From the NCBI GenBank assembly GCA_014905635.1, contig JABVCE010000034.1:248001-312000 (forward strand): DNA of 64,000 nucleotides, given 5' to 3'. Shown here in pieces: positions 1-64,000 of the stretch. The notes below the pieces were generated by a model. It worked only from the letters and a program-made list of their open reading frames with translations, was not told where the DNA came from and ran no database searches. Source of the stretch: Scenedesmus sp. PABB004 (Eukaryota). Each line of letters opens with the position of its first letter. Position 1 is the first letter of the stretch. Made by a program: the position numbers and the translations under genes.

Positions 1-548
1 GTTTTGACTTGTGCGCGTGTGTTCGCGTGTGTGGATGGCGCTGTGAGCGCGACGATGATGTATCACCAGCCGGGGCGCTGCTGCAGCGCGGCGCTTCATT
101 GACCGCCTGACGTTTGAGCACACACCAACAACACACGCCTGGCGCGGCGGCGCGCGCGCTCGCCGCGCCGCCGGCCCGCGCGACGCAGCTTTCTGGCGCG
201 GCCCGGACGAACCAAGTGTGGCACTGACCTGCTGCTGCTGGGGTGGGGCTGGGGCTGGGGCGCTGGGCGGGGGAGAGCTGTGCGCCCAGCGCGGCGGCGC
301 GCGGGCGGCGGGCGCTGTCGGTGCCTGCAGGCGCTGCGCGCGCGATCGATTGATCGGCGGCGCGGCCGGTTTGGGGGCCGGCGCTGGCGGGGAGCGGGGG
401 CTGTGCAGTGAGCGTGTGCCAGCGTGTCCCCCTGCATCGCAGAAAACGAGTAACGACGCCGACGGAACGGAGCCGCTCGGTTGCACCCCCGGCAGCAGCA
501 CCGCCGCACCGCGCCGCGCCGCGCCGCCGGGCGCGCGCGCCGGACGCG

Positions 549-2059
549 TCACTGCTTGGCGTACGTCAGCGTCATCGCGCGCTCGGGCGTGATCTTGAAC
601 CCCTGCAGCCCCGCCATCGCGGTGCCCGCGCTGAGCGCGCTGTCAAACTCGACAAACGCGATGCCGGGGCGGCTCTCCACCATGCGCACCTGCGCACACG
701 CACGCGCGTGTGTGTGTGTGTGGGTGGGTGCGGGTGGGTGGGTGGGTGGAAGGGTGGGTGGCAGCGGCAGGCGGCGGGCGGCGGCGACCGCCAGCGCGCG
801 CGCGCGAGCGCGACCCGCCGGCCAGGCCCCCCCCCCCCCTGCCCGGGCGGCGGCGGCGGCGCGGTGTCACCTCGGCGAAGCCCGGGTACTGCTGGAACAG
901 CAGCGTGAGCATGCCGCTCGTGGTCGCCTCGGGCAGGCCCGTGGCAAACAGGATCTTGTGCGGCGGCGCCGCGCCGTCGGCGGCGCCCGCGCCCGCCGCG
1001 GCGCCCGCGGCGGCGCCGCCGCCGGCGGCCTTGGCCTGGCTGCGCTTGATGAGGTTGTCTGGGGAAGCAGGGGGCAGGAGGGGGGGGGCGGAGGGGGCCG
1101 TGAGCGCGCGCGCCCCGCGCCGCCGTGTGCAGCCCGCCGCCGCAGGGGCCTGCCCTCGCCCGGCGCTCACCGCGCGCGGCGGCGCTCTTCTTGCCGCGGT
1201 CCTTGTCGGGCTTGAAGCTGCCGTCCAGCTTGGCCACGGCGTCGCTCTTGGTGTGCGCGAACGAGACGCGCTGCCGGGCGCGCGGGCGGCGGCAACGGAC
1301 GGCGCGTGGGCGCGCCGCCGCGCGCTGCGCCGCCCCCTGCCGCCCCCCCCCCCCCCACACACACACACACACAAAACGCAGGCGCACGCGCAGGCGCTCA
1401 ACACACGGCCACCCCCCTCCTGCGCTCGCTCACGATGGGCTTGTCAAAGAAGGGGAAGCCCTGCATCGCGGTCTTGGCGTTTGTCGCGGCCGCGACGTCG
1501 CTGAACACCACCCACGCCTGCCCGCGCAGGCGCAGCGTCTTCAGCGCCACGACGTCGATGATCTTGCCAAACTGGCTGAACATCGCGTACAGCGCCTTGC
1601 GCAGCTCTGCGCGCGGCAGCGCGGCGGCCGGGCACACGTCGGCGGCGCGGGTCGGCGCCGCGGCCGGCCGGCGGGCGCCTGCTGCTGCCGCGACGCTGCT
1701 GCCGCGCCGCGCGGTGTGCGCCGCGGCGGGGTGCCGCTGGCTCACCCTCTTTGGGGAGCTTCTCATAGAGGTTGTTGATGTAGATCGTCTGCGGCGGCAG
1801 ACGCGGCGGCGGCAGACGCAGCGGCGGCGGCGGACGCGGCGCCCACCGGTGAGCGCACGCCGCCAGCGCCGCAGCACGTCGGAGCAGCTGCCACGCCGTC
1901 GCACCGCCGGCAGCCGCGGCGCTGCAGCGCCAAGCGGGGCAGCCGCCGGGCAGGCAGGCGGCGCGGCGCACGAGCAGCAGCAGCGCCGGCGGCCGCGCCG
2001 CGCCGCCGCGCGTCGGCGCCAGGCCGCCGCCGCACCTGGTTTGGTGCGATGTCCGCCAT
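549..2059 (-). CDS. SNRPB2: U2 snRNP B''-like (U1A/U2B''/SNF family) two-RRM spliceosomal protein; 6 exons
   Basis: Spliced translation [57 protein letters not shown]...; RRM2 [12 protein letters not shown]...[25 protein letters not shown]...YAKQ*. VALKTxxLRGQAW fits the U2B'' type better than U1A. Confidence 0.9.
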
Positions 2060-2489
2060 GGCGCCCGGCTGCGCCCCCGGGCGGTCACGCGGGGGGCGGC
2101 CCAGCCGCGTGCGCGGCGGGAGGGCCGGGCCTGCTGGTGATGCGCCGCTGCCGCCGCGCCGGGCCGCGCAGACCCGACCTGCCGCGCTGCTGCTCGATGG
2201 GACGGCCGCGGTCGGCCTCACGAGAGGCGGGGAGGCGCGATCACGGCGCGGCGGCAAGGCGAGCTGCGGGGCGCTGGGTCGACGCCTGGGCGCGTGGCTG
2301 GGCGGCCGGAGGCGCGACAGGACTGCGGGGCGAGTGCTGTGGGGGAGCCGGCGGCGGCGGCAGCACGACGCTGCCGCGCGCCGCCGCGCAGCGCTGAACC
2401 CGGACGACGCGGCCGCCGCGCGAGTGCCGAGCCCCTCGCAGCCGCCGCGCCGTGCACACGCGGCGGCCACGCCGCCGGCGCTCCTCTGC

Positions 2490-2494
2490 TTACA
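2490..2494 (-). promoter_or_regulatory. TGTAA chlorophyte polyadenylation signal for the p24 gene
   Basis: TTACA on the + strand, about 55 nt downstream of the p24 stop codon. Confidence 0.55.
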
Positions 2495-2546
2495 GCGCTC
2501 TCGCCCCTGCTGCGCGGGCCTCGCCCCCGCGCCGCCTGCGCTCTGC

Positions 2547-3889
2547 TCAGACCGTGATGCGCACGGGGCCGCCCTTGAAGAAGCCGGTCGTGACGGCGAG
2601 GTTGACGATCGTCACGCCCAGCAGCACGAGCACCTCGAGGCCGGTGTACCAGAACGTGCGCGCGTTGTTGCTTTGCTGCGCGCCGGGGCGGGGTGCGGCG
2701 GGGCGGCGGCGCGGCGGCGCGGCGCGCGGTGAGCGGCGCGCCGCCGCCGCGCCCCTCGCGCCGTGCCGCGCGCGGCGCCGCGGCGCGCGCGGCGCACCAC
2801 GGTCTTTATGTGGCGCTCGAGCTTGCGGTGGAGGTACTTTTGCTCGCCGGAGAGGATGTCGATGAGCTCGCCGACGACCATGACGTTGCGGCGCACGTCG
2901 TCGAGGTGGTCCTTGCTCGCGAGGTCCTTGCCCCTGGTGGTGGCACCGCGGCAGCAGCAGGGCGGCGGCGCGCGGGTGGGTGGGGGTGTGCGAATGTGTG
3001 TGTGTGGTGGGGGAGGGAGGGGGGGGTGTTTGGGCTGGAGGCGGTGCCCCCGCGGCGAGCGAGGGGGAACGCGGCCGCGGGCAACGCGCACGCCGTCGCC
3101 ACTGCCGCCGCCGCGGCACCACGCCCCGCGCGCCGCGCACCGCGTCTCGCCGGTGCCCTTGGGCACCTGCACCTGGCCCGGGCGGCGCAGGTGGCCGAGC
3201 GTAAAGTACACGAGGTCCGCCACGACGTCGACGTGGCTCTCAAACCCGCTGTACAGGCTGCGCCGCGTGGCAGCAGCGGCGGGGCACGCGCGTCGACGAC
3301 GCGCGCGCGCGCGGCCCCCGCTGCGGCGGCGGCGGCCGCGCGCACCAGACTTTGTACGTGCCCGGCCCGCGCGCGGCGATGTTGAAGTGCGCCTCGGTCT
3401 GCACGTTGTGCTGCGACCACATCTGGTCGCCCTGCGGGCTGTGCAGCTGCGGCGGCGCCGGCGTGCGCGGTCGGCGGCGGCGGCGCTCGAGCGCGGCGCG
3501 GAGCAGCGGCGGTTGCCGCTGTTGCCGCGCTGCGCCGCGCCGCCCTGCGCCGTCCGCAGGGCCGCACCCGCACGGTGACGGCGGGCACGTGGCCGGCAGT
3601 CCGGGGGGACACGAACAGCGCGCCCTCGACGCGCGGACCGCCGGGAACCTGGGGCGTGCGGATGGGGGCCATCAGACGCCGCCCCGCGCCCCCACGCCGC
3701 GCGCCGCGCCGCGCCCGCCCGCCCCCGGCGCCGGCGACGTGCCTGGAAGTGCTCAGACGAGATGGTCTCGGCGATGCACTCCGTCTTGCCCGGCGCGATG
3801 ACCACCTTGACGGCGCCGCTCCGCGGCGGCGCCAGCGCCAGCAGCAGCGCCAGCGCCAGGCAGCCGCCCGGCCCCGGGGTCCGGCGCAT
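2547..3889 (-). CDS. p24/emp24/gp25L (TMED) GOLD-domain cargo receptor; 6 exons
   Basis: Signal peptide MRRTPGPGGCLALALLLALA; GOLD-like VVIAPGKTECIAE...HFNIAARGPGTYKV; coiled coil EQKYLHRKLERHIKT; TM helix TFWYTGLEVLVLLGVTIVNL; tail FFKGGPVRITV*. Confidence 0.85.
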
Positions 3890-4115
3890 CCCGGTCCGCT
3901 GCTCTCGACGGTCGGCGGCGCTCAGCAGCGCGCCTGGCGCATGGCAGCGCGGGCGGGCGAGCGGCGGCGCTGCGTTCGCGCTGCTGCGTGCCGCGCACGC
4001 GGGCGGTGCGGCGGCAGGTCCTGCGGCACTGTGCTGCGCTTCGCAGCCTGCGGCGCACTGCTGGTGCCACAAACCCTGCGCGCGGTTGAGCCACTTGAGC
4101 CCTGAATAAAACCCT

Positions 4116-4618
4116 CGCGCCTGGGCCCCGCGCCGCGCCGCTGTGTAGCCGGCCATGCCTCCCGCGCCCGTGGTTCCGCGTCCGCCGCTGGGCCGCCGCC
4201 GCTCCGCCGGAGAGCGAGCAGGTCAAAGTCAAAGCCGGGGCGCCGTGCGGTGCGGCGGCGGCGGCGCGGCGGCACGGCGGCGGCGCGCGGCTCCTGCTCG
4301 TCCCGACACGCCCCGGTGGCGCCTGCTGCGCGGCGCGCAGGGGTTGGTGTGTGTGGACCGCGGCTGCTGTTGTGACGTCCGGGACCGGCACATGCGCCGC
4401 TTCGGCCGCCCGTTGCGGGGCGCAAACGAGTTGCGGCACCACGCCCGCGCCGCCCCCACCCGCGCACGCCGTCGCGGCAGTCCTGCGCGTTTGTGGCCGC
4501 GACCGCACGGCCATCACCGCGGCCACACCCTACCACGCAGGCGCGGGCACAGCGCACCACAGCGCCCGCCCGGGCGGTCGCAGGCACACCCGATCGACCC
4601 CCCGGGCGCCCGCAGCGG
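4116..4618. repeat. ~503-bp direct repeat, copy 1 (of 6268-6770)
   Basis: Base-by-base match at offset 2152 with about 5 substitutions seen; the ORF track shows duplicated translations (4155+ vs 6307+). Confidence 0.95.
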
Positions 4619-4651
4619 CTGCCAGCGATTGCCTCGGCTCGGCCGCGACCG

Positions 4652-6177
4652 TCACCGCCCAGCAGCCGTTTGACCGTCGCTGCCGTGCAACGCGCTCAGC
4701 AGCTGCAGCACGACGTCGACCTCCTGCGGCCTCAGAGCGCGCCCGTCGCCCGCCCCGCTCGGCTGCGGGCGGCCGCGGCCGTTGTCGCGCTCGGCGCCGG
4801 CTGCCTTGCTCTCGATGCCCGCGCGGCGCACGCGCGCCGCTGCTGCCGGCGGCGGCGTGCGCCTGGTGCTGGCTGCTCTAGCCGCGCCTGGGCCACGCCT
4901 GGGATGCTGGTCCTGCTGCGCCGCAGCGTCCAGCGCCCGCTGACCAGGCGCCTTGCCACGGGGCGGGGCTGGGCGCGTGTCGCCCGCTGCACTCCTGCCT
5001 GCCTTGTGACTCGCCACCCCCTCAGCCGGGCTGCTTTGCTGCTCGCGAAAGGTGCAGCCCTGCGCCGGCAGCTCCGGCGCGCGGCTTGGCGCCGCCGCGA
5101 GTCGCGGGCCCTCCAGCGCGGCCTTCAGCTCCGCCGCCAGCTCGTGCAGCTGGGCAGACACACCGCGCTGCACCGCGGCAACGTCCTCTGCGGCTCGCAG
5201 GCAGGCGGGCAGCAGCGCAGTCAGCACCAGCTTGGCCGCCCAGCACGCCGCGTGCGCCGGGCGGTGGAGCCGGCCTCCCCCTCCCAACTCTTCATACCTT
5301 GGGCGCGCTGCTGCGCCGCGGCGAGGCGCAGCTCCAGCTGGTGCAGGCAGCCCTCCGCCTCGTGCCTCACCACGCGCAGCAGGCGGCGCTCCTGGCCGGC
5401 CAGGCGCTCGCCGAGCTGCTGATGGTCACTCGCTGCCGACTGCTGCTGCTGCGTCCACGCTGCCTGCAGCGCGCCCAGCTGCGCGGCCGCCTCGGCGGCA
5501 GCCGCCTGCGCCTGCTGCAGCTCTGCCCGCAGCGCAGCGAGGCCGGCGGCTTGGTCCGCGTGGCATCGCTGCTGCACTGCCTCGTGCGCCGCCAGCTCCT
5601 CCGCCCACGCGCCGCAGTGCTGCGCGACACTGCCCTGCACCCGTGCGAGCACGCCGTCCAGCTGCTCCTGCGCCTGCTGCCAGTGGCTCCGCGCCGCGGC
5701 TCCCTGCGCCTGGAGCTGCTCGAGGCCGGCCTGGAGCCCGGCCACCGTCGCCTGCGTCGCCTCCAGCGCCGCCGCGAGCGCGCCGCCCGCCGCCACCACT
5801 TCGCCGGCCGCCGCCTCGCGCTCGCGCAGCGCCGCGGCCTGCCGCTCGAGCGCCGCCAGCCGCGCGTCGCGCTCCGCTGCGGCGGCCGCCGACGCCTCGC
5901 GCGCCGGCTGCTCCGCGGCCGCCGCCAGCGCGCTGCCCTGTTCTTCGACACGCCGCACGAGCGCGGCCTCGCTGACCGCCGCCGCCGCCTGCCCCGCGCG
6001 CACGAGGCGCGCGAGCGCCACCACCTGCGCTTCCAGGCTCGCCAGCCGCGTCGCCGCGGCCGCGCAGCCGGCACACGACGCGTCGGCGCTGTTGTGGCCG
6101 GCCCCGGCGGCCGGATGCGCCTGCGCGGCGCGTGCACGAGTGGGCATCAGCGCTGCCGTCAGCGCCGCGCTGCTCAT
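4652..6177 (-). CDS. Orphan Ala/Gln/Glu-rich coiled-coil protein; 2 exons (intron 5188-5297)
   Basis: MSSAALTAALM...RLASLEAQVVALARLVR...LAAAQQRAQ|EDVAAVQRGVSAQLHELAAELKAAL...EVDVVLQLLSALHGSDGQTAAGR*; a GT-AG intron joins the two frames in phase; no family recognised. Confidence 0.6.
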
Positions 6178-6267
6178 GCAGCGAGCGAGCGCCAGCAGCG
6201 GGCCAGCAGCGCCAGCGAGCGCCAGCTAGCGCCAGCAGCGGGCCCGCGCCAGCAGCGGGCCCGCCGC

Positions 6268-6770
6268 CGCGCCTGGGCCCCGCGCCGCGCCGCTGCGTAG
6301 CCGGCCATGCCTCCCGCGCCCGTGGTGCCGCGTCCGCCGCTGGGCCGCCGCCGCTCCGCCGGAGAGCGAGCAGGTCAAAGTCAAAGCCGGGGCGCCGTGC
6401 GGTGCGGCGGCGGCGGCGCGGCGGCACGGCGGCGGCGCGCGGCTCCTGCTCGTCCCGACACGCCCCGGTGGCGCCTGCTGCGCGGCGCGCAGGGGTTGGT
6501 GTGTGTGGACCGCGGCTGCTGTTGTGACGTCCGGGACCGGCACATGCGCCGCTTCGGCCGCCCGCTGCGGGGCGCAAACGAGTTGCGGCACCACGCCCGC
6601 GCCGCCCCCACCCGCGCACGCCGTCGCGGCAGTCCTGCGCGTTTGTGGCCGCGACCGCACGGCCATCACCGCGGCCACACCCTACCACGCAGGCGCGGGC
6701 GCAGCGCACCACAGCGCCCGCCCGGGCGGTCGCAGGCACACCCGATCGACCCCCCGGGCGCCCGCGGCGG
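6268..6770. repeat. ~503-bp direct repeat, copy 2; probable bidirectional promoter/5'UTR between the orphan gene and GYD1
   Basis: Ends 11 nt before the GYD1 ATG (6782) and starts 90 nt upstream of the orphan ATG (6177). Confidence 0.9.
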
Positions 6771-6781
6771 GCAGCAGCGGC

Positions 6782-9614
6782 ATGGTGCGGGGCAGCAGCA
6801 GCAAGGCGAGCGCGCGGCACCTCGCGCGCCTCGCCCGGGCGTACGCCGAGGGCGGCCGGTCAGCTGCTGGTGCCGTCAATGTGGGCGGCCTCGCGCGCCT
6901 GCCGGGCGGCGCGGGGCCGGCTGACGGCGGGCGCCTCGCCATCGCCCGGAAGGAGGTCGCGTCGCGCGCCATAGGTGCGTGCCGCGGCGCGTTGGCGGCA
7001 GGGGGCTGCCCCAGCGCCGCAGCCGGCGGCGCGGGGCCATCGGGCGGCGCGCCCGCGAGCGGCAGCGGCGGCGGCGCCGATGGTTGGCCGCGACGGCGAC
7101 CGCGCGGCGGAGCGGCGCCGCCGCGCCAGATCAGGCGCGGGGGCCCGCGACGGCCGTGACGTGGCGCCTCGTAGCTCGGGGTGGCAGGCAGCAGCTGCGC
7201 GGCAGCTGCTGTCGCACGCCAGCCAGCTCCGTGCGCCGCTGCAGCAGGCCGCGGCGGAGTGCTGTGCGCGGCAGCGGCCCGGGCGCCGTGCTGGCCAGCA
7301 GCCGCCCGCGGCCGCCGCCGCTCACGCGCCCCGCCCGGCGCGCCGCCCGCGCTCGCAGCGACGTCGTCCGCGGGCGCGCAGGCGCAGGCGCAGGCGGCCG
7401 TGAAGCTGGAGCAGGCGGTGGCGGTGGTGCCGGAGATCACGACCGACCTCTTCGGCGCGGTGTCGGCCGGCTGCACCGACGCCGAGGCGGGCGTGTTCAA
7501 AAACATCGACGGTGCGCGCCGCCGCCGGCTGCTGGAGGCGCGCTGGCGGGCGGCCGCTGGGGGCGCGCCGGCGCGGGGCGCAGCGGCGGGGCGCTCACCG
7601 CCGCGCGCTGACCGCGGCGGGCGCGCCGCGCCGCGCCGCGCCGCAGGTCACCGCCACGAGGACGGGCGCTACGCGGCGTTCCAGGCGGAGGTGGGCGCGT
7701 TTGTGGGGGCGGAGCGCCTCTTCACCGACCCGGTGCGCACGTTTGCCTACGGCACCGACGCGAGCTTCTACCGCCTAAACCCCAAGATGGTCGTCAAGGT
7801 GACGCAGCGGCAGCGGCGGGCGCAGCAGCGGCGGCGGGCCGCGCGCGGTGGAGCGGGGCAGCGGTGGAGCGGGGCAGCAGCGGCGCGCGCGCGGCGCGCG
7901 GCGGCGGCGCGGCGGCAGCGCGGCGGCGGCCGACGCGCCGCGCGCGGCTGCGCGCCCGCCGGTGCGCGCAGGTGCACAGCGAGGAGGAGGTGAAGCGCAT
8001 CCTGCCCATCGCGCACAAGCACGGCGTGCCCGTCACCTTCCGCGCCGCGGGTGCGGCCGCGCAGGCGGACCAGGCGGCGCGGCGCGGCGCGGCGCGGCGC
8101 GGCGGCGCGGTGCGGCGGAGTGCCGCGGCCCCGCCTGACCCGCCCCGCCCTCCCCCGCGCCGCGCCGCGCGCGCGCAGGCACGAGCCTGTCCGGCCAGGC
8201 GCTGTCTGACAGCGTGCTGCTCAAGCTGAGCCACACGGGGCGGCACTTCAGGAACTACACCATCCACGTGCGCACGGGCGCACCGCGCTGCCAGCGCGCG
8301 GCGGCGCACGCGGCGCACGCCGGCGCGCCGCAGCGGCGGCACGGCGCGCCTGAGCCCCGCTCCCGTGCGCTCCCCCCCTCTGTCCTGCGCGTGCGCGGCC
8401 GCGCAGGGCGACGGCAGCAGCATCACGGTCGAGCCGGGGCTCATCCTGGGCGAGGTCAACCGCCTGCTCGCGGGGCACGCGAAGCGGCACAAGCTGCCGG
8501 TGCAGTACAAGATGGGCCCCGACCCGAGCTCCATCGACAGCTGCATGATCGGCGGCGTCGTCGCCAACAACAGCAGCGGCATGTGCTGCGGCGTGAGCCA
8601 AAACACCTACCACACGCTCAAGGACCTCCGCGTCGTCTTTGTCGACGGCACCGTCCTCGACACCGCAGACCCCCACAGCCGCGAGTCCTTCCTCCGGGTG
8701 CGCGCGGCCGCGCGTGCTGTGCTGTACGCTGCGCGCTGCGCTGCGCGCGGCCAGCGCGCAAGCAGTGCGTGGCGGCTGCCCCGAGCTGGGCGCAGCGCTG
8801 CGCCGGCGTGTGCCCGCGCTGCGCGCCGACGCGCCCACCGCCCACCCGCCGCCGCGCCCGCAGAGCCACCGCGCGCTGTGCGACGGCGTGAGCGCGCTCG
8901 CGCGGTGCGTGCAGGCCGACCGCGAGCTGACCAACCTCATCCGCCGCAAGTTTGCGATCAAGTGCACCACCGGTGACCGCACCGCGCCGCCGCTGGCCGG
9001 GCGGGGGCCCGGGCCCGCCCGCCGCGCGCTCCCACACCACCCCCACGCGCGCACACCACGCGCAGCCTCACGTCCCTCCTCACTCCTCACTCTTCCTCAC
9101 TCATCCTCACTCTTCCTCACTTGTCCTCACTCCTCACCCCCCCCCCACCCTTAACCCCACCAGGCTACAGCCTCAACGCGCTCGTTGACTTCCCGGCCGA
9201 CGAGCCGATCGAGGTCATCAAGCACCTCCTCATCGGCAGCGAGGGCACGCTCGGCTTCGTCTCGCAGGCCACCTACAACACCGTGCCAGAGTGGCCCAAC
9301 AAGGCCTCAGCGTTCATCGTCTTCCCAGACGTGAGCCGGGGACGCGGCGCGCGTGGCAGGCCGCGGGAGGCCGCGGGGCGGGCGCGCGCGCGCGCGCGCG
9401 GGGCTGCGCGCGGCCGGCCGGCCGGCGGCAGCTGTCGCCGCGCGCGGGCGCCCGCCGACGCGCCGCGCGCGCTGTGCGCCCGCGCGCGCCGGCCCGCAGG
9501 TGCGCGCCGCGTGCCAGGCGGCGTCCATCCTGCGCGACGAGACGGCGGTGGACGCGGTGGAGCTGTTTGACCGGTGCGGCGCCCGTGCTGCTCTGCGCCG
9601 CCGCGCGCCGCCCA

Positions 9615-9667
<53 letters not shown>

Positions 9668-10199
9668 ACGCCGCGCCGCGCCGCCGCAGCGCGTCGCTGC
9701 GCGAGTGCGAGGCTGACGAGGACATGGCGCGCCTGGTGCCCGACATCCTCGGCGCTGACCCCATGGCCGCGGCGCTGCTCATCGAGTGCAGGCGCGCGGA
9801 CCGCTGCGGCCGCTGCCGCGCCGCGCACCTGGCCGCCTGGCCGCCTGGCCGCCGCCCCCGGCGCGCCCCCGCCCGCCGCGTGCGCTGAGCCCCACGCCGC
9901 CGCCGCCCGCTGGCCCCCTCCTGCCCGCCCGCAGGGGCCGCGACGCTGGCTCGCTGGAGGCCAACATCGACGAGGTCAACCGCGCGCTGCTGCGCCACGG
10001 GCTGCCGTTTGGCGCCAAGGCCGCGGCGCCGCAGCCGCTGAGCGCGTACCCCTTCAGCCACGACGCGGGGGTGCGTGTGTGTGTGTGGGAGGGGGGGGGG
10101 GCGCGGGGCCTGGGCCTAGGGGGATGTTCGAGGGAGGGGCACTGGCGCCGGCCCGGCGCTCCTCGCGCGCCGCCGCGCGCGCCCGCCACACCCACCCAC

Positions 10200-10239
<40 letters not shown>

Positions 10240-13200
10240 ACCACGCGCCCAGGTGTGCAAGACGTTCTGGGACGTGCGCAAGGGGCTCATCCCCATCGTC
10301 GGCGCCGCGCGCGAGCCGGGGACGAGCATGCTGATTGAGGACGTGGCCTGCCCCGTGGACAAGCTGGCAGACATGATGATCGACCTCGTGGACATGTTCC
10401 AGGTGCGCGTGTGTGTGTGGGTGTGCGGGTGGGCGGGCCAGAACAGCCCTGACGCCCGCCCGAGCCGCGCCGCGCGCGGGGCCCGGCGGCGGCGGCGCGC
10501 GGCGGCGCGCGCCCCCGGCCGGCGCCCCCCCCCCCCCCTCTCTGACCCCCGCCGCCCCCGCGCCCCCGGCCGCGCCCGTGCGCCAGCGCTACAACTACCA
10601 CGACGCGAGCTGCTTCGGCCACGCGCTCGAGGGCAACCTCCACCTCGTCTTCTCGCAGGCGCGCGGCGCACGCGGCGCCCACGCGGCGGCACGCGGCGGC
10701 CGCGCCCCCGCTGTGCCCGACCCCCTCCTGCACCCTCCCTGACCGCCCCGTCCCTAAACGCCCCCCTCCCTAAACCCTCCCCTAAACCCTCCCCTCAACC
10801 CTCCCCTCTACTGCCCCCCCCCCCCCCGCAGGGCTTCCGCACCAAGGAGGAGGTTCAGCGCTTCAGCGACGTGATGGAGGAGATGTGCCACATCGTGGCG
10901 ACCAAGCACAGCGGCAGCCTCAAGGGCGAGCACGGCACGGGGCGCAACGTCGCGCCGTTTGTGGAGATGGAGTGGGGCACCAAGGCGTACGAGCTCATGT
11001 GGGAGCTCAAGGCGCTGTTTGACCCGGGGCACGTGCTCAACCCGAGCGTCATCCTCAACAGGCGCGCGGCGGGGGCGCGGCGGTGTTTTGTGTGTGTGTG
11101 TGGGGAGGGGGGCACGGGGCGGGCGGCACGGGCCGCCCAGGTGCAGGCAGGGAGCGTGGCGCGCGGCACCGCGGCGGCGCGAGCGCCCGGTCCCCCTCCC
11201 CCCCGCCCCCGCAGGGACCCCGACGCGCACAAGAAGTTCCTCAAGCCCAGCCCCCTCGCGAGCGAGCTGGTGGACCGCTGCATCGAGTGCGGGTTCTGCG
11301 AGTCCAACTGCCCCAGCCGCGACATCACGCTCACGCCCAGGCGCGCGCAGCACGCGCAGCACGCGGCCGCGGCAGCACGGCGCGCACACAGCTCCCCCTC
11401 CTTCCCTGGGGGCCCTGCCGCGCCCGCGCCGCGCCCCCCCCCCCTCCCTCTTCACCCGCGCACGCCCCTCCTTACCCCGCCACACTCACCCCCCCCCCCC
11501 ACACACACACACAGGCAGCGCATCGCGAGCTACAAGGAGATCATGCGCCTCCGCGGCCTGCCCGCGCGCAGCGCCGAGCAGGAGGCGCGCCTCGCGGCGT
11601 TTGAGGGCGCGTACGCCTACGACGGCAACGCGACCTGCGCCGCAGACGGCATGTGCCAGGAGAAGTGCCCCGTCAAGATCAACACAGGCGCGCGCGCGCG
11701 GCGCGAGCGCCGGGGCGCCGGGGCGGGGCGGCGGCGGCTGCGGCGCCGCGCGCGCGGCGCGGGCGCTGGTGGCCGTGCCGCCTTGCCGCTCATGCGCCGC
11801 ACTGCCCGCCGCCGCACCACCACTGCCACCACCACCGCCGCCGCTATGACAGGCGAGATGATCAAGGCGCTGCGCACGCAGGAGATGGCCGACGCGCCGC
11901 GCGCCAACCGCCTTGCCGGCTGGGTGGCTGACAACTTTTCGCTGCTCAACGCCGCCATGCCGCGCGTGCTCAACGCCGTCGACCTCGCGCACAGGGTGAG
12001 CGCGGCGCGCCGCAGAGGCGGACGCGGGCGCGGCAGCCGTGGTGGCGCGGTGCCGCGCCGCCGCCCGCGCGCCGCGTGCGCGCCGCGCTCGCGCCGCGCG
12101 CGCGCCGCCCACGCGCTGCACGCCGCCGCCGCGCCGCGCCAGGTGGTGGGCCCCAAGCCGCTGGAGGTCGTGTCGCGCTGGCTCAACGCCGCGACGGGCC
12201 ACTTTGTGCCGGTGTGGAACCCCTACATGCCCCGCGGCGCGGCGCCCGTGGTGGCGCCGCCGCCGCCGGCGGTGTCGGCCGAGGGGCGTGGCGTGCCGCG
12301 CAAGGTCGTGTACCTGCCCTCGTGCGTGACGCGCATGATGGGCCCCTCGGGCAGCGACAGCGAGACCGCGAGCGTGCACGAGAAGCTGATGAGCCTCTTC
12401 GCCAAGGCCGGCTACGAGGCGCGCGCCGCGCAGCGCGCGCACGCCCACGCGCGCCGCGGCCAGCCCGCCCGCCCGCGTGCCGCCGCCCGCGCGCTCAGCA
12501 GCAGCCCTCCTAAACCCTGCCGCCCGCGCGCCGCGCGCCGCGCGCCGCGCGCCAGGTGGTGCTGCCGGCCGAGCTGTCGTCGCAGTGCTGCGGCATGATG
12601 TTCAACTCGCGCGGCCTCAAGGACGCCGCCGCGGCCAAGGGCGCGGCGCTCGAGGCGGCGCTGCTGTCGGCGAGCGAGGGCGGCAAGCTGCCGATCGTGT
12701 GCGACACGAGCCCCTGCCTCTCCCAGATCAAGGCCGGCATCAGCGACCCCGCGCTGCGCTTCAGCCTGTACGAGCCGGTCGAGTTCATCCGCCACTTCCT
12801 CGTCGACAAGCTCGAGTTCACAAAGGCGCGTGCGCGGCGCGCGCGCATGCACGGCACAGCGCGCGCGGCGCAGCACGCCGCGCGCATCACGCCGCTCGCG
12901 CCGCCCCGCGCGCGCCGCCCCGCTCACGCCGCACCCCCCCCCCCCCCCCCGGCCCCCCCGCGCCGCCGCGCACAGGTGCGCGAGAGCGTCGCGATCCACG
13001 TGCCCTGCAGCAGCAAGAAGATGGGCATTGAGGACGCGTTTGCCAAGCTCGCCGGCCTCTGCGCGGACGAGGTCGTGCCGAGCGGCATCCCCTGCTGCGG
13101 CATGGCGGGCGACCGCGGCATGCGCTACACCGAGCTCACCGGCGCGAGCCTGCAGCACCTCAACCTCCCGCCCGGCTGCGCCGACGGGTACAGCACGTCG

Positions 13201-13323
13201 CGCACGTGCGAGATGAGCCTGAGCAACCACAGCGGCATCAACTTCAGGGGCCTCGTCTACCTCATCGACGAGGCCACGCGCCCAAAGGCACCCGCGCCCA
13301 CGGCGGCGCCCGCGCAGGCCTGA
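6782..13323 (+). CDS. GYD1: Mitochondrial glycolate/D-lactate dehydrogenase (FAD-binding PCMH + FAD-oxidase C + 4Fe-4S + CCG domains); 20 exons
   Basis: Arg-rich presequence MVRGSSSKASARHLARLAR; DPVRTFAYGTDASFYRLNPK; GPDPSSIDSCMIGGVVANNSSGMCCG; GSEGTLGFV; GHALEGNLH; KGEHGTGRN; CIECGFCESNCP; CAADGMCQEKCP; CCGMMF; CCGMAGDRG. Colinear with Chlamydomonas GYD1 as recalled; all 19 introns join in phase. Confidence 0.95.
9076..9137 (+). repeat. Degenerate 10-bp tandem repeat (TCCTCACTCT-like) in GYD1 intron 7
   Basis: cactcctcac tcttcctcac tcatcctcac tcttcctcac ttgtcctcac tcctcac. Confidence 0.85.
9614..9667 (+). repeat. (CGCGCC/GCGCCC)n hexamer microsatellite in GYD1 intron 9
   Basis: About 8 tandem copies of gcgccc read directly. 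Confidence 0.85.
10752..10802 (+). repeat. Telomere-like CCCTAAACCCT units in GYD1 intron 13
   Basis: ccctaaac...ccctaaaccct cccctaaaccct cccctcaaccct. Confidence 0.6.
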
Positions 13324-13650
13324 GCAGCGCGCGCGGCGGCGGCGCCGGCCCGGCACGGGCGTGGGTTGGTTGTTGTGTCGACTTGGTCCGCGGCGCGGCT
13401 CGGGCAGCCGCGGGCGCGCAGCAGCGGCAGCAGGCGGGGCGGCGGCAGGCACTGTCGTTGCTGCAGGCGGGCACGGGCAGCGAGTGGGTTGCGTGCGCGC
13501 GTCGCACACGAGCTTGACCTCCTCTCTCTTCCCTGAATGAACGCGGGCCGCAGGGTGGCGGCGGCGCGCCGATATTGCGCGCGCGCCGCACGACGCACGC
13601 GCGCGGGTGTGCGTCCCACTCGTAACTCTGCGTAGCGGTACGCTACACGC

Positions 13651-13833
13651 TCACGCCCCGGCGCCGCCTCGCCGCTGCTGCGCCGGCGCGCCGCCGCTGC
13701 CATCCGGGTCATCCAGCAGCAGCGCGGCCAGCGGCTCCGTGGCCTCGCAGAGCTGCATCGCCAGCTTCGGCTGCGCGCCCGCCGGCGCGAGGCCGCAGCT
13801 GCCCTGCCGAGCGCGCGGCAACTCCAGCGGTCG

Positions 13834-13873
<40 letters not shown>

Positions 13874-15110
13874 GCCCAGCTGGCCGCCGCGGCGGACGCC
13901 TGCTGCGGCGTGCCAGCGCCCGCGTCGGCGCCCGGCGGCGGCGGCGGCGCCGGCAGCTGCGACTTGATCTGCTGCGCCAGCACTGCGAGGCCGCCCAACA
14001 GGCTCTGCCCCGCGGCTGCTGCCGCGGCCGCGACGCCCGTCAGCTCCGCGGCGCTCGCGCTGCGCTGGTGCGAGCCAAGCCCTCGCCTCTCGCCGCCGCC
14101 GCCGCCCACGGGCATGGAGTGCTGCGCCAGGGCCGCCGGGCCGGGCCCGCCGCCTGCCCGCGCGCGCGCTTGCTGCGCCGCCGCCAGGCGCTCCGCGAGC
14201 TGCTGCTGCTGCTGGCTGGCGGCCGCCACCGTGCGCGCCAGGCCCGCGCGCAGCGCGCTCAGCGACTCGCCCGTGACGCGGCTCAGCTCGGTGCTTATGT
14301 CTTGCACCTGCGCGGCGCGCCGGCAGCCGTGGCGTGGCGTGGCGTGGGCTGCCGCGTGGCAGCGTGGCGCGCGGCGCGGCGCCGCGCCGGCAGGCTCCGG
14401 GTCGCACCGTGCGGACCGTCTCCTGCGTCGCCGCGACGGTGGCGGCCGCGCCGCTGGCAAAGCGGTTGAGCCAGCCGGGCACCGGCGCGACCTCCAGCGC
14501 GCGCGCCATCGCTTCGCAAAAGTGGCAGCAGTTTCGCGTCAGCAGGTCGTAGCTGGAGCCTGCGGCGCGGGCGTGGCGCGGGCGGCGGCTGCGGCGGACG
14601 CGCGGCGCGCGACGGGGCGCTGGCGCCCCCTGCTGCGTGCTGCGCGCCGCACCTGGCCAGTCGGCCTTGAGCTGCTGCACGATCTCCTTGACCTGCGGCA
14701 TGGTCTTGGGCGTGTGCCCGAGCGAGAGCGTCTCACGGTAGACATACAGCGGGTTGGCGCACGCTGCAGCGCCGCGGGCGGCGCGGCGCGGCGGCCGGCG
14801 ACGCCAGTCAGCACGGCGCGGCCCGCCTGGCGCTGGGCCCCTGCCAGGCCTTGCGGGAAGCAGCAGCTGCAGCTGCCGCACCGTGGACGGCGTACACGCC
14901 GGTGCCGCGCTCGCACCAGCCGAACGAGAGCTCGACCGGCGTGCCGCCGCCGCCGCCGACCTGTATCGCTCCGTGGAAGACGCCGCCGCCGATGCGCCGG
15001 GTGATGTTGTTGAGCCGGCTGATGCGGCTGTCACCGGGCGTCGCGACCACGTCGTATACGTGGAGTAGCACCTCGCCGGCGCCCGCCGGCGCCGCCGGCG
15101 CAGCGGCCAT
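13651..15110 (-). CDS. PPPDE/DeSI-family peptidase (deSUMOylase/deubiquitinase-like) with Q-rich C-terminal extension; 4 exons
   Basis: VLLHVYD...GGVFHGAIQV...ELSFG...YVYRETLSLGHT...WPGSSYDLLTRNCCHFC...VPGWLNRFA; catalytic His and NC Cys present. Confidence 0.9.
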
Positions 15111-15412
15111 CCGCTGCTGCGTCTGCGCGCTGGGGCCAAGCGGCTGGTGCGCGTGCTAAGCGGTCGGTCGGAGCGAGCCCGGGAGGGACCAAAGCCAAAG
15201 CTGCGAGACTGCCGGGCGCGTGCGGCAGCTGCGCGCGAGCAGCGGCGGCGTCGGTTGGACTCGCGGCGGTCCGCCACACCGCGCAGGCCGTGCGTGTCGC
15301 AGCACGGCTCCGTGACTGGCTGTGCCGACGGCGGCCAGCACGCCCGCCGCGCGCGCACGCTGTGGCCCTGAACCACGCGGCTGCGGCGCGCGGCCGGGAG
15401 CGAGGCGGCTGC

Positions 15413-16786
<1,374 letters not shown>

Positions 16787-17315
16787 TCATGTGACAGGAC
16801 TCCCGGCGGCATGCGCCCACGCCGCCGGCCGCGCCGCGTGGTGGAAAAGAGCCGCGCGCCTTCGGCTTTGCATCATCGTACTGTACAGCCGCCAAGGACG
16901 CCACAACAGGCGGCTGTGGCGCCGACGCGCACGCCCGACAATCCCACGCCGGAGGTGAGTACAAAAACAGAGGCGCGCGCCGGCAACACCGGCGCGGCCC
17001 CCAAAACTCGCTGGTCGCCCTCGCCGCCGCCGCGTGGCGCGGGGTCTCGCGGCCCGCCGGGCGCGCGACCCGACGCTCTGCGAGACCCCGCGCCGCGCGG
17101 CGGCGGCCGGTGCGGTGATGCAGCGGTCGCCTCAAAATCAACGCGCCGCGCAGCGCGGCCGCAACGTCAGGGATGCCCCCCCCCCCCCTCCCCCGCCCAC
17201 GCACCACCACCACCACCCTGCGCACGCGGCGGCAGCGGCGGGAACACAGATCCCTCCGCCGCGCCGCCGGCCGCGCCGCCGCCCGGCGCGCGCGCGCGCG
17301 CGCTGCCCCCTCCTC

Positions 17316-18300
17316 CTACTCGTTGTAGGAGCACTCTGCGGGCGCCTGCAGGAACTCGTCGGGGTCGTCGCCGCCGCCAAAGACCCTCAGAAGGGGGCCA
17401 GGTGCTGCGAGGCCATGGCGAGCATGGCCAGCGCGAGCGCGGCGGCGGCGGCGGGCGGCGGCGGCGTGGGGCCGGTGATGGCATGTTCGCGGGGGCGCGC
17501 GCCGCGCCGCCCCGCTGGCGGCGGCGGCGGGCGGCGGCGGCGGCGGGCGCGCGTGTGGGTCCGGCTGCGGCCGCTGGCGCCGCGCCGCGCGCGCGCGCGC
17601 GCGGCGCGCACCCGTGGCCCCAAAGTCGGCGCCGAGCTGCTCCTCGAGCTTGGCGACGGTGTCGTAGTAACTCGCCATGCGGCCGCCGTCCACGCCGAAC
17701 ACGCTGTAGCACTGCTGCCGCTCGCTGGGGTCGGGGATGAGCGAGCACACCTGCGCGGCGGCGGCGGCGGCGGCAGCGCGTCGGCAGCGGCGCCCAGCGG
17801 GCGTGGCCGCCGCGCGCCATGCGGAGGGCCGGATCGGCGTCCCCGGGGCGCGCCGCACCTCGTGGGCGTCCCTGCGGCCGCGGCGGGGCGGTGCGGGCCG
17901 CGGGGGAGCCGTGAGCGGGCGGGAGGAGGCCCCTGATTGGCGCTTCCGGGCGCCGCGCCCGGGCGCCGCATGGCGCGCCCCGCGCGGCTCCAGCCCCGCC
18001 ATCCTGCCGGTCGGCTGTGGGGCTGCCGGCACGACCGAAGCGAATCGGGCCGGTTGCGGAGTGGCGCCCCCGGCATCGCGCCCCGCGCCCGGCCAGGCGC
18101 GTGACCGCCCGGGCTCCCGCCCACGCCCAGCGCGCCCCACGGCCTCACCGCACGTCCTCGAAGCTCAGGTTGGGCGTGCCGCGCCGGCCCTCGAGCGAGA
18201 AGAGCGGCCGCTCGCCCCCGACGGGCCGCTCGCCCGACGCGCGCGCCCGGACGCGCCCCCGGACGGCCCCCAGCCCGACGCCGGGGCGTGCGCAGAGCAT
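17316..18300 (-). CDS. Small (~130 aa) hypothetical protein, possibly plastid-targeted; includes a 13-nt microexon (17859-17871)
   Basis: MLCARPGVGLGAVRGRVRARAS...NLSFEDVR|DAHE|VCSLIPDPSERQQCYSVFGVDGGRMASYYDTVAKLEEQLG...|PGPLLRVFGGGDDPDEFLQAPAECSYNE*; GT-AG sites join in phase; TTACA (TGTAA on -) at 16767-16771 downstream. Confidence 0.55.
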
Positions 18301-18652
18301 CGGGCCGGCGCGCGAGCTGCTGCCGGTGCGCGGTGTCGGAGCGCTCAGGCGAGCGCGGGCGGGCGCGGGGGCGCCTGATCCGGGGTCTGTTGGTCGGGCA
18401 GCAGGCGCCGGGAGTGGGCGGGCGGCCCCATGCGCGCGCACACGGCTGCGGCGCGCGTCGTCGCTGCCGCCGGAACACGCTGCGCCGCGTCACGGGTCCC
18501 ACAGCACAGCCGCGTGTCGAGACACTACTGATACATTGCGCCGTTCGGCGCGCCGCCCGTGATCCGCCGCTGCCCTGTACAGCCGCCGTGGCTCGCCGGT
18601 GCCGAGGCCGCCCCCGCCGCCCGCGCGCAGTCCTCCGGCACGCCGCGCCGGC

Positions 18653-19843
18653 TCAGCCCCTGCCCCTGCCGCGGAAGCCGCCGCGGCCGCCAAAGCCGCC
18701 GCCGCCGCCGCGCCCGCCAAAGCCGCCGCCGCGGCCGCCGCCAAAGCCGCCGCCGCGGCCGCCGCCGAAGCCGCCCCGGCCGCCGCCGCGGCCGCCAAAG
18801 CCGCCCCGGCCGCCAAAGCCGCCCCGGCCGCCGCCTGCGGGCGCGCGCGCGCGGCGTGAGCGCGGCGCACGGGCGCGGGCGCGGCGCGCAGCGCGCAGGC
18901 GCGAGCGCGGGCGCCGCGCAAGGCGCGCGGCGCGGCCGCACCTCTGCCGCCAAAGCCGCCGCGCCCGCCACGCCCGCCCGCGGCGCCGCCGCGCGGCGTG
19001 GCGCCCTTGGGCTGCGGCAGGAAGCGCTCGAGCGGCAGCAGCTTGGCGGGGTCGATGAAGAACTTGTCGCCGCCCTTGTAGCTCGTCGCGACGATGCCCT
19101 CGCTCATCTTGACCGTGAAGTACTGGGGAGGGAGGTGGAGGGAGGGAGGTCGCAGAGGGCGGGGCGCGCGGGCGGGTCGGTGCTGGCAGCCAGCCAGGAG
19201 GGCGCAGGCACCGCGGCGCACGGCGCAGGGGACCAGCCCCCCGACCCGTGCGGGTCGGGGGGCCGGTCCGCGCCGCTGCCGGCGGCGCCGGCCCACAGCT
19301 GCCGCGACGCCGCGCGGCGGCGCCCGGCTGCCGCCTGGCCCCCTGCTTGCCGCCGGCGACCGCACGCGGCCCGGGCCGCGGCGCAGCCGGCGCACGGCCG
19401 CCAGGCGCGGCGTGCACGCGCGCGGCGCCGCGCACCACGTTGTTCACGGACCCCAGGATCTCCTCGACCTTGCCGATCTGCGTCTTGTTCTCCAGGAAGA
19501 TGGGCGCGTTGAAGTAGGGGATCTGCGCGCGCGCCGCGCCGCGCCCGGCCGACCGGCCGTCGGCGCGCGCTCCTGCCGCCGCCGCCGCCGCTGCTGCCGC
19601 CGCTGCCGCGGCGCGGGCGCGGCGGCGCGGCGGGCGCACCTTCTCGTTGGTGAGCTTGCACACGGCCTCGCCCTCGCAGGGGTGGCTGAAGTCGCCCGCC
19701 TCCACCACCGACTCCGGCGGCCCCTGGTCCTGCCAGCCCCGGCCGCCGCCCCCGAAGCGCCCACCGCCGCGACCACCGCCACCGAAGCGCCCGCCGCCCC
19801 GGTCGCCCCGGCCGAAGCCGCCGCGCCCGCGCGGGGGCCTCAT
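18653..19843 (-). CDS. GAR1: H/ACA ribonucleoprotein subunit GAR1; 4 exons
   Basis: RGG-rich termini around the core [52 protein letters not shown]...[16 protein letters not shown]. Confidence 0.97.
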
Positions 19844-20302
19844 CGCCGCTGCCGCCGCCTGCGTGCCGCGAGGGGCCTGCGCGAGCGAGTACCGCCTACG
19901 GACAGCTCCCAACCAGCGCTCAGGCGAGGGCGCGCGAGCCGCGGTGCGGCCGCTGGGCGACGGGAGCAGCAGCAATCTGGCGAGTGCGGCTGCGCCGACC
20001 TGGGACGCTGCGTTGGGTCGCGGGCTGGCCCCGACGCACTTCACGCACGTCCGATCACAGCGCGACCTCGCCGCCACTGCGCGAGGAGCGGCGCGAGCGC
20101 GGGCAGCCAAAAACCCAGGCGCGGCGGCCGCTGCAGCGCCGGCGCGCCAGCGCGGCGGCCAGAGCCGGCGGTCACCCCGCGGCCTCCCCCGCCGCCGTGC
20201 ACCCCAGGCGCCTGCCGCGCCGCGCCGCGCCGCGCCGCGCCCGCCGCGCGCCGGGGCCCTGCTGACCGCGCCGCCGCCCCGCCCGCCCGCCGCGGGTCGG
20301 TG

Positions 20303-21825
<1,523 letters not shown>

Positions 21826-22357
21826 GGCTGACGCCGCTGTGCGCCGCCGCCTCGCGCCCGCAGCAACCGCCGGGAGCGGCGCCGCCGCTGCGCTGCAACC
21901 GCTCGCGCCGCGCCGCGCGCGCCGCGGGTCGAGTCTCGCGAGCCGCGGGGCGAGGGGGCGTAGCGGTGTCCGGGCGCGCCCTGGCGGCGAGGGCGGGCTG
22001 TGGCGGGCTGTGGCGGGCGCGGGAGGGGCGCCTGATGATGGGTGGGCCGCCCTGTCGCACGGGGGCGCGGGGCGCGGCTGGAGCGATGTTTGGTGCACTG
22101 ACGGCGTCGCGGGGGCGGCTCTGGGGGCGCGTACGCGCGCGGGGGGCGGGCGTACGCGACGCGAGAGGCATGACCTGAGGGCGCGGTGCTGCTGAGCCCC
22201 GGCCCCCCAGCTCCAGCGTGGCGGGCCAGGCAGGTGGTTACGAGGCAGCCGGCGATCGCTGCCGCAACCGCATCCGCCGCCGCCGCGCCCGGCGCGCGCG
22301 CGCGGGCCGCCGCCCGCCGCCGCCGGCCGCGCGGCGCGCGCCGCTGCCGGGCCCGCG

Positions 22358-24483
22358 TCACCCCGCCTTGCCGCCCTCGTCCGCGCCGCCGCCGGCGCCG
22401 CCGCCGCCCCAGTCCTTGATGCCCATGCCGGCCGCCTCGCGGCGCAGCACGTTCTCCCAGCGCGGCGGGATCTTGATCGACCCGTCCTCTGCAACGAGGT
22501 GCGGCGCGGGCGCGAGCAGCGCTGGCAGCTCGCCGCGCGACCCCGCGGCCAGCAGCGCGGCACGGTTGGAGCCGCCGCCCGCGGCGCCGCGGCCCGCGTC
22601 GCCGTGGACGTCAAAGTCGACGCTGCGGCTGGGGTCGGTCGGGTGGAGGCGCTGCAGGTTGGTGATGAGGCGCTTGATGCCCTGCGGAGGGCGCCGCCAG
22701 CGGTGACAGCGGCGTCGGCGGCGCGCGCACGGCAGCGCGGGGGGCAGCGCGCCGCGCGGGGCCGGCCCCGCAGCGCCCGCGCCCGGCGGCGCGGCGCGGC
22801 GCGGCGCGCGCCTGGAAGAACTTTCGCGTCGCCTCGTCGTTCATGATGTGCGCCTGGCTGGACGCGTTGGTGGAGTGGCTGATCTTCTCGCGCGCGCTGC
22901 GCTCGTGGATGCCGACGCTCGTCACGCCGATGGGCCAGGGCGCGTTGCCGATGGCGAGCTTGAGGTAGACGTCGTTGGCGGCGAGGTAGTTGCGGGACAC
23001 CATGTGCTGCACCAGCATCCACAGGCCAACCTGCGCGCCGCGGCGGCGGGGGGGGGGGGGGGGGGGGGGGGGAGGCGGCTCGGCGCGGCGCGGCGGGGCG
23101 CGGACGCGCCGGAGGGCGCCGGGGCGCGTCCGCGTGGCGCGGCGCGGTGCGCCGCGACTGCGCGCGCGCGCGCGCCTTGAGCTCCTGCTGCAGGCTGCGG
23201 CGCTCGAGCCGGTCGTAGAGGGGCTCCAGGTAGGTCATGCTCTGCTTGAACACCATCGTCGCCTGGCTGCCCTTGCCGCTCGCCTTGACCTGGCGGCGCG
23301 GCGCGGCGCGGCGGGGGCGCGGCGGGGGCGCGGCGGGGGCGCGGTGGGGCGCGGCGCCGGTGCCGAGCGCCGCCGCCGCCGCCGCCGTCCGGGCCGGGCG
23401 CCGGCGCGGGAGCTCGCAGCAGCCCCCCGCCGGGCGCGCCGCACCTCCTCGCTGCGCGCGTCGAGGTCCTCCTCCCACTCCTTGCACCAGCGGCGCAGGT
23501 AGCGCGCGATGCGGTCCTCGATCGGCAGGCTCTCCTCGGCGCGCTGCGCCGCCACCCGCGCCGCGGCCTCCTGGAAGGCAGCCAGCACGTCGTCGCCGCC
23601 GGCCGCGCCGCCGGCCGCGCCGGCGCCGGCGCCGGCGCCGCCGCCAGCGCCGCCGGCCGCCGCATCGGTGCCGCCGTCGCCGGGCTTGCCGCCGCCCGCC
23701 GGCCGCGGGCCCTCGCCCGCCGCGTCGCCCGGCTTGGCGCCCCCCGGCTCGCCGGCGCCGCCGCCGCCGCCGCCGGGGGCCTTGCCCGCCTTTGCGAGCT
23801 TCTCCGCGCGCTTGAGCGCGAGCATCACGTTCTCCTGCTGCCCCCCGCGCGCCTCGTCCACGAGCGACACGTTCTTCTCCACCTTGGCCAGCCGCGCCGC
23901 GCGGGCGGGGCCGTCCTCGCCGAACAGCGTCGCCGGCTGCCCCAGCGCGCGCAGGCGGCGGATGACCTCCTCGACCGGCAGCAGCGCCGCGCCGCCGCCG
24001 CCGCGCCCGCCGCCGTCCTCCGCGGCTGCGGCGCCACGCCCGCTGCCGCCGGCCGCCGCCGCGCCCGAGCCGGCCGCTTCGCCGCCCGCGCCGCCGCCGC
24101 CGCCGGCGTCCGTCGGCGCCGCCGCGCGGCCGCCGGGGTCGGCGGCGCCGCCGAGCTTGCGCTTCTTCTCCTCCTGCGGCCGTGGCAGCGCGCGGCGGTC
24201 GCGGCAGCGGCGCGTGGCGCCCAGGTGAGGCCCGGCGGCCGCTCGGCGCTGCTGCGGCCGCGCCCGCGCGGCGGCCGGCGCGCGGCGGCCGGCGTGGCGG
24301 CAGCAGCAGCGGCGGCGCCGCCGGCGCCGCCCCCACCTTTGCGCGCCGCTCCGCCTCCTCCTCCTCGCGCAGGCGCTTCAAGCGCGCCTCCTCCAGCTCG
24401 CCCTTGCGCACATACTTCTTGTCGCCGACCAGCTCCGCCTTCTCGGCCCGTCGCTGCTGCAGCAGGCGTCGCAGGTCGTCCAT
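22358..24483 (-). CDS. PRP18: Pre-mRNA splicing factor Prp18 (PRP4-like/SFM + Prp18 domains); 5 exons
   Basis: [95 protein letters not shown]. Confidence 0.95.
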
Positions 24484-25739
24484 GCCGCCCGCCCCGCCCC
24501 CGCCGGGCGACGCGGGAAAGAGGCTAGCAGAGGGGAGCCGCGGGGGGCCGAGGGGAGCCGCGGGCCGGCGGCGCGGGAGGATGCAGCTGCAGGTCCCTGG
24601 GCGGCGCTTGCGTGGGGCGGGCTCCTCTGTCTCACAGGGTGTGCTGGTGGCGGATCTGGAGCGCACCCCGCCAGGAGGGCCAGGAGGAGCAGCAGGCGCG
24701 CGGCGCGGTGCGGCGGCGGGGCGCAGCGGCGGGGCGCAGCGCCGCACAGCGGCCGTGAAGCCATGATCGTCACAACGCCCTCTCCCCCGGACGACAACAA
24801 CGCGAACAACTCCTCACCTCGCGCAACAGCAACAAGTCGCAAACGGCACGCGCCGGCGTTCCTGAGCTTTTTCTTTCTTGACCCTGGCGACCGCGCCGCG
24901 ATCATCTGCTCCTGATAGATGATACATGATGGCGCCGTGTGGGCGGCGCGCTTGATCACACCGCGCTGCGCGCGACGCCGGCCTGCACGCACGTGGGCGC
25001 CGAGCACGGCGGCGCCCACAGCAAAAGAAGAAAGGAAGGAACCCATGCCGCGCTAAACGTCGATTTATGTAAGGTGCTAGTTCAGCCCTTGTGCTGCGCA
25101 CCACGCTGCAAGCAGTGCGGCCCAGCGCCCCTCGCATTCGCCGCCACCGGCGCGGCGTGTGCCCGCGCGCGGCTTGGGCTGCAACCAACGGGTCGTCAGC
25201 GCCGCACGGTGCCCCGCTGGTGTTGTTGAGTGTGCGCGCGCGTGCCACTAGCCCCCGCGCGGCGCCTCCCCCACAGCCCAGCAGGCGCGGGGGAGGCGTA
25301 GGCCGCGTGCTGTCAGCACTGTTTGAGTGCGGTCCGTCAAACTCGGATCGAGCCCCGCGCCTGCTCATGGCAGGGCGCCCTGCGTACGACACGGGCGTTG
25401 AACGTGATTGCTGCCGCAGTGCGGCACGCAGGCACTGCCTGCCTCCACAAAACTGGAAAACAGCACGGCGGAGAGTCTCTTGCGAGTTGGTGCGGCTCTC
25501 ATGCGCGCACCTGCCACGGCCAGGGGGCCGTGTCCCCCAGAGAGAGACCCCCCCCCCCCCCCGTGCGCGCCAAGCACGACTCCTCACGCAGAGTGCTTCA
25601 TGGCTTGGCAGCACGCGACCAAAGAAAAAAGGGAAGGGTAAAAGGAAGGAAGCACGCCAGCTCAGGGGCGCGCGCATGAAGGAATGGGCTGCAGGTGCAA
25701 CGCGGAGCACGTGCACTGCATGCTCCCCTTGTGTCGAGC

Positions 25740-28198
25740 TCAGCAAATCGTGCAAGCGCAGCCAGGTGCGGCGGAGTCGCTTTGTGCGTGCACGCCGCTG
25801 AGGTTGCTCTGCGTGCTGCCGGCGGAGGCCCTGCTGAGGCTGCGCCGCGTGCTGTCGGCGCCCGACAGCTCGTCGCGGAGCAAGTGCTGCAGGTCGCGCA
25901 CCACGCTGCTCATGGTGGGCCGCGCCATAGGCTCCTGCGCCCAGCAGGCCTCGATGAGCGCCCACACGCCGTCGCCGACGCGCTTGGGCCGGGCGGGGCG
26001 GTGGCCGCGCGCCACCTTGGCGGCGTACCTGCGGCGCGGCGCGGCGGGCGGCGAGGCGGTCAGCGGTGCGCCGCCGTGGCCTGAGCGGTGAGGTGGTGAC
26101 GCTGCGCAAGTGGCGTCGGCTGCTGCGCGGCGGCGTGGCGGCGTGCGGCCAGCCGCGCGCGCTCACTGCTCTGTGATGACGGGGTTGGTCGAGGACGTGG
26201 GCAGCTCGGTGAAGATGAGCAGGCAGCGCGCTGCGAGCTCGTACAGCACCACGCCAAAGCTGAACACGTCGGCCTTCTCGTTGTACGGCTGGCCCAGGAA
26301 CACCTCGGGCGCCATGTACATGCAGCTGCCCGTCTGGCCTGCGCCGCGGCGGAGGGGCGGCGCGGCGGCGCGGCGGCGGCTCAGCGCCGGCGGGGCCCGC
26401 GCACGCGGCTGCAGCGCGCGCGCCCGCGCGCGTCGCGCGGCGCCCCGCGGGCGCCGGCGCGGGCGGCGCCGCGCGCCTGTCATGGTGAACACCTCTTCGA
26501 CGTCAATCCAGCTGCCCGTGGCGTCGCTGGCGCCCTCGGCGCCGGCGTCGACGCGCACCGGCTCGCCCAGCCACGTGCCGCAGGTCATCGTGCTGTGCGT
26601 GCTGCGCTCCTCGTCGCCATACTTGGCGCAGCCCGGCGCCGCGAGGCCGCGCGACAGCACGCAGCCACCGTTGGCCGAGTCGTCCGCGCGCGGCGGCGCC
26701 TGGAACGACACGCAGCGCCGCGGCGGGGGGCGGCGCGCGGCCGCGGGCGCGCCTGCGCCCGGCTGCTCGGCCTCCGTCGGCAGCAGCGCCGCAAGCGCGT
26801 CGGGCGGCATGGAGTGCACGCATGCCGCCGGCGTCGTGCGGCCGAGGCTGCCGGGGCCCCGCGGCACGCTGCCGGTGCTGTCGTGCACGCGCGCCCAGCC
26901 CGCCACGCCGCCCAGCGCCTGCGGCGCGTCGGCGCCGTCGCGGTCGGCGCCGCCGACGGTGCTGCACGTGCTCGGGGCGCCTCCCCCCGCACGCGCGCCG
27001 CCTCCCAGGAGCTGCCGCTGCAGCGCCGCCAGGTGCTCCTGCGTGAGCTGGCACCACGCGCCCTCGCCCGACACCGACGAGGCGCGCGGCGTGACGGGGG
27101 CGCTGGCGGCGTAGAACGCCGACGCGGGCTGGCACCCGGGGGCAGCGGGCAGGCTGACGCGCAGCAGCTTCTCGCGCGTGCTATCGGCAGTCTGCGGGTG
27201 CGGGCCGCGGGGGCGGCCGGCCAGTTGGTTGGCGCCGCAGCCGCGCGCACCACGCGCAGAGCTGGCGGCGCCGTGCAGAGCTGGCGCCGCGTGGGCGGCG
27301 CCGGGCAGCCGCGCGCGCACCACGTGGAGGCCAAAGTCGCTGAGCTTGGCCACCGTCTGGCCCTCCTCTTTGGTGAGCATGACGTTGCCGAGCTTCACGT
27401 CGCGGTGGATGACCGCGGGGCTGCGCAGGTGGAGGTACTCGAGCGCGCTCGCGACGTCCAGGGCCCAGCCCAGCGCGTCGGCGTCGCGGTACACGCGGCT
27501 GCCGGGGGTGATCATGGCCTGAGAGACCTTCTCCTGCAGCGTGCCGCCCTGCGGGGGGCGCGCGGAGGCGCGCGGTCAGCAAGGCGGCTGGCGCCGCCGC
27601 GCGGCGTCACCCGGCGGGGCCGGCTGCTGGCCCCCGCGGCGCGGTGTCCCGCAGGCGCCGCACCTTGCAGTACTCGAGCGCGAGCGCCCACTTGCCGGCA
27701 TGGTTCTCGTTCTCGAGCTTGCAGAGCGCGCGGAAGCCGATCACGCGCCTGCGCGGGCGCGGGACGGGGGGCAGGTGCTCAGGATGAGCACCGGTGTGCC
27801 TGCGGGGCGCGGCGCCGCTGCGGGCGCACCGCGGCGCCGCTGCGCGCGCGTCCGCGCACCCGTGCTGGCAGCTGCTCAGCATCTGCGCCTCGCGCAGGAA
27901 CATCTTGACCTCCAGGCTGTCTTCGTCGCCGCCGCTGCTGCAGGCCTTGAAGGCCACCTCCTCGCCGTCGTAGAGGCCTGTGAGCGGGCCCGGAGAGCGG
28001 CGGGCAGGGCCGATCACGCTTTCCGGCCGCGGCGGGCGCCCGGCGTGGCTGCCCTCGGCGCGGAGGCCGGCAGGACCACGCGCATCACCGCTCAGGCGCC
28101 GCCAGCACCCCAGGCCCACCTCTGTACACAGTGCCAAACGCGCCAGCGCCTATCCGGTTGAGCAGCTTCACCTTGCGCTTGCTCGTGGGCCCCGCCAT
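25740..28198 (-). CDS. TKL/Raf-like protein kinase, paralog A, with a large activation-segment insert and C-terminal CaaX-like end
   Basis: IGAGAFGTVYRG; VAFK; LEYCKGGTL; IHRDVKLGN; KLSDFG; long insert; MTGQTGSCMYMAPE; KADVFSFGVVLYEL; CWAQEPMARP; ends GCACTIC*. Confidence 0.88.
25886..26460. repeat. Inverted repeat block B (matches ~30838-31410)
   Basis: Near-identical reverse complement including intron sequence; duplicated ORFs 26060- vs 31039+. Confidence 0.9.
27294..27696. repeat. Inverted repeat block A (matches ~29611-30012)
   Basis: Near-identical reverse complement, including the intron after LEYCK. Confidence 0.9.
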
Positions 28199-29105
28199 GG
28201 CCGCCGCAGCGAAAACCGGCGCAGGCTGGACGCGCGGGGCTGCGCACATGCACCCCCGGGCTGCACGTGCGATACCTATGGCGTGCGGACGGGCTCACTG
28301 GCCGGAGAGCTGGCTCGCCGGCGCCGCGGCGCAGCGGGGAGGACGGCAGAAGCCGAGCGGCAGTGCAGACCCGCGGGGCAGGTCAGTCGCGATCGGGAGA
28401 GATTCGCTGGTGGCCCGGACGCGGCTGAGGCCCCGTCACAACCGTGTTTCGCTGAATCCGGCGCGGCAGGCCCCGCTGATGCCCCCGCGCCGCGCGGCGC
28501 GCGCGCGAGCGCGGGTGCCGGCGGTGCGCGCCGCCCCGCGAGCCCGCTGCCGGCCGCACGAGCCCTCTTTCGCGCGGTGCGGCCTCAACACCATCCCTGC
28601 AGCCGTCTGCATGGCCAGCGGGCAGCGCTCGGGCACCACGCCGCCGCCTCGACGGCGGCGTCACCGGTCGACGCCGGCCGGCCACGAGCCGTGCGCGCGG
28701 CGCACGGGCCGTCGCGCCGGCCCCGATCCAATCCCAATCTCTTCACACGAGTGTTGCAGCGGAGCGTACGGACGGGGACCCGGTGTCGGCATCGGGGGCG
28801 AGCGGCCGGCGACCGAGAGGCCACTGCAAGATTCGCGGGCCCCGCAGCCGCGCGCCGAGGACGCCCCGACCAGACCCGCGCCGATCACGTGGAGCGCACT
28901 GCGCGGCCGCAGCCCGCACCACCCGGGGCGGCAACAGCCCCAGCAGCAGCCCCCAGCCCCAGCCCCCAGCCCCCAGCAGCAGCCCCCTCTGCTCCGCTCG
29001 GCGCTGCGCGCGCTGGCAGCTTGGGTGGGCATCGGCCCCGGGCGCCTGCGCGGCGCCCGCGCGTGACCGGGGCCGCGCACGTGCGGAGGGCTTGCATCGC
29101 GCGCG

Positions 29106-31637
29106 ATGGGCGCCTGCGCTCCGCCGGCTGAGGACGGCAAGCGTCGCCTGAGGCTCCTGAACAAGCTGGGCAAAGGCAGCTTTGGCGTGGTCTTCAAGGG
29201 TGCGAGCTCAGGCCTGGCTCAGGCCTGGCGCGGCGCCGCGCGGCGCCGCGACGCCGCCGCGTGCGCGCCCGCCGCGGCCGTGCTGCCGCGCGCGCCCCGT
29301 GCCTCGGCCCGGCCCTCACGTCCTGCGCTCCCGGCGCAGGCACGCTGGATGGCGCCGTCGTCGCGGTGAAGACGGCCTCCAACGAGGGCGGGGACAGCGC
29401 GGAGCACCTCCTCGCGCAGCGCATGTTCATCCGGGAGGCCCAGGTCCTCAAGGACTGCCAGCACGGGTGACCACCTCGCCGCCGCGCCACGTGCATTGGC
29501 GCCGCAGCCGCGCCGCGCTCGAGCTCACGCCGCCGCTGTCCGCCGCGTGCCGCAGGCGCATCGTGGGGTTCAGGGCGCTCTGCCGCATCAACACCGACAA
29601 GCACGCGGGCGGCAAGTGGGCGCTCGCGCTCGAGTACTGCAAGGTGCGGCGCCTGCGGGACACGGCGCCGCGGCGGCCAGCAGCCGGCCCCGCCGGGTGA
29701 CGCCGCGCGGCGGCGCCAGCCGCCTTGCTGACCGCGCGCCTCCGCGCGCCCCCCGCAGGGCGGCACGCTGCAGGAGAAGGTCTCTCAGGCCATGATCACC
29801 CCCGGCAGCCGCGTGTACCGCGACGCCGACGCGCTGGGCTGGGCCCTGGACGTCGCGAGCGCGCTCGAGTACCTCCACCTGCGCAGCCCCGCGGTCATCC
29901 ACCGCGACGTGAAGCTCGGCAACGTCCTGCTCACCAAAGAGGAGGGCCAGACGGTGGCCAAGCTCAGCGACTTTGGCCTCCACGTGGTGCGCACGCGGCT
30001 GCCCGGCGCCGCGCCGCCCACGCACGCCGCGCGCGCGGCGCCCCCAGCCCCGGGCCCTGCCACGACGAGGGGCTGCCGCCGCACGCAGATCACCGACTCG
30101 CAGCGAGAGCGCCTCATGCGCGTCAGCATCAGCAGCGGCCCCGGCACCCAGCTGCAGCACTTTTACACCTCCCCTGTGACGGAGCATGAGGGCGGCGCCC
30201 CAGCTCCCGGCGCCGCCGCCGCGGAGGCGACGCACCGCGCCGGGGCCCCCCAGACTGGCGGCGTCGGCAGCAGCTGGTGCCCGCTGACGCAGACGCACCT
30301 GACGACGCTGCAGGCGCAGCTTGGGCCGGCCGTGCGCGCGGGAGGCGTGCGGCACGCCGACCACCACTACGGCGAGCTGCACGACAGCAGCGGCAGCGTG
30401 CCCTACCTCGGCGCGCCGCCGGGCGCGCACGGCATGCCGGGCGCCACGGCCGCCGACGCCGCGGCGCTGGGCGGCCGCCGGCGCCCGCCGCCGCGGCGCG
30501 GCGCGTCATTCAGCGGCGTTCAGCGCAGCGGCGCCGGCAAGCCCGGCCCGCGCCGCGCGGCGTCGTTCCGCGTCGACGCGGCGCAGGCCGGCGCGCGCGC
30601 GGGCATGCCTGCCGCCATGTGGGCGTTCTCCGAGCAGGTCGAGGCGGCGATGGCCGACGACGCCAGCGTGTGCAGCCTCGCCACCGACGGCACGTGGGTC
30701 AGCAACGGCACCGCCGTCACCGGCGGCAGCGACGCCACCACCGCCATCACCGGCGCCAGCGCCGACGACGACGGCAGCAGCTGCTGGACCGACGCAGAGC
30801 TGGTCTACAACCTCACGGGTGGGCGGCGCAGACGCCTGCGCCGGCGCCCGCGGGGCGCCGCGCGACGCGCAGGCGCGCGTGCTGCGGCCGCGTGCGCGGG
30901 CCCCGCCGGCGCTGAGCCGCCGCCGCGCCGCCGCGCCGCCCCTCCGCCGCGGCGCAGGCCAGACGGGCAGCTGCATGTACATGGCGCCCGAGGTGTTCCT
31001 GGGCCAGCCGTACAACGAGAAGGCCGACGTGTTCAGCTTTGGCGTGGTGCTGTACGAGCTCGCAGCGCGCTGCCTGCTCATCTTCACCGAGCTGCCCACG
31101 TCCTCGACCAACCCCGTCATCACAGAGCAGTGAGCGCGCGCGGCTGGCCGCACGCCGCCACGCCGCCGCGCAGCAGCCGACGCCACTTGCGCAGCGTCAC
31201 CACCTCACCGCTCAGGCCACGGCGGCGCACCGCTGACCGCCTCGCCGCCCGCCGCGCCGCGCCGCAGGTACGCCGCCAAGGTGGCGCGCGGCCACCGCCC
31301 CGCCCGGCCCAAGCGCGTCGGCGACGGCGTGTGGGCGCTCATCGAGGCCTGCTGGGCGCAGGAGCCTATGGCGCGGCCCACCATGAGCAGCGTGGTGCGC
31401 GACCTGCAGCTCCTGCTGGCGAGCGAGCCGGGTGCCGTGGTGCCGAGCGCGCCCGTCAGCCGCCGCAACTCTTTCAGCGAGCGCCCGGCCGTGGCTGCGT
31501 CCGACGCGGGCGCGGCGCCCGCGTCAGCGGCAGCCGGCGCGAATGGCGCCGGCAGCGCGTGTGGCGAGGCGGCGGTGCTGGCTGGCGCGCGCGTTGATGG
31601 GGACACCCCGCAGGGCTGCGCCTGCGCTATTTGCTGA
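29106..31637 (+). CDS. TKL/Raf-like protein kinase, paralog B (inverted duplicate of A)
   Basis: MGAC...LGKGSFGVVFKG; VAVK; IHRDVKLGN; SDFG; long insert; NLTGQTGSCMYMAPE; ends GCACAIC*. Confidence 0.88.
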
Positions 31638-32641
31638 GGTGCGGCGCCTGCGCCGCTCCACCGGCTCACAGCAGCGGGCAAGCATCAGACAGCTGCAGTC
31701 AGCAGCTGACTCTCAACCCAGGCATGTGCGTGGCAACTGCGAACCGCAGAGTGTGTAGGGTTTAGGGGGGGGGGGGGGCGCGACCTGCATGTGCCGTGCG
31801 TGCCAGCTGTGCGGCGCCGGCGGCCGTGCGCTGCGAGCAAGACAGGGGAAAGGAAGGAGGGAAGGTGCTGGGTTGGCCCAGGCTATAGAACACCGGATGC
31901 CTGCATGCGCAGCATGCAGTCGCCTGCGTGGGGGCGAGGTTGCTCATCTGTGGTGGTTCGCGCGGTGGGGCAGACCGAAAGTGCTTGGTGTGCGGGGCGT
32001 TTGCTGCTCTCTCTCTGTTTTTCTGGACGCCAACCTGGCTGTTCAGCATTCTAAACGCGCCGGGTGATTGATTGCGCAATCCCTTGCCTTCAACAACGGC
32101 TCGCGCGTGCGCTGCCGGCGTGGGCTCTGATAGGGCGGCCCTCAGCGGCTGCGCGGTGCTCGCTCCAGCTCACCGCTCCTTGGGATGCGGCTGGCCGGGT
32201 GGTGGGCGTGCTGGCGGGCGGGTGGCGGGGATCGCATTATTGCCAACTGGCCGTAGCGTGCACCTGCACGGGCGGCCGCCCTCGTGGGCTGGTCGCTCGG
32301 CGCGCGCGGGCGCGGCGCAGCACCAACCAAGCCCCGGAACCTGCCCCTGCGTGCGTGTTGGTGCGTGAGGCTGCCAGTACTCGCCTTTCCTGGCCTGCTG
32401 CGCGGCGCCCGCTTCGCGGCGCCGCCGTTGTAACCTGAACTCGCAGGAGTCCCTGCAGCTCGCCAGCAACCCCGGCCGCGCAGCGGCGTCGCACACCCAG
32501 CCGGGAAGGGCGAGGCCCGCCCTCCCGCCGCGCCGCCCGCCGCGCTCCGGGGCGGGCAACTCAGCAGCGCGCCGCCGGCGCCCCTCTGCAGGCGCTGCGC
32601 CCGTTGCCCACCGCCAACAGCTCCCGGCTGGACCGCACCAC

Positions 32642-32920
32642 ATGGCGCTCCCGGGCGTGAGCGCGCAGGGCATCCGGCGGCCGGAGGCGGCGAGCAGCAC
32701 CGCCGTGCCGCCCGGCGCTCTGCAGTGGGCGCTCGCCCACCTGTTCGCCGCCGCGGACACGGGGCCGCTCAAGGCGGCGGCCCTGTGGGAGGGCACGCTC
32801 TTCGTGTCGGCGCGGCGCGGCATCGCGGCCGTGGACTCGCTGACCGGCCGGTGCGCCGCGCTGCTGCGTGCACGCCGCGCCGGGCGCGCCGCTGCTGCGC
32901 GCGCCAACAGCGGCGCCTTT

Positions 32921-32970
<50 letters not shown>

Positions 32971-35900
32971 GCCCGGCCGCCGCAGGTACGTGGAGTTCGC
33001 GCGCGCCGACCCCGAGCACGGCCTGGCGCACGCGCTGTGCGCTGCGCCGAGCGCGGACGGCCCCGTGCTCTGGGCCGTCAGCGGCGCGGGCAGCGCGCGC
33101 GTCTACAGCGTCGCGCGCGCCGCGCCGGCGCGCAAGCCGTTCCCCGCGCACAGCGGCGAAGTGCTCGCGCTGCTCGCCACCGCCGGCGGATTTGTGCTCA
33201 GCGGCGGCGCCGACTTCCAGGTGCGGTCGTGGACGGCCACGGGCGAGCTGCTGTCGGCGAGCGGGCACCACCACGCAGCTGTGCAGTGCCTCGCCGTCGC
33301 GCAGCTCAGCGGCGCCGCCACCGGCGCAGCGCCCGCCAGCGAGCGCGGCGCGGGCGCTGCCGCCGCCGCCGCCGTGGCAGCCGGCGGCAGCCTGCGGCGC
33401 GCGAGCACTGCTGGGCGGCGCACTGCGAGCGGCGCCGGCGGGGGCGCCGGCAGTGGCGCGGTCGACCTGCCTGGCGCGCTGGGCTGCAAGGTCTGGGCAG
33501 GCGCCGCCGACGGCAGCCTGTCGGTGTGCACAGACGCGGCGGGCGCGGGGCGGCTTGACCCGGGGGGCTGGCGCGTGATCAAGTCGGACGGCATGCGAGG
33601 TGAGCGCTGGGTTGCCGCGGCCAGCACGCCTAGCGCGCTGGGCGTGCGCGGTCAGCGACGGGCGCCGACTCGCACCGCCGCCCACAGGCGCGCGCAGCAT
33701 GCTGCTGCTGCCCGACGGCCGGCTGTGGGTGGGCTGCGACGACGGCCGTGTGTTCACCTTTGACGCCGCCACCGAGGTCCAGCTCAGCGTGCTGCGCGTG
33801 GGCCAGGGCGCCGTCACCGCCATGGCCCTGGTCGGCGGCGGGGGCCCCCGGGCGGCTGCGGCGCCGTCGGCACCGGCGCGCAGGTGTGGTTGGCGTGCGA
33901 CCGCTGCGTGAGCGCGCACGACCCTGCGAGCGGCGCGGCGCTCTTCACGCTGCCGCCCGAGCCCGGCGACAGCTTTGTCAGGGCGCTGCTGCCGGTGGCC
34001 TGGGGCACGTGGCTGCTCAGCGCCAGCAGCTTGCGCCAGCTGGCGCTGCGCGCGGCGTGGGAGGGCGTGGCGCAGCAGGTGCGGATGATAGGGTGTGGGG
34101 AATGGGGTGAGGGTGGGGCGATCTCCTGCTGACTGCGCCGTTGCCGCCGCCCGCACACAGGCTGCCAGCCTGGCTGGCGAGCTTGCGGCGAGCCGCGCCC
34201 AGCTCACCGACTGCCAGGCGCTGGCAGGGCAGCAGGCGCTGTCCTTGAGCCAGCAGTCTGGGGCGCTGGCAGACCTGGAGGAGCAGTTGCAGGCCGCGCG
34301 GGAGCAGGCCGGCGCTCAAGCGCAGCATGCGCAACGGCTGCAGGAAGGACTGCGCGCGGCGCAGCAGCAGGCCGCGCAAGAGGCAGAGGCAGGGCGCGCG
34401 CGCACCGCCCGGCAGGAGCAGGAGGCTGGCGCGCTGCAGCAGCAGCTGGCGCAGCTGGCGCAGCAGGCGCAGCAGGCGCAGCAGGCGCAGCAGGCGCAGC
34501 AGGCGCAGCAGGCGCAGCAGGCGCAGCAGGCGCAGCAGGCGCAGCAGGCGCAGGCGCGCGCTGGAGAGCTGGCATCGCGCGAGCGAGCAGCCGTGGAGGC
34601 CCAGATGGCAGCCGAGGGCGAGCTGGCTGCAGCGCAGCGCATGGCGGATGCCGCCAAACACGATGCAGCTGCTGCGCTGTGCGCAGCCGCCGCCGAGGTG
34701 CAGCTGCTGAAGGAGGAGGCGTCGGCGGCAGCTGCAGAGGCGGCGCAGGCAAGGGCACTGCAGGCGGCGGCCCTCGCCGACCTTGTGGCAGCGCGGGCGG
34801 AGCTCGAGGCAGCGCGGACGGAGCTCGAGGCAGCGCGGTCGCGCGCCGCGCTCCTTGAAGAGGCCGCGGCGGCGGCAGCCCGCGAGGCGGCGGCGGCGGC
34901 GGCAGCCCGCGAGACCGCGGCGGCGGCGGCCGCCCGCGAGACCGCGGCCGCAGCTGCCGCAGAGCAGCACGCGCTGACCGAGCGGCTGGCGGCAGCCGAC
35001 CGGGAGCTGGCGGCCACGCTCGGGACGGCTGAAGCGCTGCGGCAGCAGCTGGAGGCTGCTAGGCAGCATGCCGAGGCCAGCAGCAAGGCCGCCGAGCTGG
35101 AGCGCCTGCGCGCCCTGGAGCTGCAGCAGCAGCTTGACGCAGCTCGGGAGAGCCACCAGCAGGCGGCAGCGGAGGCGGCGGCGGCGCTGCAGCAGACGCG
35201 TGCAGAGCTAGCAGCGAGCCAGGCCGATGCGCTGGCAGCAGCCGCGACCGCGGAGCAGCGTGCACAAGCACTGGAGGCCAGCGTGGCCGCTGCGGAGAGT
35301 GCGGTCAGCGGCCTCCGGAAGGACCTGCTCGACAGCACGGAGCAGGCGGGCCTGGAGCAGCAGGCAGCCAGGGAGGCGCGTGTCGCGCTGGAAGCGCAGC
35401 TGGCGGCCGCGCAGGCGCAGGGCTGCGCCGCCATCGCCGAGGCGGCTGGCCGTTGCGCAGAGCTCGCCGCTGCGCAGGCGCAGTTCGCTGCCGCGGAGCG
35501 GGCAGCGGCTCGTCGGCAGGAGGAGCTCGAAGCGGCAGCCGCCGCGCGCAGCCTGGCTCAGCTGGGGCAGCTGGAGCAGCTGCAGCAAGCGCACGACCAC
35601 CTGCACGCGCGCCTGCAGCAGCAGGCGCAGCTAGCGACAGAGGGCATCGCTGCCGCCGAAGCCGCAGCCGCCGCCGCCGCGGCTGCCGCAGCTGACGAGC
35701 TGGCGGCGGTGCGGCAGGAGCTGGGCGCAGCGACAGCGCTGGCGTCCGAGCTCCAGGCGTCTCTTGGGGCCGCGCAGCGCGCGGAGCAGGGCGCGGTTCA
35801 GCTGTTGGAGCAGCGCCAGCAGCAACTGGCAGACGTCCAGCAGCAGCTGGCGGCTGTCACGGAGCAGGCGCAACAGCTGGCGGCGCAGCCGGCGGCTGCG

Positions 35901-37834
35901 TGCAGTGCAGAGCAGGCGTGGCCCGAGGAGGAGCAGTGGCAGCAGCAGGCGGCATCCGAGGAGCACCGCACGGCGGTGGCGCGGCAGGTGCGACCTGCTG
36001 ACGCCGCCGCGCGGGCCGCCGCAGCCAGCAGCGCAGCGCAGGCTCCCGCGAAGGTGCACCAGGCAGCGGCCTCAGCGGCAGCGGCGGCGGCCACAGGGAA
36101 CGCCGCAGCGACCAGCCGCGGCGCGCAGCCGGAGCAGCAGCTGGAGGCTGAGGCGGGGCAGTCGGCCGCAGCGAGCGCCGATGCAGCAGCCCGTGCCGTG
36201 GCGCTTGAGGTGGTGTCGCCGCAGCACGCGCCGCAGGCGCGGCAGGGGAAGCCTGGCAGCACGCAGGCGGCCGCCGCCGCGGAGGCGCACCGACACGCGG
36301 AGCTCGACCAGACGCGGCTGGCAGCGGTGGAGGCCAGAATAGCCGAGCTGGAGGGCGTGGCCCGCGGCGTGCGCCCAGCGCTCGGAGAGGCGGCCCCTGC
36401 ACCGCCGGCGCAGCCAGCGTCCGTGACGCCGCAGCAGCTGCCACCCGCAGAGGTGGCAACGCTGGCACCGCCATTGCCGCCTCAGCAGCACCAGCACCAG
36501 CACCAGCACCAGCACCAGCACCAGCACCAGCACCAGCACCAGCAGTTGCTGCTGCTGTTGCAGCAGCTGGGCAACGGTGGCGCCGCCAGCGGCGGCGGCA
36601 CTGCTGACGTTGCAAGCGCCGGGGGCGCGGTCGTGGCAGCTGCTGCAGCGGCTGCAGAGACCAAGGTGGCCGCCGCAGAGCAGCGGACGGCGGCGGCGGT
36701 GGACCAGCTGGCGGCGCTGGCAGGCGAGCGCGACGCGCTGCAGGCCAAGCTGCAGGTAGCGCTGGAGGCGGCGGCCGTGGCGGCTGGATTCGGCCAGAAG
36801 TCCGCCGCAGCGCCGGCCAGCGGTGCGCCGCTGCAGCAGGACCGCGCGACCGAGTGTGGCTGCCACACTGCTCTGGACGCTGCCGAGCAGCCCAGCTGGC
36901 CGCAGCAGCTGGAGGCGCTGCGCGCCGAGCTCGCCAGCGCGCACGAGGACCGCTACCAGCTGCGCGTGGCGCTGAAGGCGGCGCACAAGCAGCTCGCGGC
37001 CACGCGCGCGCAGCTACTCGCGGCGCAGGCTGCGGCGGGCGCGGCGGCGCGCGGCGCCGAGGGCGCCGCCAGTCGCGAGCTGCTGGGCGCGCTCGAGGGC
37101 GCCCTGAGGGCGGCGCGGCGGGACTACGCGCTGATCCTGGGCGAGCTGGGCAGCATCCGGGGCGAGGGCGCGGCGCGGCAGGGCGCGCTGGATGCGGCGC
37201 TGGCTGAGGGGGCAGCCGCGCAGGCGGAGGCTGCGCGGTGCGCCTGAGCTGGTCTGGGCCGCGCCTGCCGCGCCGGGCAGCGGGCAGGCACGTGCTGAGC
37301 CTTGCAGGCTGAGCACGCCAGGCGCTGACCCTGGCCGCACCGGCGCCGCGCCGCCGCAGGCTGCGAGCCGAAGTCGCCACGCTGCAGGGCCAGCTGTCCG
37401 CGGCGACCCTGCAGGCGCTGCCGGCGCACCTCGACATCACCGTCCGCACCCTGGCGGCCAACAGCGGTGGCAGCGCCGGCACCGCCCCCACGCCAGCTCA
37501 GCACAGCACCAGCAGCGCCAGGGACAGTCACAGCTGGTGCGGCACCGCGCAGCAGCCAAGCCCGGAGAGCGCCCCGCCCGACGGCCTCGCACAGGCGCCC
37601 GCGTCACTGGCAGGCCTGGTCGACGGCGAGCCAAGCCTGACGTGGCGCGGTGCCACCGCGAGCGCCGGGCTGCAGCCCCGGCAGCTGGAGCCGGCCGCCA
37701 GCCCCAGCCCCACCTCCACCCCGCCCCGCCTGGCAGCGGGCGGCGGGGGGCAGCAGCGCGGCAGCCCGGGCGGCAGGGTGGCGGGGCGCGGCGCTGCGCG
37801 CGAGCGCTGCCTGCCGCCGACGGGCTTCATGTGA
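32642..37834 (+). CDS. Large hypothetical protein: N-terminal WD40/beta-propeller-like region plus long A/Q/E-rich coiled coil
   Basis: AHSGEVLALL...VLSGGADFQVRSW; VWAGAADGSLSV; LWVGCDDGRVFTFD; then ~1000 aa of heptad-rich sequence; last exon 37360-37834 joins in phase. Confidence 0.65.
34461..34556 (+). repeat. Coding (CAGCAGGCG)n repeat encoding (QQA)n
   Basis: About 10 perfect 9-mers. Confidence 0.9.
36486..36542 (+). repeat. Coding (CAGCAC)n repeat encoding (QH)n
   Basis: About 9 perfect hexamers. Confidence 0.9.
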
Positions 37835-38055
37835 GACGGCGTGACGCGGAACTGCTCGTTACGACGCCCGACCGTGCTCGGAGCCCCCCCCTTCCGCACC
37901 CCCGCCAGCTTGCGGGTGTCGCACCGCAGCCACCACCTGCCGCTCAGCGTTGCTGCACACCGGGAAAAACGCGGCGCCGGGCTCGCCAACGCCGCAGTGG
38001 TGTGTGCGATAGCGTCTGTACGTACAGTGCTGGGCGCGCTGCCCCCTGCGCAGGC

Positions 38056-39331
38056 TCACAGCACCTTGGCCTCGTGCTGTAGCTTGTCCACCAGCTCCGC
38101 CACGCTGCCCAGCACCACGCCCGCGCTGCGCTGGGGCGGCTCCTCGACCTGCGGCGCAGTGCGGCGCGTCGGCCCTCGCGGCGAGCCAGCTGCCGCGGGC
38201 CCTCCCTCCCCTGCCTGCCCCGCGCGCTGGCGCGCCGCGCCGCACCCGCACGGTGACGAGCTGCGCCGCGCCGACGTCCACGCCCAGGTCTGCTGGCGTC
38301 GTGGCGGCGATGGCCTTCTTCTTGGCGCGCATGATGCCCGGCAGGCTCGCATACCTGGGAACGGCGCGGCGCGCACGCAATCCGGCGCGGGCTGGGCGCG
38401 CGGCCCCGCGCCGCGCCGCCGCCGTCCCCGCGCGCCGCCGCCGCCGTCCCCGCGCGCGCGCGTGCGCCCACACCCCCACGCACCGCGGCGTGTTGAGGCG
38501 CAGGTCGGTGGTGACCACCGCCGGCAGCGGGCACGCGACGCGCTCGAGGCCGCCGTCCACCTCGCGCGTCACGGTCACGCGCCCCGCGGCGCGGTCCAGC
38601 TCGACCTTGGACGCAAAGGTGGCCTGCGGCCAGTTGAGCAGCGCCGCCAGCATCTGGCCCTGCGGCGCAGGGCATGGGCGCCCAGGGTGGCGGCGTCGGC
38701 GCGTGGCGCGCCCCGCGGCCCCCGCGCGCCGTGCCGTGCCGCGCCGCGCCGCGCCGCGCCGCACCGTCTGGTTGTTGTCGCCGTCGATGGCCTGCTTGCC
38801 CAGCAGGCACAGCGCCGGCGCCTCCTGCCGCGCCACGGCTGCGAGCACGCGCGCGACGCACAGCGGCTGCAGCTCCGCCTCGCTCGCGACGTGGATCGCG
38901 CGGTCCGCGCCCATCGCCAGCGCCGTGCGCAGCGTCTCCAGCACCGCCGCGGGGCCGAGCGACACCGCGACGACCTCGTCCACCGCGCCCGCCTCGCGCA
39001 GCCGCAGCGCCTCCTGCGGCGTGGCGGCGGGCGCGGCGCAGCGCAGCGCTCGCGCGCGCCCCGGGCGCTGCGCGCGGGCTCCTGCGCGCGGGCTCCTGCG
39101 CGCCGGCCGCCGCACCTCCACCGCGATCTCGCAGAAGGGGTTCATGCTCATCTTGGAGGTGGACAGGTCCACCCCGCTCTGCGGCGACCGCGCCGGCGCG
39201 GCTGCGTGAGCAGCGGCGCCCGCGCCAGCACGCGCCGCTGCTGCGTCCGGGCCGCGCGCCTTGTCCGGCTTGATGCGCACGCGCGCGTTGTAGTCCAGCA
39301 CGCGCTTCACGGCCACCAGCACGCGCGACAT
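38056..39331 (-). CDS. ETFB: Electron transfer flavoprotein beta subunit; 6 exons
   Basis: [104 protein letters not shown]. Confidence 0.97.
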
Positions 39332-39714
39332 CGGGCACGCGGTGCGGCGTCAGCAGTGGCGGCAGCAGCGGGCGCGGCGCGTGAGGAGCGTGAGCAGCTG
39401 ACGGCAGTGGCTGGCTTTCACTCGCTCGGCCAGCGGGCGTTCTGTCGGCTCCGCTGCGCACCGCGGCGTCCCGGCGCGGCGCGCTCAACCGCCGCGCTTC
39501 CGTCGCCGCGGTCCGGCGTGGGCGGCGCGGCTTGCGTCCTCCTGCTCGCCACAGCGTCTCCGTGTCGTGCTGGCGCCGCGAAGTGACCCGCGCCTCAACT
39601 TCAGCTCCAGCAGCCCGTGCCGCGCGCGCGGCCGCTTCTGCCCGCTGCTGCTGTGCCGGGCAGCCTGCTCCCCTGCTTCTCGCACTGCCACCCGCGCTGC
39701 CCTCCGGACCCGCC

Positions 39715-41571
39715 ATGCTGCTGCCGGCGGCGGCCGGCGCGGCGCAGGCGCGCGGCGCCGCGACGCTCGCGCGGCGGCTGCAGCGTGCGGCGGGCGCCGC
39801 GCCGCACCAGTCGCCGGCGGGGCCCTGGCGCGCCGCGGCGGCACGCGCCGCCGCCGCCGGCGCCGGCAGCAGCGGGGCGGGCGCGCAGGCGCCCGCGGCC
39901 GGCGCGGACGAGCAGCAGGCGGGGCCGCCGCATGTGTCGGTGCTGCTGGCGGAGGTGCTGGACGCGCTGAACCACATGCCAATCCGGGTGCGCCGCGCCG
40001 CTGGCGCGAGGGGCCCCGCGGGCGCGCAGCAGGCGCACGCAGGCGCGGCAGGCGCGGCTGGCGCAGCCCGCGCCGCGTCGCCCCGTCGCGCGCAGGTGTT
40101 TGTTGACTGCACGCTCGGCGCGGGCGGCCACACGGCGGCGATGGTGCAGCAGCACCCGGTGCGCGCGGCCGGCGCGCCGCTGCGCCGCGCGGCGCGCCGT
40201 GCGCGCATGCCCACGCCGCGCGCCGCCGCGGGGCAGGAGCTGGAGGTGGCGGTGGGCATCGACGTGGACCCCACCGCCCACGCGCTCGCGGACGCCCGCC
40301 TCGCGCCGCTCACGGGCGGGCCGGGGCAGCCGGCGCTGCGCCAGCTGCGCGGCAACTACAGGCGCGGCGCGGCGCGGCAGCGGGCGGGCGCGCAGCCGCG
40401 CAGGCGGCGCGGGGGCCCCGCGCGCGAGGCCGGCCCGCCCGCCCGCGCGCGCAGCGATGTCGCGTCGCTGCTGTCGGGCTGCGACGCGCCCGGCGGCGCG
40501 CTGGTGGGGCGTGTGGACGCGATGCTGATGGACCTGGGGGTGTCGAGCATGCAGGTGGGCGCCGCTTGTGGCAGAGTTTGTGCTTGTGTCGAAAGGGGCG
40601 GGGCTGGCCGCGCCGCGCCGCGCAGCGCCGCGCCGCTGCGGTCGCCTGCTGTGGCGCCGCCCGACCCCCCCCCCCCTCTCACGCCCCCCGTGCGCAGATT
40701 GACGAGGCGGGGCGGGGGTTTAGCTTCATGGCTGACGGGCCCCTCGACATGCGCATGGACCCCGGCGCAGCGCGCTCAGCAGAGGAGGTGCGCTGCGCGG
40801 CCGGCGCTGGGCGGGTGCCGGCCCCTCGGGCGCGCGCCCGCGCCCGATCGCGCCCGCCGTTTTGCGCCGCGGCGCAGCTGGTCAACGCCGCGCCCGAGGC
40901 GGAGCTGGGCCGCATCCTGCGGGACTATGGCGAAGAGAAGGCCTGGCGCGCGGTCGCGGCGCGGTGCGCCAGCACCAGCGGCACCCGAGGCCGCGCGGCC
41001 CCCGCACGGGCGGCAGCGCTGCCGCTCACGCGCCGCCGCGCCCGGCCGCGCAGGATCGTGGCGGCGCGCGAGGCGGCGCCGATCCGCACCACGCGGCAGC
41101 TGGTCGAGGTGGTGGGCCAGACGCAGCTGCGCGGCAGCGGCGGCGGCGCCAGGGGCCGCGGCGGGGGCGGGGGCGGGGCATCCACCCCGCCACGCGCACG
41201 TTCCAGGCGCTGCGCATCGCGGTGAACGACGAGATCGCCCGCCTGGAGCGGGTGCGGCCGGGGCGTGTGTGTGTGTGCGCAGGGGGGGGGGGGGGGGCAG
41301 CTGGCTCGCGGCGCGGCGCCGCCACTCCTCCACTCCTAAACCCTCCTAAACCTCGCCGCCCGCGGGCCGCGCGCAGGCGCTGCCGGCAGCGCTGGGCTGC
41401 CTGTCCCCCGGGGGGCGGCTGGCGGTGATTTCCTTCCACAGCCTCGAGGACCGCGCCGTCAAGCACGCCCTGCTCGCAGCGGCGGGCAGGCCCACGCCCG
41501 CGCAGGCACGCGCCCGAGCCCGCCCGCCCGCGCCGGCAGGCCGGTGCCGGCTGTCGCGCCGCGCCGCCCAC

Positions 41572-41602
<31 letters not shown>

Positions 41603-41880
41603 AGGAGGCGCTCGTGCACGGCCCCGACGGCTGGCGCGTGCTGGAGGCGCTGGCCGCGTCGGCGCAGGGCCGCGTCGTGACGCGCAAGCCGGTCGTGCCG
41701 GGCGGCGAGGAGACGGCAGCCAACCCGCGCGCGCGCAGCGCCAAGCTGCGCGTGTTCGAGAGGGCCGGCGGGCCGCCGGGCAGCGACGAGCGCGCGCAGC
41801 GCGGCGGCAAGCGGCAGCGCCTGCGCCGCGAGGCCGCGGCGGCCAGCGGCGCCGTGCCACGGGGCGGCGCAGAGGCGTGA
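39715..41880 (+). CDS. rsmH: Organellar 16S rRNA m4C methyltransferase RsmH/MraW (apparent 1-nt frameshift near 41175)
   Basis: [96 protein letters not shown]-terminal transit-like extension. Confidence 0.92.
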
Positions 41881-42172
41881 CCGCGCCGCGCGTGAATTTC
41901 CGTTGAACGCGCGCGCCCCGTCACCGCGCGGCGCGCCGTCCCGGGCCCTGCCCCGCTCGCCGCGGCCTCGCCCGACCGCCCCGCCGGCGCCGTCCCCCGG
42001 CTCCCCCGGCAGCGCTGCTTGCGCAGCAGCCAGCTGCCGGCGTGCGGCGCCAAATGAAATGCCAAAAGAAGCAATGCTGTACCCCGGCCCGACAGCCGCT
42101 GCTGCCGCGCCTCGGCGCCGTGCGTGGCGAGCGCGCGCAGCTGGCGCTGCTCTCCCCCAGCTGCGCCTCGGC

Positions 42173-43244
42173 TCAGACCTTGGGCTGGATGACGCCCGCC
42201 TCGACCATGTAGGGCACCTCCGCCGCCATCCACGGCGCGAGGCCCAGGCACAGCGCGTGCGCAAAGCCAAAGTGGGGGCTGCGGCGGCGGCGGCGCGGCG
42301 GCGGCGCGGCGGCGGCGCGGCGGCGGCGCGTCGGCGGCCGCGCCGCGGCGCGCGCGTGCCCCGCGCGCGTGCCCCGCGCGCGCGCGCGCCTGTTCTTGGC
42401 CCAGAGCGGCTTGAAGTGGATGGTGAGGCAGATCTTGCCGCCGCGGTACATCTTGGCGGTCTTGCCCTCCAGCTCGGGCAGCTCGATCTCGGGCGCAACC
42501 GCGGGGTAGGTCGCGGGGACGTCAAAGCGAAAGTCAAACTCGTACTTGATGAAGTTGTGGACATACCTGCGCCCACCGCGCACGCCTGTGCGTCACGCAC
42601 GACGGGCGCGCCGCCGCCGCCCCCGGACCCGCGGCCGCCGGCCGCGGCCCCGACCCGGCCCCTGGCCCCGCCCGTGCCGCCGCGCTGCGGCGGCCCGCGC
42701 CCGCCGCGCACCAGCACTTGCCCTTCCACGCCTTGCCGCCGTCCTCGGGCGCGATGGTGAACCAGTCGGTGTCGCTGTCCTTGTTCATCTGGATGTACGT
42801 GATCAGCGCCTGCAGCTCCTGCGCAGCGACACACGCGGCGGCAGCGGGCGGCCGGCGGACGGCCGGCGGGCGGCTCTGGCGGTGGCGGCGGCGGCGGCGG
42901 CGCAGCCGCTGGCCGCGGGAGGGGCGCGGAGGGGCCGCTGCCGCCCACCGCCAGCTGCCGCCGCCGGCCGCGGGCCGCCGCTGCCGGGCCGGCGCCGCTG
43001 CCCGCTGCCGGCTGCCGGCTGCCACACCTGCTTCAGCCGCGCGTCCCACTTGTCCTTGGCATCGCGTGGCCCCGCGTTCTCCTGGCGCCGGGGCGCGCGC
43101 GTGGGCCGGCGCGCCGCGCGCAGGCGGTTGCTGTTGCGCCGCATCCGGCCGCTGCTGCGCCGCGGCGTGCGCCGCCGCGCCCCGCACCGTCAGCAGCGGG
43201 ATCTTCTGGACCGTCTGCCGCGTCTTGGGGTCCCACTCCGCCAT
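42173..43244 (-). CDS. UFC1: Ufm1-conjugating enzyme 1; 5 exons
   Basis: [105 protein letters not shown]. Confidence 0.98.
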
Positions 43245-43445
43245 GCTGCCGCGTCGGCACGGCCGGCGCTGCTGCTGCGGTGCGCGGAGGCGGCGGCGCG
43301 CTGGCGGCAGCGTCGAGAGGTCGCGGGCTGGGGCCGAGGCGGCTGTGTGCAGTCGGTGCGCGTCTGCGGGGCCCGCGCGTCTCAATGCTTACCGCTGCGC
43401 GCGCCGGTGCCACCGCGGTTCACGTTCCGGCACGCTCGTGTCGCG

Positions 43446-46400
43446 TCAGTCGTCCTGCGTCAGGTCCACCACCTCCTCCGCCTGCTGTGACACCGGTGCG
43501 GGCGTGCCGCGCTGTCCGCCGGGCGCGGCCGCCGGCGGCGCGGCCGCCGGCGGGGCTCCCGCCAGCCGAGCGCGCCCGCCGCCGACGGCCGCGCTGCCGG
43601 CGCGGCCGCTGTCGCTGGTGCCGCGGCTGCCGCCGGCGCTGGGCGTGGCGCTGCGCCGGCGCTGTGCGACGGAGTCGAGCACCTCTTGCAGCCGGCGCGC
43701 CACGCTGACGCCCTCGTCCACGCGCGGCCGCTTGGCGAGCGGCTCGCAGCTGGGCGGGCCGCTCACCGGCGGCCGCGTGGCGCCGACCTGCGGCGGCTGC
43801 GCCGGCCGCTGGCCCTGCAGCTGTGGCTGCGGCACCTGCTGCCGCTGTGGCTGTGGCTGGGTCGTCTGCTGCTGCGCCGGCCGCTGCTGCGGCCGGGGTG
43901 GTGCGCTGGCGCGCGCTGCGTGCTGCGCCGCAGGTGGCGCCACCTGCGCCCGGTGCGCCGGCGCCGTCTGCGGCGTCGCCACGCGCTGCGCCGCCACCAG
44001 CTGCTCCACCCGCGCCGCCGCTTGGACCGCCATCCGGGCCGCCAGCTGCGCCGCCGCCTGCTGGTCGCTCTGGGCCACCCTCCTGAACCGCTCCACCTGC
44101 ACCGACAGCGGCGAGCCCCCGCTCGCCACGCCCTGGCCATGCAGCGGCTGCCCCGGCAGCGCCCGCTGCAGTGTCTGCTGCTGCTGTGCCTGCGGCGGCC
44201 GCTGCGGCTGCGGCGGCTGCGGCTGCGGCGCCTGCTGCGGCGACGGCGACGGCGCCCGCGGCGGCGGCTGCGGCTGTTGCGCCTGCAGCGGCGCCGGCGG
44301 CGCCGGCTGCGGCTGCGCCTCCTGGGCGGCGCCAGCCGCCTGGGTGTCGCCCGCCCCAGCAGCCGCCTCCTCCTCCTCCCGCAGCATTTGCGCCAGCACG
44401 CGCCTGACGTACCGGTCGCTCCGGTCGCTGCGCGCTGAAGGGGTCGCGCCGCCGGGCGCGCCACGCGCCCCAGGCGTGCCGCCGCCGAGCGCCGCCGCCG
44501 TGCTACGGCTGCGCTCCACCAGCAGCCGAGCGTTCTCAACCCTCGCAGCGCGGCGCTCGGCCTGTGATGGAAGGGGGGGGAGGCAGGGTGAGCGGCCGAG
44601 GCCGCGCGCAGCGCAGCGGCGCCGCTGCGCCCCCCCGACGCACCTTGTTGAGCTGCGAGGTGGGGTCCGCCTGCAGCTGCTGCTCCGCGTTCTTCAGCGC
44701 CACCACGCCCAGCGCTGCCACCGTGTCGGCCTGCGCAGCGCCCGCGGCGGCGGCGAGCGCGGGTCTGTGACGCCAGCGCCGGCGCGGGCGCGGGCGAGGG
44801 CGCGGGCGCGGTCGCGGGCGCGGGCGCGGGCGCGCACCTCGCCCAGCACTTGGCGCAGCACGCTGTCCTCCACGCCGGCTGCGCCGCCCAGCAGGTCGGC
44901 CGCGACCTCAGCCACGCGGTCGGCGCGCAGCGGGCGCAGCGGCAGCACGCAATACAGCGCCTCCTCGACGCTGCCCAGCGTCGCGCGCATCGCGCGCCGC
45001 TCCACCACGCGCTCAAACAGCTCCTGCACGCGCGGCCGCGCGGCGCGCGCGCGTGGAACGGTGACGGCGACGGCCGCCGCGGCGCGCGAGTTGGCGGTGG
45101 CGCAGGCGGCGGCGGCGGCGCGCGCCATCTTTGAGAGCGTGCGCTCGTGCAGGTGTGCCTCGATGGTGCCGGCCCAGACCAGCTGGTAGACGAAGCAGGG
45201 CAGGGCCTGGCCGTACCGCCACACGCGAGAGACGGCCTGCCGGTTGTGGACCGGGTTCCACGGCACCTGCGCCACGGGTGGGCGGCGCGCGGAGTGATGC
45301 GCGGCGGCGCGGCGCTCGGCGGGTCCCCGCGCAGGACCCCCCGCCCCCGCCGCCCTGTCGCTCTGTCGGGCGCGGCGCACGTCGTAGCAGACGAGGCGCC
45401 GCGCGGCCACGAGGTTGATGCCCACGCTGCCGGCGCGCGTGGAGATGAGGAAGACCTGAGCGGGCGTGCGGGGAGGGTCGAGGGGCGGCACAGGCGGCGC
45501 GTACACGCGCGTGCCGTGCGCGCGCGCGGCGCGGCGCCGTGCCTTGGCGCGCGGGCGCTCGCGGAACTGAGCGATGAGCGCGGAGCGCTGCTGCGGGCTG
45601 TGCTTGCCCTCGAGGCGCAGCACGTCGGCGCCGAGGACGTAGCTGAACTCACGCTGCAGCATGGCGCCCAGCGCGTCCAGGGCGGGCAGGCTCTGCCGCG
45701 CGGCGCGCACGGCGCGGCCGGCAGGGTCGGGCCGCGCGCCGCGGCGCCGGCGGCACGCGCCCACACCGCGCGCTCGCAGCGCCGCCCGCGCCCACACCGC
45801 GCGCCCGCGCCGCCGCGGGCGGGTCACCTGGCTGAAGATGACCACCTTCTCCCCCGCGCCCACGCACGCGTGCGCCACCAGGCTGCGCACGAACGCCTCC
45901 TTGGGCAGCAGCGGCAGCGGCGGCGCGGCGCCCTCGCCCGCGGCCTCGCCCGCGCCCTCGCCCGCGCCGCGCCGCGCGGTGAGGTCGGGCGGGTAGCGCT
46001 CCAGCAGGCGCTCCACCACGTCCAGCGGCAGCACAGCACGCTCCGCCGCCTTGCCGGCGGCGGCCGCGGCGGGGCCGGCCCGAGGCGGGCGCCCGGCACC
46101 GGCGCCGGCGCCGGCACGAGCGCTCGCGCTCGCGCCGCCCGTGGCGGGCGGCAGCTCGTCAGGCGGCAGCTCGTCCCCCAGCTGCGACAGCAGGATCTCG
46201 GGCCCGCCCGCACCGCCCGGCGCGCCCCCAGGCGGCGCGTGCGCGGGCGGGGTGCGCGCCTCGACGGCGATGAGCAGCTCCTCGCTGGCAGTCGCCATGA
46301 CCACGCTCACGCCAGGTGCGGCGCGCGCGCGCGCCGCCAGCTTGGACAGCGCCGCGTAGCCGTGGTCGGACGAGTCCAGCACCTTGCGCATTACCTGGCG

Positions 46401-49400
46401 GCGCGCGCGCGCGGCGGGAGGGACCCTCGGCCTCGGCGGCGGCGCCAGCCCAGCCCGCCGCGCGGCGCCGCCCGTCGCCGTCCCCTGCCCCCCAGCCCCA
46501 CCTCAATGTCCCTGAACAGGCTGCGCCCCGCAGCGGCCAGCAGCCCGACCAGCTCCTGCAGCAGCATGACCTGCGTGGGCGTGGGCGCGAGGCTGACCAG
46601 CACCTCGCGCTTGGGCGGCAGGTCGCGCACGAGGATCTCGGGCCCCGCGCGCTGCACAAAGCCCTTGGTGAGGTCCTGCAGGAAGGAGAGCTTGCTGACC
46701 ATGGCGCGGCGCTGCTCCGCCGTCGCGCCGCGGCGCTGGCCGGCGGCGATGGGGTCGCTGATGTCGCGGGTGAACGTCTCCGCGTCCATGAACAGGTCCC
46801 CCGGCTGAACCCACGACACCTGCGCCACGCGCGGCGACACGGCGCCAGCGTCGGCGCGCGCGGCGCGGCGCGGCGCGGCGCGGCGCGGCGGCGGGCGCGC
46901 TGCGGGCGCCGCGCCCCGCCCGTCCGGCTGCCCCCGCCCCCGCCCCGCCCGCGCCCCGCACCATGTGGTAGTACTCGGTGAGGTTGTTCTGCAGCGGGTA
47001 GCCCGTCAGCGCGAGCCGCCGCCGGCTGGCGACGCCCTGCATCGCGCCGCACTTGACCGTGCGCCCGCTCTTGAGCACGTGCGCCTCGTCCGCGACCACA
47101 AACGCGCCGCCCTCCAGCAGCGCGGACCGCAGCGCGCGCCGCTGCGCGTCGCCGGCGTCGCCCGCGCCCGGCGTGCCGCCGCCGGCAGCGGCGGCGGCGG
47201 CGGAGCTGCCCGCCGCGCTGCCCCCGGCCTCGCCGAGCTGCGGGGCGGGGCGGGGCGCCTTGACGGCGTTGGAGAAAACGCCGTAACTGACCACGAGCAC
47301 ACCACCGTCGCACGCCATCCAGCGCGCCACCTCGCCGGGCAGGTCCTTGCCGCTGTACGCCTGGCGCGCGCGCGCGGGCGCGGGCGTGGGCGCGGCCGCG
47401 GGCGGCGCGTGAGCAGTGTGGACCGCGGCCACAGTGCGCGGCCCGCCGGCGTCGTCCGCGGCGCCGCGCGCGGCGCGGCGGCGCACCGCAAAGACCTTGC
47501 CGCGCGTCAGGCGCGAGCCGTAGTAGTCGAGGCGCGCGCGCGCGTCGCTGCCGGGCGTGGGCGCGGGCGGCAGCCACTTGCAGAACTCGTCCTTCCAGTT
47601 GCGCAGCACGTTGGTGGGCGCCACCAGCAGCGCGCGCCCGCGCCTGCGGCGGCGGCGGCGGCGCGCGTGCGGGCGTGCGCGTGCGTTAGGCGGGGGGCTC
47701 AGGGCTCAAGCGGCCTGCCCGGCTGGCAGCGGAGGGGCCCCTTCCCCGCCCCCGCCCCTCCCCTCCCCACGGCTCAAATGCCTCACATCTTCTGGAAGGC
47801 CAGGTAGAGCAGCACGACCGTCTGGAAGCTCTTGCCCAGCCCCATGCTGTGCGCGAGCACGCAGCCGCCGGCCGCGTCGGCCTCGCCGCCGCTGGCGCCG
47901 CCGGGCTGCGGCTCAGCGTCGTCGTCGACGCTGCGCGGGCCGCCGCCGCCGCCGCCGTCGCTGCCGCCGCTGGGTCGGTGCCGCGCCGCGTCGGCGGCGG
48001 GTGCGTGCTGCACGACGAGGACGTCCCACATGAACCGCAGGCCGGCCACCTGGTGCGGCTTGAGCACCTGCGACGCAGGCCGCACGCCCGGCGTCCACCA
48101 GCAGCTCGGCAGCCAGGGGTTCTGCGGCGGCGGCGGCGACGGGGCGCGACGGGGCCGGGGTCGGCGCGGCGCGGCACGGCGCGGGCGAGCGCCGGACAGG
48201 TGCTGCCGGCTGGGCCGAGCCGGGCGCGCATGGCGCGCACCAGCGGTCCCGGAGGCCGGTCGTCGAACAGCGTCGCCATGCCCTCCTCGCCCATGCCCGC
48301 GCCAGGCTCCTCGTCCTCCCGCAGCGCCGGGACGCTGCTGCGCAGGGGCGCCTCCGAGTCGCTGGCAACCTCCTGCTCCTCCTCCTCGCTGCTGGGCGCC
48401 AGCGTGGGGTCGTCCGAGCTCGGCGCCGCCGCACGGGAACCGGGCTCGCCGCCAGCCTCGGACAAGCGGCTGCGCCCACGCGGCTCCTGCGCCAGGCTCC
48501 TGCGCCAGCCCTCGTCCGAGCCCTCCGACTCGTAGCCGCCGGCCGCGTCGCGCCCCAGGCTGCGCCGCGCCTGCTTGCGCGCGCGGCCGTCGCCGTTCTG
48601 CTGCCCGCTCGGCGCAACAGCATCGCCAGTCACGGTGCCGCCGCCGCCAGTCCCGCCCGCCACGCTGTCGACACAGCGTGCGAGGCCGCGCGGCATGGCC
48701 AGCTGCGCCGCGGCCAGCAGCGCGTCGCTCGCCGCGGTGGCCGTGGGGCGGCGCGCCAGCTTGCGCGCGATGCGCGCGGCCGTGTCCCGCGCTAGCTCCC
48801 TGGCCACGCCGCCGCGCTCGCGCTTCGGAGCCCAGCCCAGCGCTGCGAGCCAGGCTGCGTGCTCCGCACCGAGCGCCGCCCGCACGGCCCGCATGGCAGT
48901 GAAGCAGCGCAGCCTGGCCAGGCGCCGCCAGCTGCCCCGCGCGACCACACTGCCGCCGCCTGCTTGCTCGCCGTCGCCGCCAGCGGCGGCGCTCGTGGAC
49001 ATCTCGCCCTGCTGCCTCCAGTGCAGCATGTGCCGCAGCCAGGGGCGCCGCGCGTCCGTCAGCTGCGACCACGTGATGCGCCGCACTTCGCCCGCGCCGC
49101 CCAGCAGCAGCAGCTTGAGCGCCACCGCCTCGGGCGCGGGCGCCTCGTGCACCGCGCCCACGCTGCGCCTGGAGAGCGCGGGCGAGAGGGCCACTGCCTC
49201 GGCGCTGCCCTGGGCGTGGCTCGGCGCACCGGCGCCGTCGGCTGACACCGCCGCGAGGGCTGTGAGCGCCGCGACGGCCCCGTCCAGGCTGACGCGGCCG
49301 TCGGCCCGCGCGTGCAGGCTGGTGGCGCGCATGTGCGCCAGCACGTCAGCGGTCAGGCCCGGGCGCGTGACGCTGGTGTGCAGCACGAGCGCAGGCTGCC

Positions 49401-52400
49401 ACACAACGTTGTCGTTGCGCTGGCAGCGACACTCCAGCAGCAGCCCCGGGCGCAGCAGGCGGCACAGGAAGGCGACGCCCTCTGCGCTGCCAGCCCCGGC
49501 GGCGGCGGCGTTGGCGGCGTCGGCGCCGCCGAGCTGCTCCCGCCAGCGCGCCACGGCCGCCGCCGGTATGAGCTCTGTCAGCGCGGGCGGCGGCGCCGGC
49601 CGCACACTGCCCAGAGCGACCTGCGCAGGTGGCGCGCAGGGTGCGTCGCTGAGCAGCGGGCGCGGTCGCAGCCACTCGGAGCAGTGTGCAGCCTCGGCGC
49701 GGCCGCGCAGCCAGCACCGCCGCACCCGCTCGACGGGTCCGCTGCGGGGCTGCAGGCACGCGCTGTCCCCGCCTGGCTGCACCGCCACCACCTGCTCTGC
49801 CTCGCCCCACACATGCCAGGAGGGCCACGGCGCCGCGGCGACCGTCGTCGCGCGCTGCACCTCACAGCGCTGATACAGCGCCAGCACGCCAGGCAGCGAC
49901 TCGGGGTCCTGCGACCGAGGCGGGAGGGGTCGGCGGCGGCGGTGGAGGCCTGCTGAGCTCGGGGCTCGGCGGGCGGCGGCGCCAGGTCCGCGGCCCCACC
50001 TCTGTCACCAGGGGCGAGTAGACCGACGCTGTGTGCGGCTCCTCGCTCCCCGCCTCCTCCTCGTCCAGCGCCTCTGCCTCGTCCACCTGGCGCAGCGCTG
50101 TGGGCGACGCCTCTGACAGCCGCTGCTGTGCGTGGTCCTCCGGGCCGCTGCGCAGAGTCGCTGCCCCAGGGCTGGCCTCGCCATCGAGCTGCTGATGCTG
50201 AGGTGGCCCGCGCTGCCCTTGCGTGGGCGCCGCCTGCTGCTGCAGCAGCCGCTTCTGCAGCCGGCCGGGCTGCAGCACCTGGGTGGTGCCCGTCGCAAGC
50301 TGCGCGCCATTCCAGGCACGGCTGTCCCCGCGGCTGCCACCACCGCCACCGTCGCCGCCGTCGGCGGCCTTGCCGCTGGGGCTGCTGTCGCCGCTGCGCT
50401 CCCCTGGCTCGCTGCCCGCTGCAGCTGCCGCTGCTGCTGCGGCAGCAGGGGCGGCAGCCACCGGTGCGTCTGCCCCGGCGCGGTCGGCGCTGGCCGCTGG
50501 CGGTGCGGGCTCCGGCGGGCGCGGGAGCTGCACGACGCTGAGCACGTACGCCGCGCCCTCCTGCAGCTCCACCCACAGCTTCAGCGCCTACACGGGGCGG
50601 CGTGGGCCGCAGCGCGGCGGTCCGCAAACGTTGGACCAGCGCGCGCGTGGGCGCGTGGCTGCCGCCTGCGCGGCGCCTACCTCGCTGCGCTGGGCGCGGT
50701 GCGCCCGGTAGTTGCCCAGGTTGTCGACGTTGGCCACTGCCATCTCGTGCACGCCCGCCTCCAGCTTGGCGCGCCGCTCCACGACCAGCGCCTCCCACTC
50801 CGCCACGTGCGCGCGCTGCCTGCGGCGGCCAAGCGGGGTGCAGCCGACCCACCGTCAGCAGCAGCGCTCAGCGGGGCAGCGGCCCGCTGCCGCAGCCCTG
50901 CCAAGTGCCAGCATGCCGCGCCCACGCTCACTCATGCCAGATGTCGGCCGCTCCGGCGACCAGCTTGGGCAGCTCTGCGCCCCGCCAGGCGTCGGCCAGG
51001 CGCTGCACGTCTGCGCGCACCAGCTCCAGCGCCTCCTGCAGCAGCGGGCCGCCAGGCCTCGAGCCAGGCGCGCCAGCGCCTGCTGCAGCGCCCGCTTGGA
51101 CGCCCAGGCCGTCACCAGCAGAGGTCGCGCGCAGGCCCGCCAGCAGGCCGCTCAGCTCGCTGTGCCGCGAGCTCAGCGCGGCGCCGTGGTGGCCCTGCTC
51201 GTCGCCGCCGCTGACCTCCAGCGCGCGCTCCGCAGCGGAAGGCTTGCGCTGCGGCATGGCCGTCTTGCGCCTGCGCGGCGCACAGCGTGGCGGGCGCGTC
51301 AGCAGCGCCAGGCCACGCTGCATGAGCGGGCGCGCCCTCGCCCGGCGCGCGCGCGCGCCGTGCCTGTGGCCGCTGGCCGCCTCGTCCTGCGCGGCGGCGC
51401 CCTGGGCCTCGGCGCCCTCGTCGCCGCCCTGCGCCCCGCTCGGCGTGCCCAGGTCACTCCAGCTGACGCCCTCGCCGTCGGCACTGCCTGCTCGCGCTGC
51501 AGCGGGCGCTCGCGCCTCCTCTGCCGCCTCCTCGTCGCCGGCGAAGCTCCAGCCGAGCCGCCGCCGCATGTGCCCGAGGTTGCACAGCACCCAGCTGGCG
51601 GCGTCGTGCAGGTGGTCGCGCAGCTCGGCGGGCGACGACAGCTCCAGCGGCCTGCGCCGCACCGGCGGGCGTGCGGCCGTCGTCAGCCGCAGCGCCGGGC
51701 GCCGGCGCGGCGCGCGCGGGCGCGCGTGCTGGGCGCCGGGCAGCGCGCCGCACAGGGCATTGTTCAGCGCGAGCACGCCGTCCTCTGTGGCCTCGAGGCT
51801 GGGCAGGTCGTTTATGAAGACCGCCAGAGTGCGCCGACCGCGCGGGCTGCCTGTGCGCGTGGCGCGGAGGGCGCGGAGCGCAGCGGCGCATGGCGTCAGC
51901 GGCGCCGCCGGGCGCCGGGTCGGGAGGATGGCGGTCGGCCCACCTGGGTGCGCCACGCGAATGATACCGGTGTGCGTGTCGTTGGGCCCCGCCGCAACGT
52001 CGATGCCCCGCGCCGCGGCCGCGGCGGCGACCGCCGCCTCGTCGCCGGAGGCAGGCAGCGCGGCCGCGGCTTCCGCGCCGCCGCTGCCCGCGTCGCTGCC
52101 CGCTGCGCCGGCGCTCGTGATAGCGCCGTTGCTCGAGTCGCCGCCACCGGCAGCGCCGTCGCTGCTGCCTTGCGCTGTGCTGCCGTCCGCGCTCCGGTCC
52201 TCACTGGCCCCCAGGTTCTCGAACGCCGGCTGCTGCGGCTGCCGCCGACTGCCGGCCTGCTCGTGCGCTGCCTGCTGAGCCGCGCGCGAGGGCGGCGCCG
52301 CGCTGGCAAGCACCGGCGCGGGCGCGCGGAGGTTGGCATCCTGCAGCTGCAGGTGCCAGGGGCCCGCATGAGGCCGCGGCTCGAACTCGCCCAGCAGCTG

Positions 52401-52529
52401 CGACAGCGGGTCGAGCGCCGGCGGCGGCAGCGGCAGCGCTGCACCGCCGCCAGCCTCTGCACGCAGGCGTTCGACCTCCTGCGTGAGTGCCTGGAGGGCG
52501 GCGCTCACCAACGCCAGCCGGCCGTCCAT
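43446..52529 (-). CDS. SNF2-family ATPase of the ATRX/ARIP4/Rad54-like group with a long N-terminal extension (5' boundary uncertain)
   Basis: LKPHQVAGLRFMW; GGCVLAHSMGLGKS; LLVAPTNVLRNWKDEF; VVADEAH; LALTGYPLQNNLTEYY; GEKVVIFSQ; FLISTRAGSVGINL; WNPVHNRQAVSRVWRYGQ; ends EEVVDLTQDD*. Exons up to ~50.6 kb join in phase; inclusion of 50.7-52.5 kb is inferred. Confidence 0.8.
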
Positions 52530-52861
52530 GTTCGTGAGCTCGTGAGCGCGCGCCGCCACGGACGAGCAGCGCTGCTCGCGGCGTCGCGCTGCCGGCCCCG
52601 GGAGCGGGCGCGGCGGCCCTGCCACCGCCCAGTCATGCGGCGCCACGCGCGGGCAGCCTCATGCCGGCGCCGCGCAGGGGGCCAGCGCGCGCCACGGCTC
52701 GGCGGCCGCCGCAGCGCCGGCACTGGCGCAGCTGGCGGTCTCGCGCCCCCGCGCCGCCGCGGCGCTGCCCGAGCTTCGGCACAACACTGTCACCGCGGGC
52801 GGGAGCGGCAGCGGGCTGGCCAGCTGGCGGCGGCGCAGGCGCGTGCTTTGAACCGCAGACG

Positions 52862-54251
52862 TCACACCACGGACGACCGCGGCGCGGGCACCGACGTGCG
52901 TGCCAGCAGCGCCTCTGCCGCGCGCACCGTCGCCGCCGCGCTGCCGTGCACCTGCTCCTTGATCATCAGCATCAGCGCCGCGTTGAGCGCGGTTTGCGCC
53001 AGCTTGGCCTGCATGCCGCGGTACAGGCCCGCCAGCCCCTCCTCGCGCACGATGCGCCGCAGCGCGTCCGCCGCGCCGGCGTAGCGGTGCTCCGGCGCCG
53101 AGTGGCTGCCCGCTGCCTGCAGGCGGCTCTTGACCACGATCATGGGGTAGGTCGCGACCGTGGCGAGGATCTTGGCGCCCGCGCCCAGCAGGAACACCTC
53201 GCCCGGCTCCAGCTTCACGCGCGACCCGCCGCGCCGCCGCGCCTTGGCCGCGACCGCGCGCGCCGTGAGCGCCTCAAACGCCATGTACTGCACCGCCGGG
53301 TTGACCACCAGCGCCAGGTTGGGCAGCACGCCTGCGCGCGCGGCGGCGCGGCGCCGCGCCGTCGGCCTGGGCCTGGGGCGCGGCGCGCGCGGCCGCGCGG
53401 CAGGCGCGGCGGCGCAGCTGGGGCCCGCGCGCGCGCGCGCGCTCGCGCACCGCGCCAGAAGCCCAGCGGGCCGTCCTCGCGCCACACCGCCACCGCCACG
53501 CCGAGCGCGTCGCTGCGGATGTGCTCGCTCGGCGCGCCCGCGGCCACGAGCTGGCGCTTGAGCGCCGCGCGCGCCTGCATCTGCGTGGCCACGACCTGGG
53601 CGGGCGAGGTGGCGAGCATGTTGATCGCCCCCGCCAGCGCCGCGACGCCGAGGCTCGCCGCGACGCCGATGTCCTCGCGCCGCGCGGCGGCGCCCGCCAC
53701 CGGCGGCTGCCCCCGCCGCGCGCGCAGCGCCGACACCGCGGCGCCGCGCAGGAGGCTGTAGAAGTAAAAGTAGATCTGCAAGGGGGAGGAGGGCGGGCCA
53801 GGGGGGCGGGGTCAGGGGGCGCGCACGCCGGCGCACGGGCTCAGGGGCCCGCCGCGCCGCGCGGCGCGCCGCCGGGAGCCGCGCCGCGCGCCGCCCGCGC
53901 CGCACCGCGTTGGACGCGGTCGTCTCGACGGCCGCCGGCTGCAGGCCCGAGTAGAGCGCGCCCAGCGACGGCAGCAGCGCGCGCAGCAGCGCCGCCGGGT
54001 CGCGCAGCAGCGCGCCGCGCTCCGCGGCGCTCAGGCGGCGGCCCTTGGCCTCCTGCATGCGGATGGCCTGCAGGGTGTATATCTGCGGCGGGCACGCGGC
54101 GGCGCGGACGCGGCTGCTGCGTCAGCGGGCGGCGGCGAGCGGCGCGGGCGAGGGGGCGGCGGCGCACCGTTTTCAGCGGGTACGTCGCCACCAGCGCCGC
54201 CAGGCTGCCCAGGCCGCCCGCCACCGCCTCCACGGCCGCGCTGGAGGCCAT
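52862..54251 (-). CDS. Mitochondrial-carrier-family protein, peroxisomal PXN/PMP34 (SLC25A17)-like; 4 exons
   Basis: EAVAGGLGSLAALVATYPLKT; SNAIYFYFYS; AGAINMLATSP; LVVNPAVQYMAFEAL; FLLGAGAKILATVATYPMIVVKSRLQ; GLYRGMQAKLAQTALNAALMLMIKE. Confidence 0.88.
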
Positions 54252-54753
54252 TTTTGCCACGCCGCCACCGCCGCTGCTGCCGCGCTCACTGCCGGCCGCT
54301 GGGGTGCGGAGTCGCGCGCGAGGCGGGCGAGCGGCAGTGCGGTGTCGGGGGTGCGGTCGAGGTGTATCGGGGGCGCGGCGCGACGGCCGTGATGACGGCC
54401 GACGCAACCGTCATCGCGCCCGCTCCGCTCCCTGCTCGTTCCACAGTCACGCAAGGGCGATCGTCCCACCAGGCCCGCGCACAGGCGTGAAAGCTCGGCC
54501 GCGCGGCCAGGCGCGCGCGAGCGAGCGCGGCGGCGGCAGCAGTCGCTCGACGGCGGCGGGCGCCCGCAGTCCGCCGACCGCTGCTGCAGGCAACACCAGT
54601 GCCTGCCTCCCCGCTGAGCTGCTCCACCAGGCGGCCACCGGCGGGCAACGCAACGCCGGCGGCCGCCGCGGCAAGCGGGCGAGCGGCCGAGCAGCAGCGA
54701 GGGCGGTGGCCGAGCAGCAGCGAGGGCGGTGAGAGAGTCCCTGCGGAGCGCAA

Positions 54754-57408
54754 ATGGACGCGCTCCCCTACACCGACGCGCTGGTCAAGGAGTACCTGCT
54801 GTTCCGCGGCTTCACCGCCACGCTCGACGCGTTTGCGCGCGACGCGGCGTCCGACCCGGCGGCGGGGCTGCAGGCGGAGGCCATCGCGGCGCACGTGTTT
54901 AGCCGCCTCATCCCCGCCCACGACCCCGGCGCGCTGGTGGACTTCCTGGAGAGCCTCGACGAGGGGTGCGGCGGCGGCGGCGTGGCCGCGCGCGCCGCCG
55001 CGCCCGCCGCTGAGCGCGGTCGCCGCCGCCGCCGAGCGCGGGCGCCACAACAACGCCTCAACACCACTCTGCTGCGCAGGCTCTACTCGCGCCTCGACGC
55101 GCGCTTTGAGCCGCTGGTCGCGGCGGTGGAGGCCGACCTGCTGCGCGCCTGCCTGGCGGCGTGCGCGGCCGCCAAGCGCCAGGACCGGGTCGCCGAGTTC
55201 TTCCGGCGCTTCGGCAGCCAGCTGCTCGCGAGCGCCGGCGCCGGCGCCGGCGGCGCGGACTGGCGGGACTGGCTGGCGCTGCCCTACCTCGACGCGCCGG
55301 CGCGGGACCGGCGCTTCGCGCTCTACTTCAGCGCCGAGTGGCGCGCCGCGCTGGAGGCGTCGTTTGTCAACTTCCTCGCGACCGTCATGCGCGCCCTGCC
55401 GCTGCCGGCGCTGCTGCGCTTCAACACAGACCGCCGGCTGCGCCTCGCGCTCGCGCAGCAGGTGGCCGCGCTGCAGGCCGAGCTGGACGCCACCAAGCGG
55501 CAGCTCGCGGACGCTGCGTTGGCGTTGGAGCAGCAGCGGCAGGGGCTGCCGGCCCAGCACAAGCGCGAGGCGAGTTTGGGGGAGTGGCAGACGCAGCAGG
55601 CGCAGCTGCAGGCCCAGCTGCAGGCGCAGCTGCAGGCGCAGCTGCAGGCGCAGCAGCAGGGGCAGCAGGAGCGCGAGCGCAGCGGGCAGCCACCTGCAGG
55701 TGGGGGCCTCTTCCAGCTGCTGCCAGCGGCGGGGGCCGCGGGCGCCGCGCCGCCGACAGGGTGTGAGCCGGCTGGCGCCGGTGGCGAGCAGCAGCAGGTG
55801 CCTGCGCTCCAGGCCGTGCCCCAGCGGCTGAAGCACACCCGCGTCGCGTCCACAGCGGGCATCAGCTTTGACGCAGGGCGCGCGAGCGAGCCCTCGCCGG
55901 ACAGCGCGGCCGCCGGCGGCGACGCGGCCCGCGCAGAGGAGCCGCCGCCGGGCGCGGGCGGCGCCCCCGTCCCCATCCCGGGGCCGAGCCCGCGCGGCGT
56001 CGGGGGCGCGCCCGCGCTGTCCAGCTCGCCGGTGGTGATGTCGTGGGCGGCTGGCATGGGCACCAGCAGCGGCATGCGTCCGCGCCACAACGCTCCGGGC
56101 GGCGGCGCCGGCGGCGATAATGGCGGCAGCGCCGCGCCCGGCGCTGCGCCCCTGGACGCCGCCGCGCCCGAGGCGGTCGCGGCACTCGCGCTGCTGCCGG
56201 GCCCGCTGCGCTGCAGCGTCTCGGTCGCGACGCACGAGCAGGCGGGCGGCGCGGGCGAGGGCGGCGTGGCGTGCGTGGCGTTCTCGCCGGCGGGCACCAA
56301 CGTCGCGAGCGGCAGCTGGACCGGAGCGGTGGACATCTGGAGCCCGCCCGGCGGCCTGCCCGGCAACGCGGCGCGGCACGCGAGCATGGCGTGCGGCGCG
56401 GCCGTGAGCGCGCTGGCGTGGGAGCCGCGCGCCGACAAGCTCCTGCTCGTCGGCTGCGGCGACGGCGGCGTGCGCGCGTGGCACGCCAACACGCGGCGCG
56501 TCATGGGCGACGTGGCAGGAGAGCCCGGCCACTGGGTGGTCGGCCTCGCCGCCAGCCCGACGGAGCCGACGCTGGCAGTGGCGTCCAACAGCGCGCCGCC
56601 CGGCCGGGGCGGCGGCGGCGGCGGCGCGCCGGTGAGCGGGCGGCTGGCGTGCTTCAACCTGCGCTCCCTCGCGCGCAGCGCCCTGCTGGCGCTCCCCGGC
56701 AACGTCGCCCTCGCGTCGCTCTGCTTCAGCAGCGCCGGGCAGCTCGCCGTTGGCACCTCCGGGGGCGGCGCGCTCGTCTACGAGCCGGGCCGCACCGCCC
56801 CGCTGCAGCGCTGGCAGGTCGCGCGCGGCGGCGACGCGGGCGTGCAGGTGGCGTGGCGCGGCGGCAGCGTGCTCACCCTCTGCGCCGGCGTGCTGTGCGA
56901 GTGGGCGGTCACGGGCGACGGTCGCGGCCCGCTGCTCGCGCTCGACGTCACCGCGGCGGCGGCGGCGGCGGCGCTGCAGGCGCACGGCGACGACGGCGGC
57001 GACAGCGGCGAAGGCGGCGACGGCGGCAGCGGCGGCGCCGGCGGCGGCGACGGCGGCGGCGACAGCGGCGGCGGCGACGCCGCGCCTGCCTGGCAGTGCT
57101 GCTGCGCGCCGTCGCCAGACGGCAGCCAGGTGGCGGTGCTGTGTGCGGCGGCGCGGCGCGGCGTGCTGCTGCTGTACGACCTGCCCGCGCAGGTGCCTGC
57201 GCAGCCAGGCGTGCCGCCCGAGGCGGTGCCGCCGCCGCAGGCGCTGCTCGTCAGCGCGCGGCTGGCGGCGGGCGGCGCGCCGGGGCGTGGCGGCTGCGTC
57301 GCGTGGCACCCGGCGGCGGCCGCACTGGTCGTGGGCTGCGGCGCGACCAGCTCGAGCCTCGTTGTGCGGCTGTCGGACGCGGCGGCGGGGGATCGCGCGG
57401 CGGCGTGA
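54754..57408 (+). CDS. WDR91: WDR91-like protein (N-terminal LisH/CTLH-like domain, coiled coil, WD40 repeats)
   Basis: TDALVKEYLLFRGFTATL; WRDWLALPYL...RFALYFSAEW...SFVNFL...PLPALLRFN; WD40 VACVAFSPAGTNVASGS; probable in-frame 114-nt intron at 54966-55079. Confidence 0.85.
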   Translation: MDALPYTDALVKEYLLFRGFTATLDAFARDAASDPAAGLQAEAIAAHVFSRLIPAHDPGALVDFLESLDEGCGGGGVAARAAAPAAERGRRRRRARAPQQRLNTTLLRRLYSRLDARFEPLVAAVEADLLRACLAACAAAKRQDRVAEFFRRFGSQLLASAGAGAGGADWRDWLALPYLDAPARDRRFALYFSAEWRAALEASFVNFLATVMRALPLPALLRFNTDRRLRLALAQQVAALQAELDATKRQLADAALALEQQRQGLPAQHKREASLGEWQTQQAQLQAQLQAQLQAQLQAQQQGQQERERSGQPPAGGGLFQLLPAAGAAGAAPPTGCEPAGAGGEQQQVPALQAVPQRLKHTRVASTAGISFDAGRASEPSPDSAAAGGDAARAEEPPPGAGGAPVPIPGPSPRGVGGAPALSSSPVVMSWAAGMGTSSGMRPRHNAPGGGAGGDNGGSAAPGAAPLDAAAPEAVAALALLPGPLRCSVSVATHEQAGGAGEGGVACVAFSPAGTNVASGSWTGAVDIWSPPGGLPGNAARHASMACGAAVSALAWEPRADKLLLVGCGDGGVRAWHANTRRVMGDVAGEPGHWVVGLAASPTEPTLAVASNSAPPGRGGGGGGAPVSGRLACFNLRSLARSALLALPGNVALASLCFSSAGQLAVGTSGGGALVYEPGRTAPLQRWQVARGGDAGVQVAWRGGSVLTLCAGVLCEWAVTGDGRGPLLALDVTAAAAAAALQAHGDDGGDSGEGGDGGSGGAGGGDGGGDSGGGDAAPAWQCCCAPSPDGSQVAVLCAAARRGVLLLYDLPAQVPAQPGVPPEAVPPPQALLVSARLAAGGAPGRGGCVAWHPAAAALVVGCGATSSSLVVRLSDAAAGDRAAA

Positions 57409-58321
57409 TCGCGCGCGGGGCAACTTGGTCTCGAGCACCACGGGCGTCATCGTGGCGGCCGGCGCGCGGCGTGACCCTGCGCCCCGCGCTGGGTTTTGCG
57501 CGCTCTGCGGGCGGCGCGCCCCGACGATCAGTGCGCCGATCATCGCCCGGCCTCCCCTCAGCACCGGCGCACGCAGCGCGGAGACAAGACATCACCCAGC
57601 GCAGCGGCGGAGCAGCGGCGCCTGCGCCGCCGGGAGAGAGCGAGGGCGGCCGCCAGCCCGCACTCTCCGGCGCGGCGGGGGGCCAACGCAACCGGAGCTT
57701 GCCGCAGGGCGCTCGTGCGGCAGCAGGCGCGGAGCAGGCTCGCCGAGCCTGCCTCCGTGAGCTCGGCGCGAGCCCGGGCGGTGCGGCGCCGGCTCGCGCG
57801 GCCAGGTGCGGATCGGGCGGGCGGGGGTGGGGCCGGGGAGCGCTGGCGCGGCGCACAGCAAGAGCACGCAGCCAGAGCACGCGCTCGTCCAGGCGGCCGC
57901 CAGGGGCCGCAGCCGCGCGCCTGCGGCGCTCTTTGGCGCGATTGAACGGGGGCTGGATGCCGGGGCGGGCGTCGGCGACGGATCGGGGTGCAGCGCTGCC
58001 GGGCGGGCGCATCGCCCACCTTGCTGCCCGCCGTCTCGCGCGCAGGGCCGCGATCGTGCGCAACCCGCGGTGGTCGGCATCGAGTGGCGCCGCGGGCGTG
58101 CTCCTAGCAGAGCCCCGCTCGCTGGGGCGGGCGGAGCGGCGCGGCGCCGGCGTGCGCGGCAGCAGCGACAGCAGCGGCGGCGGCCCGGCCGCCAGCGGGC
58201 CTGCCCCCGGTCGGCGTGCCGGGGCTGCCGACCTCAGCAGCGGCCTCCGCATCAGGAGGGTGGCGATGCGCACGTGATCACGGCAGCAGATCAGTGACGG
58301 CGGCGCGGCGCGGCGGGCGCG

Positions 58322-60017
58322 ATGCTCTGCTGCTTCCGCCCCTCCGCGCACGAGGCCGATGACGGCGCGGCCGACGTGCTGCCGCCGTCGTCGTCGCGCG
58401 GCAAGTCCGGGCCGGAGCCCGTGGTGGCCGGCAAGCCGCCCGCGGGGCGGCGCAGCTACTCCATCGGCTCGCAGCCGGGCTCGTCGGTGGGTCAGTCGAC
58501 GGCGGGCGGGGCGGTGAGCACGCTCGGCCCGCTCGCGCTCGACCCGCTTGCCCGGCTGGGCGAGGGCGCGGCGGTGCAGGCGGCGGCGGTGCAGCCTGAG
58601 TTGGACGCGGCGCTGGCGGCCGCGGGGCACGACGGCGGCGACGACGTGGGGCAGGGTGGCGGCGTGCTGAAGCTGGTGGCCCTGCTGCAGGAGCTGCTGG
58701 CGCTGAGCACCGCCACCCCGCGGCAGCCGCTGAGCAAGGCCATGGCGCTGCTGGTGGTGCGGCTGCCCGTGGACTGGGCCTGCCTGCACGCGATCAGCAC
58801 CAGCGGGCGCGTCGTCATGCAGGTGAGGCCAGCTGCGCCATTGCGCCGCCGGGTTGGGGCGGCCCCATGGCGCAGCGGGGGCAGGCCCGCGAGTGTCGCG
58901 CCCGGCCACGCACCGACAGCCAGTTGCTGACAGGCGCCCGCTGCCCGCTGCTGCTGCTCTCCTCCCTGCCGCACCGCAGGTCGGCTCTGCGCTCAGCCCC
59001 GAGGCGCAGCGCCAGCGCGGCGCGAGCGGCAGCTCGTACGCCACGCCCGTGCACGTCACGCCCGGCCGGCAGCGGCTGAGCTACAACCAGCAGATGCACG
59101 GCGGCAGCGCGGGCGGCTCGCTGTCGGTCACGCCCGGCGGCGGCGGCGGCGCGGGGCTGGGCGTGCACGAGGTCGGCGGCGGCGGCCTGGCCGTGCTGCC
59201 CGGCAGCGGCACCAGCCTGGAGCTGGTCGCGGCCAGCCGCCAGGCGCTGGCGGTGTACGCGGGTGACGACGACGAGGCGGCCCGCCTGCCGCGCGACTGG
59301 CAGCGCCTGCACAAGGACCGCGACCTGCGGGTGAGGCGGCGCGCGGGGGCCTCAGCGGGGCAGGGCGCGGCGCGCGGCGCGGGGCTGCGCCCGGCCGGCC
59401 CGGCTGCGCCTGCGCGTCGGCGTGCGCGCTCACGCCCGCGCGCCGCGGCGGCGGCGGCGGCGGCGCAGTCGTTCCTGGCGGTGCCCATCATCGCGTCGGG
59501 CAGCAGCGGCAGCATCATCGGCACGCTCTCGTTCGGGCTGACGAGCATCTGCGACTGGGGCTCCGCCTGGTGGATGAGCAGCATCCAGCTCCTCTGCGGC
59601 TGGGCCGCGGGCGCGCTGCCGCAGAACCGCGCCACCGCGCGTGCCAACTTTTTCGACGAGCTCTGGGCCGCTACCACCCTGGACGAGCTGGGGCGCGTGT
59701 TTGTGCACGGCCTGCCGCACGCGCTGGCCGACCCGGTAAGGGGCCGCTCGGGCGCCGCCCCAGCAGCGCGTGGCCCGCGTGCGCGCTGTGCGCGCTGCGC
59801 TCACCGCCCCTGCTGCACCGCGCAGGCGGTGCACAAGCTGGAGGTGCGGCTGGCGCTGGTGTCGTCGCGGCTGGCCAACTGCACGATCTTTGCAGAGCAG
59901 GTGGACGAGGCGCAGGCGTCGGCAGCGGCGCTGGACGCGCCAGTTGCGCAGCAGGCCGGCCAGGCGGGGTCCCCGGAGCCGCAGCAGCAGCAGGAGCAGC
60001 AGCAGCAGCAGCAGCAC

Positions 60018-60056
<39 letters not shown>

Positions 60057-63000
60057 CAGCAGCCGGGCGGTGCTGCCTTGCCCCAGGGCGGCGTGCCCGA
60101 TGGTGTCATCTTGACGCGCTGCGACAGCCAGGCGGAGGCCAGCAACGCCCACACGTCGCAGCCCCGAAGCACGGGCAACACGGCCAGCAGCAGCACAGCC
60201 GAGCGCCCCGCCGCGGCGACGGGCGAGCAGGAGGTCAAAGCTGCTGCAACGAACGGCAGCCTGGTCGCGGCACACGCGCCCGAGCAGGTGAGGCGGCGCG
60301 CGCACGCGCGCACGCTGCCGCACTCTGCCGTCGCCCCCGCCCGCGCCGCCGCTGACGCCCATGCGTCGCGCGCGGCCTGCGCCGGCGGCACGCCCCGCGC
60401 AGGCGGTGGTGTGCTTCCAGCTGCCCACGTCCAACAGCGTGCTGCTGAGCGCGCTCGAGTGGGGCGAGGTCATGGTGGTGAAGGACACGGTCACCTACTT
60501 TGGCCGCACCGCCGGCGGCGGCGCCGTGCGCGACCTCTTCCTGCCGGACAGGCCCATGGTGACCCGCGGCCGCTGCGCACCCGCCTGCGCACCCGCCTGT
60601 CAGGCGCCGACGGGGGCAGCGCGCCGCGCCCTGCCCGCCCCGCGCCGCCGACACCCGCGCCGCGCCGCGCCGCGCCGCGCCGCGCCCGCGCTCAGGTGCG
60701 CGGCACGCTCGTGCTGCTGCCACTGCTGTTCCGCTGCCGCGCGCTGGGCTGCCTGTACCTGCTCGCGCCGTGGGACATCCACGCCGCGCTCGGCAAGGCG
60801 GCGCTGCAGGAGATGGCGTTGCTGCTGGCGGGGGGCACCTTCCGCGCTCTGCTGGGCGGCGGCACGCTGCAGCGGCAGTGGTACGGGCAGGTGCTGTCGG
60901 AGGGCCCGCTGCCAGAGTCGGCGGCGCCGGGCGCGGACGGCGCAGAGCCGGGCGCCGGCGTGGGCGGCGGCGGTGCGGCCTGCGACGAGGAGCGCAGCTT
61001 CAGCTTCTCCGGGCCCACCGGCCGCACGGGCGACAGCAGCGTGGCGGACGCGCTGCCCAGCAGCGAGGGCCCGGTCAACGTGGCGGGCAGGGCCAGCCTA
61101 GACAGCTCGGCCGGCGCGCTGGAGCAGCGCGGCGCGGCGGCGCTGGTGAGCTGCGCCGCGTCGACCAGCTCCAGCAGCGCGAGCGCGATCAACACGAGCT
61201 GCCCGCTGCCGCTGGGCACGGCCGCGGCGGCGGTCGCGGCGGCCGCCGCGGCCTCGGCCGCCGCCGCCGCGGGCGCGGCGCTGGCGCCTGTCGGCATGGC
61301 CGTGAGCGGCCACGCGGCGCCGGCGTTCCCGGAGCTGGTGCTGTGGCCGGAGCTGCTGGACGTGCGCGACGACCTCGCGCGCAGCCGCCACACCGCGGTG
61401 TACACCGCGGAGCACGGCGGCAGCCTGCTGGCGGTGAAGCTCTTCCGCTACTCCCCCACCATGGAGCACAGCGTCCACGCGCCCGGCGGCGCGCCCGGCG
61501 GCGCGGGCGGCGGCAGCGCTGCCGGCGGCGGCACGGGGGGCATGTTTGGCGGCGGCAGCGGCAGCAGCGGCAACGTGGTGCGCGATACGGAGCTGGAGGG
61601 CGTGCTGAGCCTGCAGTACCGGCTGTGCAGCCTGTCGCACGAGCACGTGCTGCGCCACGTCGCGGTCTACCCCCACGTCTACGAGGCAAGACACCCCGCG
61701 CGCCCCGCGCGCCGCCTGCTGCTCGCGCGCGCCGCCCCGCTCTCACGCGCCGCGCCTGCTCTGGCGCGCGCGCCGCAGGTCGTGCAGCGCCGCTCGTCGC
61801 GGGAGCCGCCGGACGTGTTCCTCACCTCGGTGCTGCCCCGCAAGGAGCGGCACCACCGCGTCGCCGCGCTGGTCACCGAGTACGCGGCGGGCGGCTGCCT
61901 GCGCGACGCGTCCAACCGCGGCGCGCTGCACGTGCCCACGCCCGCGGCGCTCGCGGCGGCCGCGGCCGCGGCGGGGCTGGGCCCGGCGCCCGACCTGTCG
62001 GCGCTCTCGCCGGCGCAGCTGTCGGCGCTGTCGGCGCAGCTCGAGGCGCAGCTGCCGATGCTGCCGGGCCTCGCGCGGCAGGGGGCGGACATGCACCACA
62101 TGTCTGCGCCCCTGCCCGTGTCGGCGGCGCTGGGCGGGCTGCTCGGCCCGCTGCCAGCGGGCAGCACGCAGGCGGGGCCCGCCGGCGGCGCGCTCGGCGG
62201 GCGGCGCAGCCACGACGCCGCGGTGGAGGCGCTCCGCTCCCCGCACATGCCGCTGCTGCGCACGCTGCTGCTGCACATCGCGCTGGGCATGCAGCACCTG
62301 CACGCGCACGGCATCGTGCACGGCGAGCTGCGGCTGGACAACGTCATGATCGCCGGCACCCTGCCCAGCAGCGTGGCGATGCTGCAGGCGGCGGCGGCGG
62401 CGCCGCCCCGGCCCGCCGAGGCGGCGCTCGACGCGGCGCCGCTGGCCGAGGCGGGCGCGCTCGCCGACGACGGCCCCGGGCGCACGGGCAGCAGCAGCCT
62501 GAGCTGGGGCGGGCTGGCCGACGCGGTGCCGGGCCGCGGCGGCGGCAGCAGCGGGCAGCTGGGCGGCACCACGCAGAGCGCGAGCAGCGGTGGCAGCAGC
62601 GCCGCCGCCGGCGGCTTCACGTGCCGGCTCAAGGACATCGGGCTCTGCACGCACGGCTGGTCGCACCGGCAGGCGCGGCTGCGCGCGCGCGCGCTGCTGG
62701 CACGCGCGCGCGCCTCGGGCGCCCCTCAGAGCGCTGACGTGCGCCGCCGCCGCCGCCGCCGCCGCGCGCCGCGCACCGGCCGCAGGTGGCGATGCGCAAG
62801 CTCGCGGGGCGCCCGCGGCCGCAGGCTGTGAGCTGGCTTGCGCCCGAGTGCTTCCGCGGCGAGGGGCTGAGCAAGTACAGCGACGTCTACGCGTACGGCA
62901 TCCTCATGTGGGAGCTCTACACGGGGCAGGTCGCGTTCAGCGACCTCGTCGCGGGCAGCGCCAAGGTGCTGCAGACGGTCATCAACGACGGCGTGCGCCC

Positions 63001-63211
63001 GCAGTTCCCCGACGGCGCGCCGGCGTGGTACGTGACGCTCGCCAGCCGCTGCTGGAGCGGCACCGCCAAGAACCGCCCCAGCTTCCGGCGCATCGTGGCG
63101 CAGCTGCAGGCGCTCGAGGCCGAGGCGGCGCGCGCCACGCCCGCCAGCCCGGCGCTGCCGCGGCCGCCCGCGCGCTCGCTGAGCGCGGAGCAGCTCATCG
63201 AGCGCACGTGA
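58322..63211 (+). CDS. GAF-like-domain TKL pseudokinase
   Basis: MLCCF N-terminus; GAF-like strands SFLAVPII..IIGTLSFG and TLVLLPLLFRCRALGCLYL; kinase motifs LAVK, LVTEY, HGELRLDN, LKDIG, WLAPE, SDVYAYGILMWELYTG, CWSGTAKNRPSF. Confidence 0.75.
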
Positions 63212-63280
63212 CGCGGGGGCGGCGGCGTGACGGTCGGGGCGGGGCGGGGGTTTTTCCGGGAGGGCGCCGGCCGGGCGACC

Positions 63281-63285
63281 TGTAA
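63281..63285 (+). promoter_or_regulatory. TGTAA polyadenylation signal for the pseudokinase gene
   Basis: TGTAA 70 nt after the stop codon. Confidence 0.6.
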
Positions 63286-63493
63286 GCTCCGTGACCCGGC
63301 GGGTGCGCCGCCCCACAACACGTGCAGACCCGGTCCGCCGCTGCAGCGCAGCCCGCCCGGGGCCAACCGCCGCTGCGTCCCAACCGCCGCCGCCGCGCTG
63401 CTGCTGGCGCAGCGGCCACTCCGATGCTTCCAGCGGCCTCGGTGACGCACGTTCTGAGAGCGCGACGCCAGGGCGGGCCCCCCACGCAGCGCG

Positions 63494-64000
63494 ATGGCGG
63501 CCGCGGCAGTACTCTTTGCGCTGGCTGCCGGCGCGGCGCTTGCTGGCGCCGCCCCGGTGCGACGCTTCCCTGTCTACGCTGATTGCCCCGGCAAGGACGC
63601 TCCCGCAGGGGCGATGTGCCGGCAGGAGCTCGGCGGCGCGCGGCGCGGGCCCGGCGCGGCGGCGGCGGCGGCGGCGCCGCCCCCGGCTCAGCTGCCGGTC
63701 GACATGCGGTTCCCTTGCGAAGACCCCAACATCCCTTGCGATCTGGTGAGCCTGGCGAGGCACAGCGTCAGGCAGCGCTCGCTGGCTGCTCGCCCGGGCC
63801 CGCGCGGCGGGCGGCGCGCGCCCCGCCCCGCGCCAAGGAGAGGGCGCGCCGAGCCGCTGGCCGCGCCGCGCCGCGCCGCCAGAACATCGACGTCGTCCAG
63901 CCCGTGCTGCCGCCAGCTGGGGAGAGCTGCAGCGACGTGCTGATGCCCTGGGCGCCCTTCCCCTGCACCTTCGATGCGAACCGCAGCACCGGCGTGCCGG
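63494..64000 (+). CDS. 5' part of a putative secreted Cys/Pro-rich protein (runs off the window)
   Basis: Signal-like [17 protein letters not shown]; ...FPCEDPNIPCDL|gtgag...cag|NIDVVQPVLPPAGESCSDVLMPWAPFPCTFDANRSTGVP. Confidence 0.55.

Follow-up and report, generated by a model that had tools for sequence, protein, structure and literature searches.

A glycolate dehydrogenase (GYD1/glcD-type) gene of the chlorophycean green alga Scenedesmus sp. PABB004, when its exons are joined in phase, calls for GC donors at 7 of its 19 introns. U2-type GC-AG introns make up under 1-2% of the introns of animals and plants (PMC2490688, PMC3167603). Are these donors real, how frequent are they in the surrounding DNA, and what could have made them so common? 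The window analysed here is a single stretch of 64 kb out of a 39.8 Mb genome. Its GC content is 73-82% in every 2-kb bin and its introns are about 86% GC; the genome as a whole is 78.5% GC, with a published gene count of 7,092, about half that of its relatives (PMC12571836). The genes given a full check are those in which the original prediction had claimed GC donors beforehand. The gene and its seven GC-AG introns are as follows, a slash marking the exon-intron boundary.

6782..13323, forward strand: glycolate dehydrogenase (GYD1/glcD-type) gene, 20 exons and 19 introns, 7 of them GC-AG
9792..9934, forward strand: GYD1 intron 10, GC-AG, cag/GCGCGCGG; model and homologues
10659..10831, forward strand: GYD1 intron 13, GC-AG, cag/GCGCGCGG; model and homologues
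11062..11214, forward strand: GYD1 intron 14, GC-AG, cag/GCGCGCGG, splitting an AGG Arg codon; model and homologues
11341..11514, forward strand: GYD1 intron 15, GC-AG, cag/GCGCGCGC; model and homologues
11688..11852, forward strand: GYD1 intron 16, GC-AG, ACA G/GCGCGCGC; model and homologues
12419..12555, forward strand: GYD1 intron 18, GC-AG, gag/GCGCGCGC; model and homologues
12826..12975, forward strand: GYD1 intron 19, GC-AG, aag/GCGCGTGC; model and homologues

The 20-exon model encodes 1110 aa without stops and is letter for letter the same as database protein P0001, named glcD [Scenedesmus sp. PABB004] at NCBI. The depositors' protein relies on the same seven GC junctions. All seven donors lie exactly where they had been predicted (9792, 10659, 11062, 11341, 11688, 12419 and 12826), each after an exonic AG and each starting GCGCG. 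Over conserved residues, every one of these junctions is gapless against 16 homologues, which include transcript-derived proteins (MMETSP, TSA, Trinity). A model restricted to GT donors loses about 200 bits (1343-1637 in place of 1541-1840 bits, four homologues being compared), opens 9-12 gaps where the full model opens 2-5, and adds 77-82 gap columns per homologue. At the 9792 donor the closest GT sits 6 nt upstream, and its use leads to loss of the conserved residues C-R.

The original prediction listed 15 further GC donors in the window, and all of them read AG/GC on the given strand with the exception of a TG/GC at 45125. Those with support from homologues or a paralogue are listed here, together with the paralogous intron.

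23031..23175, reverse strand: PRP18 intron, GC-AG, aag/GCGCGCGC; gapless in 13 of 13 homologues, Pfam Prp18 positions continuous
22682..22811, reverse strand: PRP18 intron, GC-AG, cag/GCGCGCGC; gapless in 12 of 13 homologues
20610..20719, reverse strand: RPN11 intron, GC-AG, cag/GCGCGCGG; flanking exons match 8amz_V 165-207, then 209-309
42279..42389, reverse strand: UFC1 intron, GC-AG, cag/GCGCGCGC; Pfam UFC1 positions 66-123, then 125-155
39179..39259, reverse strand: ETFB intron, GC-AG, aag/GCGCGCGG; read-through alignment to human ETFB 2a1t_S 5-26, then 27-47
15995..16120, reverse strand: PLPBP/YggS intron, GC-AG, aag/GCGCGGCA; read-through alignment to 1ct5_A, continuous within 1 residue
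40362..40454, forward strand: RsmH-like intron, GC-AG, cag/GCGCGGCG; gapless in 11 of 11 full-length homologues
41506..41604, forward strand: RsmH-like intron, GC-AG, cag/GCACGCGC; gapless to 3 of 14 rows of the alignment
26339..26476, reverse strand: kinase A intron, GC-AG, ACA G/GCGCGCGG; supported by a paralogue
30819-30957: kinase B intron, GT donor, ACG G/GTGGGCGG; paralogue of the kinase A intron

In total, 15 GC donors are confirmed by homology (gapless or near-gapless) and one by its paralogue. The three homologues to which the 41506 junction is gapless are P0244, P0272 and P0258, the remaining rows being variable there, and the exon just before that intron (41377-41505) carries the FHSLEDR motif. 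A PDB search with the last PRP18 exon gave no PRP18 match, and a database search with the PRP18 exon found no identical protein. Over 137 nt the introns of kinases A and B share 93% identity, with donor differences at -2, +2 and +4; ACA G/GCGC in the one stands against ACG G/GTGG in the other, and thus exon and intron positions changed together.

The six remaining donors (3742, 15752, 45542, 45125, 61686 and 62673) have ab initio support alone and are given as candidates, as are four more that were absent from the earlier list.

3649..3742, reverse strand: p24/GOLD intron, candidate GC-AG, cag/GCACGTCG; reading frame and coding potential
15662..15752, reverse strand: PLPBP intron, candidate GC-AG, cag/GCGCGACG; ab initio
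45456..45542, reverse strand: SNF2-type helicase intron, candidate GC-AG, aag/GCACGGCG; ab initio
45024..45125, reverse strand: SNF2-type helicase intron, candidate GC-AG, atg/GCGCGCGC, exonic TG; ab initio
61686..61778, forward strand: kinase-like gene intron, candidate GC-AG, gag/GCAAGACA; ab initio
62673..62785, forward strand: kinase-like gene intron, candidate GC-AG, cag/GCGCGGCT; ab initio
39748..39888, forward strand: extra candidate GC-AG intron, cag/GCGCGCGG; ab initio, 9-nat penalty
34352 (forward strand), 46259 (reverse strand) and 51363 (reverse strand): three more candidate GC donors; ab initio, 9-nat penalty

The exon after the p24/GOLD candidate, 81 nt long (3568-3648), was missed by the gene finder, and a Pfam search of the exons around this intron gave no match. 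In the SNF2-type gene, the exon downstream of 45456..45542 maps to the helicase C motif; the exon upstream of 45125 can be aligned to chains of Rad54 and ATRX as far as its final residues, and the exon downstream of it is without a chain. No match came from PDB searches with the exons on either side of 45542 and of 45125. A homologue search with this gene returned one 38% match, aligned to the N-terminal helicase half alone. The exon downstream of 62673..62785 corresponds to kinase Pfam positions 166-258. All four extra candidates lie in unconserved regions. Pfam searches of 14 short exons at E up to 10 added almost no matches, and a metagenome scan for orthologous introns returned 77 loci, nearly all spanning about 3 kb per approximately 1000 aa, as expected of cDNA-like or intron-less sequence; the small number of longer loci are only 47-48% identical.

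How frequent are GC donors in the window? After two manual corrections, 26 of 136 introns (19%) have one; for about 100 of those 136 the model comes from an ab initio gene finder trained on this same window. The finder was applied region by region, with acceptors limited to AG in the model; by hand, a false intron (41112-41206) was taken out of its output and exons 3568-3648 and 41377-41505 were restored. When GC donors carry a 9-nat penalty it reports 25 among 135 introns, and at 3 nats 47 among 145; at an 8000-fold penalty it still finds 21 of the 22 claimed sites. When ten decoy dinucleotides were offered at equal penalty, GC was picked 24-25 times, CG 2-3 times and each other decoy at most 3 times. 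Decoys were thus picked about tenfold less often than GC, and the background frequency of CG (0.174) is nearly equal to that of GC (0.21). Sliding the boundaries does not recover GT donors either, as had been stated for the seven GYD1 sites: mRNA-preserving shifts of -8 to +8 give GT-AG for 0 of the 26. The claim that GC-AG introns lie far above 1-2% stands for this window, at about 19% against 2.1% in EST-mapped Chlamydomonas.

The predicted AG/GCGCG rule proved real and stricter than first described. AG precedes 24 of 26 GC donors and 35 of 110 GT donors (p = 1e-8), leaving 75 of 110 GT donors without it, and the earlier remark that this AG is missing from many GT donors is correct; among the 16 validated GC donors it is present in 16 (p = 1e-7). 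The main exception to the AG rule is the candidate at 45125, with TG in the exon. On the intron side, +4 is C in 25 of 26 GC donors and +5 is G in all 26; the statement that they lack an AAGT-type +3 to +6 holds, and 61686 is the sole GC donor with A at +4. The first eight bases are GCGCGCGG or GCGCGCGC in 14 of the 26. Compared with GT donors, GC donors more often have C at -3 (62 vs 35%), A at -2 (92 vs 35%), G at -1 (96 vs 80%), C at +4 (96 vs 57%) and G at +5 (100 vs 85%), so that their remaining positions are nearer consensus than those of GT donors, and it is the local consensus that they approach. Within the AG/GYGCG class, 19 donors have C at +2 and 15 have T; where the exonic AG is missing, the counts are 2 and 42, and in the AG/GYGAG class 0 and 4. 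The original prediction proposed that 5' splice sites may be defined differently in this lineage, through variant U1/U6 snRNA or through heavier reliance on exon-side pairing or on intron structure. Reliance on the exon side finds support, with a mean of 2.50 matches to CAG at -3 to -1 for GC donors as against 1.51 for GT donors (p = 6e-7). Reliance on intron structure does not, since neither end-to-end duplex energy (p = 0.44) nor MFE per nt (p = 0.87) differs between GC and GT introns.

Codon usage bears on the same rule. Codons ending in A make up only 1.6% of the total in nine well-modelled genes, where AGR accounts for 7.0% of Arg codons, yet an AGG codon is split by five of six phase-2 GC donors and ACA precedes two of three phase-1 GC donors. 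These synonymous sites point to selection for the A at -2: the rare codons AGG and ACA supply the exonic A, which is held against a 98% GC bias at third positions. Taken at the level of gene structure, as read from the DNA, the GC donors are real, frequent and obedient to a context rule; protein homology and coding potential indicate that introns would be removed from transcripts at these sites.

Which kind of intron is this, and what could have made it so common? U12-type introns were considered and rejected because a donor motif like RTATCCTT (PMC2846911) is absent, ATCC occurring in 0 of the 26 GC donor strings. The reading I favour, to which I give a probability of roughly two in three (0.68), is that these are U2-type GC-AG introns that became common through GC-biased drift from T to C at donor +2, tolerated in donors with an otherwise full consensus. 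Extreme GC-biased substitution pressure in a 78.5% GC genome would turn the +2 T into C, and this would explain why GC-AG introns are so unusually common, about one in five in the window. The original prediction leaves out this simpler reading, already published for other GC-rich algae. In its favour stand the context rule, the rare-codon signature, the joint change in the kinase introns, and the slightly higher GC content of GC introns than of GT introns (88.3% vs 85.5%, p = 0.008). The C would survive solely where all other donor positions fit the lineage consensus (C)AG/GYGCG, the lost +2 contact being offset by the exon-side AG plus +3G, +4C and +5G, and the introns would be removed by an unaltered major spliceosome. 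The direction of change from T to C, GC pressure as its cause and the unaltered spliceosome are all points that I infer. One observation counts against this explanation. The published consensus GT(A/G)AGT is complementary to U1 (PMC2490688), and A is found at +4 in 1 of 26 GC donors as against 29 of 110 GT donors (p = 0.016); compensation by way of that consensus would lead one to expect neither the excess of C nor the scarcity of A at +4.

The same position lends some appeal to an alternative that I consider unlikely, namely that the U1 5' end or the U6 donor-pairing box has changed together with G-Y-G-C-G donors, such that C at +2 and/or +4 is read positively. A near-invariant +4C would be its footprint (25 of 26 GC donors vs 63 of 110 GT donors, p = 7e-5); a neutral C between two Gs would be expected at about 59%, as estimated from the dinucleotide frequencies of the window. 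The depletion of +4 A in GC donors fits as well, and six of six variable positions move toward the local CAG/GYGCGC, not toward the general consensus. However, 81% of donors remain GT, A stands at +4 in 26% of GT donors, above an intron background of 7%, and Chlamydomonas, a member of the same class, has 2.1% GC-AG introns. Furthermore, +2 C is nearly confined to donors with an exonic AG, as expected if +2 C is a defect that needs compensation. An Rfam search of the 64-kb window returned 0 matches and no snRNA gene. If true, this alternative would represent a rare co-evolution of core spliceosomal RNA with genome composition.

It is highly improbable that base calling or assembly has systematically put C in place of T at +2, or that the gene models are wrong. 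The assembly probably does contain at least one homopolymer indel, in the RsmH-like gene near 41160-41182, where the frame shifts within a G-rich run in a space too tight for an intron. However, the 110 GT donors do read T, 63 of them in a like GTGCG context, and AGGTGCG occurs 31 times in the window; an error would follow neither an exonic AG (p = 1e-8) nor rare synonymous codons; homology fixes the models at 15 sites, and the depositors' P0001 has the same seven GC junctions. A separate class of introns, whether recent introner-like elements or introns whose ends are joined by a defining secondary structure, could be suspected from the very uniform first eight bases, but it is scarcely credible when length, end-to-end pairing and MFE per nt are equal in GC and GT introns, both have the same CAG/G acceptors, and all-against-all BLASTN of the 136 introns finds no GC-specific family. 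The matches of 70-75% in that comparison join GC and GT introns alike, strong pairs being kinase paralogues only. Introns of the two classes are 130 (GC) and 135 nt (GT) long, with C at acceptor -3 in 96-98%.

The proposed compensated GC-biased drift at +2 would have counterparts elsewhere. In mammals, too, the rest of the signal at GC donors is reported to be closer to consensus, offsetting the change from T to C at +2 (PMC2490688). The GC-AG introns of animals and plants thus share with those of Scenedesmus a GC donor, an AG acceptor and other positions nearer consensus, but in Scenedesmus their frequency is some 10-20 times higher, the compensating +3 to +5 is GCG and not the general (A/G)AG, and weight falls on the exon-side AG. 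The high GC-AG share of this window resembles that known from other GC-rich algae. GC donors are reported at 56-65% in Emiliania huxleyi, verified by RT-PCR and ascribed to GC content (PMC4028052), and at 14-17% in pelagophytes, where GC content is likewise given as the cause, the figure for a low-GC relative being 0.32% (bioRxiv 10.1101/2024.10.30.620910). As those accounts describe them, Emiliania huxleyi and the pelagophytes Aureococcus and Pelagomonas have, like Scenedesmus, a high-GC nuclear genome and, as in the gene models of this window, AG acceptors and many GC donors. Scenedesmus differs in being a chlorophycean green alga, in having an even higher GC content (78.5%), and in its GC-donor share: at about 19% for the single window analysed, this falls short of the Emiliania figure. 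The Emiliania and pelagophyte cases are RNA-verified, whereas the Scenedesmus introns are known from gene models and homology. The strict AG/GCGCG rule and the rare-codon signature come from the present analysis, as compared with what those accounts set out. Closer to hand is the chlorophycean relative Chlamydomonas reinhardtii, whose orthologue (P0024) is gapless at all GYD1 junctions. Its genome is about 64% GC. EST mapping in this species gave 532 GC-AG vs 25053 GT-AG introns (2.1%), and no U12 spliceosome was found there (PMC2846911).

These introns matter for annotation and for the biology of splicing alike. Gene finders that allow only GT-AG would mis-model or miss about one fifth of the introns in the window; in the RsmH-like gene, the finder skipped a real exon once GC donors were penalised, and the first Emiliania gene models are reported to have likewise mis-modelled or missed introns (PMC4028052). 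A literature search returned no report of a link between GC content and GC-AG introns in green algae, and the present case would extend this link to them from haptophytes and pelagophytes. Finally, the window may serve as a clean natural experiment on the 5' splice-site information that the spliceosome requires: given the full AG/GYGCG context, +2 may almost equally be T or C, and C is all but barred once the exonic AG is missing.

The original prediction gave GYD1, a glycolate dehydrogenase gene (glcD-type; window 6782..13323, plus strand), seven GC donors among its 19 introns (9792, 10659, 11062, 11341, 11688, 12419 and 12826). All seven are present in a model for which I picked exons from the sequence and spliced them together by script, and in the joined model each follows an exonic AG and opens with GCGCG. 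The 20 exons give 3333 nt with zero internal stops and a translation identical to P0001, the database glcD of Scenedesmus sp. PABB004; the depositors' annotation therefore has the same junctions, and the GC junctions of GYD1 are already public. Exon 8407-8697 by itself matches, at 100% identity, a 1110-aa database protein that NCBI names glcD of Scenedesmus sp. PABB004. All 19 junctions are gapless against 16 homologues, among them the Chlamydomonas orthologue and proteins from MMETSP, TSA and Trinity transcripts, and they run across highly conserved residues (e.g. LLIECRG, VFSQGFR, TPRQRI). As had been claimed, sliding does not help: zero mRNA-preserving slides lead to GT-AG. With GC donors disallowed, the best GT-only model encodes 1047 aa, and against four homologues its scores drop from 1541-1840 to 1343-1637 bits, and it needs 9-12 gap openings instead of 2-5 and 82-107 gap columns instead of 5-30. 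Within GYD1 introns there are also a stretch of C some 45 nt long and CCTCACT-like tandem repeats (window 10196-10240 and 9070-9130, plus strand).

Throughout, the case for GC donors is built on DNA sequence, homology to proteins and gene models of my own. The 15 donors claimed outside GYD1 all read AG/GC (slash, exon-intron boundary) on the right strand, except for a TG/GC at 45125, and homology settles eight of the 15.

Support for claimed GC donors outside GYD1
23175, PRP18: 13 of 13 homologues gapless
22811, PRP18: 12 of 13 homologues gapless
20719, RPN11: flanking exons are 8amz_V residues 165-207 and 209-309; the split codon is residue 208
42389, UFC1: Pfam positions 66-123 and 125-155
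39259, ETFB: in-frame read-through against human ETFB 5-26, 27-47, 47-134
16120, PLPBP: continuous to within one residue
40362, RsmH: 11 of 11 full-length rows gapless
41506, RsmH: gapless against 3 of 14 rows, the remaining rows being variable there
26476, kinase A: position and phase match a GT intron of its inverted paralogue, kinase B
3742, 15752, 45542, 45125, 61686, 62673: candidates with ab initio support only

Exons of PRP18 (22358-24905, minus) and of an SNF2-type helicase (43446-48121, minus) have no identical database protein, unlike those of GYD1, and both genes may be absent or mis-modelled in the public annotation. The genome is 39.8 Mb, with 78.5% GC and 7,092 genes, about half the count of related genomes (PMC12571836). 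GC content of the window is 73-82% in all 2-kb bins, and Rfam families gave zero matches to it. The RsmH-like gene changes frame within a run rich in G at about 41160-41182 (window 41100-41215, plus); judging by homologues, '...VGQTQL...GGG' must run straight into 'IHPATRTFQ', where an intron would not fit, and the shift looks like a 1-nt homopolymer assembly indel or a real frameshift. The two kinase paralogues lie head-to-head and inverted (25337-28198, minus; 29106-31522, plus), each with an activation-loop insert of about 240 aa. Their blocks of about 100% identity (~27330-27700 with 29580-29980; ~25960-26460 with 30840-31340) are set between regions of 43-65% identity, a pattern that suggests gene conversion.

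How frequent are such donors? I used a dynamic-programming gene finder that scores exons by codon usage and introns by a Markov model, with a donor matrix from GT donors only, the window itself as training set and an adjustable GC-donor penalty. At 9 nats (about 8000-fold) it called 25 GC donors in 135 introns and recovered 21 of the 22 originally predicted, missing one whose exon it had passed over; with 3 nats the calls came to 47 in 145. When ten decoy dinucleotides were offered at the same penalty as GC, GC was picked 24-25 times, CG 2-3 times and every other decoy at most 3 times, window frequencies being 0.174 for CG versus 0.21 for GC. The GC-AG share is indeed far above the usual, at about 19% (18-32% across penalties) versus 2.1% in EST-mapped Chlamydomonas (532 GC-AG versus 25053 GT-AG; PMC2846911 Table 2). 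The 19% is a figure for one window, on which the finder was trained and in which the fully checked genes were those flagged for GC donors. Short exons are readily overlooked at such composition: an 81-nt p24/GOLD exon (VPGGPRVEGALFV..., window 3568-3648, minus) sits within a single 296-nt intron of the finder. Two long predicted 'introns' in a poorly modelled minus-strand region contain the copies of a 393-nt direct repeat (~4116-4508 and ~6268-6660, 99% identity).

Once a false intron had been removed and two missed exons restored by hand, the set stood at 26 GC and 110 GT donors.

Donor context (GC donors, n=26; GT donors, n=110)
-3 C: GC 62%, GT 35%
-2 A: GC 92%, GT 35%
-1 G: GC 96%, GT 80%
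+3 G: GC 81%, GT 95%
+4 C: GC 96%, GT 57%
+5 G: GC 100%, GT 85%

The proposed exonic AG rule holds: AG precedes 24/26 GC versus 35/110 GT donors (p=1e-8), and 16/16 validated GC donors (p=1e-7). Among AG/GYGCG donors, 19 have C at +2 and 15 have T; where the exonic AG is missing, the counts are 2 with C and 42 with T, and all 4 AG/GYGAG donors have T and none C. The exonic A at GC donors is maintained despite codon bias. A-ending codons make up only 1.6%, and AGR 7.0% of Arg codons (nine well-modelled genes, 3685 codons); yet of six phase-2 GC donors five fall within an AGG codon, and ACA precedes two of three in phase 1. The kinase A and B introns, 93% identical over 137 nt, read ACA G/GCGCGCGG versus ACG G/GTGGGCGG, so that -2, +2 and +4 differ together. 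Acceptors of modelled introns are nearly always CAG (C at -3 in 96-98%), G opens 64-81% of the next exons, and there is no T-rich tract before these acceptors (T 2-13% at -10 to -4).

The general donor consensus GT(A/G)AGT is complementary to U1 (PMC2490688), and compensation through it would predict that A is commoner at +4 of GC donors. The opposite was found (A in 1/26 GC versus 29/110 GT donors, p=0.016), C standing there in 25/26 versus 63/110 (p=7e-5). Since window dinucleotide frequencies put the neutral expectation for C between two Gs at an estimated 59% or so, GC donors seem to favour C at +4. That leaves some room for the original idea of a changed U1 or U6, which I nevertheless consider unlikely: the large majority of donors are still GT, C at +2 acts like a defect requiring compensation, and A at +4 is still enriched in GT donors (26% versus 7% intron background). 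Two genes of the window encode splicing factors, PRP18 and a U1A/U2B''-like protein with two RRMs (549-2059, minus); their products do not read the donor site and so have no bearing on GC donors. Intron structure, also proposed to define donors, fails to separate the classes, in end-to-end duplex energy (-29.3 versus -26.7 kcal, GC versus GT, p=0.44) or MFE per nt (p=0.87). In all-against-all BLASTN, matches of 70-75% join introns of both classes and do not set the GC introns apart as a family, which is what two-letter sequence would give; the U12 donor motif is absent from GC donors; and miscalling of T as C is very unlikely, since T is read in GT donors of the same context (AGGTGCG occurs 31 times in the window) and an error would track neither exonic AG nor synonymous codon choice.

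Most likely, then, these are ordinary U2-type GC-AG introns. GC-biased substitution would have made them common, and GC donors would be tolerated where the remaining donor positions are at full consensus; GC introns are slightly GC-richer than GT introns (88.3 versus 85.5%, p=0.008). There are precedents. Emiliania huxleyi has 56-65% GC donors, for which the authors blame 65% genomic GC (PMC4028052), and Aureococcus and Pelagomonas have 14-17%, compared with the 0.32% of a low-GC relative (bioRxiv 10.1101/2024.10.30.620910). The E. huxleyi donors were verified by RT-PCR and Sanger sequencing, whereas those of Scenedesmus sp. PABB004 are predicted from homology and gene models. A literature search that covered few subscription journals turned up no account of GC-AG introns being frequent in any green alga, this strain included. 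GC-AG enrichment is already known as a phenomenon, and the new details are the explicit AG/GCGCG rule and the puzzle of +4C.
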